From contig JAGWOD010000001.1 of assembly GCA_028871115.1 (NCBI GenBank), positions 4,736-68,735 of the forward strand: a DNA stretch of 64,000 nt, written 5' to 3'. The notes under the pieces are model-generated. The model searched no databases, was not told the origin of the DNA, and was given only the letters and a program-made list of their open reading frames with translations. Of the stretch, positions 1 through 64,000 are shown in pieces. Every line of letters begins with the position of its first letter. Positions within the stretch are counted from its first letter, which is position 1. The position numbers and the translations under genes are program-made. Source of the stretch: Patescibacteria group bacterium. Its GTDB lineage: Bacteria; Patescibacteriota; Minisyncoccia; Phycocordibacterales; SBAW01.

Positions 1-779
1 TGAAAGCGGTTGCAGAAGCGGCCAAGGAAGCGGGGCTCCCCGCCCTCGTTGGGCTCTCTGAAGGGGAGCGAAATTTCTTTCCTCTTGAACATGTCCGGGC
101 CATCATCGACCATTATCGCTCGCAGGGGATAGAGCTTTTCCTTAATGCCGACCATACCTACAGTATTGAGAAAGTACAGCAGGCGATAGTGGCAGGGTGC
201 GACAGTGTCATTATCGATGGTGCAAAGCTCCCGTTTGTACAAAACGCCCAGACTGCCGCAGCGTGTGTCAAATATGCTCGTGCCTCAGGCCGGGATGTTC
301 TTGTTGAAGGAGAGCTTGGCTACATCGGGCAATCCTCCGAAGTGGTCGATACTCTGCCTGCGGGCGCCGTCGCGACTGAGGCCATGATGACTAAGCCCGA
401 AGAGCTTAAAAAATTCGTTGATGAGACAGGACTTGATATGGCGGCCCCGGCGGTTGGCAATATCCACGGCATTGTGCGAAGCGGTAATCCCAAACTCTCC
501 ATTGTGCGTATCAAGGAACTCGCAGAGGCCGTTTCGATTCCTCTGGTTCTCCATGGAGGATCAGGGTCCTCGGACGAAGAGTTTTCAGGGGCGGTGCGTG
601 CGGGGATCGCTATCATTCACATCAATACTGATTTGAGGCTCACGTACCGCCACGGCATCGAGCGAAGCTTTGCGGCGCTCCCCAACGAAGTCGCCCCCTA
701 CAAGCTCTTCACCCCTGCGGTTGAAGATATGAAGTCCTACCTTGTACAAAAAATGCGTCTCTTTGCCGGCATAGAGTAA
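1..779 (+). CDS. fba: Fructose-bisphosphate aldolase, class II (5' partial; continues upstream of the window)
   Basis: The reading frame is open from nt 3. The translation (...NADHTYSIEKVQQAIVAGCDSVIIDG...LVLHGGSG...) matches the class II FBA / tagatose-bisphosphate aldolase family. The ORF-track start at 189 is an internal GTG. Confidence 0.8.
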   Translation, partial: KAVAEAAKEAGLPALVGLSEGERNFFPLEHVRAIIDHYRSQGIELFLNADHTYSIEKVQQAIVAGCDSVIIDGAKLPFVQNAQTAAACVKYARASGRDVLVEGELGYIGQSSEVVDTLPAGAVATEAMMTKPEELKKFVDETGLDMAAPAVGNIHGIVRSGNPKLSIVRIKELAEAVSIPLVLHGGSGSSDEEFSGAVRAGIAIIHINTDLRLTYRHGIERSFAALPNEVAPYKLFTPAVEDMKSYLVQKMRLFAGIE

Positions 780-810
780 TAGAGCGCTTCCTTCAGGGTA
801 GCGTTATGCC

Positions 811-839
811 TTGTCGGTCAAAGTACTTTTTGCTATAGT
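811..839 (+). promoter_or_regulatory. Putative sigma70-type promoter (TTGTCG-N17-TATAGT with TG extension) 9 nt upstream of the rplY ATG; probable leaderless or short-leader transcript
   Basis: ttgtcg at 811-816, tgctatagt at 831-839, ATG at 849, no Shine-Dalgarno sequence. Confidence 0.45.
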
Positions 840-848
840 CCTTCCGTT

Positions 849-1526
849 ATGACCGTGCTCAAGGCAGAGAAACGAGAGAGTGGCAAGGCAAAGGAGGCCC
901 GCAAGGGGGGGCTTCTGCCTGCGGTGGTCTATGGACGCAAAGAACCCTCTCAAGCCATTGCTATTTCACTCCTGGAATTTGAGAAAGCGCTTCACGAAGC
1001 GGGAGAAACATCAGTTATCGAGCTCCAGGGACTCGGCGCTTCCAAAGACGTTCTCATCCATGAGGTCACTTACGACGTACTTACCGGCCAGCCGCTCCAT
1101 GCGGATTTTTATGCAATTGAGAAAGGTCAGAAGGTTTCAGTTGCAGTGCCGCTTGAATTTGAAGGCGTTTCGCCTGCCGTGAAAGATCTCGGAGGCATTC
1201 TGGTCAAAGTCATGCATGAACTCGAGGTTGAAGGCGAACCCAAGCATCTCCCACGTGTGCTGCGTGTCAATATTGAATCGCTCGCGACGCTTGAGAGTCA
1301 AATACACGTAAAAGATCTGCCGCTCCCTTCAGGAGTTGTGCCTAAGGAAGATGCGGAGGAGGTGGTCGCCATGATCTCGGTTGCTAAGGAAGAGCCGGTT
1401 GAAGAGGTTCCTATGGACGTCTCTCAGATAGAGATGAGCGTCGAGCGCGGCAAGAAGGAAGAAGAGGGTGTGGAAGGTGCCGCCCCCGCTGCACCCGAGG
1501 CGAAAAAAGAGACTCCCAAGGCGTAG
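849..1526 (+). CDS. rplY: 50S ribosomal protein L25 / general stress protein Ctc
   Basis: The N-terminus (KAEKRESGKAKEARKGGLLPAVVYG) and overall length are typical of the L25/Ctc family, with an acidic C-terminal tail. Confidence 0.85.
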   Translation: MTVLKAEKRESGKAKEARKGGLLPAVVYGRKEPSQAIAISLLEFEKALHEAGETSVIELQGLGASKDVLIHEVTYDVLTGQPLHADFYAIEKGQKVSVAVPLEFEGVSPAVKDLGGILVKVMHELEVEGEPKHLPRVLRVNIESLATLESQIHVKDLPLPSGVVPKEDAEEVVAMISVAKEEPVEEVPMDVSQIEMSVERGKKEEEGVEGAAPAAPEAKKETPKA

Positions 1527-1596
1527 GGAGGCTACCTGCCCGTGAATATGTCAGAGCGCTCCACCGAGGGTGGGGCTTTTCATATATAATTGATCG

Positions 1597-2997
1597 ATGA
1601 ACACGGGATCCGCCCGCGCGGCGGCAGTTTTTTTTGCAGGCGCTTTCCTTGGCGCCGCACTATTACTGCCTGCTATAACCCTCGCACAGACGCCACCTAC
1701 CGTTGCATCAGAACAAGCGGCACTGCAGACACAGCTCAACGAAATAGATGCGCAGATAAGTGCTCTGCAGACTAGCCTCACGAGCACCGAGCAGCAGCAG
1801 ACCTCCCTTGAGCGCGATCTTGAGATCATCACGGATCAAATCCAGGAATCCCAGCTTGCCATTGAGCGCCGAAATCTCACCATCACGCAGCTCTCCCAGA
1901 GCATTCAACAAAAGGAGGATACTATCGCGGGACTCAATGATCAGCTGCAGGCAGAATATGCATCACTGGCAGCCATTTTACGCGAAGAAGATGAACTCGA
2001 TACGACCTCAGTCGTCGTAGCAGCGCTTACCTCTTCTTCACTGTCGAATTTCTTTGCGGACATTGACCAATTTGGTGCCATAAACGAGAGTATGCAGCAG
2101 TCTTTTACGGATATTCAGAGCAGCACCAAGCTCAATGAGCAGGCGAAGTCAGACCTTGAGGATCAGCTTGGCCAAGAGACCCAACTCCTGCAGGTCCAGC
2201 AACTCCAGCAGGAGCAACTGCAACAACAGGAAAATCAGAAGAACCAGATTCTTACAGCTACTAAAGGGCAAGCACAGGCGTACCAGTCACTCATTACTTC
2301 CAAGCAGCAGACTGCTTCCCAAATCCAGGCTGCCCTTTTTAGTCTTACAGGGGCTCATGCGATTTCCTTCGCACAGGCACTCCAGTATGCACAGCTCGCG
2401 GAGCAAAAAACAGGCATACGACCGGCGTTTCTTCTCGGAATCATAAAAGAAGAGAGCAATCTCGGACAGAACGTAGGGACGGGTAACTGGCAGACTGACA
2501 TGAATCCGACTCGAGATGCACCTATTTTTGCAGCAATCACCCGTTCACTCGGTCTTGATCCCGATACGATGCCTGTCTCGAAAAAACAATGGTACGGATG
2601 GGGCGGGGCCATGGGACCTGCACAATTTATTCCCTCTACATGGGCGCTCTATGCAGGCTACAGTGCTCCCGACTGGACCTACAACCCCGCGAATGATCGT
2701 ATCGGTGCGCTCACGGGCAACCACCCTCCCAATCCTTGGAATCCTGAGGATGCATTTATGGCAGCCGCTCTCTATCTCACTGACGATGGAGCGGCAGCAC
2801 AGACACCACGCTCTGAATTCATAGCAGCCATGTGTTATCTCGCGGGCTGCAGCGGGGTTAGTAACAAAAGCCTCCAGTTTTACGGCAATCAGGTACTCTG
2901 CAATGAGCTCGGGTATCAGCAGGACATCGATATCATAGACGGCACGCATGATGCCGCGGCCATGGAGCAAAATACCCTCTACTACGGTCAGTGCTAG
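1597..2997 (+). CDS. Membrane-anchored lytic transglycosylase with a long Gln-rich coiled-coil N-terminal region
   Basis: N-terminal signal/TM, then ~250 aa of coiled coil, then an SLT/MltB-like domain ([10 protein letters not shown]..., [13 protein letters not shown]). Confidence 0.6.
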
Positions 2998-3034
2998 ATT
3001 GCCTCGTCGGCAGTTCGATGCTATGATGCGGCGC

Positions 3035-3253
3035 ATGAAAGTGGATACCCACCCGACATATTTCCCGGACGCCAAGGTCGTATGCGCCTGCGGCGCTCAT
3101 TTCAGCGTGGGCTCAACCAAAGAGAAGATCGAGGTTGAAATCTGCAGCTCTTGCCACCCTTTCTATACGGGCAACGAGAAGATACTCGATACTGCTGGTC
3201 GCGTCGAAAAATTCAAGGCGCGCCGGGCAGCCGCCACCAAGAAATCCAAGTAG
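3035..3253 (+). CDS. rpmE: 50S ribosomal protein L31 (zinc-binding type)
   Basis: [10 protein letters not shown]...CACGAHF...[10 protein letters not shown] is the L31 signature. The ORF-track start at 2948 overlaps the upstream gene, so the start is placed at the ATG at 3035. Confidence 0.85.
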
Positions 3254-3307
3254 GTAGCATGGGCCGCTTTTCACCCTGCGCTGCAGGGGAGTGGGCGGTC
3301 ACCCTAT

Positions 3308-4282
3308 ATGAGCGAGGACCTCTCCCGCTACAAGGAACACCATAAAACTGCCTATCTTGCAGCGGCCTATGAGCGTCTGCTTGAGGAGGAAAGGCAACTG
3401 CGCGAGCTCTCTACTGCGGAGGATCTAGGCGATCTCGCGCGCGATGACCTCTCCCGCATTGCAGAACAAAAGGAAGTCTTGCGGGCGCAGATGGAGGGGA
3501 TTTTGAAGGAAGATGAAGCAGAGGAAGAATCGCCCAACGAGGTGATTCTTGAAGTGCGCGCGGGAGTGGGAGGCGGGGAAGCGGCGCTTTTTGCTGCAGA
3601 GCTCGCGACGATGTATCGCAGCTACGCGGGACTGAGGGGTTGGAGCGTGAGTGTGCTTTCCGAGAGTAAGACAGACCTTGGCGGATACAAAGAGGCCGTA
3701 TTTGAGCTTCATGGTAAGGGGGTGTATCAGCGGCTCAAATTCGAGACCGGAGTACACCGCATTCAGCGCGTTCCCGAAACCGAAAAGAGCGGGAGGGTAC
3801 ATACATCGACCGCTTCAATTGTCATTCTTCCGATCCGAAAAAAACACACCATCGTCATTAATCCAGCCGATATCGATATGGAATTCTCCCGCTCCGGCGG
3901 AGCCGGTGGCCAAAACGTCAATAAAGTAGAGACGGCAGTGCGCCTTGTCCACCGTCCGTCGGGAATCGATGCCCGCTCGCAGAGTGAGCGTAGTCAGGCT
4001 GCAAACCGTGAGCATGCCATGCAGGTACTTCTTGCCAAGCTCGAACGATTGCAGGAAGAAGAGGATGCGAAGAAACACGCGGCGGAGCGCAAAGATCAGA
4101 TTGGCACCGGCGATCGATCTGAGAAGATCCGCACCTATAACATTCTTCAGGATCGAGTGACGGATCACCGTCTCAAGGAATCCTGGCATAATCTTCCCTC
4201 TATATTTAAAGGGAACCTCGATCCTATTCTTGATGCACTCTCACAAGCCGAAGAGGGTAGCGCGGGCGTTGCGAAAACATAA
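3308..4282 (+). CDS. prfA: Peptide chain release factor 1
   Basis: GGQ motif ([11 protein letters not shown]) and an RF1-type domain 2/3 ([14 protein letters not shown]). Confidence 0.9.
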
Positions 4283-4317
4283 GGCCCGTGCTATCTTTTT
4301 GTGGTCTCGAAGCCGGT

Positions 4318-5043
4318 ATGGCAGCAAAAACGCAAGAAAAAAATAATCCACTCATTGATAAGCTCTTCTCGGCAGGGGCGCATTTTGGCTATACCAAAAC
4401 ACGTCGCCATCCATCGGTATCGCGCTTTATTTTTGGCTCAAAAGGGAGCGTTGAGCTCTTCAACCTCGAACAAACTGCAGCCTGTCTTGAAAATGCATTA
4501 GGAGTGCTGAAGGATTTTGCGTCAAAGCGCCAGACGGTGCTCTTCGTCGGTGCTAAGGCGGAAGCCCGCGGGGCTCTTGAGCGTGTGGCGCGCCGCCTCA
4601 ATCAGCCGTATGTCTCCGGTCGCTGGATTGGAGGAACGCTCACCAACTGGAGCGAGGTTAAGAAGCGTCTCGCACGTCTCGCGGAGCTTACCACTATGCG
4701 CGATAAGGGAGAGCTTACAAAATTTACTAAGCTGGAGCGGCTTCTCATCGATCGTGAAATCACTGATCTCGAGGCTATGTTCGGAGGGCTACGAGGTCTT
4801 GAGCGACCGCCGGCGGCGCTCTTTGTTGTCGACCCGCGCCACGAACATACTGCGGTTACCGAAGCGCGCAAAATGGGCCTTCCCGTCATTGCGCTTATGA
4901 ACTCTGACTGTGATGCTTCAGAGATTGCGCATCCTATCCCCGGCAATGATGCATCACGCCAGACAATCGAGTTTGTTCTTGAAGAGGTAGCAAAAGCATT
5001 TGAGGCGGGGGGAGTGGCGGCAGCGCAAGCCGCTTCGGTATAA
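4318..5043 (+). CDS. rpsB: 30S ribosomal protein S2
   Basis: MAAKTQEKNNPLIDKLFSAGAHFGYTKTRRHP is the S2 N-terminal signature. The ORF-track start at 4288 is an upstream GTG. Confidence 0.9.
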   Translation: MAAKTQEKNNPLIDKLFSAGAHFGYTKTRRHPSVSRFIFGSKGSVELFNLEQTAACLENALGVLKDFASKRQTVLFVGAKAEARGALERVARRLNQPYVSGRWIGGTLTNWSEVKKRLARLAELTTMRDKGELTKFTKLERLLIDREITDLEAMFGGLRGLERPPAALFVVDPRHEHTAVTEARKMGLPVIALMNSDCDASEIAHPIPGNDASRQTIEFVLEEVAKAFEAGGVAAAQAASV

Positions 5044-5061
5044 GGGTACATTAAGATTTGT

Positions 5062-5646
5062 ATGGCAATCACGGCGGAAGCAGTGAAGGAACTTCGCGAT
5101 AGGACGGGCCTCTCCGTCATGCAGTGCAAGAAGGCGCTTGAGGAGGCTAAGGGCGATCTTAACAAAGCGCTCGATATTCTTTCGCGCAAGAGCGCGGATG
5201 TCGCCCGCAAAAAAGGAGACCGCGCGCTTGGGGCGGGGGCTGTTGCAAGCTACATCCACGGCAACCACCAGGTGGGCGCTATGGTGCTCCTCTCCTGCGA
5301 GACCGATTTTGTCTCTAAAAACGAAGCTTTTATCTCTCTTGCTCGTGACATCGCAATGCATGCAGCAGCGACACGTCCCGAACATATACGCCAAAGCGAT
5401 GTTTCGCAGAGCGCCCTTGAGAAGCTTCGCGAGATCTTCGCACCTGAAGCGAGCGGCAAGCCTGCGAATATACAGGAAAAGGTTATCGACGGAAAAGTTT
5501 CTGCTCGTCTGAAAGAGACCGTCTTGCTCCTGCAGCCCTTTATCAAGGATGATTCAAAGACGATTCAAGACCTCATCGACGCTGCTTCCCATAAGTTCGG
5601 GGAACGCATTGAAGTGTCAAAATGTGCTTATTTCTCCGTGAAATAG
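5062..5646 (+). CDS. tsf: Elongation factor Ts (short form)
   Basis: AITAEAVKELRDRTGLSVMQCKKALEEAKGDLNKALDIL is the EF-Ts N-terminal UBA-like motif. The rpsB-tsf synteny is conserved. Confidence 0.9.
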   Translation: MAITAEAVKELRDRTGLSVMQCKKALEEAKGDLNKALDILSRKSADVARKKGDRALGAGAVASYIHGNHQVGAMVLLSCETDFVSKNEAFISLARDIAMHAAATRPEHIRQSDVSQSALEKLREIFAPEASGKPANIQEKVIDGKVSARLKETVLLLQPFIKDDSKTIQDLIDAASHKFGERIEVSKCAYFSVK

Positions 5647-5691
5647 GACTATCCCTTTGGGTCCCAAAACGTGCTAAAGTAGATAGATACT

Positions 5692-6096
5692 ATGGTGATA
5701 TTCCTTACGGCGGTGCTTCTGTGCTCTTCTTTGGGGATGGTGCTTCTTTTAGCCATTAAGCATTGGGAAGTCTCAAAAGATCGAATGCTCTTTAGATCAA
5801 CGCGGGCACAAGTTAATGAATCCTTTGCAATCTACCTTAATTTCTTCGCCTCACGTCTGCCTTCTCTGGCTCAAGAAAAAGGAAGAACTCATATAGAGGC
5901 TGTGGAAGTATGGTGTAAGGGAATGCTTGCTCGGGTACTACTCAAGGCTGAGGGGGTACTCGAAAGAATGCTCCGCACCCTCAAGCAAACTACGGCTCCG
6001 CATTCGGCTCAGGGACAAGTTTCCGCGTTCCTCCAGGAGATTGCGGAGCATAAGCGCACTCTTGCGCACACACGCGAGCACTCTCTCGCGCGGTAG
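5692..6096 (+). CDS. Hypothetical membrane-anchored protein
   Basis: ORF with an N-terminal hydrophobic segment and no recognisable family. A TGCTAAAGT -10-like element lies 12 nt upstream. Confidence 0.35.
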   Translation: MVIFLTAVLLCSSLGMVLLLAIKHWEVSKDRMLFRSTRAQVNESFAIYLNFFASRLPSLAQEKGRTHIEAVEVWCKGMLARVLLKAEGVLERMLRTLKQTTAPHSAQGQVSAFLQEIAEHKRTLAHTREHSLAR

Positions 6097-6107
6097 TATA
6101 CATCTCT

Positions 6108-6179
6108 GCCGGCATAGCTCAGTGGTAGAGCAGCGCTTTTGTAAAGCGTTGGTCGGGGGTTCAAATCCCTCTGCCGGCT
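6108..6179 (+). tRNA. tRNA-Thr (anticodon UGU)
   Basis: Cloverleaf: acceptor GCCGGCA/TGCCGGC, D-arm GCTC-AGTGGTA-GAGC, anticodon stem GCGCT/AGCGT with loop TTTGTAA (anticodon TGT), T-arm GGGGG-TTCAAAT-CCCTC, discriminator T. Confidence 0.85.
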
Positions 6180-6185
6180 CAGAAA

Positions 6186-6893
6186 TTAGAATTCCGTATT
6201 GGCGGTCGGGGAAGAAGTAGGCGTTGTTGTCGAAAGTTTTGCTATCCCGGGTGCTATTTTCAGAATATCATCGACACTTTTGAATCCGTAGACCGGTAGA
6301 CGGCTGTTGATGATGAGAGCAGGCAGCGTAGGCGCAATGGTGTGAAGTTCGATGAGCGTCTTGAGGGCTGAGAGGTCGAGATGGTAATCAAATGAATAGA
6401 CGCGCAGGGTCGGATACGTTTCCCGCAGGTAGGTGAGAACATCTCCTTCCTCTCCACAGCTACTGCAATCGCCTGCGTTGGAATAGAAATACAGAATGTA
6501 GATTGGGTGCGTACCGCACTGCATGGAGAGTTTCTCCAAAAGGAGATAATCCTGAATCTCAAGGAGTGAGTACTGTTCCTTAAGTTGGATCACCTGGGAA
6601 TTTTCAGACCCGAGTGTGTCTTCCGCGTAGGTGAGCTGATTGGCGAGAGTATTGAGCTCATCGGAGAGCACGGGATTTCCTTCATTGGAGCTTGCATAGG
6701 AGCAGGTAAGCGATCCCAGGAGTTCATACTGGGTCTCGCTCGACTGAAGATCTATGGATATTTGATCCTCCGTTGCGCGGATGTCAGCAACACGAGCTTC
6801 ATTGAAGAGGTAAGCGACGTAAAAAGCAGTCCCAAAAATAGCCGCCGTTATAAAAAGCGCGAGGGTGTATCGTCTCCAGCCTGAAAAAGTCAT
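6186..6893 (-). CDS. Membrane-anchored thioredoxin-fold protein (CSSC motif)
   Basis: N-terminal TM. A thioredoxin-like ILYFYSNAGDCSSCGEEGD motif is present. Confidence 0.45.
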   Translation of the reverse strand: MTFSGWRRYTLALFITAAIFGTAFYVAYLFNEARVADIRATEDQISIDLQSSETQYELLGSLTCSYASSNEGNPVLSDELNTLANQLTYAEDTLGSENSQVIQLKEQYSLLEIQDYLLLEKLSMQCGTHPIYILYFYSNAGDCSSCGEEGDVLTYLRETYPTLRVYSFDYHLDLSALKTLIELHTIAPTLPALIINSRLPVYGFKSVDDILKIAPGIAKLSTTTPTSSPTANTEF

Positions 6894-6940
6894 ACGGTAA
6901 GGGATCCTAGCGGTATCTCGTCACTCCTGCAAGTGTTCTC

Positions 6941-8170
6941 CTAGCGCCAGCGGCTTTCACGGGAGCGCACAGCTCCCCAGGCTGCGTTCGCGAGCCATAG
7001 CGGGGCGACAAGTCCATAAATAGTAAAATAGGAAACAATTGACCATATCCCAAAGTTTGCTCCGGCAATGCGTCGTCCGATGAGCACTGCCGCGAGAGTA
7101 GTGCAGACCGTTGCAATAACAAGAAGCGTCATAGTGCTGGTATTGAAATAGAACCAGTCCAGTGAAAAGTGAGGAACCTGCATGGGAATCTTCTCAACCA
7201 TAAAGACCTGTGCTTCCGCTACTATCCAAGAAACTATCCGATAGAGGACGAATGCGGCCCCGTAGAGTCCTCCGAGAAACATTACAAGAAGGAAGGGCAA
7301 GACCAGAGTTCCGAAATGTCCGTAGCGGCGGTTAAAATACATATAGCGATAGTCCCGCGAGTTCTGAAGAAATCCTTGTGACCACCGCGTCCGCTGGCGC
7401 ACCAAGGAGCGCACCGTGCGAGGAACATTGGTGTACACGACCGAGGTATGCGCATTCTCGATACGCAGGCCGTAGGCGTGCATACGAAACGCCATTTCCA
7501 TATCCTCCGTGTTATGGGCGTGGCGGAATGGACCCGTTATAGAAAACATTTCCCGCCGATAAATAGAAAATGGTCCCGGCAGGACCGAAATAGCCGAGAT
7601 ATTATCGAACATCTTGCGGTAGAAAATACCAAAGGTGTATTCAACCGCCTGCATAAGTTCAAGCAAATTGCGGGGCCGATTCACCTTCATGGCAGGCACT
7701 ACTGCCATAGTCTTGGGATTTTCTTCGAATTTCTTCACTGATTCGATAAGCGCGTCCGGGACCACGAAGGAATCGGCGTCGAGACACCCCACGAGTTCAC
7801 TCTTGGAATGCTCAATACCCGTGTTCAGTGCTGTGTATTTTCCGCCATTCTTTTTGGAGAGTACGTGCACTTGAGGATTTGAGGCGAATTGCTCTGCGAT
7901 AGCAAGCGTACTATCGGTTGATCCGTCGTTGACGACGATAATAGAGAGCTTGTCCTTGGGGTATTCAAGGGAGAGGAGCGATTTCAAAGTGCCTGCGAGT
8001 GTGCGCTCTTCATTCCAGCAAGGCACGATGATCGAAACGGAAGGATAGCGCAGTGGTCGAGCTACGGTCTTTACTGTTGGGCGTTTTTCAAAAAAAGTAA
8101 TGAGGAGGAATACCTCGAAGTAGAGGCCGAGGAATAGGAAAAAATATATGCCGATCTGCCCGAACGCCAT
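6941..8170 (-). CDS. Family 2 glycosyltransferase, processive membrane-integrated type (PgaC/NodC/cellulose-synthase-like)
   Basis: IIVPCWNEE...VNDGSTD...DAD...QRTRWSQG (QxxRW) with N- and C-terminal TM segments. Confidence 0.8.
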   Translation of the reverse strand: MAFGQIGIYFFLFLGLYFEVFLLITFFEKRPTVKTVARPLRYPSVSIIVPCWNEERTLAGTLKSLLSLEYPKDKLSIIVVNDGSTDSTLAIAEQFASNPQVHVLSKKNGGKYTALNTGIEHSKSELVGCLDADSFVVPDALIESVKKFEENPKTMAVVPAMKVNRPRNLLELMQAVEYTFGIFYRKMFDNISAISVLPGPFSIYRREMFSITGPFRHAHNTEDMEMAFRMHAYGLRIENAHTSVVYTNVPRTVRSLVRQRTRWSQGFLQNSRDYRYMYFNRRYGHFGTLVLPFLLVMFLGGLYGAAFVLYRIVSWIVAEAQVFMVEKIPMQVPHFSLDWFYFNTSTMTLLVIATVCTTLAAVLIGRRIAGANFGIWSIVSYFTIYGLVAPLWLANAAWGAVRSRESRWR

Positions 8171-8211
8171 GGGTGGGATTCTAGCACTTTTATGGCTATA
8201 CTGAAAGGGTT

Positions 8212-8976
8212 ATGACACCTGCGCGGTTAAGGGAAGATGAAGGGGCTCCCGTGCGCGGCCACTTCCATCCCATCTCCTCGCTCATTGCTGAGGCGAACCA
8301 GATTTTTTATGCCATGGGGTTTACCTTCGCCGAAGGGCCACTTGTCGAACATGAGTGGTACAACTTTGATGCCCTCAATGTTCCCAAGGATCATCCGGCG
8401 CGCGATATGCAGGACACGTTCTACCTTGGAGGTGAAACGGGTATGCTTATGCGCACGCATACCTCCAATGTCCAAATTCGCTACATGGAGGCACAGATGA
8501 AAAAAGGAATGCTTCCGCCTTATCGCATGATCACTATGGGTAAAGTATTCCGCAACGAGGCGACCGACATGACCCATGAAGCGGAATTTTTCCAGATGGA
8601 AGGTCTTGCGGTAGGAGAGGATATTACGCTCGCACATCTGCGTGATACGCTGTCACGTTTTTTTGCGGAGGTATTCAAGGGCGGCGTCGAGGTACGGTTT
8701 CGTCCCAGTTTTTTCCCTTTTACTGAGCCATCCGTCGAAGTAGATATGCGTCTTACCTCACCGGAGGCCCCAGAGAAATTGCGTGGGCGCTGGATCGAGA
8801 TGATGGGTGCGGGGATGGTGCATCCCAACGTGCTTACAAACGCAGGAATCGATTCCTCGCGATACCGCGGATTTGCCTTTGGCATGGGGCTCGATCGTCT
8901 GGCGCTCTTGCGGTGGGGAATTGAAGATGTACGCCTGATGCATTCTGGAGATCTTCGATTTATTAATCAATTTTAG
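8212..8976 (+). CDS. pheS: Phenylalanine--tRNA ligase alpha subunit (short, catalytic core only)
   Basis: Class II motifs (FRPSFFPFTEPS, GAGMVHPNVL, FAFGMGLDRLA) are present. At 254 aa it lacks the usual N-terminal helical extension. Confidence 0.9.
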   Translation: MTPARLREDEGAPVRGHFHPISSLIAEANQIFYAMGFTFAEGPLVEHEWYNFDALNVPKDHPARDMQDTFYLGGETGMLMRTHTSNVQIRYMEAQMKKGMLPPYRMITMGKVFRNEATDMTHEAEFFQMEGLAVGEDITLAHLRDTLSRFFAEVFKGGVEVRFRPSFFPFTEPSVEVDMRLTSPEAPEKLRGRWIEMMGAGMVHPNVLTNAGIDSSRYRGFAFGMGLDRLALLRWGIEDVRLMHSGDLRFINQF

Positions 8977-10769
8977 TGATGAAAGTCTCCCGTACCTGGC
9001 TTCAGAAATTCTTCGATACACCGCTGCCGGAAGCAGCAGAGCTCGCCGAGGCTCTCACCTTCCATGCCTTTGAAATAGAAGGAATTGAAGAAAACGATAT
9101 CCTCGATGTAAAGGTCACACCCAACCGAGGGCATGATTGCCTCTCGCACAGAGGCATCGCCAAAGAGCTTTCTGCTATCCTTTCTATTCCACTCGCCCAC
9201 GACCCGTTTTCCGAAACTAAGAGTCTCTCGCTGAAGACAAAAGAGGTAACGGTATCGGTTGAAAATGAAACCCTCTGTCCCCGCTATATTGCAGCAATAA
9301 TCCGGGGGGTGAGGGTAGGACCTTCGCCGCGGTGGCTCTCCCTGCGCCTTGAAGCACTTGGCCAGCGATCTATAAATAACGTGGTTGATGCTACGAATTT
9401 CGTGATGTTCAATCTAGGGCAACCACTCCATGCATTTGATGCTGCAAAGCTCAAGAAGCGAGATGATACATGGAGCATTGCGGTTCGTAATGCTCGGGAA
9501 GGGGAGCGGATACACACTCTTGATGGGAAAGATTATACACTCACTTCATCTATTCTTGTCATCTCCGATCCAAACGCCGATGAAGCCATAGGTATTGCGG
9601 GAGTAAAAGGAGGAATGCCTGCCGCTATTACTGAGGAGACGGTTGATATCATTATCGAGTCGGCGAATTTCAATGGACCCTGTGTACGCAAAGGAGCCCA
9701 GACTCTCAAGTTGCGCACCGATGCTTCCTCGCGGTTCGAGCAGGATTTGAGCCCGGAACTCGCGGGTTACGCAATGAACTCGGTAGTTGAGCTTATACGT
9801 ACGCTCGCGGGGGGAGAAATTCTAGGAGTTGTTGATAAGTACCCGAACCCACAGAAGAAGCAAGAAGTTGCTGTCTCTCTTTCTAAAATCAACGCCATTC
9901 TCGGTACCACCTTTGATGACGATAAGATTGCGAATATTTTTTCGCGTCTTGGATTTTCTTTCAAACATGATGGGAAAGAATTTTTGGTTACAGCACCGCT
10001 AGAGCGTCTCGACATTCTTCTTCCTGAGGATCTTGCCGAGGAAGTGGGTCGCATTGCCGGATATGATGAAATTCCTCTCACTCCTCTTCCACCCCTTGGA
10101 GGGGAACCCGAGATCAATCAGAGTTTCTCTGCCGTTGAGCGCGCCCGAGAGGATTTCATCTCAAAAGGATATTCCGAAGTCATTACTTCTGTGTTTGCCG
10201 ATGCGGGGGAGCGTACCGTGGCAAATAAAATTGACGGTGTGCGGCCCTACTTGCGGAGTACCCTTACAGATAATTTGCAGAGTACCCTCAAGAGAAACCT
10301 TCCCAATAAAGAGCTCCTCGGTCTCAAAGAAATAAAACTCTTCGAAGTAGGACCTGTGTGGCGGAATGGGAAAGAAGTGTTAATGGTCGGCAGCGCGAGT
10401 GAAAAAGGGCGAGTAAATGAAGTACCGCTATCTCTTGAAGCTCATGTTCCACACTATGATACCCCGTCCCTCTCTCAACTGCGCCGATATCGTCCATTCT
10501 CTCGCTTTCCCTATATTGTGAGAGATGTAGCGCTATGGGTTCCAAACGGAACCAATGCTGAGGAAGTACTCCATCGTATTCAGGAGCATGCAGGATCTCT
10601 TGTCGTGAACAGCTATCTCTTCGACACCTTCAAAAAAGGAGAAAAAGAATCTCTTGCGTTTCGGCTTATATTCCAATCCTTTGAACGCACCCTTGAAGAT
10701 TCCGAGGCAAATCAAGTGATGGAAAAGATACACACTTTTTTGCGTGCGCAAGGGTTTGAAATACGTTGA
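8976..10769 (+). CDS. pheT: Phenylalanine--tRNA ligase beta subunit (short)
   Basis: MKVSRTWLQKFFDT N-terminus, a B3/4 domain and a FDTF anticodon-binding C-terminus. It is overlapped with pheS at the TGATG junction. Confidence 0.85.
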   Translation: MMKVSRTWLQKFFDTPLPEAAELAEALTFHAFEIEGIEENDILDVKVTPNRGHDCLSHRGIAKELSAILSIPLAHDPFSETKSLSLKTKEVTVSVENETLCPRYIAAIIRGVRVGPSPRWLSLRLEALGQRSINNVVDATNFVMFNLGQPLHAFDAAKLKKRDDTWSIAVRNAREGERIHTLDGKDYTLTSSILVISDPNADEAIGIAGVKGGMPAAITEETVDIIIESANFNGPCVRKGAQTLKLRTDASSRFEQDLSPELAGYAMNSVVELIRTLAGGEILGVVDKYPNPQKKQEVAVSLSKINAILGTTFDDDKIANIFSRLGFSFKHDGKEFLVTAPLERLDILLPEDLAEEVGRIAGYDEIPLTPLPPLGGEPEINQSFSAVERAREDFISKGYSEVITSVFADAGERTVANKIDGVRPYLRSTLTDNLQSTLKRNLPNKELLGLKEIKLFEVGPVWRNGKEVLMVGSASEKGRVNEVPLSLEAHVPHYDTPSLSQLRRYRPFSRFPYIVRDVALWVPNGTNAEEVLHRIQEHAGSLVVNSYLFDTFKKGEKESLAFRLIFQSFERTLEDSEANQVMEKIHTFLRAQGFEIR

Positions 10770-10830
10770 AAATAGGGGATTTTTTCGTTTTCTCTCCTGT
10801 TGAGAATCTTCCCAGAATTTGCTAAAATAA

Positions 10831-10856
10831 AGGGGTCGGGAAACGACCTTTTTTCG
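10831..10856 (+). terminator. Rho-independent terminator after pheT
   Basis: GGTCG-GGAAA-CGACC hairpin followed by TTTTTT. Confidence 0.4.
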
Positions 10857-10863
10857 TTTAATC

Positions 10864-12936
10864 ATGGCTCAAAAAAGCAAAGAAGAAAAAGCGGCTGCAA
10901 AGACCGCAGTGGGCGCCTATAGCGCGGAATCTATCACGGTTCTTGAGGGGCTTGAGGCGGTACGCCGCCGTCCGGGCATGTACATAGGTACTACCGGATC
11001 CGATGGTCTCCACCACCTTATCTGGGAAGTCTTTGATAACTCTCGCGACGAGGCGATGGGAGGTTTCGCGGACGACATTGAGGTAGTGCTTCTGCCGGAA
11101 AATAGTATTCGTGTGGCGGACAATGGCCGCGGTATTCCGGTTGATGTCCACAAACAGACGAAGGTCTCCGCGCTTGAGACGGTCATGACTACTCTACACG
11201 CGGGGGGAAAGTTCGGAGGAGACGGCTATAAAGTCTCAGGAGGTCTCCACGGGGTTGGTGTCTCGGTGGTGAACGCTCTCTCCGTGTATGTGCAGGCCGA
11301 GGTACATCGGGACGGAGGCGTATATATGCAGGAGTACGCGCGGGGTAAAAAGAAAGCGTCGGTAAAAAAAATCGGAGCCTCGAAACTCCACGGCACCGTA
11401 ATTACTTTTTCCGCTGATCCGGAGATCTTCAATAAAATTGAATATGACTTCGATAAAATAGTGGCGCATCTACGAGAGCAGGCCTATCTCGTGAAGGGGC
11501 TGCGTATCAGCGTCATTGATGCTCGCGGAGGGAGCCTCAAATCTCCAGAGGCTGGGAAGGATCTCTACATACGCTCCCTACTTTCCGATTGTCCTTCCAT
11601 GACCTTCTACTTTGAAGGGGGACTTAAATCACTGGTTTCCTACTACAACCGCTATCAGAAACCTATCCATAAAAATATTTTCTATGTTGAGAAAGAGGAA
11701 GACAAGGTAGATGTCGAGATCTCCCTTCAGTACGTCGATGATGTAGCGGCACGCATGGTTGCGTTCGCCAATAATATTTACAACAGCGAAGGTGGAACGC
11801 ACGTGACAGGTTTTAAGACCGCACTCACGCGCTCGCTTAATGCCTATGCCCGTAAAAATAATCTCGCGAAGGAAAGCGATGAGAATTTTACGGGGGAGGA
11901 TGTCCTCGAAGGCCTCACGGCAGTCGTATCCGTAAAAATGCGGGAGATCCAATTTGAAGGCCAGACAAAGGGTAAATTGGGAAGCGTAGAAGCACGTGGC
12001 GCTGTTGAAACGGTATTTAGCGAAGCGTTTAGTTATTTCCTTGAAGAGAATCCGGATGATGCTCGGGCCATTATCGGCAAATCACTCCTTGCCATGAAAG
12101 CGCGCAAGGCAGCAAAGGCCGCAAAGGATTCAGTTCTGCGCAAAGGAGCCCTTGAAGGATTTGGACTGCCGGGCAAGCTCGCCGATTGTCAGAGCAAAGA
12201 GGCCGAAGAGTCTGAACTTTTCATTGTGGAGGGAGATTCCGCTGGAGGCTCAGGCAAACAGGGGCGTGATCGCCGTACCCAGGCGATTCTTCCACTGCGC
12301 GGGAAGATCCTCAACGTGGAGCGGGCCCGGCTCGATAAGATGCTTGCCTCCCAGGAAATCAGATATCTTATCCTCGCACTTGGCACTGCGATTGGTGACG
12401 TATTCGACCTATCGAAGCTTCGGTATCACAAAATCATCATTGCGACCGATGCCGACGTCGATGGAGCACATATCAGGACACTCCTCCTCACGCTTTTTTA
12501 CCGGCACTTCCGCCCAGTCATAGAAGGAGGATATCTCTATATTGCGCAACCGCCGCTTTATAAAATAAAGCGCGGTAAGGAAATTTTGTATGCATACTCT
12601 GACGATGACAAAATGAAACTACTCGGCAAAGATGCAGAAATCTCCGAGGAACCCCCCGAAGCGGGAGAGGAGAAGGACCCTGAGGCAGGGGAGGATGTTT
12701 CTGCAAAAGGGAAAAAACAAAAGATCTCCATTCAGCGCTACAAAGGTCTCGGCGAGATGAATCCTGAGGAGTTGTGGGAGACAACCATGGACCCTGCGCG
12801 CCGACAACTTAAACTTGTGACCATCGAAGATGCACAGGACGCTGACAGAGTGTTCGATATCCTTATGGGTGAGGATGTCCTATCACGTAAATCATTTATT
12901 CAAAGTAACGCCAAGCTTGCCAACCTCGATATATAA
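10864..12936 (+). CDS. gyrB: DNA gyrase subunit B
   Basis: GHKL ATPase (GLHHLIWEVFDNSRDEA), Toprim (EGDSAGGS) and a QRYKGLGEM tail. Confidence 0.9.
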   Translation: MAQKSKEEKAAAKTAVGAYSAESITVLEGLEAVRRRPGMYIGTTGSDGLHHLIWEVFDNSRDEAMGGFADDIEVVLLPENSIRVADNGRGIPVDVHKQTKVSALETVMTTLHAGGKFGGDGYKVSGGLHGVGVSVVNALSVYVQAEVHRDGGVYMQEYARGKKKASVKKIGASKLHGTVITFSADPEIFNKIEYDFDKIVAHLREQAYLVKGLRISVIDARGGSLKSPEAGKDLYIRSLLSDCPSMTFYFEGGLKSLVSYYNRYQKPIHKNIFYVEKEEDKVDVEISLQYVDDVAARMVAFANNIYNSEGGTHVTGFKTALTRSLNAYARKNNLAKESDENFTGEDVLEGLTAVVSVKMREIQFEGQTKGKLGSVEARGAVETVFSEAFSYFLEENPDDARAIIGKSLLAMKARKAAKAAKDSVLRKGALEGFGLPGKLADCQSKEAEESELFIVEGDSAGGSGKQGRDRRTQAILPLRGKILNVERARLDKMLASQEIRYLILALGTAIGDVFDLSKLRYHKIIIATDADVDGAHIRTLLLTLFYRHFRPVIEGGYLYIAQPPLYKIKRGKEILYAYSDDDKMKLLGKDAEISEEPPEAGEEKDPEAGEDVSAKGKKQKISIQRYKGLGEMNPEELWETTMDPARRQLKLVTIEDAQDADRVFDILMGEDVLSRKSFIQSNAKLANLDI

Positions 12937-12965
12937 AAAACTCCCGCTTTTAAGCGGGAGTTTTT
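12935..12965. terminator. Bidirectional Rho-independent terminator between gyrB (+) and the convergent surface-protein gene (-)
   Basis: AAAAAA-CTCCCGC-TTTTAA-GCGGGAG-TTTTT. Confidence 0.6.
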
Positions 12966-12978
12966 AGGTTGCAGGGAT

Positions 12979-14028
12979 TTAGTAGATTGTGGCGCTCGCT
13001 GTATTGTTTGCGAAATTCACGTCACCAGTCCTCTCTCCGGGGTCAGCCGTTATAGTGACCACTCCACTGGAGAGGTAGCCGCCGTTTCCTTGCGCTCCGT
13101 AGCAGGGAGCGGGGTACCCGATTGGATAGACAGGTGCCGTAGGATTGCAGTTTGACTCCTGGGAGTAGATCGGAGCCCTCCAGTTGAGCGTGTATACGAT
13201 ATAGCCTCCTGGAGGAAGCGCCTGTTGGGGTGCTGAGATGTAGGTATATGCAGGGGAGAGAGGAAGCGAAGCGGTGAAGATCCAGCCAGCGGGGGCAGTG
13301 AGAGAGCCCGCATTTCCTATTTCGAACTCCACGCTGCCCTGGCCTGCCGAGAGGATGCGCACTGACAGATCCACGCCTGCTACTTCCTGTGCGGGGTAAC
13401 CTTTGGAGACGCCTTTTACTGAGTAGCCTTTAGTTGCCGGAGCGGTTGCCACGGGGGCAGTTGTTTTTGTGGGTGCGATGGTTACCGACGCGCTTCCTGT
13501 CGCGGTTATGGCCCCTGTCGCGAGATTGACGGCTGAGACACTGATTTCTGTTGCCACATTCTTTTCTCCTGGGACATGCGGAATAAGGAGCATGTGCTCG
13601 GTCGCGTCCACATAATTAAAGGGAGTATTGCAGGGAACCGCCTGATATGCGCCGGTAGGAATAGGAGCATCAAGCGAAAGGCCGCTCGTACATGCGTAGG
13701 AAATTTCGTACCCGTATGCTCCCTCAGAGGGAGCAGCACTGTTTATGCTGTGCGTCCAAGAAACCATAAATGCGCTGCCTGAGGGCAGAGTACTTGAGGC
13801 GATCGAAACTACTACCACCTGATTCACTTGAGCTTGAGTGGGGGTGCTTGTCGATGTTTGAGGAGAAAACGGTTGGGAGAATAGGGAAGAGAACCCACCG
13901 CCGATCTCTCCAAGTACATTAGGGATATTGGAGGCAACGATAATGATGCCCCAAGCCCCGAGAATGAGGAGTAGTACCAGTCCGACTACGGTAAGGATGC
14001 GGAGCAGCTCCGTTCGCGTTTTTTCCAT
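12979..14028 (-). CDS. N-terminally membrane-anchored cell-surface protein with a C-terminal CARDB-like domain
   Basis: N-terminal TM helix, then Ser/Thr/Ala-rich Ig-like segments, then a C-terminal ...NAGSLTAPAGW...DPGERTGDVNFANNTASATI segment that resembles the CARDB fold. Confidence 0.5.
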   Translation of the reverse strand: MEKTRTELLRILTVVGLVLLLILGAWGIIIVASNIPNVLGEIGGGFSSLFSQPFSPQTSTSTPTQAQVNQVVVVSIASSTLPSGSAFMVSWTHSINSAAPSEGAYGYEISYACTSGLSLDAPIPTGAYQAVPCNTPFNYVDATEHMLLIPHVPGEKNVATEISVSAVNLATGAITATGSASVTIAPTKTTAPVATAPATKGYSVKGVSKGYPAQEVAGVDLSVRILSAGQGSVEFEIGNAGSLTAPAGWIFTASLPLSPAYTYISAPQQALPPGGYIVYTLNWRAPIYSQESNCNPTAPVYPIGYPAPCYGAQGNGGYLSSGVVTITADPGERTGDVNFANNTASATIY

Positions 14029-14100
14029 GGTGCCGCGAAGATATCATTGATAATCAATACTGTCAAGAACCCTTACTTGACAGCAACGTTATTTTAGGGT

Positions 14101-14904
14101 ATGCTTTCCAAAGCCTTGCAAATGCGAGGTAAAAGGAGCACCGTCACGGTGGATAGAAAACGCTCCTCCGTGAAGGACCCTCATAAGCACATAGACATGG
14201 ATTTGAAAGGAAAAGGCATCGTACTGGAGATAGAGGAACATCGCGTCGGCTTTTCGCTGGCGTTCATCCTTATTTTCACGGGAAGTTTTCTTTTTCTCGC
14301 GGTCCTCAACGTACTGCCCGATCCGACGGCGCAGTGGAATGAGGAGCACGGCGGTACGCCGGTTCCTGAGTACTCGCAGCCTTCATCGGTTGCAAGTACT
14401 ACTTCTTCTGCGCAGGGAAATACTGCCACTACCTCGGTAGCTGCTTTCTACGAGCAACCGGTCCGTATTGTCATTGATTCTATATCGCTTGATGTGGCGG
14501 TCTCGAACCCAACATCAACCAATGTCGGTGTCCTCGACAGCTGGCTTCTTAAGGGAGCAGTGCGCTATCCGACCTCCGCACTCTTGGGACAGTTTGGCAC
14601 CGTGCTCCTCTTCGGGCACTCGAGCTATCTCACTATCCCAGGGGATCAACCGTATAAGACCTTTGACGGTATACAGAATCTTCGAACAGGCGATGAGATC
14701 AGCGTCTATTCCTCAACCAAGGAATACCGCTACCGCGTGACTGGGGTGCGCCAGGCGAACGTCAACGATCAAAATACGTCGACGATTGAATTGCCCTCCA
14801 ACGGCCAATTCCTCACCCTCATTACTTGTGATTCCTTTGCAACTAAATCTGACCGATTTGTTGTCACTGCTCAGTTTGTAGGAACCTATTCGCTCGCGAG
14901 TTAA
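14101..14904 (+). CDS. Sortase (transpeptidase), membrane-anchored
   Basis: TM segment, then the catalytic triad context FGHSS ... LRTGDEISV ... LTLITC ... DRFVV (His, TLxTC Cys, Arg). The true start may be an internal Met, since a TTGACA-N16-TATGCT promoter overlaps 14077-14105. Confidence 0.75.
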   Translation: MLSKALQMRGKRSTVTVDRKRSSVKDPHKHIDMDLKGKGIVLEIEEHRVGFSLAFILIFTGSFLFLAVLNVLPDPTAQWNEEHGGTPVPEYSQPSSVASTTSSAQGNTATTSVAAFYEQPVRIVIDSISLDVAVSNPTSTNVGVLDSWLLKGAVRYPTSALLGQFGTVLLFGHSSYLTIPGDQPYKTFDGIQNLRTGDEISVYSSTKEYRYRVTGVRQANVNDQNTSTIELPSNGQFLTLITCDSFATKSDRFVVTAQFVGTYSLAS

Positions 14905-15068
14905 TCGCGGACGGATAGGTCCTTGCAACCCGGCATCCTCATATCTACGGACTCCGTACACATGAGTATGCCGTGAAGTGCATGGGCTCGGGCAAAGCGC
15001 CCGAAGCACCTTTCCATCAACCCCGCTTGGCTATGTTCTAGCCAGGCACTTTCTGGAGGTTAACGACA

Positions 15069-15602
15069 ATGGCTACTACGAAAAACGGTAAGTCGAAGAA
15101 GACTACTCCGAACCCCAACCTGATCAAGGTGATGTTCGAGGGCGTCCTCGATGTCTTCTTGCCCAAGAACTTCTCGACTCTCGCGCCTGCGGCCCCCGGC
15201 CCGGCTCCGACTCCACCGAAAAGTCCTCCGGTTCCGCCGGTGCATATCGGCAGTTCGAGGCACATCGGCTGGCCTGCCGTCGCGCTGGCCCTGTTGGCGC
15301 TCATCGGCGTGATCTGGCTCATCGACAACGGCTTTCCTCACCCGATCCGTCACATCGCGCTTCCCATGATTGGCGGCACGCAGAAGACAGCGGAAGTGAC
15401 CAGTACTCCGGAATGCCAGCGCGGCTGGTCCTGGAATTCGGCTCACGGCCGCTGCGAGTCTCCGACGCCTCAGAGCGAGCTCAAGCAGTACGATGTCGCG
15501 AAGGCGAATTGCAAGCCCGGCGACATCAAGCCAGTCAAGGTCAGCGTTCCGGGTCATCCGGATGTGGAGCGGATCGTGATGCAGAAGTGCGTCTACCGCT
15601 AA
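15069..15602 (+). CDS. Hypothetical Pro-rich single-pass membrane protein with a Cys-containing extracytoplasmic domain (GC-rich island)
   Basis: GGAGG SD at 15053-15057. The protein has a Pro-rich cytoplasmic stretch, a TM helix and a Cys-containing C-terminal domain. Local GC is clearly above the window average. Confidence 0.45.
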   Translation: MATTKNGKSKKTTPNPNLIKVMFEGVLDVFLPKNFSTLAPAAPGPAPTPPKSPPVPPVHIGSSRHIGWPAVALALLALIGVIWLIDNGFPHPIRHIALPMIGGTQKTAEVTSTPECQRGWSWNSAHGRCESPTPQSELKQYDVAKANCKPGDIKPVKVSVPGHPDVERIVMQKCVYR

Positions 15603-15614
15603 CTTTCAACAGGA

Positions 15615-15667
15615 CTCGGCGGAGTAGGTGTTTACACACCTACTCCGCCGAGCTCCATTTTTTTCTT
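15615..15667 (+). terminator. Strong Rho-independent terminator
   Basis: Perfect ~16-bp stem CTCGGCGGAGTAGGTGT / ACACCTACTCCGCCGAG followed by a T7 run. Confidence 0.7.
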
Positions 15668-15748
15668 GTGTTGGACTGTTTGTTCGCAATGACGTTGCGA
15701 ATAAGAAGACCCACACAAGGGTCGGCAAGCGCTACAAGGAGGAATCCA

Positions 15749-16285
15749 ATGCGCACCTTCGCCGCCCTCTTGGGAGGGCTGATGTTCTTTTCGCTTATCT
15801 GTTTCCCTTCCGTGACGTCGGCCGACGGCATGCCCGTACCCCAGCAGCAGGAATGCTCCGGATGTACGGCGTATGAGAATGCCCACGCCAAACCGAAGCC
15901 CACGAAGATCCGCCTTGTCTGTTATAAGTTCGAACAGCAGGCAAAGGATGCGGTGGTATTGACCATCCTCGATGTTCGAGGAATGACGCTTCCGCAGGAC
16001 CCCACAAAGCTCGATGCGCTTCTGAGCCAGCTCATTGCGGGCAAAGATCACATCGTTCATCGAGCTGCGTCTAAGGTCGCCAAGCCGCTCGACGAATATT
16101 GTATCGGGAAGTGGCGTGTGATCGAGGTCCTGAAGGAGGGCTACCTGGTCATTCTCTGCAACGGTCTGCCGGGCGGAAACAAGAAGGCCGTATTCAGGCC
16201 CGCCGACAGTCAGGCGATCCTGAACGGGGAGTATAGGCGGGCGTGCCTCGCGAATCATTGCGAACACGCTACGCACTCGCTCTAA
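15749..16285 (+). CDS. Hypothetical secreted Cys-containing protein (GC-rich island)
   Basis: AAGGAGG SD at 15736-15742, 6 nt before the ATG. There is a signal peptide (MRTFAALLGGLMFFSLICFPSVTSADG) and several Cys. The long upstream extension in the ORF track (from 15413) overlaps the terminator and is rejected. Confidence 0.45.
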   Translation: MRTFAALLGGLMFFSLICFPSVTSADGMPVPQQQECSGCTAYENAHAKPKPTKIRLVCYKFEQQAKDAVVLTILDVRGMTLPQDPTKLDALLSQLIAGKDHIVHRAASKVAKPLDEYCIGKWRVIEVLKEGYLVILCNGLPGGNKKAVFRPADSQAILNGEYRRACLANHCEHATHSL

Positions 16286-16293
16286 AGTCGGTT

Positions 16294-16335
16294 TGTCTCG
16301 GGCGGCCCAAAACCGCCCGAGACACCCCTATTTTA
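16294..16335 (+). terminator. Rho-independent terminator after the island
   Basis: GTCTCGGGCGG-CCCAAAA-CCGCCCGAGAC hairpin followed by a T-rich tract. Confidence 0.55.
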
Positions 16336-16392
16336 AGTACTTGACAAAACGAATGATTCATTTATAATTACTTTTGTTCAAATTAGATTGTT

Positions 16393-17601
16393 ATGAAAAA
16401 CACCTCCAAAAATAACGTTTCTTTTCTTTTTAAAGCCACAGTAATGGCAGTTATCTCTATTGGCATGTTTGCTGGTTCTCTTCAGTTTGCCCAAGCGCAG
16501 GAGACTCTGGATGGAGGCTGTTGCGGCTCAACTGGCTGGGACACCACTGGGGGTACAGACTCCTACGCTCCTTCGACGGGTTGGGATACTACGTCAGGAA
16601 CTGATTCCTATGTTCCTAGCACCGGCTGGGACACCACTGCGGGTACAGATTCCTATGTACCCTCAACTGGTTGGGACACGATTTCAGGAACTGATTCTTA
16701 TGTGCCGTATAGTTCGGCTCCGACCTATACCGCTTCAGGTGACTATACAGCCACCGGTAGCTACCTCCCTTCATATGGATATAGTTCAGCTTCTTACGGT
16801 GGGTATGCTCTCGGAGGCGCGTTTGGCTACAGCAATCCTTCTTACAGTCGCGTCTACGCACCGACGACGGTACTCACCAATACCATCGATAACGGGAACA
16901 GCTGTACTGCTATAAATAGCTGCAATACGAATACTACGGTCTCATCGCCGACAACCATCAGCTATAACAATTCTTCGCCGAGCTACCCTCTTTACCCCAT
17001 TTATCCTAGCTACCCTTCGTATCCGACCTATCCTTCGGCATATCAAGCTCCGACCTGCTCAATCCAAGTTTCTCCCTCAGTAGTCGCCTATGGGCAAGGA
17101 GTGACCCTCTCATGGACAAGTTCTGGAGCTACGTCAGGCAATATCTCTAATATTGGAAACGTCGCTCCGTCGGGCACTACCTACCTCAACGCGTACCAGA
17201 CGATTGTCTACAATGGCACCTTCTATGGTCCGGCTGGCTCTACGAATTGCTCGGCTACTATATCCGTCTCTGGATACAACAATCCCGCTCCGTACGTAAC
17301 CCTCAGTCAAGTGCCCTACACTGGCCTTGATCTGGGACCGACCGGCACCGCGCTCTACTGGCTCTTCCTTGTCCTTTGGTGTGCTATCGCTGCCTACTTT
17401 ATAGCGGTAAAGAAAATCCACATCCGAATCATCAATTGGTCTCGGGGATTCTTCCTCGGTGACGCGGATACGGTAGCTCATCCAGCCTACCAAGGGGCAC
17501 ACTCCAGCGCTGCGAAGCATTCGCTAGCCCACACTGTTCAGTCAGGAGTTGATACGGTAGATAATTTTATCCTCGCTCAGGTTCATCGCGGACATCGGTA
17601 A
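16393..17601 (+). CDS. Secreted repeat-containing surface protein with a C-terminal VPYTG motif plus hydrophobic segment plus basic patch (sortase-substrate-like)
   Basis: Signal peptide, then 4x 15-aa repeat STGWDTTxGTDSYxP, a Tyr/Ser/Pro-rich low-complexity region (PSYPSYPTYP) and an Ig-like domain. The C-terminus reads ...LSQVPYTGLDLGPTG-TALYWLFLVLWCAIAAYFIAV-KKIHIRI..., followed by ~55 more residues. Confidence 0.6.
   Translation: MKNTSKNNVSFLFKATVMAVISIGMFAGSLQFAQAQETLDGGCCGSTGWDTTGGTDSYAPSTGWDTTSGTDSYVPSTGWDTTAGTDSYVPSTGWDTISGTDSYVPYSSAPTYTASGDYTATGSYLPSYGYSSASYGGYALGGAFGYSNPSYSRVYAPTTVLTNTIDNGNSCTAINSCNTNTTVSSPTTISYNNSSPSYPLYPIYPSYPSYPTYPSAYQAPTCSIQVSPSVVAYGQGVTLSWTSSGATSGNISNIGNVAPSGTTYLNAYQTIVYNGTFYGPAGSTNCSATISVSGYNNPAPYVTLSQVPYTGLDLGPTGTALYWLFLVLWCAIAAYFIAVKKIHIRIINWSRGFFLGDADTVAHPAYQGAHSSAAKHSLAHTVQSGVDTVDNFILAQVHRGHR
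16528..16707 (+). repeat. Intragenic tandem repeat, 4 x 45 bp organised as an ABAB 90-bp duplication
   Basis: Units 1/3 and 2/4 are nearly identical at the DNA level (ggctgggacaccactg.gggtacaga.tcctac / ggttgggatac.ac.tcaggaactgattc.tatgt). Confidence 0.8.
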
Positions 17602-17632
17602 TTTCCTTTAGGGAAGAGATGCGAGGTTCCAA

Positions 17633-17674
17633 AACACACACAATCCCAGCGGCAATCCGCTGGGATTGTGTGTT
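17633..17674. terminator. Bidirectional terminator hairpin between the convergent surface-protein gene and thrS
   Basis: 18-bp perfect stem AACACACACAATCCCAGCGG-CAAT-CCGCTGGGATTGTGTGTT. Confidence 0.6.
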
Positions 17675-17686
17675 GAAAGAGCCCTC

Positions 17687-18934
17687 TTATCCTAAACGCC
17701 TTGTTGCTTCTTCGCTTAGTCGCGAGAGTATCTCTTGTATGGGCAGTGCTCCAATTTTACCCTTGTCGCGACTCTCGAGAGTCGCTGTTTCGTTTTGCAT
17801 TTCTTCATCTCCGACGACAAGTAAATAGGGGATTCTGGTCGTTTTTGCTTCACGGATCTTTTTGCCAAGCGTCTCGTCGCTTTCATCGACCTGTGCTCGC
17901 AATCCCGCTCCCTCGAGCGCTCCTAAAACCTCACGAGCAAATTGCTTATGCTTTTCACCAATTGGCAAGACGCGCACCTGAACGGGCGAGAGCCAGAGGG
18001 GGAGATTGCCTGCTAGGTGCTCAAGTAGAACAGCAGTGCATCGCTCGAGAGAACCTGTTATTGCGCTGTGAATCATCACAATACGCTCTTTCTCGCCTTT
18101 TTCATTGATACACGTGAGATCGAAGCGTTCAGGAATATTGAAATCGAGTTGAATAGTCGCCACCTGATGGTTCCGACCGATTGAGTCGGTAGCCATGAAA
18201 TCGAGTTTGGGACCATAGAGAGCCGCTTCTCCTGGCGCTTCGAAGTAGTCGGCTTTTCTCGTCTGTGCAATCTCGCGTAGTGCATTCTCAGCATTGTTCC
18301 AAATAGCCGCTGTTCCAAGATATTTTTCAGGATGGGCAGGATCGTGGAAGGAAAGGCGAGCACGCAATTTAAAACCAAAGGTACTCCAGAATGTGTCGAC
18401 GATATCCCAAATACGAAGAAATTCCTCGCGAACCTGTGTTTGTCTGCAGAAAACATGGCTATCATCCTGGGTAATCGAGAGTACTCGGGTGAGACCACCG
18501 AGTTCGCCCGATTGTTCGTCGCGATAGACCATTGTTGTCTCCGCGTAGCGCTGCGGCATCTCGCGGTAGGAATGAGGGCGACGATCGAATATTTGAGTAT
18601 GGTGAGGACAGTTCATGGGTTTGAGAGCATACTCTCGCCCTTCACGCGATGTAATACGGAAGAGATCTTCGCCGAATTTTTCCCAGTGTCCGGAGCGTTC
18701 GTAGAGCTCCCGCTTGGTGATGTGGGGGATCGTCACGCGTTGATAGCCATGTCGAGACCGTAATTCCCAGACGTATCGATCGAGTTCTTGGCGCAGTATT
18801 GTTCCGCGCGGGGTCCACAGAGGTAACCCAGAACCTACAAGTTCGGAAAAGGTAAAGAGATCAAGTTCGCGTCCGATAGTGCGATGATCGCGCTCATCCG
18901 CTCCTTCCTGACTTTGGGGCGTTTTTTGTACCAT
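17687..18934 (-). CDS. thrS: Threonine--tRNA ligase, catalytic plus anticodon-binding domains only (no N-terminal TGS/editing domains)
   Basis: ALKPMNCPHHTQIF class II motif and ThrRS-type catalytic core. At 415 aa it is well short of the ~640 aa of canonical bacterial ThrRS. Confidence 0.85.
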   Translation of the reverse strand: MVQKTPQSQEGADERDHRTIGRELDLFTFSELVGSGLPLWTPRGTILRQELDRYVWELRSRHGYQRVTIPHITKRELYERSGHWEKFGEDLFRITSREGREYALKPMNCPHHTQIFDRRPHSYREMPQRYAETTMVYRDEQSGELGGLTRVLSITQDDSHVFCRQTQVREEFLRIWDIVDTFWSTFGFKLRARLSFHDPAHPEKYLGTAAIWNNAENALREIAQTRKADYFEAPGEAALYGPKLDFMATDSIGRNHQVATIQLDFNIPERFDLTCINEKGEKERIVMIHSAITGSLERCTAVLLEHLAGNLPLWLSPVQVRVLPIGEKHKQFAREVLGALEGAGLRAQVDESDETLGKKIREAKTTRIPYLLVVGDEEMQNETATLESRDKGKIGALPIQEILSRLSEEATRRLG

Positions 18935-19005
18935 GGATTGTATAGTATCGGATTTTATCTCTTAGCAAAAGAAACACCCGCGCAGCATAGCCACGCGGGT
19001 GTGTG

Positions 19006-19386
19006 TTACGGAGCCGGATGTCCCCATCCACATGAGGGACGTACTCGCCGGGAGCTTCGTCGCGAATGGAATTTTTGCTTCGGACTCGGAACTCCGGACG
19101 TTCTGTCCCTCGGTTTGAGCAACCAGATAAGGGTCAATGCGGCGTCCTTGTGTTCGGCCGCCATCATCGTTTGACCCCTGCCGAAAGCGATGAGTGAAGC
19201 CCGCACTGCCTCGAGCGCTGGCCCAGAATGCCCCTCCCTTGCGAGCAGACTCTCGTACTGCTGGGCTACATTCTCGGGGTTATTATCGAGCACCCGCAGT
19301 AGTGAGCGGACTGCACTTCGCTCATCATGGCCAGGAAATCGATTTTTAAGCGCTGTCGCAGCCCTACGGAAGACCTTTAGCGTCAT
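19006..19386 (-). CDS. Hypothetical small protein (helical N-terminal half, low-complexity R/S/P-rich tail)
   Basis: ORF between dnaE and thrS on the same strand. AAGGGGG lies 9 nt upstream of the ATG. No family recognised and local GC is elevated. Confidence 0.3.
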   Translation of the reverse strand: MTLKVFRRAATALKNRFPGHDERSAVRSLLRVLDNNPENVAQQYESLLAREGHSGPALEAVRASLIAFGRGQTMMAAEHKDAALTLIWLLKPRDRTSGVPSPKQKFHSRRSSRRVRPSCGWGHPAP

Positions 19387-19480
19387 GAAACCAAGCCCCC
19401 TTAGTATTGTTGTGAAAGCAAGAAGAAACTGCTATTTCCGATAGTAATAACCGCTCAGTCTGCTGTCAATGAGATCTACA

Positions 19481-22400
19481 TTACAATGCCTTGAGTGCTT
19501 CTGCCACGAGGGAGAGTTCACCGTTTCGATTTGAGAGACGACCTTTGAGCGCGATACAGGAATCTGGCTTAAGAAGTGCACGGTATTCAGTGAAGGATTT
19601 TGGGAATACCACTGCCTCTATTGAGCCGTTAAAATCGGCTATCTTTATAAACGCCATTTGATCGCCGGCCTTGGTAAGTACGGTACGCATTTCCTCGATG
19701 ATTCCGCCGGTAACTGCGCTCATGCCGGGCTGGAGTTTCTCACGCAGTTCCTCGATAGTCATGGAACGCTTTGCGAGTTTTTCGCGCACCCGCTCAAGCG
19801 GGTGCCCCGAGACATACAAACCAAGGAGTTCCTTCTCCCATTGCAATTTCTCCTCGAGAGGTGCGGGCGGGGAGGGGAAAAGAGCAAGGTCATTGATTTC
19901 TCCTAAGCCCGCGAAAAGCGACTGTTGGGAACTTTCTCCTGCAGAACGATGATATTCGAGAATGCGTTCAATATTGGCCAACAAATTACCACGTTCACCA
20001 AAGCTATCGAGCGCGCCACACTGGATAAGTGCCTCCAGAGCTTTTTTATTGAGCGCTTGCTCTTGTACGCGCCGCAAAAAATCAGAAAGAGAAACAAAAC
20101 GGCCGTGAAGTTTTCGTTCGGTAATAATCGCTCCAGCGACTCCCTGGCCAAAATTCTTTATTGAATAAAGACCGAAACGAATTGCATCTCGGTTCGTTCC
20201 CGAAGCCAGTCGTGCCGCTTTCTCTGTTTTCTCTTCGCTCGCGCCAAGCACCACGGTGAAGTCCCCGAAACTTTCATTGATATCGGGAGGCAGGACTGGG
20301 ATGCCCATGCGCTTGCATTCAGTGACCATAATGCCTGTCGTATCAACATCGCCTGCTTCCGCCGTGAGGATAGCTGCCATGTACTCGATGGGATAGTTGG
20401 CTTTCATATACGCCGTTTGATAGGCAACCTTGCCGTAACTTGCTGCATGCGCTTTGTTGAATCCGTACGCAGCGAATGGTTCGATAAGCTTCCAGAGACG
20501 CTCGGCTCGTTGTTTGCCCATCCCATTTTGTATCGCGCCTGCGATAAGCTTTTCTTTCTGAGCCTCCATTTCAGCAGGTATCTTCTTGCCCATCGCCTTG
20601 CGTAGGGCATCAGCTTCAAGCCAGGAATATCCCGCAAGCCGCACTGCGATGAGGAGCACATCATCCTGATAGGTAATGACTCCGTAGGAGCGCTCAAGGA
20701 TGTCTTCCATGCGAGGATCGAGATAGGTAATGAGGGCAGGGTTATGTTTGCGCTCAATATACGCAGGGATCATTTCCATAGGGCCGGGGCGGAAGAGTGC
20801 GACCATGGCATTGATGTCGTGGATCGTAGTCGGCCGGAGCTCCTTGAGGAAGCGAGTCATACCTGACCCGTTGAGCTGGAAGGTCCCTTCAGTCTCTCCG
20901 TTGGCGAGCATCTCAAACGTTTTGCGGTCATTGAGGGGCACATTCTCTATGTCGATCTTAATGCCCCGTGTTTTCTCGACGAGCTTTACCGAACTGGCGA
21001 GTATAGAAAGGTTGCGGATGCCAAGGAAATCGAATTTCAGAAGACCCACGTCCTCGACCGAGTACATATCGTACTGAGTGATTATCTTGCCGCCCTTCGG
21101 ATCTTTTTGGAGCGGTGTGTAATGGACCAGAGTCTCTGGCGCGATGACAACGCCTGCCGCGTGCACGCTGATATGCCTTGCACACCCCTCGATTTTTCGG
21201 CCGAGGTCGATAATCTCCCGCGTCTCCTCTTCTTCTTTGTACATTTTTGCGAGTTCGGGATTTTCTTTGAGAGCTCGTTCGAGCGTCATGGGAAATCCTT
21301 GCGAACCGAAGGGCACCTCTTTTGCGATCCGATCGCCAAGTCCGTAGGCATAGCCAAGCGCGCGTGCCACATCCCGCACGACGCCCCGGGCGAGCATCGT
21401 TCCGAAAGTTCCTATCTGCGCCACATGCGTTTCTCCGTATTTTTTGCGCGCATATTCAATGACTTCGTCGCGTCGCGTATCGGCGAAGTCCATGTCGATA
21501 TCAGGAGCCTTCGGCCGCTCCGGGTTAAGGAAACGCTCGAACGGAAGCTGGTAGGTGATTGGATTAACGTTAGTGATGAAAGTGAGGTAGGAGATAAGAG
21601 AGCCGGCAGCGCTGCCGCGGGTTGTGGTGAGGATGCCGTGTTCGCGTGCAAAGGAAAGAAGATCCGCCACCACCAAGAAATAGGGTGCAAATCCTTTTTC
21701 CGCTATGATGCTGAACTCGTAGTCTACTCGCTTGCGCATCTCTAGCGTTGGCTCCATGCCCCGCAGGGAAAATCCTCTCTCGATGAGGGAGTGCAATTCT
21801 TTTTCGTAGGAGGAGCCTCCACTAAGAGGGAAGGCCGGAAATACCCATGATCCTAAGTCGAATTCGAGCGAACAACGCTCAGCGATTACGGATGCATTCT
21901 CAAGCGCCTCCGGAATATCTGCAAAAAGTTTCTCCATTTGTTCGGCACTCTGGAGAGAGAAATCCTCTTCATTGCCGCCGATATCTCCTTCTTCGGAAGG
22001 TCCCCGATTCTCTATAGCTCGCATCACAGTCCAGGCGCGACGATCATCGGGGGAGAGATAGAAGATTTCCTGGCCTGCAACGAGAGGTATATGTTCTCGA
22101 ATAGCTGACTCTCGAAGTGTTTCCATGGCGGCGTCGTGTCCATCGATTTCGGGATGAACTGAAACTTCAAGGTAGACGTTATCGTCCCCGAATATTGAGC
22201 GATATTCATCGACAACTTTCTTTATACGCTTGTTTTCGTTACTGCGGAGAATAGAAGTGATTTCTCCTCCGAGCGACGGGATGATGGAAATAAGTCCCTC
22301 AGCGTATTTCTTGAGTAACTCCCGCGAGACGACCGGAGAAGGGGAGTCGCTTAGATGAGATTCTGTGACAAGCGCGAGTAGATTTCGGTAGCCAGTTTCG

Positions 22401-22657
22401 TTTTGAGCAAGGAGGACAAGGCGGTGTTTATTCTCCCCGCTCTGCAGAGTCGCGTCGAGGCCGATAATAGCTTTGAGCCCCGCATGCTCGCATTCTTTAT
22501 AGAATTCGATAGCGCCATATAAATTATCTCTGTCAGTAAGCGCCAAACTTTTGCATCCGGCCGCTTTTGCCGCAGCCACGAGATCAGGAATTTTTGGCAG
22601 AGCCTGCAGAAGCGAGTAGTGGGAGTGGACGTGTAAGTGGGTAAAGCGGCCAGGCAT
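19481..22657 (-). CDS. dnaE: DNA polymerase III alpha subunit
   Basis: PHP domain N-terminus (HLHVHSHYSLL), polymerase core and a C-terminal OB fold. Confidence 0.9.
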   Translation of the reverse strand: MPGRFTHLHVHSHYSLLQALPKIPDLVAAAKAAGCKSLALTDRDNLYGAIEFYKECEHAGLKAIIGLDATLQSGENKHRLVLLAQNETGYRNLLALVTESHLSDSPSPVVSRELLKKYAEGLISIIPSLGGEITSILRSNENKRIKKVVDEYRSIFGDDNVYLEVSVHPEIDGHDAAMETLRESAIREHIPLVAGQEIFYLSPDDRRAWTVMRAIENRGPSEEGDIGGNEEDFSLQSAEQMEKLFADIPEALENASVIAERCSLEFDLGSWVFPAFPLSGGSSYEKELHSLIERGFSLRGMEPTLEMRKRVDYEFSIIAEKGFAPYFLVVADLLSFAREHGILTTTRGSAAGSLISYLTFITNVNPITYQLPFERFLNPERPKAPDIDMDFADTRRDEVIEYARKKYGETHVAQIGTFGTMLARGVVRDVARALGYAYGLGDRIAKEVPFGSQGFPMTLERALKENPELAKMYKEEEETREIIDLGRKIEGCARHISVHAAGVVIAPETLVHYTPLQKDPKGGKIITQYDMYSVEDVGLLKFDFLGIRNLSILASSVKLVEKTRGIKIDIENVPLNDRKTFEMLANGETEGTFQLNGSGMTRFLKELRPTTIHDINAMVALFRPGPMEMIPAYIERKHNPALITYLDPRMEDILERSYGVITYQDDVLLIAVRLAGYSWLEADALRKAMGKKIPAEMEAQKEKLIAGAIQNGMGKQRAERLWKLIEPFAAYGFNKAHAASYGKVAYQTAYMKANYPIEYMAAILTAEAGDVDTTGIMVTECKRMGIPVLPPDINESFGDFTVVLGASEEKTEKAARLASGTNRDAIRFGLYSIKNFGQGVAGAIITERKLHGRFVSLSDFLRRVQEQALNKKALEALIQCGALDSFGERGNLLANIERILEYHRSAGESSQQSLFAGLGEINDLALFPSPPAPLEEKLQWEKELLGLYVSGHPLERVREKLAKRSMTIEELREKLQPGMSAVTGGIIEEMRTVLTKAGDQMAFIKIADFNGSIEAVVFPKSFTEYRALLKPDSCIALKGRLSNRNGELSLVAEALKAL

Positions 22658-22763
22658 TACTCCAGTATATCTTCTCTCATTCTTTCCGCTTACATTGACC
22701 GCATTTTTTTCTTGTGCTTTCCTTTACACAGAAAGTTCAATAGCAATTCTACGGGAGGGTTTG

Positions 22764-23030
22764 ATGTGCGAATATTGTGGTACCCCCAACTCGCCAAATC
22801 CTCAGGTCAGAAAAAGCTTGATGCAAAGCTTCTCTCGCTTGATGACAGGCCAAGCTCGACGGCGTGCCCGCGGCCTTTCTGGGTTTCTGCGGCGCTTACT
22901 CGGATTTCTTCCGAAGTCAGGAGCGGAGCTTGAACAACGCCGCCAAGACCTTGCTCGGCAAAAGCTCAATCGTGAATTCAGAAGAAAAACACGCCCGCGC
23001 AATTTCGGTATTCCTTTACGGCTTCCCTGA
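22764..23030 (+). CDS. Putative small, highly basic protein (89 aa) with an N-terminal CEYCG motif
   Basis: GGGAGGG SD 4 nt before the ATG at 22764. The ORF ends in TGA at 23028-23030 and is followed 13 nt later by a terminator hairpin. It is Arg-rich. Confidence 0.3.
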   Translation: MCEYCGTPNSPNPQVRKSLMQSFSRLMTGQARRRARGLSGFLRRLLGFLPKSGAELEQRRQDLARQKLNREFRRKTRPRNFGIPLRLP

Positions 23031-23042
23031 GTCCTCTACACA

Positions 23043-23070
23043 GCTCCCCTTCGGGGGAGCTTTTGTTGTT
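23043..23070 (+). terminator. Rho-independent terminator
   Basis: GCTCCCC-TTCG-GGGGAGC followed by TTTTGTTGTT. Confidence 0.55.
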
Positions 23071-23083
23071 ATCATACATAGTA

Positions 23084-23680
23084 ATGGCAAGGATTCTTAT
23101 TGGTATAGATGAAGCCGGACGTGCTCCTCTTGCAGGACCTGTTTCAGTCGGCTTTGTAGCCGTTCCAGAAAAATTCGATGTTCTCAAAGAATTTCCCGGC
23201 GTGCGTGATTCAAAGAAGCTCTCGCCGGAGCGCCGCGAAGCACTCTATGAACTCCTGCTCACACGCGCCCACAATGGAGATGTTCGATTTTGTGTTCGAT
23301 TTTCGAGCCATAAATATATTGACCGCTTTGGTATCACCAAGGCTGTATATCGAGCCATAAAAAGCGGAGTTCAAGCCCTTGCGCCGCAACCTGAAGATAC
23401 CCACATACTTCTTGACGGTCTTTTACATGCGCCGAGGCAGTATTCTCAAGAGACCGTAATCCACGGAGATGATCTCATTCCTCTTATATCACTCGCATCA
23501 ATTGTAGCTAAGGTGCGTCGTGATCATCTTATGGAGCGTATGTCCCGATTATTCCCTGGGTATGGGTTTTCCAAACACAAAGGCTACCCAACTAAGGAGC
23601 ATTATAAAACTATCGAGCACAATGGTCTCTGCGATATTCATCGCCGAAGCTTTTGTTCAAAAGTAAAAGGTATTGTATAA
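23084..23680 (+). CDS. rnhB: Ribonuclease HII
   Basis: MARILIGIDEAGRAPLAGPV ... DSKKLS ... GSKHKGYPT motifs. The start is placed at the ATG at 23084, not the ORF-track start at 23063. Confidence 0.85.
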   Translation: MARILIGIDEAGRAPLAGPVSVGFVAVPEKFDVLKEFPGVRDSKKLSPERREALYELLLTRAHNGDVRFCVRFSSHKYIDRFGITKAVYRAIKSGVQALAPQPEDTHILLDGLLHAPRQYSQETVIHGDDLIPLISLASIVAKVRRDHLMERMSRLFPGYGFSKHKGYPTKEHYKTIEHNGLCDIHRRSFCSKVKGIV

Positions 23681-24112
23681 TTGAAGTGGAACTAAGTTCT
23701 CGGGCGACTTAAAGTTGCTCTCTCGACATCTTCCAACCCATGAACCCAGAAAGGGCGAATTGTGAACCTAGGAGACTCGAGGAAACAGCGGCAGCAGCCA
23801 TTCTCAGTGACGCGCCGTCTTAAAAAAATCAGAGCAAGAGAGGTGAGGATTCCTTGCGAAGGATGTCCTATGAGGCGTGGTAATGAACCATGGCTCGACC
23901 TCGAACATTGCTGTCTGGCTGAGCATGTACGTCTCGATCCTGATCATCTGATATGTATGATCAGTCTCCGATTGCAAGAGATTCGGAGCGGGCGACTGAA
24001 TCCTGGCCAGACTATGACGTTCGCTACATAACGTAAAGGAGGAAAGAGTAACAAGCGCCGGTTAAACAGCCGGCGCTTTGCATTTCAACACTTTTTTGCT
24101 ATAGTAGGCAAC

Positions 24113-24340
24113 ATGGTCGTACGGATGAGACATACACGCGCGCATACCGGCAACCGCCGGAGCCATCATGCGCTCGCAAACCCCACTCTCGTAAAATGCG
24201 AGTGCGGGGCAATGCGTCGCAAGCACGTGGCGTGTCCTCAATGCGGCCGCTATCGCGGACGGGTGGTAATTGATGTCGCGGCAAAGGCAGCGGCAAAACA
24301 AGCTCGCCAGAAAGCCCGCGAGGGAGCGGAACAAAAGTAG
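24113..24340 (+). CDS. rpmF: 50S ribosomal protein L32 (zinc-ribbon type)
   Basis: RRSHHALANP...CECG...CPQCGRYRGRVV. TTGCTATAGT lies 7 nt upstream of the start. Confidence 0.8.
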   Translation: MVVRMRHTRAHTGNRRSHHALANPTLVKCECGAMRRKHVACPQCGRYRGRVVIDVAAKAAAKQARQKAREGAEQK

Positions 24341-24437
24341 TTCCACCCCGCTAGGAGATAGGGAATTTTGCACTTGCTATACTTATAAGTGCGCAGTTTC
24401 CTGAAAGCTTAGGACCTTTCGCGCGTTCTTCTTACAT

Positions 24438-25352
24438 ATGGCAAACAGGCACCTCTCACGCTCAGTCGTACTCCAGGCCCTTTTCGAGTGGGATTTTAAG
24501 TCTCTCACTAAAGAACAGGCGCAGGCGTGTCTTTCTCGTATTACCTCTGAATTTGCCTCCGGTGCCGCAGATACGGCGTTTATGGAAGAGCTCCTTGGAG
24601 GTGTTCTTTCTCGTCGGGGTGATCTCGATCTCGTTATTGAAAAGGCTGCTCCTGAGTGGCCACTTGAGCGCATTTCTCCTGTTGATCGGAATATTCTTAG
24701 GCTCGGCCTCTACGAGCTTCTTTTTTCTGATCGAAACAAAGTACCTGCCAAAGTTGCCATCAATGAAGCGATAGAGCTCGGTAAAGCCTATGGAGGTGAA
24801 AATAGTGGCCGCTTCGTTAACGGTGTTCTTGGCGCGGTGTACAAGGAGCTCGGAGAGCCAGGTAAAGATGAGGTTGGCAAAAGGCGCAAAGACATTCCGT
24901 ACGACCAGATGCCGGTGGAGTATCTCGGCGGAGCGGTAGTCTTTGCGCACCACCAAGGTGATGTCTATCTCGCGCTGGTGCACGATATCTTTGGCCACTG
25001 GACGCTTTCCAAAGGACGCATTGAACAAGGAGAGAATCTCGAGGAGGGGACGATACGGGAGATTAAAGAGGAAATAGGACTTTCTATAAAGATACTTTCC
25101 TCACTCGGAGAAAATGAGTACGTAGCAAGTGATCCAAAAGCTGGGAAAAAACGCAAACACGTCGCGTATTTCCTCGCGGAATCGCCTTTTGTCGATGTAA
25201 AGCTCGAAGAAGAAAAGGGGGGCCTCGACGAAGCCCGCTGGTTTCGTCTCAAAGATGCCCTTGAACTTAATTTCTACGAGGACATCCTGCCTATTGTCAC
25301 GAAAGCAGTACAGAATCTTACCGAAGGTTCAAAGAAGAAACATAAGAAATAA
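24438..25352 (+). CDS. nusB: NusB (transcription antitermination factor) fused to a C-terminal Nudix hydrolase domain
   Basis: Residues 1 to ~140 are NusB (RSVVLQALFEWDF...AINEAIELGKAYGGENSGRFVNGVLGAVYKE). Residues ~165-304 carry a Nudix box (GHWTLSKGRIEQGENLEEGTIREIKEEIGL). Confidence 0.8.
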   Translation: MANRHLSRSVVLQALFEWDFKSLTKEQAQACLSRITSEFASGAADTAFMEELLGGVLSRRGDLDLVIEKAAPEWPLERISPVDRNILRLGLYELLFSDRNKVPAKVAINEAIELGKAYGGENSGRFVNGVLGAVYKELGEPGKDEVGKRRKDIPYDQMPVEYLGGAVVFAHHQGDVYLALVHDIFGHWTLSKGRIEQGENLEEGTIREIKEEIGLSIKILSSLGENEYVASDPKAGKKRKHVAYFLAESPFVDVKLEEEKGGLDEARWFRLKDALELNFYEDILPIVTKAVQNLTEGSKKKHKK

Positions 25353-25353
25353 A

Positions 25354-26052
25354 ATGAGTGAGAAAAATTTCAGCGAATTCGCTCAAAAACTCAACCTAGT
25401 ATTTAAAGACGAAAGTCTCCTGCGACTTGCGTTTACCCATCGTTCATACCTCAATGAGCATCGTGAAGAGGCTCATCGCGGCCACAATGAGCGGCTTGAA
25501 TTCTTGGGTGATGCGGTGCTCGAACTTACCTCAACGCGCTTTCTCTACGATCGGTTTCCAACCCATCAGGAAGGCGATCTTACTGCCTATCGAGCGGCGC
25601 TCGTGAACGCTAATACGCTTTCGGAAGTTGCGGCACGCATTGGTATGAACGATTACCTCCTTCTCTCCAAGGGTGAAGCAAAGGATCTAGGCCGCGCCCG
25701 CCAGATACTTCTTGCCAATGCTTTTGAAGCTCTTATCGGAGCGGTTTACCTTGATCAGGGATATGACGGAGCCGAGCACTTCCTCTCAAGGTATCTTTTC
25801 CCAAAGATAGATGAGATCGTCAAAAAACGTCTTTGGCAGGATGCAAAGTCTGCCTTCCAGGAAAAAGCTCAGGAGCACGAAGGAGAGACTCCTACCTACG
25901 CTGTACTACGCGAGGAGGGACCGGACCATGACAAACAATTTGTCATGGGAGTATATGTCAGAAACGTGCTTGTGGCTGAAGGAGAGGGTCGTAGTAAGCA
26001 GGAAGCGGAACAAGAGGCCGCACGAGCGGGTCTTGAACGTAAAGGTTGGTAG
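25354..26052 (+). CDS. rnc: Ribonuclease III
   Basis: ERLEFLGDAVLEL signature plus a dsRBD. The ATG at 25354 sits 1 nt after the upstream stop, so the ORF-track extension from 25255 is rejected. Confidence 0.85.
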   Translation: MSEKNFSEFAQKLNLVFKDESLLRLAFTHRSYLNEHREEAHRGHNERLEFLGDAVLELTSTRFLYDRFPTHQEGDLTAYRAALVNANTLSEVAARIGMNDYLLLSKGEAKDLGRARQILLANAFEALIGAVYLDQGYDGAEHFLSRYLFPKIDEIVKKRLWQDAKSAFQEKAQEHEGETPTYAVLREEGPDHDKQFVMGVYVRNVLVAEGEGRSKQEAEQEAARAGLERKGW

Positions 26053-26093
26053 TTTCTCAATACCAGAGGCTTTTTCTTGTTACAATATCGGCA

Positions 26094-28334
26094 ATGCGTT
26101 TGAAAAGTATAGAGCTCTCTGGGTTTAAATCATTTGCCAAAAAAACTGAGCTCAAATTTGACTCCTCTATAACGGCCATTGTTGGTCCTAATGGATCAGG
26201 CAAAAGCAATATTGCCGAGGCATTCCGTTTTGTGTTGGGTGAGCAGTCTATGAAATCCATGCGCGGCAGGCGTGGCGAGGATCTCATCTGGAATGGTTCG
26301 CCTGCGATGGGACGGGCGGGAAGGGCCTCAGTACGATTAGTGCTCGACAATGCTGATCGAGTGCTCAATCTTGATTTCGACGAGGTGCAATTTGAACGCG
26401 TTGTCCATAGGGATGGCAGCAACGATTACCTTCTCAATGGGAGCACGGTACGCCTGCGGGATATCGCCGAGCTTCTGGCGCATGCAGGTATTGGATCATC
26501 TGGGCATCATATTATTTCGCAAGGTGAAGCTGACCGTATACTCAGCGCTTCTCCTCGCGATCGGCGCGAAATGATAGAGGACGCTCTCGGACTCACTGCA
26601 TATCTCTACAAACGAGAAGATGCGGAGCGAAAACTCGAAAAAGCGCAGGAGAATATGCGTGAAGTCGAAGCGTTGCGCCGCGAATTGGCACCACACTTGA
26701 AGTTTCTCTCAGGTCAGGTCAAAAAGATAGAAGAAGGGGAAAAACTTCGCGAGGAGCTTGCCAATGCCTACGTAGAATACCTGAAGCGCGAAAAACTCTA
26801 TCTTGTAGAGACAAAAGAAGCCCTTGCCGCTGATGAATCTAGCCCCAGCAAGGAGCGGCATGATATTGAGAACCGAATACAGAAATTACGGGATGGCCTT
26901 GCGAGTAAGGCAAAGAGCGATGAGAGCGCTCACGAACTCGTTCGCTTGGAGAAAGAAGGAAGCATAACGCGCGGGCAGCGCGAAGAGCTTACGCGTGAGA
27001 TTGGCCGCCTTGAAGGAGAGCTCATTGCTCGGGAATCGATTGCCAAGCGTTCAGAAGGCGCCACGATTCCCGCAAAAAAGGCTGCTGCATTTGCTGAGGA
27101 AATTGCTGCGGCACTTGAAGAGGCTAAGGAATTTGATCTACAAGCTCTCCAAAAGACTGTTGCTTCTCTTGTCCATCGTGTCCGTGAGTTTGCTCGTTCG
27201 ATACTGCATAGCGAAGGCGGAGAAGATACAGAATCACTTGGAGAGCTCAAAGAAAGAAAACAAAAACTTGAAAAGGAGTTGCACGATATCCAATCGCAAG
27301 AAGAAAGAAACCGCAGATCTGTCTCGAACTTGCGTGAAGACATAGAGTCGAAAAAAGATGCGTCGCGGCAGGCTGAGCGTGAGCTCTTTTCTGCTATGGC
27401 CCGCCGCAGTGAACTTGAGAGCATTCTTGCAGGGATTGCCACGCGGAAGGAAGCTTTGGCACGAGACGAAGAGCGTTTTAAAGAGGAGCTGCGTGAAGGG
27501 GGTGTCTTAATCGGCCGGGGGATATTGGGGTATGAATCATTTGAACTTGAGAGAGGCAAGGTGCAGACAAAGGAGTCTATTCTGGAGGATCGTTCGCAGC
27601 AGGAAGTTCGTCGTCGAAAGCTAGAGCGTCTCAAGATTCGACTTGAAGAAGCTGATACCTTGGGGGGCGCTGAAGTACTTAAGGAGCATCATGAAACAAG
27701 AGAGCGAGATGAATTTCTCGGACGTGAACTAAGTGACCTGCAAACATCGGCTGAATCTCTTCGTGCACTTATTGCCGAATTAACGGAGACGCTCGAGGGA
27801 CGCTTTGCTCAAGGTATTGAGACTATCACCCTTCAATTCAGCGAATTTTTTAAACTTATGTTCGGCGGGGGAGAGGCAAAGCTCTATATCGTGAAAGAGC
27901 ACAGAGTGCGTAGACAAGCATCCTCCGAAGCAGAATATGAAGAGGGGGAAGAAGACGGTGAAGATGATGCAGAGCTCGAAGAAGGAGTGGAAATCTCAGT
28001 CAATTTGCCCCACAAGCGTGTCAAAGGGCTCCATATGCTCTCCGGTGGGGAGCGAGCACTCACGTCAATCGCACTTATCTTTGCAATGAGCCAGGTAAAT
28101 CCGCCACCCTTTCTTATTCTTGATGAGACAGATGCGGCGCTTGATGAAGCGAACTCAAGGCGCTATGGCGATATGATAGAAACTCTCGCGCGCAAATCAC
28201 AGCTTATTTTGATAACGCATAACCGAGAAACCATGAGCCGGGCGGGGATTCTGTATGGTATTACGATGGGCAGCGAAGGTGTCTCGAAGCTTCTCTCGGT
28301 TCGGTTTGAAGAGGCTCTCAGCGTGGCAAAATAA
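26094..28334 (+). CDS. smc: Chromosome segregation protein SMC (shortened coiled coil, ~747 aa)
   Basis: Walker A (GPNGSGKSN), long coiled coil, signature LSGGERALTSIA, Walker B (ILDETDAALD). Confidence 0.85.
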   Translation: MRLKSIELSGFKSFAKKTELKFDSSITAIVGPNGSGKSNIAEAFRFVLGEQSMKSMRGRRGEDLIWNGSPAMGRAGRASVRLVLDNADRVLNLDFDEVQFERVVHRDGSNDYLLNGSTVRLRDIAELLAHAGIGSSGHHIISQGEADRILSASPRDRREMIEDALGLTAYLYKREDAERKLEKAQENMREVEALRRELAPHLKFLSGQVKKIEEGEKLREELANAYVEYLKREKLYLVETKEALAADESSPSKERHDIENRIQKLRDGLASKAKSDESAHELVRLEKEGSITRGQREELTREIGRLEGELIARESIAKRSEGATIPAKKAAAFAEEIAAALEEAKEFDLQALQKTVASLVHRVREFARSILHSEGGEDTESLGELKERKQKLEKELHDIQSQEERNRRSVSNLREDIESKKDASRQAERELFSAMARRSELESILAGIATRKEALARDEERFKEELREGGVLIGRGILGYESFELERGKVQTKESILEDRSQQEVRRRKLERLKIRLEEADTLGGAEVLKEHHETRERDEFLGRELSDLQTSAESLRALIAELTETLEGRFAQGIETITLQFSEFFKLMFGGGEAKLYIVKEHRVRRQASSEAEYEEGEEDGEDDAELEEGVEISVNLPHKRVKGLHMLSGGERALTSIALIFAMSQVNPPPFLILDETDAALDEANSRRYGDMIETLARKSQLILITHNRETMSRAGILYGITMGSEGVSKLLSVRFEEALSVAK

Positions 28335-28403
28335 AAAGACTGGTCTTACTATGGATAGTGTTCCCTCCACTCATGGAGGGAAAAGTTCTTTCGGAGGGGA
28401 ATA

Positions 28404-28706
28404 ATGCGCTTTAAGAAGCCACCTGCCACTCTAGCAGAACGGACAGTATCGGGTTCCTACGAAGTCGCCTGGGGCGTCGTCGATTCGGCGGACATGCGAT
28501 GGGCTCCGTTTCTGTTGCGTCTTCGGAACCGTGTCCAAGACGACTGGGAAGTGCCCAAGAACGCAAATACAGTGCTTGATGTCAGCGCGGATCTCTACGC
28601 GCTTGGGGTTATTCCCAAAGGAGTCAAGATTCCGACTAGCCCGAGCGAACTTCAAGAGCTCCTGAATTCCATGGGCTCCACGCAGGCCTCCGAGCCAGTC
28701 TCCTAG
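28404..28706 (+). CDS. Hypothetical small protein
   Basis: GGAGGGG SD 4 nt upstream of the ATG. It overlaps the convergent rnr stop by 4 nt. Confidence 0.4.
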   Translation: MRFKKPPATLAERTVSGSYEVAWGVVDSADMRWAPFLLRLRNRVQDDWEVPKNANTVLDVSADLYALGVIPKGVKIPTSPSELQELLNSMGSTQASEPVS

Positions 28707-30676
28707 ACTAAGACGAAATCAATAGTACGTGCGGAGACATCTGCACCAACTAGCTTCACGCGCACTCGGTCTCCGAGTGCGATTTTTTTATTGGTACGGT
28801 CTCCAACAATTGCGTATTCTTTGGGATTGTAGCGATAATAATCGCCTTCAATGCTCGCAACGCGCACAAGTCCTTCACATGCGGTATGTTTCTCCTCCAC
28901 GTACACTCCCCATTCGGTGGTACCCGAAACTGTGCCCTCGAAAATCTCTCCAATTTTGCTCGTCATGAACTCTACTTGCTTATAACGGATGCTGTCGCGC
29001 TCGGCATCTGTTGCTTTCGCTTCTTGCAGAGAGGCGGCGATACACATTTTTTCGAGTGCTCCGTATTCTTTGTGTGTTATCGGTTTGTTGTTGAGATGCG
29101 AGCCAAGGATGCGGTGTACAAGAATATCCGGATATCGGCGGATAGGGGAGGTGAAGTGTGTGTAGTATTCAAATGAGAGTCCGAAATGGCCAATATTTTT
29201 AGTTGAGTAGATCGCTTTTGCCATAGAGCGCAGTGTAGCGGTGCGTATAAGCTGCTCCTCCGGCTTTCCCTCAATGCTATCGAGGAGAACCTGTATATCA
29301 CGGGCGCTGTAGTGCGCACGGCCCTTTTTTACGTGCCCAAATTCATACCCTAGTGCACGCACGAAGACAGCGAGCTCTTCAATCCGGTCCTCTTTAGGTT
29401 GATCGTGGATGCGGTATAGAAAGACGAGTCCATGTTCCGGATTCTTCTGTGCAAGTTTTGAAACATACTGCGCCACTTCACGATTCGCAAGAAGCATAAA
29501 TTCCTCAATGAGTGAATTTGTTTCAAGCCGTTCTTTACGAGTGATCGCCAGAGGACGGCCATGCTCGTCGAGCGTAAAACGGACCTCGTTTTCGCCGAAA
29601 TCGATAGCCCCCTCTCGTTCACGCTCTCTCTTAAGTGTTCTGCCAAGTGAGCGTAGTATTTCAAGTTCCTTGAAATACGGACCCGCTTTCTTAGTAAGTA
29701 CCTCTTGTGCAGCTTCATAGGTAAAGCGCTTATCAGAGCGAATGATAGTTTTTTTGAATTGTCGATCGAGCACTTCCGCTTTTTGATTCAGGCGAAATAT
29801 AGCCGAAAAGGCAAGGCGATCTTCACCTTCCCGTAGGCTACAGACATTACCTGAGAGCTCATTGGGCACCATGGGGATGGTCGTGTCGACTAGATATACC
29901 GAAGTGCCCCGTTTACGGGCTTCAGCGTCAAGCGCTGATCCTTCCTTTACGAAGAACGACGCGTCGGCGATATGGATACCTATTTCAAACTCTCCATTCC
30001 CAAGTTCTTGTACCGAGAGAGCGTCATCGAAATCTTTTGCATCCGGAGGATCAATGGTGAACGTGGGTATGGTGCGGCAGTCAAAACGTTTAGAAGCTTC
30101 CTCTGCAATAATATGTGTGTGATCTTTTTCGATCTGCTGTGCTTCGCGCACAACCTCAGGGAGAAACTGTGTGGAGAAACCATGTTCGAGCACAATGGCA
30201 TTCATTTCGGTACGATGCTCGCCGGCACGTCCAAGAGCCTGAAGCACCTTGCCCTGCGGATCCTCGACACCATTGAAGGAGATAAGCTCAACAAGTATTT
30301 TCTCTCCTTCTTTACCAGTACCGGAATCCTTAAGAAGGATAGGGCGATAGAAACGGACATCATCGGGCAATGCCACCCATTGCCTGCCATTTCTTTTAAG
30401 TGTGCACACGAATGTGTCGCGAGCTCGCGAGATCACTCGGATAATTTTGCCGTGCGGGCGAAGGGGAGCCCGGAGTCCTTTACCACGCCCTGGACGCAGC
30501 TCAATCACCTCGACTTCTACTTCGTCGCCGTTGAGCGCGCCACCGAGAGCCTCAGTGGCAATTTCGATGTCTTCGTGTTCGGGCCACGCGACATAGCCCG
30601 TTCCTTTACGGGTGATCTGAACGATACCGCTTACTCGGGCTTGCCGAGGCGGCCTATTGGTCTTTTCCTTCTGCAT
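28703..30676 (-). CDS. rnr: Ribonuclease R (RNB family 3'-5' exoribonuclease with a C-terminal S1 domain)
   Basis: Cold-shock-like N-terminus, RNB catalytic domain (DIDPPDAKDFDDA) and a C-terminal S1 domain. Confidence 0.85.
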   Translation of the reverse strand: MQKEKTNRPPRQARVSGIVQITRKGTGYVAWPEHEDIEIATEALGGALNGDEVEVEVIELRPGRGKGLRAPLRPHGKIIRVISRARDTFVCTLKRNGRQWVALPDDVRFYRPILLKDSGTGKEGEKILVELISFNGVEDPQGKVLQALGRAGEHRTEMNAIVLEHGFSTQFLPEVVREAQQIEKDHTHIIAEEASKRFDCRTIPTFTIDPPDAKDFDDALSVQELGNGEFEIGIHIADASFFVKEGSALDAEARKRGTSVYLVDTTIPMVPNELSGNVCSLREGEDRLAFSAIFRLNQKAEVLDRQFKKTIIRSDKRFTYEAAQEVLTKKAGPYFKELEILRSLGRTLKREREREGAIDFGENEVRFTLDEHGRPLAITRKERLETNSLIEEFMLLANREVAQYVSKLAQKNPEHGLVFLYRIHDQPKEDRIEELAVFVRALGYEFGHVKKGRAHYSARDIQVLLDSIEGKPEEQLIRTATLRSMAKAIYSTKNIGHFGLSFEYYTHFTSPIRRYPDILVHRILGSHLNNKPITHKEYGALEKMCIAASLQEAKATDAERDSIRYKQVEFMTSKIGEIFEGTVSGTTEWGVYVEEKHTACEGLVRVASIEGDYYRYNPKEYAIVGDRTNKKIALGDRVRVKLVGADVSARTIDFVLV

Positions 30677-30809
30677 AGAGAAAACAGTGCTTCAATGATA
30701 CTACAAAATTTCTTTCCTGACAAATGCAGGAGAGCTGCTTCATTGACCCACGAGCTCTTCTTTGATAAAGTCTTTTTATCCCGCTCACGCGGGATGTTTT
30801 AAACAACAC

Positions 30810-31175
30810 ATGATCACTATTCGACTCCAGCGCCGCGGACGAAAGAACGACCCGAGCTTCCGGGTTATTGTCGTTGACTCCAAGCGCAGTATGAAGACTG
30901 GCAGTTACCTTGAGATGGTGGGGTCATACGATCCTCGGACCGACAGAATCGAGCTTAACGCTGAGCGTATCGCACACTGGATGAGCCATGGTGCCAAGGC
31001 TTCTGATACAGTACACAACCTCCTTGTCTCTCAGAAGATCATCGATGCGAAGAAGATTAACGTACTTCCAAGAAAGACCCCTTCCAAGAAAGAAGAGGCA
31101 CCCGTATCTCTTGAAACTACGGCCCAACCGCCGGCAACTGCCGAAGCTGTGGGCAGTGATGTTGCGCCCCAGTGA
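30810..31175 (+). CDS. rpsP: 30S ribosomal protein S16
   Basis: MITIRLQRRGRKNDPSFRVIVVDSKRS signature. The start is placed at the ATG at 30810. Confidence 0.85.
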   Translation: MITIRLQRRGRKNDPSFRVIVVDSKRSMKTGSYLEMVGSYDPRTDRIELNAERIAHWMSHGAKASDTVHNLLVSQKIIDAKKINVLPRKTPSKKEEAPVSLETTAQPPATAEAVGSDVAPQ

Positions 31176-31222
31176 CCTACTGCTACAATTTCACTAGTTA
31201 TTAATCAACTACATATACTGCA

Positions 31223-31588
31223 ATGGTGGAAAAAGATCAGGAGTTCTTGGAGTTCGTCATCAAAGGTCTTGTCGATCATCCAAACGAGGTAAAAATTAAC
31301 CGTACGGTTGACGAGATGGGTGTTTTGCTGACTCTGGATCTCAATGCGGAAGATATGGGCAAGGTCATCGGTCGTTCAGGCAACACTGCCAAGGCCATCC
31401 GGACTCTTTTGCGAGTCGTAGGGATGAAAAACAATGCCCGTGTGAATCTCAAGATTAACGAGCCAGCAGGAGGTATGCGCAGTGGTGCACCTTCCATGGC
31501 TGAGTATCGCGCTGAGAACCCTGCGCCTTCTCAAAGCCCCGCAATGAAGTCGGTTGATGAAGCTATGGAAGAGTTGGGAAGTTTCTAA
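31223..31588 (+). CDS. KH-domain RNA-binding protein (UPF0109/YlqC-like)
   Basis: KH fold with GKVIGRSGNTAKAIR. This gene has a conserved position after rpsP. Confidence 0.8.
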   Translation: MVEKDQEFLEFVIKGLVDHPNEVKINRTVDEMGVLLTLDLNAEDMGKVIGRSGNTAKAIRTLLRVVGMKNNARVNLKINEPAGGMRSGAPSMAEYRAENPAPSQSPAMKSVDEAMEELGSF

Positions 31589-31612
31589 TTTTAAAAAAAA
31601 GACAGAACTCAA

Positions 31613-31646
31613 AAACCGCGCTACAGTAGTAGCGCGGTTTTTTCTT
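31613..31646 (+). terminator. Strong Rho-independent terminator
   Basis: 11-bp perfect stem AACCGCGCTAC-AGTA-GTAGCGCGGTT followed by TTTTTT. Confidence 0.75.
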
Positions 31647-31677
31647 GTGAAGGGAAAATGCCCCAGACGATAGATAT

Positions 31678-32340
31678 ATGAAAAAGAATTTCCATATCAT
31701 AACTCTTTTTCCTGAAGTAATTGAAAGCTATACAAAGGTATCGATACTTGGACGTGCACAAAAAAATAAGATCCTCTCTGTCAACACTTATCAGCTTCGT
31801 GACTTTGCTCAAAATCGATGGGGGAAAGTAGATGAACGTGCCTATGGTGGAGGCCCGGGTATGATTCTTCGTGCTGAGCCTATAGTTAGAGCAGTTAATG
31901 CAATCCGCAAAAACAAGCCAAGAGCAACAGTGCTCATTATGTCTGCGGGCGGCAAGCCTTTTACGAACGCTCTTGCTCGCGTATACGCAAAAAATCATAA
32001 CGATGTAATAATCGTCTCTGGTCGCTACGAAGGGCTTGATGCGCGGGTGAAGAAAATACTCGGGGCACAGGAGATTTCTGTGGGCCCCTATATTCTTACG
32101 GGGGGAGAGATTCCCGCTCTTGCTGTCATTGATGCGGTGTCACGGCATATTCCTGGGGTGCTCGGAAAATATGAATCTCTCGAAGAAGGAAGAGTTGCTT
32201 CCCATGACGTTTATACCCGCCCCGAAATTCTCCTATATCGGGGCAAGAAATACCGCGTTCCCAAAGTACTCCTATCGGGCCACCATGCAAAAATTGATGA
32301 ACTTCGAGGCCGCAGGCGTAGTCTGGGGAAAAATACTTGA
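31678..32340 (+). CDS. trmD: tRNA (guanine37-N1)-methyltransferase
   Basis: SPOUT/TrmD motifs (IITLFPE, YGGGPGM, SGRYEGLDARV). Confidence 0.9.
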   Translation: MKKNFHIITLFPEVIESYTKVSILGRAQKNKILSVNTYQLRDFAQNRWGKVDERAYGGGPGMILRAEPIVRAVNAIRKNKPRATVLIMSAGGKPFTNALARVYAKNHNDVIIVSGRYEGLDARVKKILGAQEISVGPYILTGGEIPALAVIDAVSRHIPGVLGKYESLEEGRVASHDVYTRPEILLYRGKKYRVPKVLLSGHHAKIDELRGRRRSLGKNT

Positions 32341-32365
32341 CGTACAAGCCCCTTTTGCTATACTG
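32338..32365 (+). promoter_or_regulatory. Near-consensus sigma70 promoter for rpoBC (TTGACG-N16-TGCTATACT), with a ~200-nt untranslated leader
   Basis: ttgacg at 32338-32343 and an extended -10 tgctatact at 32357-32365. The fused rpoBC ATG is at 32570. Confidence 0.6.
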
Positions 32366-32569
32366 GATAGCGAAACAAGGGGGTAAGCGATTGAGTAGTA
32401 GGACTCGCGTTTCAAACAATAGAATAGTGCTTTGAGGTTAAGACCCGAAGCTTATTGAAACAGATAGGCAAGGGCGCTTTGTGCGTCTGCTATTTTCGTG
32501 TTTCTAGGACAACCCCAGTCTTTATTTTCCTGTTTTTAATTATCTATTCATATAACTACGCTACGCCGT

Positions 32570-35500
32570 ATGCGCGAACAAAAATTCTTCAAACGGCATA
32601 ACCCCTCTCGCGTCGCCACTCCCAATCTTGTGGCTGACCAAATCCGCTCCTTCGAGTGGCTCCTCAAGGAGGGCATCCGAGAGACTTTCAAAGAATTTAC
32701 ACCTATCAAAGACTATTCCGGTAAGAAATTCGATCTTGAGTTTTCTAAGATTGAGATCGGCGAGCCGAAATTTGACGAACACTACGCGAAAGACCAGAAA
32801 CTCACCTACGACGCGCCGATACGGGCTATCGTTCGACTCACGAATAAAACATCAGGCGAAAAGAAGGAGCAGGAGATATTTCTTGCGGATATCCCTGTAA
32901 TGACTCCGCACGGCACCTTCATTATAAACGGTGTCGAACGAGTCATTGTGCCGCAGCTTGCTCGCTCCTACGGTGTGTTCTTTACTGCTGAAGAACTTAA
33001 AGGAAAGAAGCATTTTGGTGCAAAGATTATTCCCGCACGCGGTGTTTGGATCGAAATAGAAGCGGATGCCGATGGCATGCTCTCTGTCCGCATCGATCGC
33101 AAGCGCAAGTTTCCAGCTATATCGCTTCTGCGCGTACTGGGTGCTCGTTATGATAGTGACCTCAAATCGCTTTTCAGCCACGCTTCCTATGAGAAACGCT
33201 GGGTAGAAGCTGCAATGGAGAAAGATCCTGCAAAAACTGTTGAAGAGGCTTACATAGAGATACATAAGCGATTGCGCGACGGAGATCTTGCTACTGCAAA
33301 AAATGCGCAAGACTATATAACTGCTCTCTTTAGTGAAGAGCGATACGATCTTTCCCCAGTAGGACGTTTCCGTTTCAACCAGCGCTTTGGAAAGTCATTG
33401 GGCGTTCAAGAACTTACCCGCAAAACCCTCAGTCTCGATGACGTAGTCACCACGCTGCGTCATTTGCTCATGCTCGAAAATACTCCCGACGCGATGGAAG
33501 ATAACATCGATCACCTCGGCTCCCGCCGCGTCCGCTACGTAGGAGAGACACTCCAGAGCCGTGTCCGTGTGGGACTCACTCACATGAAGCGCAACATCCA
33601 GGACCGTATGTCGACCATAGATGCGGAGGCTTCGCTTCCCGTCCAATTCGTCAATCCGCGCCCGCTTCAGGCCCGTATCAAAGAATTCTTCACCACCAAC
33701 CAGCTCTCTCAGTTCATGCAGCAGGAGAATGCACTTGCGGAGCTTGAGCATTTGCGTACCTTCTCAGCTCTTGGCCCTGGCGGTCTTACCCGTGAGCGCG
33801 CAGGTTTTGAGGTGCGCGATGTGCACCCTTCACACTACGGGCGCCTTTGCCCCATTCATACTCCAGAAGGTCCGAACATCGGACTCATTCTGCGTCTTTC
33901 GACGTTCGCACGTCTCAATGAGTTCGGCATGATAGAGACGCCTTACGCGAAAGTGGCCAATGGCACCGTGACGAACGAAATCATATATCTCAACGCTGCA
34001 GAGGAAGAAAATGAAAAGATAGCCCACGGCGCGACAGAACTTCATGGAGACGGCAGAATCGTCGAAGAGATGGTGGAAGTGCGCTTCAAGGGGGCTCCTG
34101 TACGCGTGCCTCGCGCCGAAGTCAAATATACGGATGTTTCTCCTCAACAGCCCTTCTCCATCGCGACATCAATGATTCCGTTTCTTGAGCATGATGATGC
34201 AAACCGAGCGCTCATGGGTTCAAACATGCAGAAACAGGCGATTCCCTGTCTCATTCCTGAAGCTCCGCTTGTTGCCACCGGCATGGAGGAAACTGCAGCA
34301 CATGATACGGGACGCTTAGTATTTGCTCTTGAGGGGGGCACGGTGGCGGAGGTTGATGGACGACACATTTCAGTAAAAAACGATAAAGGAAAAGAGACAA
34401 AATACCCTCTCATCAATTTTGTGCGTACCAACGGGTTCACGGCGCTCCATCATCGCCCTATCGTTTCTGTAGGAGAGAAGGTTAAAAAAGGACAACTTCT
34501 CGCTGATGCTTCCTCCACCGATGGAGGACAGCTTGCACTTGGACAAAACGTCATGGTGGCATTCATGACGTGGTCAGGTGCTAATTACGAGGATGCCATC
34601 ATTATTTCTGAGCGTCTCGTAAAAGACAGCAAATTTTCAACCATCAATATTGAGGAGTTTGTCTGCAACGTACGGGATACGAAGCTCGGAGCCGAGGAGA
34701 CAACGCACGACATACCCAATGTTTCAGAAACGAAGCTCCGTAACCTCGACGAGGAAGGCGTCGTACGCATCGGCTCAGAAGTCCGCCCTGGCGATATATT
34801 GGTTGGCAAGATAACACCCAAAGGCGAAACCCAACTCACGCCGGAAGAGCGGCTGTTGCGATCTATTTTCGGCGAGAAGGCCCGTGACGTGAAGGATTCA
34901 AGCCTCCGTATGGAGAACGGCAAACGAGGCCGGGTTATCGGAGTAAAAGTCTTTTCCCGAGAAGCAGGACATCAGCTTGAATCTGGCATACTCAAGCGCA
35001 TCCATATTGAAGTAGCACAACTGCGAGCGGTCTCCGTAGGAGATAAGCTTGCAGGCCGCCACGGCAACAAGGGCGTCATTTCCCGTATTCTTCCTGAAGA
35101 AGATATGCCCTACACCTCCGATGGTCGACCTGTCGATGTCATTTTGACACCGCTTGGTGTTCCTTCGCGTATGAATCTCGGACAGATTCTCGAGCTCCAT
35201 CTTGGACTCGCGGCCAATACCCTCAAGTACCAGGCAATCTGCCCTCCGTTTGCAGGAGCAACTGAAGAGGAAATTCGCAGCGAACTCAAGCAAGCTGGCT
35301 TCAATGAAAATGGGAAAATGAGGCTCTTTGACGGCCGGACGGGCGAGCAATTTGAACAGGAGATCGCCGTTGGATACATGTATATCCTCAAGCTCCATCA
35401 TATGGTCGAGGATAAGATCCACATGCGCTCTATCGGTCCTTATTCCCTCATCACGCAACAGCCTCTCGGCGGCAAGGCTCAAGGCGGCGGACAGCGCTTT

Positions 35501-38500
35501 GGAGAAATGGAAGTATGGGCACTTCTTGGCTATGGCGCTGCCTATACGCTGCGCGAGATGCTCACGGTGAAATCCGACGACATCATGGGTCGTTCAGCGG
35601 CATTCGACTCTCTTGTGCGCGGGGAACGTATTGCACACCACTACGCTCCAGCATCATTCAACGTGCTCTTGCATACCTTGCGTGGTCTCGCGCTTGATGT
35701 TGAGCTCCTCCGGGGGACTGCACCTATCCGTAGCGGCAAGAAAACTCCTGGAGCAGAGATCGGAGATTTTGACGCAGTGCGTATAAGACCTGCCTCTCCT
35801 GAGAGAATTGGCGAATGGTCCTATGGAGAAGTTACAAAGCCTGAAACTATCAACTACCGCACCCAGCGTCCGGAGAAGAACTCCCTCTTTGATGAGAAGA
35901 TATTCGGGCCTGAGAAAGACTACGAATGCTATTGCGGAAAATATCGAGGCATACGCTACAAGGGCATTGTCTGCGAGAAATGCGGTGTTGAGCTCACTCG
36001 GGCTATTGTGCGTCGCGAGCGTATGGGGCACGTCGATCTCGCAGTCCCTGTCGCGCATGTGTGGTTCTTGCGTGGCATTCCGTCGCGACTCGCCATGACT
36101 CTGGGTATCTCTGCCGCCGATCTTGAAAAGGTCGCCTATTTTGCGGGGTATATCATCATCTCGGTCAATGAAAAGGAACGTGAGCGTATCAGCAAAGAGC
36201 TTGAGAGCGAATACAAGACCAAGCTCAAGGCGCTTCAGGACGAGAAATCGAAGGAGAAGATCAAAGAGCTTTTTCTTGAAGCCAAGCGCGATATCGATGC
36301 ACTGCGGATCGGTACAGTTCTCGACGAGGCTCGATATCACCGCTACGCCATAAAATATGGTGCTGCGTTCGAAGCGGGAATTGGTGCAGAGGCACTTTAC
36401 AATTTCTGCAAAGGCCTCGATCTCAAAATGATGGAGCGTGCTACCGCTAAGGCCTTCGAGGAGGCTGGTTCTGCCGAACGCGAGAAATTGAGCAAACGAC
36501 TCTCACTCATGCGCGGCATGATACGAGCCAACGTGCGTCCCGAATGGATGTTCCTCACCCGCATTCCTATTATTCCGCCGGGCTTGCGCCCCATGGTGGC
36601 ACTTGATGGTGGCCGCCACGCGACCTCGGATGTTAATGATCTTTATCGTCGTGTCATCAATCGCAACAATCGTCTCAAGAAGCTCATAGATATTCATGCG
36701 CCTGATGTAATTCTGCGCAATGAAAAACGAATCCTCCAGGAGGCAGTAGATGCTCTTATTGATAATTCAATCCGCCATGGTGGAGCGGCGTATTCCGCGA
36801 CCACACAGGCTCGCACCCGTCCGCTGAAGTCTCTCTCAGATAACCTCAAAGGCAAGCACGGCCTCTTCCGACAAAACCTTCTCGGCAAGCGAGTCGATTA
36901 CTCTGGCCGATCGGTCATTGTGGTAGGCCCTGAACTCAAACTCAACCAGTGCGGTCTTCCCAAACACATGGCGCTTGAACTCTTCCGTCCCTTTATCATC
37001 GGCAAACTTCTTGAGAGAGAACTTGCCTACAATATTCGTGGTGCTGGACGTCTTATTGATGAAGGGGTACCTGAGGTGTGGGCTATTCTTGAAGATGTCA
37101 TAAAGGATAAGTACGTGCTTCTCAACCGCGCGCCTACCCTCCACCGCTTGGGTATTCAGGCCTTCCAGCCGGTTCTTATTGAAGGCAACGCGATACAGCT
37201 TCACCCGCTTGTATGTCCTGCTTTTAACGCTGACTTCGATGGTGACCAGATGGCAGTACACGTGCCACTTTCGCCTGAAGCACAAGCCGAAGCACGTGAA
37301 ATTATGGCGGCTCCTAAGAACATCCTCAAGCCCGGAGATGGCCAGCCGGTAGTTGCCTCCAAACTTCTCGATATTTTGCTCGGTGCTTATTGGATGACCA
37401 AGGAAGTGGAAAAAGCTAAAGGGGAGGGAATGGCCTTCTCAAGCCCTAATGCTGCCATATTGGCCTACGATTACGGTGCTGTTGGCTTCCAAGCAAAGAT
37501 CAAAGTCCTTCCTTCGGAGAAAGAGAAGTACGCACAGTTTGGGAATTCTCTTTTTGAGACGACCGTAGGACGCCTGCTCTTCAATACGGTATTCCCCTCG
37601 GATTATCCCTATGTAAACGCGGCCATTGATAAGAAAGGCCTTGCTCGGCTCGTTGATGATCTTATCGCCCGGTACGGTCTCGAGAGAATACCTGAGATCA
37701 TGGATCGCATTAAGGCGTTCGGATTTCGCTACGTTACACAGTCGGGTATTACCTGGTCCCTCGACGATATTCGTGTGCCGAAGGAGAAGCGGGAAATTGT
37801 CGCTGCCGCACAGAAGCGATCCGATGAAATCGTCAAACATTGGGAAGAAGGCCTTCTCTCCCAGGAAGAGCGCTACCGCATGAATATTGAGGTCTGGCAC
37901 GCGGCAAAGGCTGAAGTCGAGAAGCTCATACCTGCGACACTTCCAATTAACGGCTCAGTCTCCGACATGTTGCGCTCCGGTGCTCGCGGTTCTATTGCCC
38001 AGGTAACGCAAATGGCGGGCATGAAGGGTCTTATTGCTTCTCCAACTGGCGAGGCTATCGAATTTCCGATCACCACCTCCATGAAAGAGGGTCTTTCGCC
38101 GATTGAATACTTCATTACCACCCACGGCTCTCGAAAAGGACTCACTGATACTGCTCTTCAAACTGCAAAAGCTGGGTATCTCACTCGACGTTTGTTTGAC
38201 GTGGCGCAAGACATTGTCGTAGGGGAGGAAGACTGCGGAACTAGTGAAGGTCTCGCTGTGCGCCGCGAGAGCGCATCAGGAATCGGTACCTTCCTCGCAA
38301 GCAATATTCGAGGACGTTTCCTTGCTGGAGATGTCGCGGACGCGAAGGGCACTATTCTCTTCAAGAAAGGTCATTTTACGACAGCGCCAGATGCAAAAAA
38401 GATTGAGGAATCGGGAGCCCCCTCCGTATATGTTCGCTCCCCAGTCGGATGTAAATCACAACGAGGCATTTGTATTCACTGCTATGGAGCAGATCTTGCA

Positions 38501-39412
38501 ACCTGGGAGCCGGTCTCCCTTGGAGAAGCGGTAGGCACAGTTGCCGCCCAAGCTATCGGTGAACCCGGCACTCAACTCACTATGAACGTCAAGCATGCTG
38601 GCGGTTCAGCGTCGGTCGGAGGCGACATCACCCAGGGTCTCCCTCGTGTTGAGGAGATATTTGAACGCCGCACCCCCCGCAACCCTGCTGCTGTGGCTGC
38701 TGTAGCGGGCGAAGTGATAGAAATACGCGAGGACGGAAAAGAGAAAACCATCGTGGTTCTTCCTGATATTGAGAGCAAAGGAAAAGGCAAGAAGGCCGGT
38801 TCGGTTGAATACCCGGTCAACATACGCCGCACCCCACTTATAAAAATGGGAGATCGAGTCGAACGGGGCCAGCTTCTCACTGACGGATCAGCGGATCTTT
38901 CCGAACTTTTCCAATATGCAGGACGAGAAAAGACACTCGACTATATCTTGCGGGAAGTCTCCCGAATATACGAGCTTCAGGGCGTTACGATATCAGTCAA
39001 ACATATTGAAGTCATTGCTCGTCAGATGTTTAGCCGTATGCGTATAACCGAACCGGGAAATACGGAATTCTCTTCCGGTGATATTGCGGGCGAAGTTGAG
39101 CTCACGGCCGAAAACGCTGAAACGTCCGGTGAAAAAGCCAAAGCAGAGCCTCTCATCATGGGTATTCTCGAAGTCTCGCTTTCTCGTGCGAGCTTCCTCT
39201 CAGCCGCTTCGTTCCAGAACACGACCCGTATGCTCATCAAGGCGTCAGTTTACGGAGCGATAGACTATCTCCATGGCCTCAAAGAGAACGTCATCATCGG
39301 TCGACTTATCCCAGCTGGCACCGGGTACCGGGGTTCGTCGAAATCGGCAATAGTAGCAAAGTACGCACCTATCCCGACTGAAGCTATCCGCAAAGAGCGT
39401 GAAATCGCTTAG
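32570..39412 (+). CDS. rpoBC: Fused DNA-directed RNA polymerase beta-beta' subunit (RpoB-RpoC single polypeptide, 2280 aa)
   Basis: N-terminal ~1045 aa are RpoB (through [13 protein letters not shown]). A short linker (~35711-35765) follows. The RpoC N-terminus then runs in frame ([22 protein letters not shown]...[22 protein letters not shown]...NADFDGD). No stop or frameshift is present. Confidence 0.9.
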
Positions 39413-39507
39413 TCATCTATTTTGATTTCTTGAGCGTACACGGCCCTGTATGAGCGGGGCCGTTTTTAAGTAGCAAAGTTGGGTCAAAATCTATACACTT
39501 ACAGAAT

Positions 39508-41232
39508 ATGGATTCTCCTGTCCATGAAATTAAGGAACGTCTCAATATTGTTGATGTTATAGGTTCATACGTTCAACTTAAAAAAGCTGGACGCAGCTTC
39601 GTTGCTCGCTGTCCGTTCCATAAAGAACGCACGCCTTCTTTTCATGTTTCCCCAGAGCGCGGTACCTACAAGTGTTTCGGCTGTGGGGAAGGAGGTGACA
39701 TATTCACCTTTATCGAAAAGGTAGAAGGTATTGATTTTCCTACGGCGCTTAAACAACTCGCGGAGCGTGCAGGGGTGCAATTGCCCGCACGAGGCTGGCA
39801 GAATACAAGCCCAAAAGAGCAAGAAAAAGAAGAGCGCTTGTATGCAGTGCTCGAGAAGGCAACTTCTTTTTATGAAGAAGAACTTGGGAGGCACAGCAAT
39901 GCAAAGGAGTATATCCTCTCCAGAGGAATACAGGAGAATACTCTAAAAAAATGGAGCATCGGCTATGCTCCGGCAAGCTGGGAATTACTTTCCTTAAAGC
40001 TTCTTGCCACCGGATTTTCCAAGGAAGAGCTTATCGAAGCAGGCCTCTCGGTACCTTCTGAGAAAAAGAGGGGAGAGGTGTTCGATCGATTCCGAGGTCG
40101 TATTATGTTCCCGATTTTTAATACTGAAGGAAAACCGATTGCATTTTCAGGACGATTTTTTGAGAAGGTTCAGGGTTCCCGAGAGGATGGTCCGCCTGCA
40201 AAATATGTCAATTCCCCAGAGACGACGCTTTTCAGAAAATCGAAGGTACTCTACGGGCTCCATATAGCTAAAGAATATATACGCAAAGCGGATTGCATAC
40301 TTCTTGTAGAGGGACAATTCGATGTCGTACTTTCTCATCAAGCGGGTTTGCCCTTTGCGGTGGCTCTCTCGGGTACTGCCCTTACTGAGGAGCATTTGAG
40401 GCTTCTTGGGCGTCTCTCTAAACGTCTTGTGTTAGCTCTTGATGCTGATGAGGCAGGCATCCGCTCGGGCCTCAAGAGTACTGCTATGGCACTTGCTGCT
40501 GGCTTTGACGTAAAAATTCCGATTATAAAAGAGGGTAAAGATCCTGCGGATCTCGCAGCGAAGGATCCGGAACTGCTCCGCTCTGCGGTGCGCACAAGCA
40601 TAGCGGCAATAGAATTTTTTCTCCAAGCTCTTCGCCCTGGGGCAAAAGATGAGCGTGGATATAAGAAACTTGTTGAAAAAGAAATCTTGCCACTCATAGG
40701 GGCTCTTCGAAGCAAAATAGAACAGGAGCATTTTATACAGCTTGTGGCGCAGCGTCTTCTTGTTTCGGAGGATGCAGTACGGGCTGAGATGAAAAAATCA
40801 GCTTCTTCTGTCGTGCAGACTGATGAGTCCCAAGGCGACACCCGTCAGGCAGAGGATGTACAAACGGGGAATATGCACGTGCCCCTGGAGAAATATGCCG
40901 GCATGCTCCTCTTCCGCTTTAATGAGAATTCAGAGATATATAAAAATCTTGAAATATCTCTTGGCAAAGAGCGTTTACTGGCACTAAAAGAACGACTCTC
41001 TCCCAACGCAGAGCGTCTGCGTTTTGAATTCGATATTCTTGGCGAGGATGAAAATATCCAAGCGAGCCTATTACTTGAGGAGATTGCGCGCGTGCTCCTT
41101 GATGAGGAGATTTCCTCTATACAAAAGCTTCTGCGTGCCGCTGAAGTTGAGCGGAAATCTACTGAAGCCCATGAACTTGCTGTGAAGCTAACTTCGCTTG
41201 CGCGGCGCAGAGAAGAACTCCGCCGTTCATAA
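39508..41232 (+). CDS. dnaG: DNA primase
   Basis: CHC2 zinc finger (CPFHKERTPSFHV...CFGCGEGGD) and Toprim (LLVEGQFDV...LDADEAG). Confidence 0.9.
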   Translation: MDSPVHEIKERLNIVDVIGSYVQLKKAGRSFVARCPFHKERTPSFHVSPERGTYKCFGCGEGGDIFTFIEKVEGIDFPTALKQLAERAGVQLPARGWQNTSPKEQEKEERLYAVLEKATSFYEEELGRHSNAKEYILSRGIQENTLKKWSIGYAPASWELLSLKLLATGFSKEELIEAGLSVPSEKKRGEVFDRFRGRIMFPIFNTEGKPIAFSGRFFEKVQGSREDGPPAKYVNSPETTLFRKSKVLYGLHIAKEYIRKADCILLVEGQFDVVLSHQAGLPFAVALSGTALTEEHLRLLGRLSKRLVLALDADEAGIRSGLKSTAMALAAGFDVKIPIIKEGKDPADLAAKDPELLRSAVRTSIAAIEFFLQALRPGAKDERGYKKLVEKEILPLIGALRSKIEQEHFIQLVAQRLLVSEDAVRAEMKKSASSVVQTDESQGDTRQAEDVQTGNMHVPLEKYAGMLLFRFNENSEIYKNLEISLGKERLLALKERLSPNAERLRFEFDILGEDENIQASLLLEEIARVLLDEEISSIQKLLRAAEVERKSTEAHELAVKLTSLARRREELRRS

Positions 41233-41284
41233 TCTCTGCGTTTGCTATACTTCTTCAGAACTGACCCCAGAAGAGGGAGTTGTT

Positions 41285-41626
41285 ATGGTCGATGTGCGGC
41301 GTTTGCGTATCGTGCGGAATGCTCTTCGAGTTGTGAATAAAAAAAAGATGGAGTTGAGTGTTGACGATAGAAAAGTTATCAAAGAATTCATGACAGAAGT
41401 GCTTCCGAAGAATCACTTCTCAGACCATGAATTCCGGACGAAACTCTACCAGCAAACACTTCGCCCTAAGGGCAAGCATCTCATGCGCATCTTTGATCGT
41501 ATGGAGGTGCTTGAACAACAATTGCTCTTGGCTACCCACCCTGCTACCACTCTTTTGAAATGGGACTCAGATATGAGCGCATATGTTAAATGTTGGTGCG
41601 AGTTCTTGCTCGGTACATGGGACTAA
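41285..41626 (+). CDS. Hypothetical protein between dnaG and rpoD
   Basis: GGAG SD and an ATG at 41285. The ORF-track start at 41198 overlaps the dnaG end. No family recognised. Confidence 0.4.
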   Translation: MVDVRRLRIVRNALRVVNKKKMELSVDDRKVIKEFMTEVLPKNHFSDHEFRTKLYQQTLRPKGKHLMRIFDRMEVLEQQLLLATHPATTLLKWDSDMSAYVKCWCEFLLGTWD

Positions 41627-41633
41627 CACACAC

Positions 41634-41665
41634 CCCGTAGCATCTCAGTTGCTGCGGGGTTTTTA
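41634..41665 (+). terminator. Rho-independent terminator
   Basis: CCCCGTAGC...GCTGCGGGG hairpin followed by TTTTT. Confidence 0.5.
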
Positions 41666-41715
41666 TATAGAGAAACTGGATTTTTAATGAGTTTGTGCTA
41701 TAGTACTCTTACGTT

Positions 41716-42984
41716 ATGGCGAAGGGGATGAGGGCTAAAGCCCGTCTACATAAGCGGGCCGGAGCAAGGCGCGCTTCTGCGTCGCGCCTTAAGGCTAAAC
41801 ACTATCGTGCTAATGCGGCCCGACGGCGTACTTCATCTGCTCTCTCGGGAAGGAGTTCGAAGGAGAAGAAATCAACACTCCCAAAAGCCCAGAAGATTGA
41901 TTCAAAGTCCGCACGTCGGCTGGCTGATCAAGGAAAGAAAGCCGAAGCATTGATGGCGCGAGGCCGTGAAAGAGGCTTTGTCACCTACGACGAAATCCTC
42001 AAGGCATTTCCAAATATAGAGACAGACGTTCTCTTCCTTGAGGAATTGTATGAGCGGTTTTCCGCGGCGCATATCGATGTTCTTGAAGGAGGGGGAATGC
42101 TCGAGGTAAAGGAAGAGCCTCTTGATCAAAGCTATGGGCGTAGCGATAGTCAGTACGATTCCATTCAAATGTATCTGCGAGAAATAGGCAGATACCCACT
42201 TCTCTCTGCGAAGGAAGAGAGAGATCTCGCTAAGCGCATCACGGAGGGTGAAATCGAGGCAAAAAATCTCCTTGCTCGAGCAAACTTGCGTCTGGTTGTT
42301 TCTATCGCAAAAAAATATGTTGGTCGAAGTCCCGACCTGACGCTTCTTGACCTCATACAGGAGGGTAATCTCGGTCTTTTCAAAGCGGTTGATAAATTCG
42401 ATTATACGAAGGGATATAAATTTTCTACCTACGCTACCTGGTGGATACGTCAAGCAATTACCCGTGCACTCGCCGATCAGAGCCGCACGATACGCATACC
42501 GGTCCACATGGTTGAGACCATTGCAAAATATAAACAGGTGGCGCGGCGGCTTTCACAGGATCTCGGTAGGGAACCTCTCGCTGAAGAGATTGCGCTTGAG
42601 ATGGGAGTTGACGTCGATAAGATATATCAAATAGAGAAAATTGACCAAGATACCGTATCTCTTGAGAGCCCAGTCGGAAGTGAAGAAGATGACGGGAAAT
42701 CGGTTTTGGGGGACTTCATCAAAGATGACAAAATACTCTCTCCAGACCAGGAAGTAGCCCGTCGAATTCTCACGGATCAAGTACGGGAAATACTGGATGA
42801 TCTTTCGCCTAAAGAGCGGGAGATACTCAAGCTACGACACGGCCTTGAGGATGGTATTTACCACACTCTTGAAGAGGTGGGTAAGAAATTCGGAGTGACT
42901 CGCGAACGCATCCGCCAGATAGAGGCGAAAGCGCTTGAGCGCATCCGCACGCATGATAAGGCAAAAAAGCTTCGCAGCTATTAG
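41716..42984 (+). CDS. rpoD: RNA polymerase sigma factor RpoD (sigma-70)
   Basis: Region 2 ([37 protein letters not shown]) and region 4 ([23 protein letters not shown]). GTGCTATAGT lies 11 nt upstream. Confidence 0.9.
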
Positions 42985-44208
42985 TTAGCGCTGCTCAGTA
43001 AGGTCCCAAATTTTTGCTGCAATATTGCGCGGCCTACCCTCAAACGGCAGGTGATGGTTGTCGAAAAAAGGCATACTGTTGCATTCGATTACTCCACAGC
43101 GCACCTCTCTCCATGAACGGGAGAGATCGGGGCTGATGAAGTCAATTCCAACTACTTCAGCCCGCAGTCTGTCTGAAATCTCCTCGAAGAGGAGAATATT
43201 ATCAGGATGGACTTCATCACTCACATCTTTTGTCGTGCCCCCTACCGACCAATTAATTTTTTGGTGCAGGGTAATCCGCTCTCCAGAGGGAGGAACACTT
43301 TGAGGTGAAAGTGTTTGTCTTTTTAATTCATCGAGCGTCTCTTGAGAAAGTGCGATAGGGGAGAAGTATGGCCCCCGTCGAGCAGGGTGCTCATTTGCTT
43401 TCTCTACGAGCTCTTGTATCGTTTTGTGACCGTCTCCGATAATAGTCGGAGGATCACGACGAATAGTTGCACAAAGCTTCCCGTCGACTAGGGTGGCGCG
43501 ATACACGTGTCCCTCAAGCTCTTCCTCGATGACTACTAAAGGCGAGACCTGCTTTGCGATAGCAAAGGCTTGTTTGAGCTTCTTCTCGTCCGATATATGG
43601 AGGGTCGTGTGTCGCGTGGCCGAACCCACATGAGGTTTTGTGATGACGGGTTTTAGAAGAGTATCGTATATGTGCCGAGCGCTCTTGTAAGAAGAGGCCG
43701 CACCTCCTGCAGCTACTGGAAAGTGGTATGCCTGGAATCTTTTTTTGAGTTCGGCCTTATTATCGATCCACCAGACTGGCCCACGTTTCCGAGTGGATAA
43801 GGGGATTCCTTCAAACGAGCTATGCCGCCCATCTCTAAACTTCACTATGAAAAGATTGCGTGGAAGTCCAAATAATCTGAACTCTTGCATCTCGATTCCG
43901 CGCTCTTTTGCCTCTTCCCATAGTACGCGGTCAAGAAGAAGCGTCTTCTCGTCGGGTGCATCAAGCAAGGTCCCGAGCCCTAGTCGCGCTATTCCTCTGT
44001 AAATGAGCGGCAGGAGCCATTCTGCGTGCAATACACGCTCTCCTATATATCGTCCAATCTCGCTCGGATAGAAGAAAAGAGGACGTGCAAAGCGCTCAAG
44101 CCAGAGGGCAATATAGGTCCCTTTGTGGTATATCGGATCGCTTCCACAATCGGTGCAACGCAGTGCGGAGCCCGATACTTCTTGCATGCTCATAGTATAC
44201 TCGCTCAT
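42985..44208 (-). CDS. ATP-grasp enzyme related to the cyanophycin-synthetase N-terminal domain (standalone)
   Basis: ATP-grasp motifs include ...IIGDGHKTIQELVEKANEHPARRG... and NWSVGGTTKDVSDEVHPDN, which is CphA-N-like. The N-terminus carries a CTDCG motif. Confidence 0.6.
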   Translation of the reverse strand: MSEYTMSMQEVSGSALRCTDCGSDPIYHKGTYIALWLERFARPLFFYPSEIGRYIGERVLHAEWLLPLIYRGIARLGLGTLLDAPDEKTLLLDRVLWEEAKERGIEMQEFRLFGLPRNLFIVKFRDGRHSSFEGIPLSTRKRGPVWWIDNKAELKKRFQAYHFPVAAGGAASSYKSARHIYDTLLKPVITKPHVGSATRHTTLHISDEKKLKQAFAIAKQVSPLVVIEEELEGHVYRATLVDGKLCATIRRDPPTIIGDGHKTIQELVEKANEHPARRGPYFSPIALSQETLDELKRQTLSPQSVPPSGERITLHQKINWSVGGTTKDVSDEVHPDNILLFEEISDRLRAEVVGIDFISPDLSRSWREVRCGVIECNSMPFFDNHHLPFEGRPRNIAAKIWDLTEQR

Positions 44209-44235
44209 AAAGGAGCCTGGTATTATACTGCCCTC

Positions 44236-45099
44236 ATGAAATCTCAGGGGTCAAAAGATTTGAATGTGGGCGAGAAAAAACACACTAAGACCCGCTTTCC
44301 CATACAGCATTGGAGCCATTCCTCCCTCACGGCCTTTTTGAGAAATCCGCTCGCTTGGTATAAACGCTATGTCGAGGAAATCTATGATACTCCCGCAACC
44401 CCCTCGTCCATAGTCGGTCGGGCTGGCCATGTTGCCCTGCAACATTTCTATGGTGGGCTCGGGAAGGAACCTGCTATAGCTCTTGGCCTTGAATACCTAC
44501 GAAGTGTTTCCGACTTTGAAATCAATTTTGGAGCCATAAAAAGCAAGCGTCTCAAGAAAAAGAAGCGAGAAGCTATGGAGCGGGAGTACCTTCAAGCAGT
44601 GGGATTTTATCTAGAGCGGCCTCCCAAACACAGAGTACTTGGTGTTGAAGTGAAGGCGATGGCAAAGGTGCCGGGTCTCCCGCTTCCTCTTAAGGCGGTA
44701 TCGGATCTTGTGGTTACCTCCCGAGTGGAAAAGGGGGCGGTCGACATTATTGACCATAAATTCGTCGATCATTTTAGCAGGCGGGGAGTAGAGAAGCCGC
44801 TTTTTCTCATTCAAGCTCTCTTTAACTACTACACGGTCCAAGAACTTTTTGGAAAGCCGGTTCGACGCTTTGTCGTATATGAATGTAAAAAATCAAGAAA
44901 TGCCGATGGTTCAGCCCAATTACGTCGGCACGTTATTGATTTTCGCTCCTGTAAGGAAGATTTTACTGTCTTCCACCGCCTCATACGGGACGCAACGGAG
45001 GAGATTGGGCGACGCCGAGCGTATCTTCCCAATCCTTCTGACCTTTTTGAAGGAGATAATTCCTTCGATATCTATCGTCTCGGTCTTCTTGAAGAGTAG
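44236..45099 (+). CDS. PD-(D/E)XK family nuclease (RecB/Cas4-like fold)
   Basis: HWSHSSLTAFLRNPLAWYKRY N-terminal motif, plus D/E-K residues typical of the PDDEXK_1 family. The start is at the ATG at 44236, and the ORF-track start at 44026 overlaps the divergent gene. Confidence 0.55.
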   Translation: MKSQGSKDLNVGEKKHTKTRFPIQHWSHSSLTAFLRNPLAWYKRYVEEIYDTPATPSSIVGRAGHVALQHFYGGLGKEPAIALGLEYLRSVSDFEINFGAIKSKRLKKKKREAMEREYLQAVGFYLERPPKHRVLGVEVKAMAKVPGLPLPLKAVSDLVVTSRVEKGAVDIIDHKFVDHFSRRGVEKPLFLIQALFNYYTVQELFGKPVRRFVVYECKKSRNADGSAQLRRHVIDFRSCKEDFTVFHRLIRDATEEIGRRRAYLPNPSDLFEGDNSFDIYRLGLLEE

Positions 45100-45103
45100 G
45101 AAT

Positions 45104-45823
45104 TTATTGTCCCGTGCTTGAGGCGGTTGTCGAGGTGGAGATCGATTGTCCGATTGCCTGGAGTACCTGATCGACCGCTGCTCGCATGGAAGCGTATGGC
45201 TGGTCTCCTACAAGCTGAAGCACCGGTTGATTATTTGCCATGATCACAATTGAAGGCGTTCCCTGGAATCCCTCTGCGATTGCTTCGTTGTAATCAGCCT
45301 GAACTTTTGATGCGAACTGATTGCTGTTGAGGCACTGATTGAATTGCTGTACGTTGAGGCCCACTTCACCAGCGACCACGGGGAGCTGGGAGAGATCAAG
45401 CCCGTTGTCGGAGGGAGTTATTGAATAGATGGTGTCTATGTACTTAAAGAATGCAGTATTTCCACCAAGCGAGGCCGCACACTCAGCCGCCTGTGACTCC
45501 TCAGGCGCCTTGGAGTGTATCTGGGCGAGTGGGAAGGGGCGGAATACCCACGCGACCTTACCGGAGGGGCCGTAATACTGCATAAGCTGATCCATCGTGG
45601 ACTCGAAGTTCTTGCAGAAGGGGCACTCAAGGTCCGCATACTCGACTATCTTTACGGGAGCATTTGGATTGCCATAGATGTGATCTGTTGAATCGACCGG
45701 ACGTACTGCCTGAGTGGCGGTGTTCCCTGAAGAGCCTGGGTTGCGACTTATTAAAAAGACACCACCTGCAATAAGAATGCCCACAACCACGATACTAATG
45801 GGGAGTACGTATTGGCTTTTCAT
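45104..45823 (-). CDS. Membrane-anchored DsbA-family thiol:disulfide oxidoreductase
   Basis: TM anchor, a thioredoxin fold with CPFC and a DsbA-like helical insertion. The start is at internal Met 29 (MKSQYVLPISIVVVG). Confidence 0.7.
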   Translation of the reverse strand: MKSQYVLPISIVVVGILIAGGVFLISRNPGSSGNTATQAVRPVDSTDHIYGNPNAPVKIVEYADLECPFCKNFESTMDQLMQYYGPSGKVAWVFRPFPLAQIHSKAPEESQAAECAASLGGNTAFFKYIDTIYSITPSDNGLDLSQLPVVAGEVGLNVQQFNQCLNSNQFASKVQADYNEAIAEGFQGTPSIVIMANNQPVLQLVGDQPYASMRAAVDQVLQAIGQSISTSTTASSTGQ

Positions 45824-45858
45824 ACTATGTAATTTATATGTACTGTAATTATAGCACT

Positions 45859-46428
45859 CTAAAACGGCAAGGTATGGGTCAGGGATCCATTGGTAGGTTT
45901 TTCCCACTCCTTAGTATCGATCTTTAGTTCCCGAATACCGTCGAAATCACGGTACTTGAGGGAGCCATTCTTTCGAACCCAGTCATATAATTCGCGAGTG
46001 ATGCGCACATCTTCGAGGCAATATGCCCGTACTTTTTCGCGCTCTCCTTGGGCCCACCACTTGACCGCCTGTAAGCCGCTTCCACTTTTTTTGCGTCCGA
46101 GGGTTGCTTCAGCTACGTTGTCGAGTCTAAGGCGCCGCCCAAGTACTTTTTTAATTTCTTTCATGAGATCAACACTCCGGATAGCACTCAAATTGCCCGG
46201 ATAGTATTTATTGAGGATAGGAATATCAAAATGGTCGCTGTTATAGCCTATGACGATATCTGCGCTTTCAAGTATGGGCCAAAGTCTTGCAATATCTTCG
46301 AGAGTAAAACTTACATACTCGTCGTTTTGAGAATCATGAATACCCACAAGCGCAAGATCAAGCTGGGAAGGATCGGACATGCTGCTTCCTATATTGCTTG
46401 TTTCTATGTCGAGAGTGATTTTCCGCAT
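45859..46428 (-). CDS. DEDD-family 3'-5' exonuclease (DnaQ/RNase T-like)
   Basis: Exo I motif LDIETS, Exo II YNSDHFDIPIL and Exo III YCLEDVRITRELY. Confidence 0.65.
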   Translation of the reverse strand: MRKITLDIETSNIGSSMSDPSQLDLALVGIHDSQNDEYVSFTLEDIARLWPILESADIVIGYNSDHFDIPILNKYYPGNLSAIRSVDLMKEIKKVLGRRLRLDNVAEATLGRKKSGSGLQAVKWWAQGEREKVRAYCLEDVRITRELYDWVRKNGSLKYRDFDGIRELKIDTKEWEKPTNGSLTHTLPF

Positions 46429-46431
46429 GTT

Positions 46432-47679
46432 TCAGAAGCTTTTAAGGAAAGATGGCAAGCTAGTAAGAGCGATTTTCTCTTCTTCTCCTGTAGCTAATGT
46501 CCGGATTGCTACCATTCCTGAATCGATTTCGTTTCGGCCGATAACAATGAGATGAGGAATTCCCTTTTTATCCGCTGATTTTATCTGCTCTCCCAATTTC
46601 TTGTCCCCAAGATCGACAGCTGCGGATATACCCTGAGCTCTCAACCTCGAGGCTATTTTCATCGCTTCGGTTACCATATCTTCTCCTGTGACCGCAAGAT
46701 AGACCTTGATGGGGGAGGTATAGGAGGGAGTAAGACTTCGTACCTCGAGGAAGTCCCGAATAGTAACATCACCCATCCCAAAACCAACCGCAGGCATTGT
46801 TTCTTCACCGAAGAGTTCCATCAAATTGTCATATCTTCCTCCCCCGAATAATGAACGGTTATTGTCAGGGTGGGTATCGTAAACCTCAAATACAAGGCCG
46901 GTATAGTAATCAAACCCTCGTACGATGTAGGGCTCGAATCGAGCATTGGAACATCCGAGTTCCTTGAGCGTTGTAAGAAGCTCAACGACATCTTTTGGAG
47001 CTACAGAAGCCACAAATTCTTGTGGGGAGATGCCTATCTCTTTAAGAGAAGCCTCCTCTTCTTGAGAAGATACCTTACCGTGTCGATCGAGAAGGCCGTG
47101 CAACTTTTTTGTGCTCTCCTCAGAGAGAGAGTGCTGTGTAATGAGCCCATTGAGGAAGCCTCGAGAACTAATACGAATTTCGAAATCATTCTCTGTGGCA
47201 CCAAAAGCGCGCATGAGAGTGTGAGCAAGCAAAATTATTTCTGCATCTGCCGCGATGTGTTCCGAGCCAAAAAGATCAATATTCAATTGCCAATGTTCGC
47301 GCACGCGTCCGCGCTGAGGGCGCTCGTAACGAAAGACGTTTGGTATGGAATACCATCGCAAGGGAAAAGAAAGATCTCGGCGGCGTGCCGCCACCATCCG
47401 AGCAACGGTAGGAGTCATCTCCGGTCGGAGCGTTACCTCTCGGTCACCGCGATCAAGGAATGTGTAAGTCTGCTGTGTAGCAATTTCTTCATTTTCCGAT
47501 CCCTTTGCACGATAGAGTTCAGCTGGCTCAAGTAAAGAAGCACTGTATTCTTCATACCCAGCGCTCTGTGCTACTTGGCGCATGATGGAAAAGAGGTGTT
47601 GCTGCAGGGCCTGCTCCTTCGGGTAGAAATCCCGGACCCCTTTATAAGGATCAGTGGAGAGTTTGCCGTTGCGCGCCAT
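46432..47679 (-). CDS. hisS: Histidine--tRNA ligase
   Basis: Class IIa motifs (RWYSIPNVFRYERPQRGRVREHWQ, GGGRYDNL) and a C-terminal anticodon-binding domain. Confidence 0.9.
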   Translation of the reverse strand: MARNGKLSTDPYKGVRDFYPKEQALQQHLFSIMRQVAQSAGYEEYSASLLEPAELYRAKGSENEEIATQQTYTFLDRGDREVTLRPEMTPTVARMVAARRRDLSFPLRWYSIPNVFRYERPQRGRVREHWQLNIDLFGSEHIAADAEIILLAHTLMRAFGATENDFEIRISSRGFLNGLITQHSLSEESTKKLHGLLDRHGKVSSQEEEASLKEIGISPQEFVASVAPKDVVELLTTLKELGCSNARFEPYIVRGFDYYTGLVFEVYDTHPDNNRSLFGGGRYDNLMELFGEETMPAVGFGMGDVTIRDFLEVRSLTPSYTSPIKVYLAVTGEDMVTEAMKIASRLRAQGISAAVDLGDKKLGEQIKSADKKGIPHLIVIGRNEIDSGMVAIRTLATGEEEKIALTSLPSFLKSF

Positions 47680-47720
47680 ATTCGCTACATTGTAACTGTT
47701 TTAGAAGCCAAAATACAGAT

Positions 47721-48494
47721 ATGAAAGCAATTGGGGGCGGCGTGCTTAGTCTCTACAAACGCCTTGGCGAAACGCCCCGCGAACGCCTAGAACGCCTGCG
47801 TCTTGAGAAGCCCCAGTACCAATATGAGGTGCTCTCCTATGCTGGACGTCTTGACCCAATGGCCGAGGGGGTACTCCTCTGTCTTGTCGGGGCAGAGAAT
47901 TCACGCCACGAGAAGTGGCTCGAGCTTTCGAAGGAGTACGTTCTTGATATTTTGTTTGGATTTGCAACGGATACCTACGATATTTTGGGGAAGGTAATAC
48001 AAACCGGTGACTCCTCGCTCATTGGCCGTCGCTCTCTCGAGCAAGGACTCAATGAATTTCGTGGACTTGTCTCCCAAGAGTATCCTCCTTTTTCTTCAAA
48101 GACTCTTGACGGGAGGGCACTTTTTGAATGGGCACGCGAAGGCTCAATCGGATCTCTCACTATTCCTCGGCGGACAGTGACTATTTACGATATTGAGTTT
48201 TCAGGTATGTATAAGATTCCCGAACCCCAACTTCTTTTCTACATTGAATCAAGCATTGCCCGTGTTCAGGGAGATTTTCGTCAAGAAGAGATTCTTGAAT
48301 TGTGGCACCGTAACCTTCGGCCGGCAGGCACGCGAGAATTTCCTTGCGCGACCATCAAGATCTCCTGCTCCTCAGGGACCTACGCTCGCTCTATAGCCCA
48401 CGGTCTGGGTCAGCATCTTGGGATTCCAGCCCTCGCGCTCCATATCCTGCGAACAAAGGTAGGGGAGTACAGCGTTGCAAAATCCCTACGCTGA
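47721..48494 (+). CDS. truB: tRNA pseudouridine(55) synthase
   Basis: GRLDPMAEGVLLCLVG catalytic Asp motif. Confidence 0.85.
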   Translation: MKAIGGGVLSLYKRLGETPRERLERLRLEKPQYQYEVLSYAGRLDPMAEGVLLCLVGAENSRHEKWLELSKEYVLDILFGFATDTYDILGKVIQTGDSSLIGRRSLEQGLNEFRGLVSQEYPPFSSKTLDGRALFEWAREGSIGSLTIPRRTVTIYDIEFSGMYKIPEPQLLFYIESSIARVQGDFRQEEILELWHRNLRPAGTREFPCATIKISCSSGTYARSIAHGLGQHLGIPALALHILRTKVGEYSVAKSLR

Positions 48495-48499
48495 GATCC

Positions 48500-49516
48500 T
48501 CACCAATCCAGTTCTCCAGTCTTGTATTCAGTAACTCTTGTCTCGAAGAAATTCTTTTCTTTCGGGAGGTCCATGATCTCGCTCATCCAAGGAAATGGAT
48601 TGTCCTTATGGTAAAAGCGTTCAAGACCGATGCGCTCAAGGCGGCGGTCAGCAACATGCTCAACGTATTGCTTTACCGATCCAGGGGTAAGGCCAAGAAT
48701 GCCACGAGGAAGAGCGTCATCTGCGTACTGCTTCTCAAGTTCGACGCCACGCTTGATGTTGTCTGTAAGCGTCTGCTTAAATTCTGGAGTCCAAATCTCA
48801 GGGTTTTCTGCAACGATGGTATTGATAAGATCTGCTCCGAAGGCTAAATGTACTGATTCATCACGCAAAATGAATTGGAATTGCTCGCCAACGCCTACCA
48901 TGCGATTTTTACGCAGCATGGAAAGCATCATCGCAAATCCGGCATAGAAGAAGATACCTTCCATAATGACGTAATAGCCAACCAAATCGTGGACAAATTT
49001 TTTGACGTTTGCTTCTCCCTCGGTGGAGAAATTAGGATCAAACACCGACTTAGTCATTTCAACAACAAAATCGTCCTTTGCTTTGATTGAAGGGATGGTG
49101 TTGTACATGTTGTAAATTTCATCGGGATTGAGACCGAGTGTATCGCAGCAATAGATGAAGGTATCAGTATGCACGGCTTCTTCATATGATTGGCGCAACA
49201 AATATTGGCGGCTTTCTGGATTCGTGACGTGGCGGTAAATAGCCAGCACAATATTGTTTGCGGTGAGCGATTCTGCGGTCGAGAAAAATCCGAGGTTCCA
49301 AAGAATCATACGACGCTCATCTTCGGAGAGTGCACCTGGTTTTTTCCACAACTCCACGTCCTGTTGCATAGAAACCTCCTCGGGTACCCAATTGTTAGCA
49401 ACTCCCTTTTTGTAGTGCGTACGCGCCCAGGGGTACTTCATGGGAAGTATCTTATTGGGATCCGTTGAGCGACCGTTGATAATTCCGCCTCGAATCTTGT
49501 CGCTTTTCTCCGCCAT
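48500..49516 (-). CDS. nrdB: Ribonucleotide reductase class Ia beta subunit (R2)
   Basis: Ferritin-like di-iron ligands (EEAVH...ESVHL/E..H) and a conserved C-terminus. Confidence 0.85.
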   Translation of the reverse strand: MAEKSDKIRGGIINGRSTDPNKILPMKYPWARTHYKKGVANNWVPEEVSMQQDVELWKKPGALSEDERRMILWNLGFFSTAESLTANNIVLAIYRHVTNPESRQYLLRQSYEEAVHTDTFIYCCDTLGLNPDEIYNMYNTIPSIKAKDDFVVEMTKSVFDPNFSTEGEANVKKFVHDLVGYYVIMEGIFFYAGFAMMLSMLRKNRMVGVGEQFQFILRDESVHLAFGADLINTIVAENPEIWTPEFKQTLTDNIKRGVELEKQYADDALPRGILGLTPGSVKQYVEHVADRRLERIGLERFYHKDNPFPWMSEIMDLPKEKNFFETRVTEYKTGELDW

Positions 49517-49597
49517 GAAATTTGTATATTGTCTGTTAATAAAGCGTCTTCGCGTAACGCCTACCGATACTACCCTCTGTCACAATGAGCTCAAATC

Positions 49598-52500
49598 TTA
49601 CGCACTACAAGACTCGCACACCTCGCCAATTTGCTCGACACGAGTATTGGGCGCAGATGCTGTAGTGGTCGACGCAGAGAATTTCGGAATACCAGAAGCA
49701 CGAGGTTCTTCTTTAAGAGAAGTAGCACGCGGAGCTTCGTTCTTGGTTTCTATTTCGCGACGTAGTTCCTCAAGAGGAGAAAGTGTAGATGCGCGGACCG
49801 CAACTTTTTCCTCAATCGAATCTGCAAATATAGAAGAGGGAACCGATACTGCCACCGTCTCTTCCATGATGATAGCCGCCGCAGGCAGGGGAGTGATTGC
49901 AGCAGGAGAATCAGATTTTGAAGTACCTCCGAATTTTTTAAGATTAACCGTCGCTTTCTCTACGCGAGAAGCTCCAAGCGAGCGCAAATAATACGTGGTC
50001 TTGAGGCCAAGAGCCCACGCATACTGATATATTTCGGAGAGGACTTTGCCCGAAGTGCCTCCATAAAAGATGTTAAGCGACTGGCTTTGGTCTATCCAAC
50101 GGCCCCGATAGGCTGCTGCTTTAATGAGCCACTGGGACTCGATCTCGAAGGTCTCTTTATACTTCTCCCGAATTGCAGAAGGTATCTCGGCAATCTGTCG
50201 GATGGCTCCATCATAGTATTTTATCTTTTCGAGCATATCCTCATTCCAGAGTTCGAGTTTTTTCAGATCTTCAACGAGATATTCGTTAACCACCATGAAG
50301 TCACCGGCCATGTTGCTCTTCACATAGAGGTTCTTGTATATGGGCTCTATGGTTGGATAGCAACCCGCAATATTGGCAGTTGAAGCGGTGGGAGCGTTTG
50401 CCATAGTGTTGGAATTTCGCATGCCCCATTTGCGTATCGCTTCACGCACAAGACGCCAATCGAGAGTCTCGTGTCGAGGAACATCGATCTTCATTCCACG
50501 CTCCTGTTCAAGGAGCGCGATGGTGTCTTGAGGAAGGATGCCGCGATCCCATTTGGAACCTGCGTAGGTCTCATAGGTGCCGCGCTCGCGTGCAAGAAGC
50601 GAGGAAGAAAGAATGGCGTGGTACGCGATCGTTTCCATGCTCTCATCAGAGAAACGCACGGCTTCCTCAGAATCAAAATTGATATTCATGAGATAGAGAG
50701 CGTCTTGAAGGCCACGCAACCCGAGACCTACCGGACGATGCTTCATGTTGGACGCCCGTGTCTTTTGGGTTGGGTAGTAATTTATATCGATGACATTGTC
50801 GAGCATACGCATCGCGACGGGTATGACTTTTGCAATGCGTTCTCGACTCCAGACTCCCTTCTCTACAAAGCGGGCCATATTGATTGATCCGAGGTTGCAT
50901 ACTGCGGTTTCGGTGGCGGAAGAATTGAGCGTTATCTCCGTGCAGAGATTTGAAGAATGAACAACGCCTACATGATCCTGTGGCGAGCGTATGTTTGAAG
51001 GGTCTTTCCAGGTCACCCACGGATGCCCTGTTTCAAAAAGCATGGTGAGATTTTTCTTCCAGAGATCTGCTGCGCGGATGCGCTTGTGATGAGGAATAGT
51101 TCCTGCTTCCGCAGCTTTTTCATAGCGCGCGTATGCCTCTTCAAATTTTCGGCCATAGAGATCATGGAGGTCAGGCACATCGGAAGGGGAGAACAGAGTC
51201 CAATACCCATCCTCGGACAGACGCTTCATAAAAAGATCTGGTATCCATACAGCAGTATTGAGATCATGAGCTCGGCGCCGCTCGTCTCCGGTATTTTTAC
51301 GCAACTCCATGAAATCCTCGATATCGAGATGCCAGTATTCAAGATATACGGCTGCCGCACCGCGCCGTCGGCCGCTTCTATTGATGGAAATAGTTACATC
51401 ATTGGCTATTTTGAGGAACGGTATAACTCCCTGGCTTTCTACACCAGTTGTTTTAACGAGCGATCCCGTTGCACGCACGGGAGTCCAGTCGGTGCCGAGT
51501 CCTCCTGCGTATTTGAGTAGCTGAGCCCCATCGGAAAATTCGTTGAAAATCATGTTCAGATCATCAGGCACGGTGGAAAGAAAACACGATGAAAGCTGGG
51601 GCTTTACGAGGCCCGCGTGGTAGAGCGTCGGAGAAGATGGTGTGTAATACATCGACGACATTATTTCGTAGAACTCTATAGCGTGGAGTTCCCGTTCCTC
51701 TTGAGTCTTTTCGGAAAGTGCCGTTCCCATCGCCACGCGCATCCAAAAGATCTGAGGCGTCTCAAGAAGTTCTTTTGTACCGTGGACTTTCGAGAGGTAA
51801 TTTGCTTGAAGTGTCTGAAGGCCGAGGTATTTAAACTCGAGATCCCTCTCAACGACTAGAGCATCAGCCATGCGCTTCAAATTGAATGAAAGAAGTTCTT
51901 TGTCGAACTGACCAACTTCAACTCCACGTCCTATGGAGCGGATAAATGCGGCGCGATACTCTTGATCAAGTTTTTCATAATCAATGTCTCCGAGAACGCT
52001 GCGGTACATCGACTGCAGAACAAGTCGTGCCGCTACAAACGAATACGCCGGGTCTCGCTCGATGAAGGAGCGTGTCACCATGACGAGCACTTCATGAATA
52101 TCTTTGCTCTTCATGCCCTCGTACATCTCTTGTCGTACTTTCGAAATAACAGCAGGAACATCGATGTCGTGTTCGTAGCCGATTGCCGCGCGCAGAAGTG
52201 TCCGCGTAAGTTTGCTCTCACTGAAGGCCTCGCGCGCTCCGCTGCGCTTTTCTATGAGGAGTGCGTTCTCGACGATCTTCTCAGCAACTTCCTGACGCTT
52301 CTCTTCTCGGATTTTTTCGTGTTCATAGCGATAAATGATGTAGGATTTGGCAACGCCAAAGTACCCTCGTTCCATGAGGGCGTTTTCGACCAAGTCCTGT
52401 ATGTTCTCAACGGTTGGAAAGAAGGCCGTATTAGCAAATTTTCCGTCAATAAGGGTCGTAACAGCCCTGGTTATATCAAATGCATCCTTCTCATGTGCAT

Positions 52501-52606
52501 CGCCGAGCACTGCGGCGAATGCTTTTTGTACAGCGACGGTAATTTTATCCGGATGGAAGTCAACGATTGTCCCGTTGCGCTTCTTTATCTTCTGCGTAGT
52601 GGCCAT
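49598..52606 (-). CDS. nrdA: Ribonucleotide reductase class Ia alpha subunit (R1) with an N-terminal ATP-cone and a C-terminal CxxC tail
   Basis: ATP-cone (KRNGTIVDFHPDKI), catalytic core (NLCTEI, PTAST) and a C-terminal CESCS. Confidence 0.9.
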   Translation of the reverse strand: MATTQKIKKRNGTIVDFHPDKITVAVQKAFAAVLGDAHEKDAFDITRAVTTLIDGKFANTAFFPTVENIQDLVENALMERGYFGVAKSYIIYRYEHEKIREEKRQEVAEKIVENALLIEKRSGAREAFSESKLTRTLLRAAIGYEHDIDVPAVISKVRQEMYEGMKSKDIHEVLVMVTRSFIERDPAYSFVAARLVLQSMYRSVLGDIDYEKLDQEYRAAFIRSIGRGVEVGQFDKELLSFNLKRMADALVVERDLEFKYLGLQTLQANYLSKVHGTKELLETPQIFWMRVAMGTALSEKTQEERELHAIEFYEIMSSMYYTPSSPTLYHAGLVKPQLSSCFLSTVPDDLNMIFNEFSDGAQLLKYAGGLGTDWTPVRATGSLVKTTGVESQGVIPFLKIANDVTISINRSGRRRGAAAVYLEYWHLDIEDFMELRKNTGDERRRAHDLNTAVWIPDLFMKRLSEDGYWTLFSPSDVPDLHDLYGRKFEEAYARYEKAAEAGTIPHHKRIRAADLWKKNLTMLFETGHPWVTWKDPSNIRSPQDHVGVVHSSNLCTEITLNSSATETAVCNLGSINMARFVEKGVWSRERIAKVIPVAMRMLDNVIDINYYPTQKTRASNMKHRPVGLGLRGLQDALYLMNINFDSEEAVRFSDESMETIAYHAILSSSLLARERGTYETYAGSKWDRGILPQDTIALLEQERGMKIDVPRHETLDWRLVREAIRKWGMRNSNTMANAPTASTANIAGCYPTIEPIYKNLYVKSNMAGDFMVVNEYLVEDLKKLELWNEDMLEKIKYYDGAIRQIAEIPSAIREKYKETFEIESQWLIKAAAYRGRWIDQSQSLNIFYGGTSGKVLSEIYQYAWALGLKTTYYLRSLGASRVEKATVNLKKFGGTSKSDSPAAITPLPAAAIIMEETVAVSVPSSIFADSIEEKVAVRASTLSPLEELRREIETKNEAPRATSLKEEPRASGIPKFSASTTTASAPNTRVEQIGEVCESCSA

Positions 52607-52988
52607 GGTCGCCGTGAAAAGTTAGTTATTAATAAGTGCTTGCTCTCGGACTTGTTATTATACTCCTCCCACTTCCACTCGGCTCGTTTTTTTCATCATC
52701 AGGACTGTGTACAAATAACAACAGCACATTTTTTAGCCCCTCCGCAACGGGACTCGTAAAAAATGCTGCGCCCCAGGCATTTTTTGATGTATTTTTTCAT
52801 AAGTCTCAATCATTCATGATCATCAAAACATCACAATAGTCTCTAAAATGTAGGGATCATCCCACCGCCACTAATTTCCTCTACAGCTTGATTACCTCGT
52901 ATATAAAACATCCCTTTCCAATTGGTCTCTGGTATTTTTTTTATATGCGAGTATGCTGAATTCGTACTGCACTCAAGCGCACTAGGTT

Positions 52989-53528
52989 ATGCTTATCCAC
53001 CGAAGAGAGAAAGAAGATCAGAACATCTGGAATTTCTTTTTTAGCGTTCTTTTTGGGATACTTCTTGCCCTTTCGTGTTGGCAAATATACCTAACGTACG
53101 GCTTTTTCCCGCAAGGGGTGCCTGTATTTGACGCTGTACTAATGGCTCTTGCCGTGTTGCGTATCACGCGGCTTCTCGTCTATGACAAAATAACGCGCTT
53201 CGCGCGCGAGTGGTTCCTTCAAAAACGTACTGTAGTCGAGAATGGGAAGGAATTCATTGAGCTCAAAGAATTTCAGAAAGGATTCCGACATACTATCCAC
53301 GATCTTCTTCAGTGCCCGTGGTGTGTGGCCGTCTGGGCGTCACTTGTCGTTGTGTTTTGTTATTTCGAATTTACCTGGAGTTGGTATGTCATCTTCATGC
53401 TCGCTGTCGCCGGGGTAGGGTCGTTCCTTCAAGTGAGTGCGAATGCGATTGGTTGGTACGCTGAAGCGAAAAAAACTGCAACGCTCGAGATGAGACGCTC
53501 CAAGACTATTGAAACCGGACGGGAATAG
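52989..53528 (+). CDS. DUF1360-family integral membrane protein
   Basis: ITRLLVYDKI...LQCPWCVAVWASL pattern with 4 TM helices. Confidence 0.6.
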   Translation: MLIHRREKEDQNIWNFFFSVLFGILLALSCWQIYLTYGFFPQGVPVFDAVLMALAVLRITRLLVYDKITRFAREWFLQKRTVVENGKEFIELKEFQKGFRHTIHDLLQCPWCVAVWASLVVVFCYFEFTWSWYVIFMLAVAGVGSFLQVSANAIGWYAEAKKTATLEMRRSKTIETGRE

Positions 53529-53985
53529 AGGCCGATTGATTCCGCGAGGGATCACCGGAAGAATTTTTATTTTCTAAAATGAGCGTGCCGGTCGCTGTTT
53601 GTGGCTGTGTGAAGTTGAGTGTTGCACTAAATGAGATAAACTTGCTGCTTGTTGAGTTCTCCTCAGCATTTGCGGACGTTTGCACAATGATATTGCCGTT
53701 TGCATCCTCGAGTATCACAGGAAACTGACCTTCTACATACCAAGAGCTCGTAGCTTCTCCATTGACTATGAGAGGGGAGCTGACCAGGTCTCCGGCATTG
53801 GGAGAAGAGATAGAAATACTCGCTTCAGCGTTTGCTCCGGAAAAAGTAGTAGTCGCAGGAAACTCTGAAGTAGTGCTAGCCATTACTCCTCCTTGGGGTA
53901 GGGGTGCGCCAGGACGCAAGACAAAGTAGGATACTCCTCCTGCGAGGATGACAAGAATGAGGATGATAAACCAGTCTTTATTCAT
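53506..53985 (-). CDS. Membrane-anchored Gmad2/GerMN-like Ig-fold protein
   Basis: N-terminal TM, then a Ser/Thr-rich linker, then a domain resembling the Gmad2 family. It is the last gene of the GH130 operon, with a 4-nt overlap. Confidence 0.5.
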   Translation of the reverse strand: MNKDWFIILILVILAGGVSYFVLRPGAPLPQGGVMASTTSEFPATTTFSGANAEASISISSPNAGDLVSSPLIVNGEATSSWYVEGQFPVILEDANGNIIVQTSANAEENSTSSKFISFSATLNFTQPQTATGTLILENKNSSGDPSRNQSASIPVRFQ

Positions 53986-54797
53986 AGCGCTTCCTTTAGG
54001 TGAGGACGCTTTTGAGTGGTAACGCTTTCATGCGTAGATAGTGCCTCTAAAATGCTCTTGATCTTTAAGGCCGTTTCAGCAACCGAAGAGACTTGGAATG
54101 TTGGTATTTCTGTTTCTTTTACCACTTCATCGTTGCCGCCAGGGTAGAGCGCATCACCAACGTAGAGCATCTCACGTATTGGGATAGCAGTAATTTGAGC
54201 GAGTTTTTGGATACCATACGCTTTGGTAATGCCTTTGCGGACAATATCGATGGTCGTCATGCCTCCGATACGGATTGTAAAATCGGGAAGAAGCGGTTGG
54301 AGTGCTTCTTGGAGAGAAGTTCGTTTGCGACGCTCAGGATCCCATTTTTCTTTTTCAGAAATGGGTGCCTGTTGTCCGAGCGCAGAGAAAGATATTTCAG
54401 AACCACGATCTTCGATTTGTTCTCCCCATGTGGTAGTGATATCTCTCTCGACCTCGGTTGAAGCGAGTGCATGAGTGAGAGCATTTCGAATCGCTTCTTT
54501 TTCTTCCGGGGAGAGTTCAAGATCATAGGAGGCATGCCAGGCGCCCTCCACGTACTGGTAGAGCTCAGATGCATTTGTTGGGAAGAGATACAACCGCTCG
54601 AGACGAGCATCGGAGGGTATGCTCGCAAGAAATTGTTTTTGAAACTGCGGATATGATCCTCCCGACATCACAGCGATGGGTAGTTTCTCAAGAAGTTTCC
54701 CGAGAAGATCACCCATGTCCTTCCCGAGTAGCTGCTTACTTTCTGCAAGCGTTCCATCCAGATCAAACGCTACAAGTTTCGGCAGTGTGCTCTTCAT
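53982..54797 (-). CDS. HAD-IIB family hydrolase, eukaryotic-type phosphomannomutase-like
   Basis: VAFDLDGTLAES (HAD motif I), IAVMSGGSYPQFQKQF (PMM-like) and YVGDAL...GGND (motif IV). Confidence 0.65.
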   Translation of the reverse strand: MKSTLPKLVAFDLDGTLAESKQLLGKDMGDLLGKLLEKLPIAVMSGGSYPQFQKQFLASIPSDARLERLYLFPTNASELYQYVEGAWHASYDLELSPEEKEAIRNALTHALASTEVERDITTTWGEQIEDRGSEISFSALGQQAPISEKEKWDPERRKRTSLQEALQPLLPDFTIRIGGMTTIDIVRKGITKAYGIQKLAQITAIPIREMLYVGDALYPGGNDEVVKETEIPTFQVSSVAETALKIKSILEALSTHESVTTQKRPHLKEAL

Positions 54798-56722
54798 GTG
54801 AGCGTTTTTGGCGCGAGGATACTAAGCAGTCGCTTGAGTGAAAATGTTGCTACTCCTACTACGGAATCGGCTGCTCCGTAGTATACGAAGAGTGAATCTT
54901 TCTTGAGCGTCATGCCGCAGGAGAACACGACCTTGCGCACCTGACCCTCGAGCTCATAGGATTCAGTCGGTTCGAAAATGGTATCGGCGGTGCGGGCAAG
55001 AACGATCGTGGGGTTCTTTAGATCAAGGAGTGCTGCGCCCAGCCGGTAGGTACCGGTGCGAGATACGCCGTGATAGATGAGAAGCCATCCTGCTTTTGTC
55101 TTAAGTGGCGGTCCAGCGATCCCCACCTTCTCGCTGTCCCACATTCCTTTGCGTGGGGAGATGAGTTCAATGCAGCGGGAGAGGCGTTCTTTGCTGAAAT
55201 CAAGCGAATCAAGAAGATCTGCGCACACGCTGCCTGCCGTATCAACTCGATGCATCAGCATAAATTTATTCCCAATTTTCTCCGGGAACACGCACATATC
55301 CTTGTCATGGACCATATCTGGCGTCACGAGCTGGGGGGGACTCCATTTGGAAAAGCGCTGTGCTACGAAATCCTTCACCGCTATGGAGGAAAGAGCCGCA
55401 TGCCAGGGGTGTACCCCGTCGTAGGCAGTGTAGCCAAGATAAATTCGCTCACCGATTCGGGTGAGTCGGGGATCCTCACATCCTGAGTTAACTCCCGCCG
55501 CCCGTTTCATTTCAAAATCTGCCCGCGGAGCATAGGCAGGCTCCGGAAGGCGTTTAGAGATGTGCACGCCGTCCTTGCTCGAGGCATATCCGAAAGTCGA
55601 CGTATTATCATTGGACATTGCGCGATAGAGAATGTGCACGGTTCCTCCTATCTGTACCGCTGCGGGATTAAACGTCGCCTTCTTTTCCCATGAGTGGTTA
55701 GCATCGGGGCGTATGATGGGATTTTCTTTCGCGCGTATTGCGAATTTTGCTCTTCGCATAGGTATGAGGGCAGTGAGGAGGTCATTCAGTGAAAGGGAGA
55801 ATTTTGCGCAGACGGTATCAGCGGATCCGTAATAGACGTCGAGCCGGTCCTCTTCCTCAAGTAGTGCTCCGGTCGGGAAGACAATATCGGGGGTCACTCC
55901 GTAGCGCTCATAGATTTCTTCTGGAACAAGGATGGGACCCTTCGTCCGTCCAATGATAGTGCGCGGATCATCGAGATCGAGAAGCACCGCTTCGATACCG
56001 AAGACTCGCTCGCCGCCGCCGAAGTAATTTTGGATATACGAATAGATGAGAAGCCACCCATCCTTCGTGCGTATTGGCGGCGCGCCTACTTCTACGTGGT
56101 CATGGTCAGAACGCAGGGGATTGAGAGTATGCATGGAGAGATCGGCATGCCATGCTTCCCAGAATTTCTGATCCCACAGTTCTTCAAGTCGGTCGCACTG
56201 CACTATGGCGATGCGTGCTGGCGGCTCGTCGGTGTGCGCGGTGAGCACTGCTGTTATTTTGCCCCCCACGCGCTTCGGGAATAGCGCCATTGCTTTGGCA
56301 TTAAAGGGAGTTACAAGGTGCTTTTCGTCGATGTGCTCGAGATCCCTTGAGAGCGCCACTCCTATCTTGATGTTGCCCGCTCCAAATGGCACACCGCCGA
56401 GCGCAGTGTAGAAAATAATGTAGGTTCCCTCAAAATATGCGACACGAGGATCCTCACAGCCAAACCGGTCCCACTCTTCCGAGGGGGTGATCAGTTGTCG
56501 GCGTCTGCTAAATGATTCTCCATCTTGGGACTCTGCCACTCCGATCGTTGAGATGCCTGCGGGTGTCATGAGCGCATCGGGATTACCGAGCGCTCGGTAG
56601 AGAAGATACGTCGATCCTCCTTTCTTGATTGGGCAGCCATTGAAAGTCCCGCGGGCTTCCCAGGGGCGGGCATCGCTCGGCATGAGAAGCGGATTGCGGG
56701 GACTGCGGCGGGCGATAAACAT
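54794..56722 (-). CDS. Tandem double GH130-family glycoside phosphorylase (two beta-mannoside-phosphorylase-like modules fused)
   Basis: The GH130/DUF377 pattern occurs twice: FNGCPI..YLLYRALG...GVAESQDGESF...CEDPRV, and FNPAAVQIGGTVHILYRAM...GYASSKDGVHI...CEDPRL. Confidence 0.7.
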   Translation of the reverse strand: MFIARRSPRNPLLMPSDARPWEARGTFNGCPIKKGGSTYLLYRALGNPDALMTPAGISTIGVAESQDGESFSRRRQLITPSEEWDRFGCEDPRVAYFEGTYIIFYTALGGVPFGAGNIKIGVALSRDLEHIDEKHLVTPFNAKAMALFPKRVGGKITAVLTAHTDEPPARIAIVQCDRLEELWDQKFWEAWHADLSMHTLNPLRSDHDHVEVGAPPIRTKDGWLLIYSYIQNYFGGGERVFGIEAVLLDLDDPRTIIGRTKGPILVPEEIYERYGVTPDIVFPTGALLEEEDRLDVYYGSADTVCAKFSLSLNDLLTALIPMRRAKFAIRAKENPIIRPDANHSWEKKATFNPAAVQIGGTVHILYRAMSNDNTSTFGYASSKDGVHISKRLPEPAYAPRADFEMKRAAGVNSGCEDPRLTRIGERIYLGYTAYDGVHPWHAALSSIAVKDFVAQRFSKWSPPQLVTPDMVHDKDMCVFPEKIGNKFMLMHRVDTAGSVCADLLDSLDFSKERLSRCIELISPRKGMWDSEKVGIAGPPLKTKAGWLLIYHGVSRTGTYRLGAALLDLKNPTIVLARTADTIFEPTESYELEGQVRKVVFSCGMTLKKDSLFVYYGAADSVVGVATFSLKRLLSILAPKTLT

Positions 56723-56734
56723 ACGTTTGATTGA

Positions 56735-57931
56735 TTATACTGCAGGCGCGAGGACGGCATGTTCATCGTGCATAAGCGATCGCAGAAAATTCTCAAGAGG
56801 AGCGGTCGCAACATTAACGGTCTTGTCGCCTCCGCCGTAGTAGAGGAAGAGCGTCCCGTCTTTGATCACCGCGCCTGAGCCGTACACGACCCCGGGCTTC
56901 CAGTCGTTTTCATAGGGCATATCAGGAGTGAGTATAGGCTTCGAAGAGCGAAAAAGTATTTTAGTGGGCTCCTCAAGATCAAGAAGCATCGCGCCTATGT
57001 TGTATCCAATGTGCACATGGGCGGGATCCATCCCGTGATAAAAAAGAAGCCAACCACGCGAGGTTTTAAGTGGCGGGGCACCCGTGCCACGCACCCACTT
57101 ATCCCAGTGATGGGGTCGCCCTTTGGTGCGATCATAATGGCTTTCTATATATTCTCCGCGCTCAAAGCGGGAGAGATCGTCAACATATTCAACTTCGACC
57201 TCGGGGGCCACACTATGGAGAATTGCATATTTTCCATGGATCTTCTCAGGAAATAGTACCCAGTTTTTATGAATAGAGCCTGGCGGAGAGAGGGGAACGG
57301 GCTTGTTCCAGCGCCACGTCTTTGCAAGGAGCGCATCTGCATGCAGCGAGGTGAGCATCATCCGAAGACTTTCCCAGCCGTTGAAGGCCGAATAGGTCAT
57401 ATACACAACCCCTTCAATCTCGACAGCGCGCGGATCCTCGCTTCCTCCCCAGCCACCGCCTGAAGCGTAGAGCGCAGGGTTGTAGCGCAGTTCCGAACGC
57501 GCAGGGGAGGTGAATGGATTTCGAAACTTCGATAGCAAATGCTCTATGTCGGCAATAAAAACGGGGTGAGGAAGACGTTCATCAAAGTGAACTCCATCAG
57601 CGCTTGAAGCATACCCGACGCGGGAAATTCCATCCTCACCAAGCGCGCGATAAAGCAAGTGGACTCGATCGCCAACATACACCGCTGCGGGGTTGAATAC
57701 CGCCTGATTCTCCCAGGCATGTTCAGGGAGGGGTCCGAGGACGGGATTTTCTCGAGCACGAGCCAGATGGGGCGTCCGTCCCCGAAATGAGTGTCTCGCG
57801 ACATAGCCGATTGCGAAGAGAATGAGAAAAAGTATGAATCCGGCAATAACAATCCACACATTGCCTAGCGCAATGCCAGAAAGAATCACCGCCGCTGCGA
57901 CTATTTCCTCCATACCAATCTTATTGCGCAC
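56735..57931 (-). CDS. Membrane-anchored GH130-family glycoside phosphorylase
   Basis: N-terminal TM helix (IVAAAVILSGIALGNVWIVIAGFILFLILFAIG), then a GH130 pattern (FNPAAVYVGDRVHLLYRALG...GYASSADGVHF...SEDPRAV). Confidence 0.7.
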   Translation of the reverse strand: MRNKIGMEEIVAAAVILSGIALGNVWIVIAGFILFLILFAIGYVARHSFRGRTPHLARARENPVLGPLPEHAWENQAVFNPAAVYVGDRVHLLYRALGEDGISRVGYASSADGVHFDERLPHPVFIADIEHLLSKFRNPFTSPARSELRYNPALYASGGGWGGSEDPRAVEIEGVVYMTYSAFNGWESLRMMLTSLHADALLAKTWRWNKPVPLSPPGSIHKNWVLFPEKIHGKYAILHSVAPEVEVEYVDDLSRFERGEYIESHYDRTKGRPHHWDKWVRGTGAPPLKTSRGWLLFYHGMDPAHVHIGYNIGAMLLDLEEPTKILFRSSKPILTPDMPYENDWKPGVVYGSGAVIKDGTLFLYYGGGDKTVNVATAPLENFLRSLMHDEHAVLAPAV

Positions 57932-58290
57932 TACGTCCGTCCGTACCGGTCTTTCAGTCGAACTATGTCTTCTTCATCAAAATCTCCAAAGGAGATCTCA
58001 AGCATCCACAGATCATGCTCGAGTGCTTCTGCCCGGTGTGCGGTTCCTCGTGGAATAAAAAATTCCTTTTGGGCATGGACTTTTTGAGTGCTGTCCCCAA
58101 TAGTCACCACACCTTCTCCGCTCAGTACATGCCAGAACTCGTCTCGCTTGGCGTGTGTCTGAAGGCTCAGGGCTTCACCGCTGCGTACTGAAAGAAGTTT
58201 TACGGTTGAGGGAGTATTTAAGGTGAATTGTTCGAAAAACCCCCAAGGCCGCTCCTCTTTTTTATAAAAAGGGAGACTTTCAGTACTCAT
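57931..58290 (-). CDS. Cupin-type mannose-6-phosphate isomerase (type II PMI domain, standalone)
   Basis: ERPWGFFEQF...SLQTHAKRDEFWHVLSGEG...IPRGTAHRAEAL...DIVRLKDRYGR matches the PMI cupin of ManC-type enzymes. The start is placed at internal Met 17, and the ORF-track start is 58338. Confidence 0.65.
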   Translation of the reverse strand: MSTESLPFYKKEERPWGFFEQFTLNTPSTVKLLSVRSGEALSLQTHAKRDEFWHVLSGEGVVTIGDSTQKVHAQKEFFIPRGTAHRAEALEHDLWMLEISFGDFDEEDIVRLKDRYGRT

Positions 58291-58408
58291 TAATTTCAGT
58301 ATATGCCTAGAATTTTCGCAGAACCCTAAAAAAGCCAAGAACTGTGCACAACTTATGTGCTCAAGTTGAAGTTCTCCTCAACTCAAAGAGGAAAAGTGGC
58401 AACTAATC

Positions 58409-59104
58409 TTAGGATCCCGAGGGGATTTTGTTGTTGAAGAATAGAGCGCGTTCTTTTGGGAACAGCCACAGGGCCATGGCGTACACGCTGTAGGAGATGA
58501 AAAAGGCTGAAAGCACATCTATCGTGTAGTGGAGATGACCAAGAAGGACCACCACTCCGAGAATCACTGAAGCAGCCAGGAAGATATAGCGCAGGAGTCT
58601 ATCATGCCAATAGATAAGGGCCATCATGAAGGGGAGGGTAGTGTGTCCTGAGAAGAATTGATCGCCTCCTCCGAAGAACGCGAGCAGTATCTTGCTATGC
58701 ACATCTATTATGACGTGATCAGGGTAGGGCCCAATGTGTGTGAGCGACACAAAAATGGCGCGGACGAAGAATACCAAGCTTAGTGTATAGAGTGTGAAGG
58801 GTGCTCGTTTGGGATGAAGGATACATAGAATAGCGATAAGTAAGACTACTGCAAGCGCCCCGTATACAAAAATATCCTCCACTCCCGTAACGACGGGCAC
58901 ATTGGAGAGAATGATGTCGGTCACTGAGCTGCTTGCTTTCTCGGTCGCATACAGATCGCTGAAGGCGTTGGCGGCAGCGCTCAAGGCAATTGCCACTAGT
59001 GAAAGAAGAATAGAAAAAAATATCTCCCTGTTGGACCAGATTTCTTTGTGACGCTGCCATGCGCGGCTCGACCATCCTTCAGGTACTATAGTCTCCTCCT
59101 GCAT
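58409..59104 (-). CDS. PAP2-superfamily integral membrane phosphatase/transferase
   Basis: FSGHTT and GHLHYTIDV motifs (PAP2 motifs 2 and 3), multiple TM helices. Confidence 0.55.
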   Translation of the reverse strand: MQEETIVPEGWSSRAWQRHKEIWSNREIFFSILLSLVAIALSAAANAFSDLYATEKASSSVTDIILSNVPVVTGVEDIFVYGALAVVLLIAILCILHPKRAPFTLYTLSLVFFVRAIFVSLTHIGPYPDHVIIDVHSKILLAFFGGGDQFFSGHTTLPFMMALIYWHDRLLRYIFLAASVILGVVVLLGHLHYTIDVLSAFFISYSVYAMALWLFPKERALFFNNKIPSGS

Positions 59105-59129
59105 CTTTGTGAGTATACTACCTCCTCTC

Positions 59130-60353
59130 TCACCCTCGCTTCATTGCCCGCATGAGGATGCTCGCTCCTAGGAATACGAGCAAGAGTCCGAGAGCGTAGA
59201 GATAGAGTCCTCCTGAGAGGATGTTTTTCTCCTGCGTGAAAAAGAAGGTTAGAGAAATAAGAAGGGTGCCTGCTAGCATACGCCAGACCCACAACGACGC
59301 GTCCCGAAAAATCATCGTCGCATAAAAATCCTTTCCGCTTCTTCCCATAGATTCCATGGTATAGAGATCAGTTACGTGAATTGATACGCGCACTACCGGC
59401 CAAGACACTGCTCCCGCAAATCCGTAGAGTATGACTCCGGGAGCACTCAGTAGCGAAGCGAATAGTGCACTCGAGACGGCAAGAAAGGATGTTGATATCC
59501 CAAGAATTTTCAAACGATTCTCCACGGTCCGATATTGTGCGAGCGCAAGAATAAATAGTGCGGAGAACACAGCGAAGGATGTTGCATACAAGCCCACCTG
59601 AATTACTCCTCCGAGAAGAAAGAGGACCACAAGGGGAATGGTGACGGTCGAGACTACCTCCTGCCAGGCAGTTGCGAGGAGGTAAGGCTGTGCAGAGCGA
59701 TTTTTTCGCTCGGTGAGGAAATGTGAGAAATCATGCCATTCAATGGGCGTAGGCCGGTAATTGTTGAGACCTGAGAAACAGAAAAAACCGAACAAGTAGA
59801 AGAGGGGAGTAATAATGAAAAGGAGCGTGAATTGTCCGATATTGAATACCTGCCCGGAAAGCCATAGAAGGAGTGTTGCAAGCGCTGGCCCTAAAATTGC
59901 GACAATGACGGTGCCGGCAGTAAGCAAGGAAGAGTAAAAATCTCGCTCCTCGTTGCGCGTCTCTGATAGTTCGAAAGTGTGAATAGTGAGCCAGAAGAGG
60001 CCGTTACCAAGGCCGTTGACTCCCATGGCGAGATAGGCAAGCGCGGGGGTGTCGCTTTTGAGGAGTACCAAGAGCGTAACCCCCATCAATATGAAGCTCC
60101 AGAAAAATCCGTATTTTATATTGAGCTGCCATCGGGAAGCAAAAAATCCGAGTATACAGAAGGTTACTGCGATTCCCGTGTCGAAGATAAGCGTCGCGAG
60201 AACGTTAAGAGCGAAACTTGAGAACTCCTGATACAAAAAAAGCTGAATAAACACGCTCGTGAGACTTGTCGTGAGGCTGTAAATCCAGAAGAGAAACACG
60301 AGGGAACGTACCGGCAGGCGCAAGCCCCTGAATTGCCTGAATATCTGAGACAT
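59130..60353 (-). CDS. MFS transporter (12 TM)
   Basis: Hydropathy pattern and MFS-like loop motifs. Its start codon overlaps the divergent GT2 start (CATG). Confidence 0.7.
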   Translation of the reverse strand: MSQIFRQFRGLRLPVRSLVFLFWIYSLTTSLTSVFIQLFLYQEFSSFALNVLATLIFDTGIAVTFCILGFFASRWQLNIKYGFFWSFILMGVTLLVLLKSDTPALAYLAMGVNGLGNGLFWLTIHTFELSETRNEERDFYSSLLTAGTVIVAILGPALATLLLWLSGQVFNIGQFTLLFIITPLFYLFGFFCFSGLNNYRPTPIEWHDFSHFLTERKNRSAQPYLLATAWQEVVSTVTIPLVVLFLLGGVIQVGLYATSFAVFSALFILALAQYRTVENRLKILGISTSFLAVSSALFASLLSAPGVILYGFAGAVSWPVVRVSIHVTDLYTMESMGRSGKDFYATMIFRDASLWVWRMLAGTLLISLTFFFTQEKNILSGGLYLYALGLLLVFLGASILMRAMKRG

Positions 60354-61173
60354 GTCATCATTTTACACCGTGAAAGTAAGTATTGTAGTGCCTGCATATA
60401 ACGAAGAGGAGGTACTCGGACCTTGCCTCCAAACCATACGCCATTCGATTGCCGAGGCTTCCCTTGAAGAGAATGACTACGAGATCATCGTCGTAAACAA
60501 CGTTTCGACGGACCGAACCAGGGAGATTGCGAGCGCCACCCCAGGAGTTCGAGTAGTTGATGAGCCTCGCAAGGGACTTACCCGAGCTAAAGAAGCGGGA
60601 TTTAGGGCTGCCCGGGGTGAGCTCATAGCGCATCCCGACGCGGACACTCTCATGCCACCGCATTGGCTATCGTTTGCGCTCTCGGAATTTGAGCGCAGTC
60701 CTCATCTTGTGGCCCTCAGCGGTCCGTACATTTACTACGATGCTACAGGCCTTTCGCGCCTCGTTACTCGCATCTGGCTCACCATGGGGTTTCTTTTTCA
60801 TCTTGTTATACGGGACATTCTTCACAAAGGAGCGATGGTGCAGGGAGGGAACTATATTGCGCGTCGCTCGGCTCTCGAGGCAATTCAAGGATACGATACG
60901 TCTATAGAATTTTATGGCGAGGATTTCGATATCGCGACCCGTCTCCTTAGAGTAGGGAAAGTCAAATGGACCTGGAAGTTCTATATGTATTCCTCAAGCC
61001 GGCGCCTAGCGGCTGAAGGAAGTATTATCACTGGGCTGCGCTATGGAGCGAATAATATTGCTTCAGTTTTTCTCAGGCGTCCTTTGATGCAAACTTATAC
61101 TGATATCCGACCAAAATTGAAGGCTCGTGCCCAGGAGGCGGCAGACACGTTGATAAGAACAGGACGTTTATAG
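60352..61173 (+). CDS. Family 2 glycosyltransferase (soluble/monotopic type)
   Basis: VSIVVPAYNEE...VVNNVSTD...HPDADT... Confidence 0.8.
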   Translation: MSSFYTVKVSIVVPAYNEEEVLGPCLQTIRHSIAEASLEENDYEIIVVNNVSTDRTREIASATPGVRVVDEPRKGLTRAKEAGFRAARGELIAHPDADTLMPPHWLSFALSEFERSPHLVALSGPYIYYDATGLSRLVTRIWLTMGFLFHLVIRDILHKGAMVQGGNYIARRSALEAIQGYDTSIEFYGEDFDIATRLLRVGKVKWTWKFYMYSSSRRLAAEGSIITGLRYGANNIASVFLRRPLMQTYTDIRPKLKARAQEAADTLIRTGRL

Positions 61174-61208
61174 CGCCGAGCTCTCAAGCGCGTGGGATCT
61201 GAGGGATA

Positions 61209-61236
61209 TTGACAAATATCTATATTTATGTATAAT
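61209..61236 (+). promoter_or_regulatory. Consensus sigma70 promoter (TTGACA-N16-TATAAT, with TG immediately upstream of the -10)
   Basis: ttgaca at 61209-61214 and tataat at 61231-61236. AAGGAG SD at 61294-61299 and ATG at 61305. Confidence 0.6.
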
Positions 61237-61304
61237 TACCCCCAGAAAAAGCCTTAGAATGAGGAAAAGAACGGGGGACTCCACCCTTAACCCAAGGAGT
61301 CCTC

Positions 61305-62039
61305 ATGCGTTTGTTCAAACATAAGGAAGACGCTTCCAAGCAAAAGCCTCGTCGAATCTTCAAGCTCTCCCGCATCGTGTTGTTGCTCCTCGGCGCCACG
61401 CTCATCATTCAGCATTACTACCTGTCGGCTGAAATGGGTCAGGCGCTCGAGAGCCAGTCACTTAAGGAGGCTATACGAGAGTGTGTGGGGCCAGTGCTTG
61501 CCGGTGAGGCGGGCATTGTTGGTCCCAAGGGCATGGCGCTTGTCGGCAAGACTATCGAGAACCGTGCGGCGCTGCTCAAAGGCGACCTGTTTGCTCGCCT
61601 CTGTCAGGCAGCAAAGGGCGTCCATATGGCGCGTGGCAAGGGGCCTATGCCCGACTACTCAAGCTGGCTCGGACATTCGATCCAGTATGAGCGAGGCGGA
61701 CAGCGTCTCTTGGCCCAGGCCGAGGACGTTGCTGGGAAGGTGTTTAGTGGCGAGTGGGATTTCGGGAACATCAATACTGAGCATCTCACTCATTACAACA
61801 CCTTTACCCCTGCTTCACCACAATGGTGGAGCTTCATGCGGGGCAATCGGGGCATCGATTGCAAGAGTGTCCAAATGCTGCACACGAAGAGTGGAGGTAT
61901 AAGTTTCTTCACCCTTTGTTACAGCGGTTCCACTCCGCACGCCTCTCTGAGATTCTCGCAGACTACCTCCAAGGTGGGGCAGCAGCGAGTGCCACCTCCG
62001 CCACCTCGGAAGCCTCTCTACCATATTGCCAATCGGTAA
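61305..62039 (+). CDS. Hypothetical membrane-anchored protein (GC-rich compositional outlier)
   Basis: Strong promoter, SD and terminator. There is an N-terminal TM (IVLLLLGATLIIQHYYL). Codon style is GC3-rich, unlike the neighbouring genes. Confidence 0.5.
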   Translation: MRLFKHKEDASKQKPRRIFKLSRIVLLLLGATLIIQHYYLSAEMGQALESQSLKEAIRECVGPVLAGEAGIVGPKGMALVGKTIENRAALLKGDLFARLCQAAKGVHMARGKGPMPDYSSWLGHSIQYERGGQRLLAQAEDVAGKVFSGEWDFGNINTEHLTHYNTFTPASPQWWSFMRGNRGIDCKSVQMLHTKSGGISFFTLCYSGSTPHASLRFSQTTSKVGQQRVPPPPPRKPLYHIANR

Positions 62040-62063
62040 CGAAAGTTCTTCGATCTACTCCAG

Positions 62064-62096
62064 AGCCCGCCGCATCCTTGTGGCGGGCTCTTTTCT
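62064..62096 (+). terminator. Rho-independent terminator, with a second hairpin at 62124-62150 that may serve the convergent minus-strand gene
   Basis: GAGCCCGCCGCA-TCCT-TGTGGCGGGCTC followed by TTTTC. Downstream there is also GGCCACCC-TTAAAAA-GGGTGGCC. Confidence 0.6.
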
Positions 62097-62158
62097 ATGT
62101 AGAGTATGGAGCTCTCTAAAGAGCAGAGGCCACCCTTAAAAAGGGTGGCCGATAGGTT

Positions 62159-62382
62159 TTAGAGCCCAATTTTTTGACCGGATTCTTGTGAATCGCGGAA
62201 AAATGGGGCTTCCCACTTCATAGCGGGGTCGATGCTCAGATAGGGAGACTGAGCTGTGGAAAGAGGCTCAGCCTCAAGGGCTTCTTTGCCAAGCCATTCG
62301 GGATGATAGGTTGTAACCCCTGTTTTCACCCCAATGAGGCAAAGGATCGCAAGTAGAACGTATGCAAACGTAAAGTCTTTCA
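62159..62382 (-). CDS. Hypothetical small secreted protein (~74 aa)
   Basis: Internal Met followed by a signal-peptide-like segment (MKDFTFAYVLLAILCLIGV). The ORF-track start is 62491. Confidence 0.35.
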
Positions 62383-62494
62383 TCTCATCTCTCCCCTGAG
62401 ATGATAGTTGGAACGGACTTCTAGTTCGGAGCATAGCGCGCTGTCTGCAAAAAGTCATCAGCACACTTGCCTCAGGTGTGCATAAGCGCAAAAA

Positions 62495-62884
62495 TTATTT
62501 TTTCTTCTTTATGCTCTTCTTTGTGGGCTCTTCAAAGCACATTGCTTCGATGTTGTGCCCGTCGGGATCGAAGACAAACGCGGCGTAGTAATCAGGGCTG
62601 TAATCCGGACGCGGTCCCGGCGCACCATTGTCCGTGCCGCCCGCGGCGAGCGCCGCACTGTGAAAATCCTTGACTGCCTTCGCGTTTTTTCCTCGAAACG
62701 CGAGGTGTGTGGGCTCCACACGCTCTTTTTTGACTATCCAAAAGCTTGTATGGCCGCCTTCCTTGAAGCCTCCCGCTGTCCCGTACTCCACGGAGAGGGT
62801 ATACCCGAGAGGTTTGAGGGCCTTTGTATAGAACTCTTTTGAACGGGCGTAGTCCTTAACGTGCAGAGAGAAATGATCCATCAT
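62495..62884 (-). CDS. VOC-family (glyoxalase / bleomycin-resistance fold) protein
   Basis: MMDHFSLHVKDYARSKEFY...GHNIEAM pattern of the glyoxalase-like fold. Confidence 0.7.
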   Translation of the reverse strand: MMDHFSLHVKDYARSKEFYTKALKPLGYTLSVEYGTAGGFKEGGHTSFWIVKKERVEPTHLAFRGKNAKAVKDFHSAALAAGGTDNGAPGPRPDYSPDYYAAFVFDPDGHNIEAMCFEEPTKKSIKKKK

Positions 62885-63006
62885 ACGCGTGTTGTGTTAC
62901 CCAATAAGCTCTCAGTATAGGCCTATAACCGCTGTATCTGGGGTGAAGGGAGGAAGAACCTCTTTATGGGTGTACAATAGTGGTATTAGCCTTTAATTAT
63001 CATTCC

Positions 63007-63159
63007 ATGGCAGCAGAAGTAGCTTATTGTGTGAAGTGCAAGGAGAAGCGCGATATGAAGGATCCCAAGGAGATAGTCATGAAAAGCGGCATGAAAGCAA
63101 TGCAGGGAACCTGCAGCGTCTGCGGGACCAAGATGTTTAAAATCCTCGGCAAGAAGTAA
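63007..63159 (+). CDS. DUF5679-like zinc-ribbon mini-protein (50 aa), not in the supplied ORF track
   Basis: MAAEVAYCVKCKEKRDMKDPKEIVMKSGMKAMQGTCSVCGTKMFKILGKK contains CxxC...CxxC with ~25-aa spacing and is Lys-rich. It is followed by a strong hairpin terminator. Confidence 0.55.
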   Translation: MAAEVAYCVKCKEKRDMKDPKEIVMKSGMKAMQGTCSVCGTKMFKILGKK

Positions 63160-63177
63160 CCGCCGCCTCTTCTCTCC

Positions 63178-63215
63178 TCACACCGCGCCCTTCTCTGGGG
63201 CGCGGTGTTTCGTTT
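63178..63215. terminator. Bidirectional Rho-independent terminator between the zinc-ribbon ORF (+) and the Nramp gene (-)
   Basis: CACCGCGCCC-TTCTCT-GGGGCGCGGTG followed by TTTCGTTTT. Confidence 0.6.
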
Positions 63216-64000
63216 TATGAGGGCAGGGAAGTGATAAGAAGGGCGAGTGCCGAGAGCCCCATGAATGCGAAGGTAATCCAGACCAATGTCTTTGAGAGGA
63301 GGCCGCTTTTGAATTCGCCCATGACCTCACTATTTTGTGCGAGGCGCCCGATGATATAGATGAGTGGCACAGCGATGATGCCGTTGATGACGGCCGTGAT
63401 GACAAGTGCGCGTATAGGATCGATGCCAATAAAATTGATAAGAAGCCCCAGTAGTGTTGCGACTGTGATAATGCCGTAGAACCCGTGAGCCCGCCGGAGC
63501 TTGAGATTGAGCCCCTCTCGCCAATTCAGTGTCTCGGCGACAACATAGGATGCCGATGCTGAAAGAACAGGAACGGCGAGGAGCCCTAGGCCAATAATAC
63601 CGATCGCGAAGAAGAACTTCGCGATAGTCCCCGCATAGGGAAAGGTATGCACCAAGGGCTCAAGTGCGCGCGCTGCGTCTGCCGAGGTGGCGACGTTGGT
63701 AATGCCGTTGCCATTGAGAACGGTCGCCGCAACGACAATGATAGACCACGTCGCTATCTGGGAGGAAAGCATCCCGATGAAATTATCGATCCGCATTCGT
63801 CTGAGGTAGCGGGGAGAAGGGGCCGGGACACCTCCGTGGATCATGCGGCGCTCGCGCTCTTCCTCGACTTCCTGGGAAGCTTCCCAGAAGAACATATAGG
63901 GAGAGATGGTGGTTCCGATAACCCCTGTGAGTATAAAGAGGAATGCAGTATTGAATTCAATGTGCGGCACGAATGTGGCTAAGAGTATGCTCCGCCAAGG
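63215..64000 (-). CDS. mntH: Nramp-family divalent metal cation transporter (3' portion; the gene continues beyond the window end)
   Basis: C-terminal TM helices characteristic of Nramp/MntH. The frame stays open upstream of the GTG at 63970 through nt 64000. Confidence 0.75.
   Translation of the reverse strand, partial: PWRSILLATFVPHIEFNTAFLFILTGVIGTTISPYMFFWEASQEVEEERERRMIHGGVPAPSPRYLRRMRIDNFIGMLSSQIATWSIIVVAATVLNGNGITNVATSADAARALEPLVHTFPYAGTIAKFFFAIGIIGLGLLAVPVLSASASYVVAETLNWREGLNLKLRRAHGFYGIITVATLLGLLINFIGIDPIRALVITAVINGIIAVPLIYIIGRLAQNSEVMGEFKSGLLSKTLVWITFAFMGLSALALLITSLPS

What the first reader, a model, noticed from the sequence alone, without database searches (positions are those of the whole stretch)
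32570..39412. In-frame rpoB-rpoC fusion encoding a single 2280-aa beta-beta' RNA polymerase subunit
The RpoB-like C-terminus (…[13 protein letters not shown]) runs without a stop into a ~18-aa linker ([19 protein letters not shown]) and then the canonical RpoC N-terminus ([22 protein letters not shown]…zinc finger [20 protein letters not shown]). The junction lies at about 35700-35780.

Natural beta-beta' fusions are known in only a few lineages, such as Helicobacter and Wolbachia (established knowledge). Finding one here would be a notable independent case.

The gene has its own near-consensus promoter at 32338-32365 and a ~200-nt leader. It is also detached from the usual rplKAJL-rpoBC context. 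The beta part is also compact at about 1045 aa.
Basis: partly seen in the sequence, partly recalled or inferred. Interest (0 to 1): 0.62.

Follow-up and report, generated by a model that had tools for sequence, protein, structure and literature searches.

The report
Fused RNA polymerase beta-beta' gene
In this ultra-small (Patescibacteria/CPR) bacterium the two large catalytic subunits of RNA polymerase are encoded as one continuous 2280-residue protein; the fusion is real and fixed across a whole clade, it is another case of a kind of fusion already known from Helicobacter and Wolbachia, and public annotation often hides it.

Summary
Window 32570-39412 (+) is one 2280-codon ORF. It holds a complete beta module (aa 1-1047), a 19-aa linker (aa 1048-1066; nt 35711-35767) and a complete beta' module (aa 1067-2280). 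All catalytic motifs are present.

It is not an assembly error. At least 84 independent 90%-identity clusters from NCBI, JGI, ENA and Logan (77-86% identical) carry the same fusion, with in-frame linker lengths of 17-24 aa. All seven clade-A loci inspected at DNA level are continuous.

An RpoB tree with bootstraps puts this clade next to lineages with separate genes. It is apart from a second fused CPR clade and unrelated to the Helicobacter- and Wolbachia-type families. Fusion has therefore arisen or reverted several times in this bacterial class, and about 20 further fused lineages exist elsewhere.

The promoter (32337-32364) is conserved in relatives. The rpsP-KH-trmD-rpoBC-dnaG-rpoD context predates the fusion.

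NCBI's record of this same sequence lists only a 1217-aa "beta'" that starts at an internal ATC. Similar "separate beta'" entries in relatives are annotation artefacts.

I found no literature report of the fusion in CPR.

Verdict: a real new member of a known kind, of moderate interest.

The parts
32337..32364 (+). Sigma-70-type promoter: -35 TTGACG (32337-32342), 16-nt spacer, TGn-extended -10 TATACT (32359-32364)
   Evidence: It is the best consensus match in 30600-43200 (10 of 12), although the total number of matches there equals chance. TTGAC and GTATACT/GTACAAT are conserved in register in L085-L088 even though the upstream genes differ.
32365..32569 (+). 5' leader of about 200 nt with conserved blocks (AGCGAAACAAGGGGG; a TGAGT...ACTC hairpin)
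   Evidence: The alignment of five clade-A upstream regions shows the blocks. RNAalifold finds small hairpins with weak covariation. No Rfam family matches.
32472..32497 (+). Conserved leader hairpin followed by a T-run (GGGCGC-TTTGT-GCGTCT GCTATTTTCG); a possible attenuator
   Evidence: The scan flags it as terminator-like. Sequence and pairing are conserved in 4-5 of 5 relatives. Function was not tested.
32570..39412 (+). Fused rpoB::rpoC ORF, 2280 aa, about 253 kDa
   Evidence: The start ATGCG(T/C)GAACAAAAATTCTTC is conserved in relatives.
32570..35710 (+). Beta module (aa 1-1047), including GEMEVWA at aa 978-984
   Evidence: Pfam Rpb2_1,2,3,45,6,7. NCBIfam PRK00405 covers aa 11-1047 over model positions 9-1095 of 1096.
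35711..35767 (+). Linker (aa 1048-1066, [19 protein letters not shown]). It consists of a short remnant of the beta C-terminal tail plus the former beta' N-terminal tail (KTPGAE motif).
   Evidence: It is the least conserved segment: 52% pairwise identity against 91-94% in the flanks. Its length varies in frame from 17 to 24 aa in clade A. KNPGAE occurs in the former beta' N-terminal tail MNSNYKNPGAE retained in fused L081/L089, and weakly in the genuinely split L082 (MSTYKNTQPE).
35759..35761 (+). ATC codon (Ile-1064) that NCBI's annotation uses as the 'start' of a stand-alone beta' (MDE2212948.1, 1217 aa)
   Evidence: P0295 is 100% identical to window aa 1065-2280 and begins M-GDFDAV.
35768..39409 (+). 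Beta' module (aa 1067-2280): Zn finger at aa 1120-1139 (nt 35927-35986), catalytic NADFDGD at aa 1553-1559 (nt 37226-37246), trigger-loop GEPGTQLTM at aa 1997-2005
   Evidence: Pfam Rpb1_1-5. TIGR02386 covers aa 1070-2254.
39440..39468 (+). Intrinsic-terminator-like hairpin (10-bp stem, 7 GC pairs) plus TTTTT, 28 nt after the stop codon
   Evidence: sequence ACGGCCCTGTATGAGCGGGGCCGTTTTT.
30762..32340 (+). Upstream conserved neighbours rpsP (30762-31175), KH-domain protein (31223-31588), trmD (31678-32340)
   Evidence: NCBIfam. The same order is seen in fused and split relatives.
39508..42984 (+). Downstream conserved neighbours dnaG (39508-41232) and rpoD (41716-42984)
   Evidence: NCBIfam. 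The rpoB(C)-dnaG-rpoD linkage is shared with split L001-L004 and L082.

Best explanation
The ORF is a natural, fixed gene fusion that encodes RNA polymerase beta and beta' as one polypeptide of about 253 kDa.

Both modules are complete and carry the catalytic and structural motifs. They are joined by a short, poorly conserved, Gly/Ala/Arg/Ser/Pro-rich tether. The tether is built from a remnant of the old beta C-terminal tail and the old beta' N-terminal tail.

The fusion most likely arose by loss of the rpoB stop codon and the very short rpoB-rpoC spacer. In a sister lineage, a fused form differs from its 91-92% identical split relative by absence of the 15-aa beta tail, the stop and the 11-nt spacer, and it still keeps the old rpoC ATG in frame.

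In bacterial RNA polymerase the beta C-terminus and the beta' N-terminus lie next to each other. This is established knowledge, and engineered beta-beta' fusions are functional and are used to express M. tuberculosis RNAP. A tether of about 8-20 aa therefore suffices, and the enzyme should work like a normal alpha2-beta-beta'-omega core with an obligatory 1:1 beta:beta' ratio and assembly in cis.

The gene is transcribed from its own conserved sigma-70-type promoter, through a conserved leader of about 200 nt, and ends at a hairpin terminator before dnaG.

Shown here: ORF continuity, module completeness, clade-wide conservation under purifying selection, independent origin, and the conserved promoter.

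Inferred: that the protein stays uncleaved, is active as a fusion, and that the selective value is small or nil.
For: There is a single ORF with complete domains and motifs.

115 of the 120 best database hits are 2198-2668 aa and span both modules. 84 clade-A sequences (the window plus 83 database clusters) are 77-86% identical, all in frame, with linker lengths 17-24 aa.

The nearest relative is 74.5% identical in nucleotides but 86% in protein, which indicates purifying selection.

All 7 clade-A loci inspected at DNA level are continuous: the window, L085-L088, L090 and L091.

The RpoB NJ tree gives clade A monophyletic in 200/200 bootstraps and grouped with split lineages in 200/200. All fused sequences together form a clade in 0/200.

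The fused/split pair L081/L082 shows the deletion of tail, stop and spacer with the ATG retained.

Independent fusions have linkers from 1 to 59 aa between the same anchor points.

The promoter hexamers are conserved in five relatives, and a terminator follows the ORF.

Engineered fused rpoBC is used for Mtb RNAP expression (bioRxiv 10.64898/2026.04.06.716786). Natural fusions are reported for Helicobacteraceae and Wolbachia (PMC7483510, citing Lane & Darst 2010 and Zakharova 1999; PMC1557499).
Against: There is no expression, proteomic or read-level evidence for this genome.

The AlphaFold model of the junction fragment was too poor to say anything about the linker (mean pLDDT 40).

NCBI's annotation of the same sequence lists a separate beta', and 69 of 84 clade members have a Met at the beta/linker boundary. 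Some internal initiation therefore cannot be formally excluded in those members. The window itself has CTC (Leu) at that position.

The phylogeny is neighbour-joining on the beta part only.
Confidence: 0.88

Rival explanations
1. Assembly or sequencing artefact: a spurious indel or base error removed the rpoB stop and merged two genes in this contig only.
For: It is a single metagenome-derived sequence and read support could not be examined. NCBI's record lists a separate beta'.
Against: The same in-frame junction occurs in at least 84 independent 90%-identity clusters from four data sources. Linker lengths differ by whole codons. Six other clade-A DNA loci are also continuous. The NCBI 'beta'' starts at a non-canonical ATC inside the open frame and has no upstream stop.
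Confidence: 0.01
2. One ORF, two proteins: beta' is also, or mainly, made separately by internal translation initiation near the junction, as public annotation implies, or the polyprotein is cleaved in the linker. The mature enzyme would then have separate subunits.
For: 69 of 84 clade-A sequences have Met at the last beta position (DVEL-M), and pipelines pick it as a start. The linker is variable and rich in Gly/Ala/Arg/Ser/Pro, so it is plausibly exposed.
Against: Beta has no stop codon, so free beta cannot be produced by termination. The putative internal starts are not conserved. The window has CTC at column 1047. At the position of the ancestral rpoC start the five clade-A loci inspected (window, L085-L088) have ATC, ATC, GTG, ATG and GAC, with no consistent Shine-Dalgarno-like motif. 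From my own knowledge, not verified here, the H. pylori fusion is made and used as one polypeptide.
Confidence: 0.08
3. A single ancient fusion at the base of a large part of Paceibacteria, followed by several secondary fissions. On this view the window's fusion is homologous to that of the second fused CPR clade (Ryanbacteria-like) and is not an independent event.
For: Fused forms are scattered over the class: clade A, P0088/L081, P0089 and clade C. A fused and a split form coexist at 91-92% identity, so state changes are easy in at least one direction.
Against: The linkers of clades A and C are unrelated in sequence and length (about 19 aa against about 10 aa). Split lineages sit between them with 200/200 support for the A-plus-split grouping, and 0/200 for monophyly of all fused forms. 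The L081 junction keeps the rpoC ATG, which points to fusion as the derived state. Fission needs a new stop, a new start and translation signals.
Confidence: 0.1

Closest known systems
Helicobacteraceae RpoBC (H. pylori / Wolinella fused beta-beta', about 2890 aa; NCBIfam NF007172 / PRK09603; Zakharova et al. 1999)
   Same: The gene order beta then beta' in one ORF is the same, and the junction lies at the beta C-terminus and beta' N-terminus. It is fixed in a clade and absent from neighbouring lineages (PMC1557499).
   Different: The origin is independent. The window protein scores 2081 bits against a cut-off of 5372 and branches within CPR in the RpoB tree. It is about 600 aa shorter because it lacks lineage-specific insertions. 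The linker is unrelated, the gene context is different, and the phylum is different.
Wolbachia fused beta-beta' (about 2839 aa; NCBIfam NF011417 / PRK14844; Lane & Darst 2010)
   Same: It has the same architecture in a bacterium with a reduced genome and a host-associated lifestyle.
   Different: The window protein scores 1958 bits against a cut-off of 4632. The lineage and the linker are unrelated.
Engineered beta::beta' fusions (E. coli, Severinov et al. 1997, from my own knowledge; M. tuberculosis rpoBC expression construct pMP61)
   Same: A short tether between the beta C-terminus and the beta' N-terminus gives an assembling, active enzyme. This supports the mechanistic reading.
   Different: These fusions are artificial. 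The one described here is natural and has been maintained over long evolutionary time.
Second fused CPR clade (includes 'Candidatus Ryanbacteria' RIFCSPLOWO2_01_FULL_48, P0096; L008) and Candidatus Desantisbacteria (P0120/P0140, UniRef 'Multifunctional fusion protein')
   Same: The architecture is the same. These cases are present in databases, and no mention of them turned up in my literature searches.
   Different: They are about 53% and 47% identical to the window protein. Their linkers differ (about 10 aa and about 30 aa). They sit at a separate position in the tree.

Membership tests
Bacterial RNAP beta subunit (RpoB; NCBIfam NF001616 / TIGR02013) | Full-length match above the curated cut-off | tested here: met
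   PRK00405 scores 1438.8 bits against cut-off 896, covering aa 11-1047 over model positions 9-1095 of 1096. TIGR02013 scores 1426.6 against 801.
Bacterial RNAP beta' subunit (RpoC; TIGR02386) | Full-length match above the cut-off, plus the catalytic NADFDGD motif and the N-terminal Zn finger | tested here: met
   The score is 1452.4 bits against cut-off 963.5, covering aa 1070-2254. NADFDGD is at aa 1553-1559 and CxCGK...CxxCG at aa 1120-1139.
Natural beta-beta' fusion (the kind) | One uninterrupted ORF in the order beta then beta', joined at the beta C-terminus and beta' N-terminus, and conserved in relatives | tested here: met
   All 7 clade-A DNA loci are continuous.
Natural beta-beta' fusion (the kind) | Produced and used as a single polypeptide | not testable with these tools
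   This needs proteomics or biochemistry. Indirect support only: there is no stop codon for beta and no conserved internal start.
Helicobacter-type fused beta/beta' (NCBIfam NF007172, equivalog) | Score at or above the curated cut-off of 5372 bits | tested here: not met
   2081.1 bits.
Wolbachia-type fused beta/beta' (NCBIfam NF011417, equivalog) | Score at or above the curated cut-off of 4632 bits | tested here: not met
   1957.8 bits.
Classical rplKAJL-rpoBC operon | rplK-rplA-rplJ-rplL immediately upstream of rpoB | tested here: not met
   tblastn finds none of them in the window or in 14 CPR loci. The positive control found them in non-CPR loci.

The most novel reading that the evidence does not exclude
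Beta-beta' fusion may not be a rare curiosity of two lineages. It may be a recurrent feature, fixed in several clades, of large parts of the CPR class Paceibacteria and of about 20 other uncultured lineages. Annotation pipelines that force separate rpoB and rpoC calls would have hidden it.

In ultra-small cells with few polymerase molecules, the fusion could be selected because it guarantees 1:1 stoichiometry and chaperone-independent assembly of the core enzyme. The conserved leader hairpin with its T-run could be a new attenuator that controls polymerase dosage.
Probability: 0.15. Interest if true: 0.55.

Novelty: new member of a known kind. Interest (0 to 1): 0.38.

Why it matters
1. It adds a large, deeply sampled clade, and evidence of repeated origins, to a phenomenon that the literature treats as a rare event of Helicobacteraceae and Wolbachia.

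2. It gives a clean rare-genomic-change marker for subdividing Paceibacteria.

3. It exposes a systematic annotation problem. In this genome and several relatives, NCBI records list a truncated 'beta'' that starts inside the fused frame, and no beta product is on record. This can distort marker-gene sets, pangenomes and completeness estimates.

4. The compact 253-kDa single-chain core is a convenient natural template for recombinant CPR RNA polymerase.

It does not change our understanding of how RNA polymerase works.

Tried and rejected
1. The genome-contig scan with a junction-spanning query was swamped by universal RNAP motifs. It returned no close relatives and served only as a panel of split loci.

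2. rpoB and rpoC appeared to be in the same frame in 70 of 70 split loci. I rejected this as an ascertainment artefact, because tblastn ranking with a junction-spanning query favours in-frame loci. L082, found by another route, is out of frame. All it shows is that single-stop, in-frame arrangements exist (31 loci).

3. Internal translation start for beta'. The codon at the ancestral start position is ATC, ATC, GTG, ATG and GAC in the five clade-A loci inspected. The window has CTC at the Met-1047 column. No conserved SD-like motif is present. Rejected for the window.

4. 'Separate beta'' proteins at 78-100% identity (P0295, P0296, P0302, P0128). These are annotation artefacts, because the DNA is continuous.

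5. The AlphaFold2 model of aa 880-1200 with a 16-sequence alignment had mean pLDDT 40 and was uninformative. No fold search was run.

6. No solved structure has a chain spanning the junction.

7. Rfam finds no family in the leader.

8. Eight literature searches found no report of the fusion in CPR/Patescibacteria. Lane & Darst 2010 and Zakharova 1999 are not held in the library.
Full report
OBSERVATION

The window contains one ORF at 32570..39412 (+) of 2280 codons. The junction reads ...[13 protein letters not shown] | [19 protein letters not shown] | [22 protein letters not shown]..., with no stop in frame.

Pfam places the seven Rpb2 (beta) domains at aa 19-1047 and the five Rpb1 (beta') domains at aa 1067-2165. 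The NCBIfam equivalogs for RpoB and RpoC are both passed. PRK00405 scores 1438.8 bits against a cut-off of 896 and covers aa 11-1047. TIGR02386 scores 1452.4 bits against 963.5 and covers aa 1070-2254.

The functional motifs are intact:
- GEMEVWA at aa 978-984
- the Zn finger at aa 1120-1139
- NADFDGD at aa 1553-1559
- the trigger-loop GEPGTQLTM at aa 1997-2005

The predicted mass is about 253 kDa.

NOT AN ARTEFACT

A search of 5.8 billion protein clusters with the whole protein returned 120 best hits. Of these, 115 are 2198-2668 aa and span both modules at 98-100% coverage. They come from NCBI, JGI, ENA and Logan assemblies.

Eighty-four sequences form the window's own group, clade A: the window plus 83 database clusters at 77-86% identity. 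In this group the linker is always in frame, while its length varies between 17 and 24 aa (60 of 84 have 19). Pairwise identity is 52% in the linker against 91-94% in the 60-aa flanks.

The nearest relative is 74.5% identical in DNA but 86% in protein, which indicates purifying selection on the whole frame. Four clade-A contigs that I fetched (L085-L088) are continuous at the DNA level.

THE APPARENT COUNTER-EVIDENCE AND ITS RESOLUTION

A second search with only the beta' part found stand-alone 'beta'' proteins of 1217-1246 aa at 78-100% identity.

One of them is P0295 = MDE2212948.1, from a 72-kb contig of a 'Patescibacteria group bacterium'. It is 100% identical to window aa 1065-2280 but begins M-GDFDAV. 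The deposited annotation therefore starts a CDS at the window's Ile-1064 codon (ATC, nt 35759-35761), inside the open frame. The window's 2280-aa product is not in the 15-billion-sequence collection at all.

Most of the others begin at the Met of 'DVEL-M-RGG...'. I fetched the DNA for two of them, the 'Adlerbacteria' MCX6819703.1 (L090) and the 'Kaiserbacteria' MSR70628.1 (L091). Each carries one stop-to-stop frame, of 2303 and 2295 codons, and no beta product is on record upstream. The same applies to P0128/L089 in the sister group.

For Adlerbacteria, the same 90% cluster holds a 1238-aa and a 2283-aa version. These 'split' entries are annotation artefacts. The fusion is real, and it is frequently hidden in public records.

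PHYLOGENETIC EXTENT

Genuinely split rpoB/rpoC, with stop codons, occur in other CPR genomes:
- L001, 'Zambryskiibacteriota'
- L004, 'Nomurabacteria'
- L002, L003, L005, L006 and L007
- L082-L084

I built a neighbour-joining tree of the beta part (1025 columns, 85 sequences) and ran 200 bootstraps on the 42-taxon CPR subset. The results:
- Clade A is monophyletic in 200/200.
- Clade A groups with the split lineages L001-L004/P0125 and with the fused P0088 and P0089 in 200/200.
- The second fused CPR clade is separate. It contains 'Ryanbacteria' P0096, L008 and the 50%-representative P0145, is about 53% identical to the window, and has a linker of about 10 aa. It is next to split RpoBs in 142/200.
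- All fused sequences together form a clade in 0/200.

There were therefore at least three or four changes of state within Paceibacteria.

In the exhaustive 50%-representative library, 21 of the top 150 hits to a junction-spanning query are longer than 2000 aa (2031-2836 aa). Six of these were tested, and all fall below the cut-offs of both NCBIfam fused equivalogs. Candidatus Desantisbacteria is one named example.

The window protein itself fails both fused equivalogs: Helicobacter-type 2081 bits against 5372, and Wolbachia-type 1958 against 4632. Its fusion is therefore independent of the textbook cases.

HOW THE FUSION AROSE

In the sister group, the split L082 and the fused L081 are 91-92% identical in protein.
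- The split form ends beta with ...DVELKKDAESKEKKIASDKNI*, has an 11-nt spacer, and starts beta' with MSTYKNTQPE...
- The fused form reads ...DVELKKKK-MNSNYKNPGAETDQF...

The fused form lacks the tail, the stop and the spacer, and it keeps the old ATG in frame.

The conserved second half of the window's linker (R/K-K-T-P-G-A-E) aligns with that former beta' N-terminal tail. Many split loci have rpoC open in the rpoB frame behind a single stop codon, 31 in my panel, so one substitution can be enough. The 70/70 in-frame figure is an ascertainment artefact of how those loci were ranked, and I make no frequency claim from it.

HOW IT WORKS

Independent fusions use linkers of 1 to 59 aa between the same anchor residues. 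This fits the established proximity of the beta C-terminus and the beta' N-terminus in bacterial RNA polymerase. It also fits the functionality of engineered fusions, such as the fused rpoBC construct used for M. tuberculosis RNAP.

I therefore read the product as a single-chain beta-beta' that assembles with alpha2, and omega if present, into an ordinary core enzyme.

An internal start for beta' is not supported. The window has CTC at the Met-1047 column. The position of the ancestral start is ATC, ATC, GTG, ATG and GAC in the five clade-A loci inspected, and there is no consistent SD-like motif. Free beta cannot be made without a stop codon. Cleavage in the linker cannot be excluded computationally. 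The AlphaFold model of the junction fragment was uninformative (mean pLDDT 40), and no solved chain spans such a junction.

EXPRESSION SIGNALS AND CONTEXT

TTGACG-16-TATACT with a TGn extension (32337-32364) is the best promoter-like site nearby. The total count of such sites equals chance. Its -35 and -10 hexamers are conserved in register in four relatives whose upstream genes differ, which is good comparative support.

The leader of about 200 nt has conserved blocks. One is a hairpin plus T-run at 32472-32497 that could be an attenuator. Covariation is weak with five sequences, and there is no Rfam match. A strong hairpin terminator follows the stop codon at 39440-39468.

The neighbourhood is RNase R(-), rpsP, KH, trmD, rpoBC, dnaG, rpoD. 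It is conserved in clade A, and apart from the split itself it is also conserved in the split relatives. rplKAJL, nusG and secE are absent from the window and from all CPR loci examined.

Compact RpoBs of 1067-1083 aa also occur in split relatives. Context and compactness are therefore lineage traits that predate the fusion.

LITERATURE

Eight full-text searches found no mention of a fused rpoBC in CPR, Patescibacteria or Parcubacteria. Papers name only Helicobacteraceae and Wolbachia and call the event rare (PMC7483510; PMC1557499). The primary sources, Lane & Darst 2010 and Zakharova 1999, were not available. The library lacks most subscription-journal papers, so absence of a report is not proven.

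VERDICT

This is a real, clade-wide natural beta-beta' fusion in a Kaiserbacteria/Adlerbacteria-like lineage of Paceibacteria; those taxon names are the submitters'. Its origin is independent of the known cases. It is mechanistically ordinary, seemingly unreported, and partly masked by annotation.

It is a new member of a known kind, and I rate the interest at 0.38.

Noticed in passing
window 35759-35761; NCBI protein MDE2212948.1 (P0295): The public record of this same sequence annotates a 1217-aa 'beta'' that starts at an internal ATC codon of the fused frame. The 2280-aa product is absent from the 15-billion-protein collection. Relatives show the same artefact (L089, L090, L091), and one Adlerbacteria cluster holds both 1238-aa and 2283-aa versions.
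   Followed up: yes
window 32365-32569, especially 32472-32497: The rpoBC leader of about 200 nt is conserved. It contains a hairpin plus T-run (GGGCGCTTTGTGCGTCTGCTATTTTCG) shared with L085-L088, which could be a transcription attenuator. No Rfam family matches, and covariation is weak with only five sequences.
   Followed up: partly
window 24438-25352 (+): A single 304-aa ORF combines NusB (aa 7-136) and a NUDIX hydrolase domain (aa 182-282), which may be a second gene fusion in this genome. In relative L087 a stand-alone NUDIX gene lies between KH and trmD. The ORF also overlaps the next ORF (RNase III, 25255-26052) by about 100 nt.
   Followed up: no
L081 / L089 (fused) versus L082-L084 (split): Within one 90%-identity protein cluster, with 91-92% amino-acid identity, both a genuinely fused and a genuinely split rpoB/rpoC exist. 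The fused form keeps the old rpoC ATG in frame. This is a recent natural fusion event that could serve as an experimental comparison pair.
   Followed up: yes
P0148, P0149, P0151, P0152, P0157, P0193 (50%-identity representatives); P0120/P0140 (Candidatus Desantisbacteria): 21 of the top 150 50%-identity representatives are longer than 2000 aa (2031-2836 aa). The six tested fall below the cut-offs of both NCBIfam fused equivalogs. Beta-beta' fusions therefore exist in many unnamed lineages beyond Helicobacter and Wolbachia.
   Followed up: partly
window 39508-42984 and loci L001-L004, L081-L091: rpoB(C) is directly followed by dnaG-rpoD, the core of the classical macromolecular-synthesis operon, throughout this part of Paceibacteria. 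The large RNAP subunits, primase and the primary sigma factor are thus linked in one neighbourhood.
   Followed up: partly
L086 2735-4634, L087 2534-4596, L088 4033-4624: Variable small or unknown genes are inserted between trmD and rpoBC in relatives. The promoter and leader stay attached to rpoBC, which is consistent with an autonomous transcription unit.
   Followed up: partly
window 8212-8976, 26046-28334: Several housekeeping proteins look unusually short: PheS 254 aa and an SMC-like protein 762 aa. This is in line with general protein compaction in this genome.
   Followed up: no

Follow-up and report, generated by a model that had tools for sequence, protein, structure and literature searches.

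A five-gene operon in the genome of an ultra-small Patescibacteria bacterium (positions 53506-58338 of the window, the 64-kb stretch of DNA analysed here) places three GH130 modules beside a phosphomannose isomerase (PMI) and a HAD-IIB protein, raising the question of whether its products build a beta-mannoside or break one down. An initial annotation had read the gene set as a synthetic route from Fru-6-P to beta-mannosides by way of Man-1-P, independent of nucleotide sugars. In the ORF call, all five genes run in the same direction on the minus strand. The PMI and single GH130 ORFs overlap by 1 nt (18 nt if the ATG start is used), a 12-nt spacer separates the single GH130 from the double fusion, and 4-nt overlaps join the fusion to the HAD gene and the HAD gene to the Gmad2 gene, which is probably co-transcribed with the operon here. 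This layout agrees with the initial annotation, and the domains it assigned to all five proteins were recovered in Pfam and NCBIfam searches. The flanking PAP2_C, MFS and GT2 genes are likewise present, and the window also carries a class II FBP aldolase gene. As the annotation had noted, the operon has no gene for a GDP-mannose pyrophosphorylase; nor was any nucleotidyl-transferase gene found there or among the scanned ORFs of the 64-kb window.

Table 1. Features of the GH130 operon and its flanking genes (window coordinates).
Feature	Position	Strand	Details
Gmad2 Ig-like small membrane-anchored protein	53506-53985	-	159 aa; PF10648, 44.9 bits
HAD-IIB mutase (predicted)	53982-54797	-	271 aa
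GH130 double fusion	54794-56722	-	642 aa
Fusion, C-terminal GH130 module	54794-55747	-	aa 326-642 plus stop
Fusion, N-terminal GH130 module	55748-56722	-	aa 1-325
Single GH130, anchored	56735-57931	-	398 aa, GTG start; probable start ATG 57913, conserved in homologues
Anchor hydrophobic segment of single GH130	57797-57904	-	about residues 10-45, then basic stretch RHSFRGRTPHLARAR
Cupin PMI ORF	57931-58338	-	135 aa, TTG start; likely real start ATG 58290
PAP2_C membrane protein	58409-59104	-	upstream of operon; PF14360, 37 bits
MFS transporter	59130-60353	-	upstream of operon; PF07690, 40 bits
GT2	60352-61173	+	flanking gene, Pfam scan

The cupin matched PF01050 (MannoseP_isomer) at 66.2 bits (cut-off 23.6). 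Since it aligned only with the C-terminal part (positions 351-467) of the bifunctional GMP/PMI model TIGR01479, it appears to be a stand-alone enzyme of the type II phosphomannose-isomerase kind, and its motifs RPWG, SLQxH, RxExW, HR and YGR are conserved across 51 homologues. The HAD protein matched PF03332 (PMM) at 44.5 bits (cut-off 22.4) and TIGR01484 (HAD-SF-IIB, NCBIfam). Its best solved relative was the Lactococcus lactis alpha-phosphoglucomutase 4BND (E 1.3e-38, residues 5-250), followed by 16 PMM sequences (E 3e-13 to 8e-5), so that all 17 of its top solved relatives are mutases; human PMM2 was found at an E of about 1e-12. The motifs FDLDGTL, SG, EDR, GQxAP, KG..K and GDxxxxGGND are conserved across 49 homologues. 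A generic Cof-type phosphatase was rejected, since the Cof model, with a cut-off of 137, scored 32 bits and the top relatives are all mutases, and the PMM-like assignment made initially was upheld. The protein is thus a predicted phosphohexomutase related to eukaryotic PMM and lactococcal alpha-PGM, which would act on mannose phosphates in the scheme proposed below.

The HAD-IIB fold family and motifs of the PMM type are common to the CPR protein, L. lactis PgmH (4BND) and eukaryotic PMM1/PMM2, and the cap motif GQ(Q/K)A of the alpha-PGM type is common to the CPR protein and alpha-PGM. In its deposited record the lactococcal enzyme is called a glucose-phosphate mutase; enzymes of this family often accept both Man and Glc, for example PfHAD5 (PMC8808168). 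That the nearest characterised relative is a phosphoglucomutase and not a phosphomannomutase counts against a Man-1-P route.

Both GH130 proteins matched PF04041 (Glyco_hydro_130) in two stretches, the fusion at 294 bits and the single protein at 118 bits, and their best NCBIfam model was NF052550 (beta-1,2-mannobiose phosphorylase), below its equivalog cut-off. An AlphaFold2 model of the fusion (mean pLDDT 91.9, pTM 0.89) had Teth514_1788 and Teth514_1789 as top Foldseek matches (target TM-score 0.88-0.90, rmsd about 2 Å). The N-terminus of the fusion has no signal peptide-like sequence, in keeping with a cytoplasmic location. Active sites were read against published residue criteria, namely the proton-donor Asp, the Arg168/His231 phosphate pair, and a +1 subsite of Arg, Glu or Tyr, Lys or Arg, and Asp (PMC7660257; see also PMC4599007 and PMC12814180), in a main survey of 77 genomes and in more diverse module representatives chosen at 50% identity. 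The catalytic Asp is retained in all three modules, the Glu/Lys signature of the beta-1,2 +1 subsite is invariant in them, and each has the short L2 loop of the Teth514 type.

The C-module (E 3.5e-52 to Teth514_1788; 1e-51 to Teth514_1789) retains the +1 Arg, Glu-Asp, Lys (DKD), Arg168 (MHR), His231 (IYHG) and Asp304, each in 77/77 genomes, and among the diverse representatives both Arg168 and His231 were kept in 27/30. Its active site is therefore of the canonical beta-1,2-mannoside-phosphorylase type. In the N-module, all 77 genomes retain the catalytic Asp and +1 residues while the phosphate pair is gone: Arg168 is replaced by Thr/Ser in 76 of the 77 and His231 by Ser in every one, and a HMMER alignment places AHTDEPP opposite LHRRYP and IYSY opposite IYHA of Teth514_1788. 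Asp165, Glu211 and Tyr227 are kept in 19, 18 and 17, respectively, of 20 more diverse modules. With Asp, Glu and Tyr near the former phosphate pocket, the N-module site looks hydrolase-like. The GH130_3 beta-1,2-mannosidases BT3780 and BACOVA_03624 similarly keep the proton-donor Asp, +1 Glu and +1 Lys without basic phosphate-binding residues, and Glu227/Glu268/Tyr302 of BT3780 (PMC4599007) may correspond to the conserved carboxylates and Tyr of the N-module, an equivalence, like the most likely assignment as a hydrolase, read from sequence register alone. Those mannosidases are secreted single-domain proteins of polysaccharide-utilisation loci (PMC4599007), whereas the N-module is predicted to be cytoplasmic, is fused to a phosphorylase-type module and is closer in sequence to GH130_6. 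The secretion of known GH130 hydrolases and their different subfamily (PMC4599007) count against the N-module as a hydrolase.

Among solved structures, the single GH130 is nearest to Teth514_1788 (E 1.5e-50). Its catalytic Asp (GSEDPR), +1 residues Arg/Glu/Lys/Asp and His (FYHG) are all intact. The protein has LHSV opposite the LHRR of phosphorylases, with Ser in place of the phosphate-site Arg; in the 77-genome set this position is Ser, Asn or Ala in 63 of 73 ungapped sequences and Arg in 7, pointing to a weakened phosphate site. The initial annotation had described three phosphorylase modules and made phosphate-binding residues the test. The C-module fits this description, but the N-module lacks the pair and the anchored GH130 lacks the Arg, and the locus is therefore not predicted to encode three phosphorylases.

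To assess conservation, we examined 42 bacterial and 8 archaeal loci with enough flanking sequence. The single GH130 adjoins the fusion gene in all of them (42/42 and 8/8), and linkage to the two sugar-phosphate enzymes is also conserved in bacteria, where PMI adjoins the GH130 genes in 37 of 42 loci and HAD in 33, in two gene orders; the archaeal loci have neither adjacent, which counts against the reading proposed below. Because 27 independent genomes share the arrangement PMI > single GH130 > double GH130 > HAD and fusions join the module types, the operon grouping is more than chance. A 971-aa triple fusion holds all three modules in the order of the genes, and single-C, single-N and C-N fusions were also seen. 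This adjacency and these fusions suggest that the three GH130 modules act as a unit.

Such a unit could consist of one catalytic phosphorylase and two pseudo-enzymes, with the N-module and anchored GH130 binding beta-1,2-mannoside chains or shaping and tethering a hetero-oligomer without cleaving anything. GH130 enzymes form obligate oligomers whose active sites lie close to the interfaces (PMC12814180), the several fusion orders suggest a physical complex, the model packs the two modules of the fusion in a confident fixed arrangement (the pTM above), and both candidates have lost phosphate-binding residues. We nonetheless consider this improbable, as the proton-donor Asp and every examined -1/+1 residue are invariant in the three modules from CPR to archaea, for which chain binding alone is an insufficient reason, and where the phosphate site used to be, the N-module carries an invariant acidic/Tyr motif of its own.

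The N-terminal membrane anchor reported for the single GH130 is real (19-residue Kyte-Doolittle mean 2.84), and 45 of 77 homologues have a comparable hydrophobic segment. Together with the neighbouring PAP2, MFS and GT2 genes it had suggested surface or lipid-linked mannan assembly or remodelling that dispenses with nucleotide sugars. In the 45 anchored homologues, however, the 15 residues on the domain side of the anchor average 4.2 K+R, compared with 0.16 for the short N-side, and the domain side is the more positive in 43; these positive residues predict a catalytic domain inside the cell. A second CPR clade has a soluble, Lys-rich tail (40-50% Lys/Arg) in place of the anchor, and the archaeal partners have no anchor and no such tail. 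A PAP2 gene is found within 5 kb at 10 of the 42 bacterial loci, and GT4 and UppP genes occur near some close relatives' loci, yet MFS was found in 2/42, GT2 in 7/42 and Gmad2 after HAD in 7/42, and the core has no linked flippase or lipid-carrier glycosyltransferase. PAP2_C and MFS are local context, and Gmad2 is not a conserved member of the GH130 system. The anchored module, with its defective phosphate site, would also be the least likely of the three to run reverse phosphorolysis. The idea of a surface or lipid-linked mannan finds little support, and we regard it as very improbable.

On balance, we think it somewhat probable that the locus specifies a system for beta-1,2-mannoside turnover in the cytoplasm, associated with the membrane, that feeds Man-1-P -> Man-6-P -> Fru-6-P. 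Its core would be the three GH130 beta-propeller modules working jointly. The C-module would act as an inverting phosphorylase (beta-1,2-mannoside + Pi -> alpha-Man-1-P + shortened chain). The N-module would bind the same kind of sugar with its phosphate pocket exchanged for Asp/Glu/Tyr, most likely hydrolysing a linkage that the phosphorylase cannot use, such as the last disaccharide or an aglycone bond. The anchored GH130 would lie at the inner face of the membrane and is a candidate low-affinity phosphorylase or transferase-like enzyme. In Patescibacteria the HAD mutase would then interconvert Man-1-P and Man-6-P, and the cupin isomerase Man-6-P and Fru-6-P. The gene set by itself is no argument for the synthetic direction initially proposed, as the same steps, from GH130 phosphorylase through PMM and PMI to Fru-6-P, form a published ATP-sparing catabolic scheme (PMC4264767).

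The same proteins might instead run a reserve cycle resembling mannogen, which we consider possible but unlikely, with the three modules both building and degrading an intracellular beta-1,2-mannan. Synthesis would proceed by reverse phosphorolysis, with Man-1-P supplied by the PMI and mutase, or through the Arg-less anchored GH130 as a GDP-mannose-using transferase; degradation would fall to the C-module phosphorylase and the N-module. Leishmania has such a cycle, in which paralogous five-bladed propellers of GH130 fold (GT108 MTP1-7) act on intracellular beta-1,2-mannan: synthesis is primed by strict transferases without the phosphate-site Arg, and the paralogues that carry the Arg are phosphorylases in vivo (PMC10913872, PMC12814180). 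The paralogous modules here likewise differ exactly at that Arg, but they are GH130_6-like and not members of GT108, their likeness to it being detected by fold comparison alone (15-17% identity; Foldseek against MTP4, E 5e-10, 16% identity; no GT108 match with phmmer). No beta-1,2-mannan is reported from CPR or these archaea. All tested beta-1,2 GH130 phosphorylases use GDP-Man weakly, although the authors consider this transferase side-activity possibly irrelevant physiologically (PMC12814180), and no GDP-mannose pyrophosphorylase was seen among the scanned ORFs of the 64-kb window. In a post hoc decision tree, a short L2 loop combined with just three contacts to phosphate and some to the nucleotide base marks an enzyme as a transferase whose phosphorylase activity is very weak or absent (PMC12814180); the short loop is present in all three modules. 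The closest relative, Teth514_1788, can run reverse phosphorolysis in vitro to give long beta-1,2 chains (PMC12814180). Judging from phosphorylase equilibria, net synthesis from Man-1-P would need a high Man-1-P/Pi ratio. The lack of a conserved uptake system and the occurrence of the set in very small genomes and archaea also fit a reserve.

For the turnover module, a close parallel is Teth514_1788/1789 of Thermoanaerobacter sp. X-514 (GH130_6), to which all three modules are nearest among solved structures (E 4e-39 to 4e-52). That pair resembles this locus in its Glu/Lys beta-1,2 signature, short L2 loop, cytoplasmic location and neighbouring paralogues with divided roles, and its product is Man-1-P (PMC4264767). 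Both Teth514 paralogues are canonical phosphorylases encoded by separate genes, whereas this locus has three modules, of which two are fused and one is membrane-anchored, with only one canonical phosphate site. The Teth514 cluster also contains an ABC importer, a GH5 enzyme, a Man-1-P guanylyltransferase and a GT4 (PMC4264767); here the partners are the PMI and HAD-type mutase, with no importer or guanylyltransferase. The GH130 mannan and N-glycan pathways of Bacteroides and Ruminococcus follow the same route from beta-mannoside to Fru-6-P (PMC4264767), but their enzymes are beta-1,4-specific with a Tyr/Arg signature (PMC7660257) where Glu/Lys is found here, their loci contain glycanases, an epimerase and transporters, and their PMM and PMI belong to other protein families and serve as housekeeping enzymes, not as operon partners. 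We found no earlier description of the three-module GH130 set or of an operon of this make-up in the searchable literature; the pathway itself is already known.

No transporter or extracellular mannanase was conserved with the GH130 core in the locus survey, and beta-1,2-mannans are rare in nature (PMC4264767), so that an external substrate is not evident. Entry of Man-1-P into glycolysis by the proposed route would spare the ATP of the kinase step. The presence of the set in tiny CPR genomes, together with a fusion that shares about 50% identity across CPR and several archaeal lineages, hints that the mannoside turned over may be an endogenous, more central substrate.

On the minus strand of the window, five consecutive genes encode a phosphomannose isomerase (PMI) cupin, a single GH130 protein with an N-terminal membrane anchor, a fusion of two GH130 modules (N-module, aa 1–325; C-module, aa 326–642), a HAD-family protein and a Gmad2 protein. 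In the ORF listing the first two genes overlap by 1 nt, the second and third are 12 nt apart, and the last two junctions are overlaps of 4 nt; Pfam and NCBIfam searches bore out all of the domain calls made in the initial annotation. NCBI entry KGJ34_00270, encoded by a MAG titled ‘Patescibacteria group bacterium’, has exactly the sequence of the fusion. When positions 52800–61400 were scanned for promoters and terminators, counts were not above the shuffled expectation, so the scan provides no evidence on operon boundaries. A DUF1360 membrane protein gene is convergent with the Gmad2 gene, the 3′ ends of the two overlapping by 23 nt, and the order HAD, Gmad2, DUF1360 (opposite strand) is repeated in ~10 close relatives. 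By Pfam analysis of its ORFs, the remainder of the window is the housekeeping DNA of a Patescibacteria genome. An rpoB–rpoC fusion occupies a single ORF, and a further ORF joins a NusB domain to a NUDIX hydrolase domain. Four ORFs of 244–407 aa had no Pfam match at the thresholds tabulated; one of these (starting at 42985) overlaps a PD-(D/E)XK nuclease ORF on the opposite strand.

Features of the window, their profile matches, and the number of bacterial and archaeal loci in which a homologue lies near the fusion
Feature	Position (strand)	Length (aa)	Profile match or domains	Bacterial loci	Archaeal loci
Five-gene run	53506–58338 (−)				
PMI cupin			PF01050, 66 bits (cut-off 23.6)	37/42	0/8
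Single GH130, anchored		398	PF04041, 118 bits (cut-off 26)	42/42	8/8
Fusion (double GH130)		642	PF04041 twice, 294 bits (cut-off 26)		
HAD protein (putative mutase)		271	PF03332 (PMM), 44.5 bits (cut-off 22.4); TIGR01484 (HAD-IIB)	33/42	0/8
Gmad2 protein		159	PF10648	7/42	0/8
PAP2_C gene	58409–59104 (−, upstream of operon)			10/42	0/8
MFS gene	59130–60353 (−, upstream of operon)			2/42	0/8
GT2 gene	60352–61173 (divergent)			7/42	0/8
DUF1360 membrane protein gene	52989–53528 (+)				
NusB–NUDIX protein	24438–25352 (+)	304	NusB, aa 7–136; NUDIX hydrolase, aa 182–282		
rpoB–rpoC fusion	32570–39412 (+)	2280	Rpb2 domains (beta), aa 19–1047; Rpb1 domains (beta′), aa 1067–2165		
ORF	12979–14028 (−)		No Pfam match at E ≤ 0.001		
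ORF	16393–17601 (+)		No Pfam match at E ≤ 0.001		
ORF	42985–44208 (−)		No Pfam match at E ≤ 0.001		
PD-(D/E)XK nuclease ORF	44026–45099 (opposite strand to preceding ORF)				
ORF	61305–62039 (+)		No Pfam match at E ≤ 0.01		

All three modules belong to GH130, a family of mannoside phosphorylases and hydrolases built as five-bladed beta-propellers, the nearest subfamily being GH130_6. Their nearest relatives are the beta-1,2-mannoside phosphorylases Teth514_1788 and Teth514_1789, and the five best PDB alignments listed for each GH130 query were always to phosphorylases. The AF2 model of the fusion (pLDDT 91.9, pTM 0.89) matches the same two enzymes with target TM-scores of 0.88–0.90, and its top Foldseek hits are all GH130 structures. 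With 405 bits for the fusion (two modules summed) and 205 bits for the anchored GH130, both proteins are related by profile to the beta-1,2-mannobiose phosphorylase equivalog family NF052550, yet fall under its cut-off of 450 bits. Membership of GT108, the family of the Leishmania MTP enzymes, was considered and rejected: MTP entries were absent from the phmmer PDB hits of the GH130 proteins, and the likeness detected by Foldseek (E 5e-10 to 1e-8, 15–17% identity, target TM-score 0.64–0.71) is at the level of the fold.

To compare the active sites, functional residues from published work (PMC7660257, PMC4599007, PMC12814180) were mapped using HMMER pairwise alignments together with a joint MAFFT alignment of the GH130 modules of 77 genomes, and residues were also counted in diverse representatives (20 N-modules, 30 C-modules and 100 single GH130 proteins). 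Phosphorylases are marked by a proton-donor Asp, an Arg168/His231 phosphate-binding pair and defined +1 residues (PMC7660257), whereas in GH130 hydrolases the carboxylates Glu227 and Glu268 take the place of basic residues and serve as base, accompanied by Tyr302 (PMC4599007). Uhgb_MS numbering (Lys184, Arg202, Arg242) was taken from PMC12814180, which also gives a decision tree that uses the L2 loop and how many contacts are made to phosphate. Each of the three modules in the window has the proton donor (Asp104 in Uhgb_MP numbering) within a (G/S)(C/S)EDPR motif, and the same Asp occurs in 77/77 N-modules, 77/77 C-modules and all 72 ungapped single GH130 sequences; the Asp and +1 residues together are retained in every N- and C-module (77/77 each) and in the anchored GH130. 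Likewise, the Glu/Lys signature of the beta-1,2-specific subfamilies GH130_3, GH130_4 and GH130_6, a Glu adjacent to the catalytic Asp and a +1-subsite Lys (Glu141/Lys199 in BT3780; Glu136/Lys184 in Uhgb_MS), is invariant in the N-module (77/77), the C-module (77/77) and 72–73 of the ungapped singles, and was found in 20/20, 30/30 and 99/100 of the respective diverse representatives.

The three modules differ at the phosphate pocket. In the C-module, Arg168 and His231 are each present in 77/77 genomes (motifs MHR and IYHG), and each in 27/30 diverse representatives. The N-module has Thr164 at the Arg168 position in the window (Thr or Ser in 76/77 genomes), Ser228 at the His231 position (Ser in 77/77), and His209 at a third basic position (His in 73/77). 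In the anchored GH130 the Arg168 position is Ser (LHSV); among its ungapped counterparts neighbouring the fusion this residue is Ser, Asn or Ala in 63/73 and Arg in 7, while the His231 position keeps His in 68/76. From these counts, one of the three modules, the C-module, carries the phosphate pair expected of a phosphorylase. The earlier designation of all three as phosphorylases is supported for the C-module but not for the N-module or the anchored GH130.

Beside the replaced positions of the N-module are invariant acidic and Tyr residues (HTD, DH-E, YSY). Asp165, Glu211 and Tyr227, conserved in 19/20, 18/20 and 17/20 diverse representatives, lie 1–2 residues from the replaced positions and, judged by residue spacing and sequence register, may be equivalent to Glu227, Glu268 and Tyr302 of BT3780, giving this module a hydrolase-like appearance. 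GH130_3 hydrolases of the BT3780 type are secreted by means of a signal peptide (PMC4599007, PMC7660257). The fusion, by contrast, has no hydrophobic leader, its propeller beginning at once (MFIARRSPRNPLL), and the N-module cannot be filed as a secreted GH130_3 enzyme. A transglycosylase role for the modules without a phosphate site was rejected on mechanistic reasoning, because an inverting enzyme that works by single displacement has no way to make a beta-linkage anew when the donor is itself beta.

The HAD protein had been proposed to be a phosphomannomutase (PMM), with a generic Cof-type phosphatase as the alternative. Its best solved relative is the Lactococcus lactis alpha-phosphoglucomutase (alpha-PGM) 4BND (E 1.3e-38, residues 5–250), followed by sixteen PMM sequences at E 3e-13 to 8e-5, such that the 17 PDB hits consist entirely of PMM and alpha-PGM sequences. 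The protein exceeds the PF03332 threshold, and DxDxT and GGND are among the four HAD motifs that it carries. Across 49 homologues, FDLDGTL, SG, K and GDxxxxGGND are conserved, as are the EDR and GQxAP motifs of the cap domain. Against phosphatase models of the same superfamily it falls far under the cut-off; for the Cof-type model TIGR00099 it scored 32 bits versus a cut-off of 137. With the Cof alternative failing, profile and motif evidence identify the protein as a mutase-type enzyme. Related mutases often accept both mannose and glucose phosphates (PMC8808168); the setting within the operon points to mannose phosphates as the substrate, while the closest characterised relative is an alpha-PGM.

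Since the cupin aligns with just the C-terminal portion of the model for bifunctional GDP-mannose pyrophosphorylase (GMP)/PMI, it is a stand-alone domain. Its SLQxH, RxE and HR motifs, which supply the expected His, Glu and His, are conserved at ≥90% in 51 homologues. By profile and motifs it is a type II PMI domain with predicted isomerase activity; no close solved relative of the cupin was found. Two PMI cupins occur in tandem at one homologous locus (L011, 8019–8785). At another (L001), a 396-aa ‘PMI’ ORF that might have been taken for a bifunctional GMP/PMI was rejected as such, being a normal cupin with a stop-free stretch upstream. A Pfam search of ~50 ORFs of the window for a GDP-mannose pyrophosphorylase revealed no NTP-transferase domain.

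GH130 phosphorylases convert a beta-mannoside and phosphate to alpha-Man-1-P, and the succession of Man-1-P, Man-6-P and Fru-6-P via PMM and PMI is a published, ATP-sparing catabolic scheme (PMC4264767). With a beta-1,2-mannoside as substrate and the C-module supplying the phosphorylase step, the route encoded by the operon would match this scheme, and the N-module would act independently of phosphate, probably by hydrolysis, if its sequence register is a guide. The initial annotation had read the operon in the opposite direction, as a route of synthesis. The same enzymes in reverse would indeed give synthesis, but sequence does not fix the direction. In the published decision tree (PMC12814180), enzymes that combine a short L2 loop with three contacts to phosphate and some to the nucleotide base are placed among transferases whose phosphorylase activity is very weak or absent; the tree is a post hoc rationalisation and not a validated predictor.

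An N-terminal hydrophobic segment was found in 45 of the 77 single GH130 homologues. Around this segment, Lys and Arg residues average 4.2 in the 15 residues on the domain side versus 0.16 on the short N-terminal side, and the domain side is the more positive in 43/45 anchored homologues. Under the positive-inside rule, the positively charged flank of a membrane segment marks the cytoplasmic side, so the catalytic domain of the anchored GH130 is predicted to be cytoplasmic. In a second CPR clade (loci L042–L051, L054, L058, L060, L063 and L076–L078), a tail of ~45–60 residues, 40–50% of them Lys or Arg, stands in place of the anchor and might serve to bind the membrane peripherally or to bind nucleic acid. 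Neither feature is present in the archaeal homologues.

The fusion has 5710 relatives in the database at E ≤ 1e-10, of which the best 120 are all ~640 aa long and 64–72% identical; at E ≤ 1e-30 there are 509 clusters at 50% identity. A scan limited to one genome per species recovered 80 loci, spanning Paceibacteria-type and other CPR groups together with archaea (Brockarchaeota, Nitrososphaerota, Caldarchaeales and Thermoproteota), the archaeal fusions being ~50% identical; taxon names are those deposited for the MAGs and may be imprecise. For linkage, all ORFs of each locus were searched with the window proteins, and the loci with enough flank (42 bacterial, 8 archaeal) were kept. The commonest gene order is PMI, single GH130, fusion, HAD (27 loci), and a second clade has HAD, PMI, single GH130, fusion (4 loci). 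The modules also occur in other fusions: P0121 (971 aa) is a single-N-C triple fusion with modules in the order of the genes, its first module 47% identical to the anchored GH130 of the window; P0127 (645 aa) is a reversed C-N fusion; P0128 (697 aa) is a single-C fusion; P0123 (1029 aa) adds a ~400-aa C-terminal extension to an N-C fusion; and single-N fusions occur too. An additional GH130 gene follows HAD at L033 (12840–13994), and at L074 the single GH130 and the fusion are separated by a further ORF of 322 aa (1297–2262), for which the fused GH130 was the best-matching query.

Taken together, linkage counts and fusions show that the conserved unit is the three-module GH130 set, to which PMI and the mutase have been added across Patescibacteria, while PAP2, MFS, GT2 and Gmad2 are local context. 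These non-conserved neighbours, along with the predicted cytoplasmic topology, weaken the earlier idea of a surface or lipid-linked mannan. A search for further conserved partners among 736 clustered unassigned neighbour ORFs returned lineage-local synteny only (DedA, GT4, response regulator, UppP, HisRS and RNR). Archaeal neighbour ORFs were unrelated, save for a metalloenzyme of the cofactor-independent phosphoglycerate mutase (ApgM) type (PF10143/PF01676; L064, 8507–9865, plus strand, with members of its cluster at 3 further archaeal loci). Its gene lies ~1.7 kb upstream of the fused GH130, and all four loci are without a HAD mutase; the enzyme may be a sugar-phosphate mutase of analogous function, or its position may reflect synteny alone.

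As a less favoured alternative to simple scavenging, the system may serve a mannogen-like reserve cycle, a reading we keep alive. No importer is conserved with the GH130 core, and the three-module set occurs in archaea as well as in minimal genomes; both points weigh against simple scavenging. There is also a precedent in Leishmania, where paralogues differing at the same Arg divide into synthase and phosphorylase (PMC10913872). In its fullest form, which we consider unlikely, the mannogen cycle of Leishmania would have a prokaryotic equivalent in Patescibacteria and several archaeal lineages. A hetero-trimodular assembly of GH130 modules, in some cases one 971-aa chain, with paralogous active sites specialised as transferase-like, hydrolase-like and phosphorylase, would make and draw on a beta-1,2-mannan reserve inside the cell, at the inner face of the membrane, tied directly to Fru-6-P by PMI and the HAD-type mutase, and the two non-canonical modules would represent new GH130 activities. 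Should the operon serve only for scavenging that spares ATP, it would extend a known pathway in an ordinary way.

In the literature searched, GH130 in CPR, Parcubacteria or these archaea is mentioned only in passing, for a Microgenomates genome with two intracellular GH130 genes (PMC7143001). No description of the clade, its fusion or its operon was found there; the pathway is known, and it is the arrangement of the modules and the pair of non-canonical active sites that are unstudied. Prediction of GH130 function currently relies on a handful of active-site residues. Here, a large uncharacterised clade keeps three differing nucleophile pockets together from CPR bacteria to archaea, and two of its three modules would be mis-annotated as phosphorylases; the modules are natural variants with which to ask what sets phosphorylase, hydrolase or transferase chemistry in the GH130 fold. 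Ultra-small bacteria have very few sugar pathways, and a conserved operon encoding a route that links a beta-mannoside to glycolysis offers one of few concrete clues to their diet or storage.
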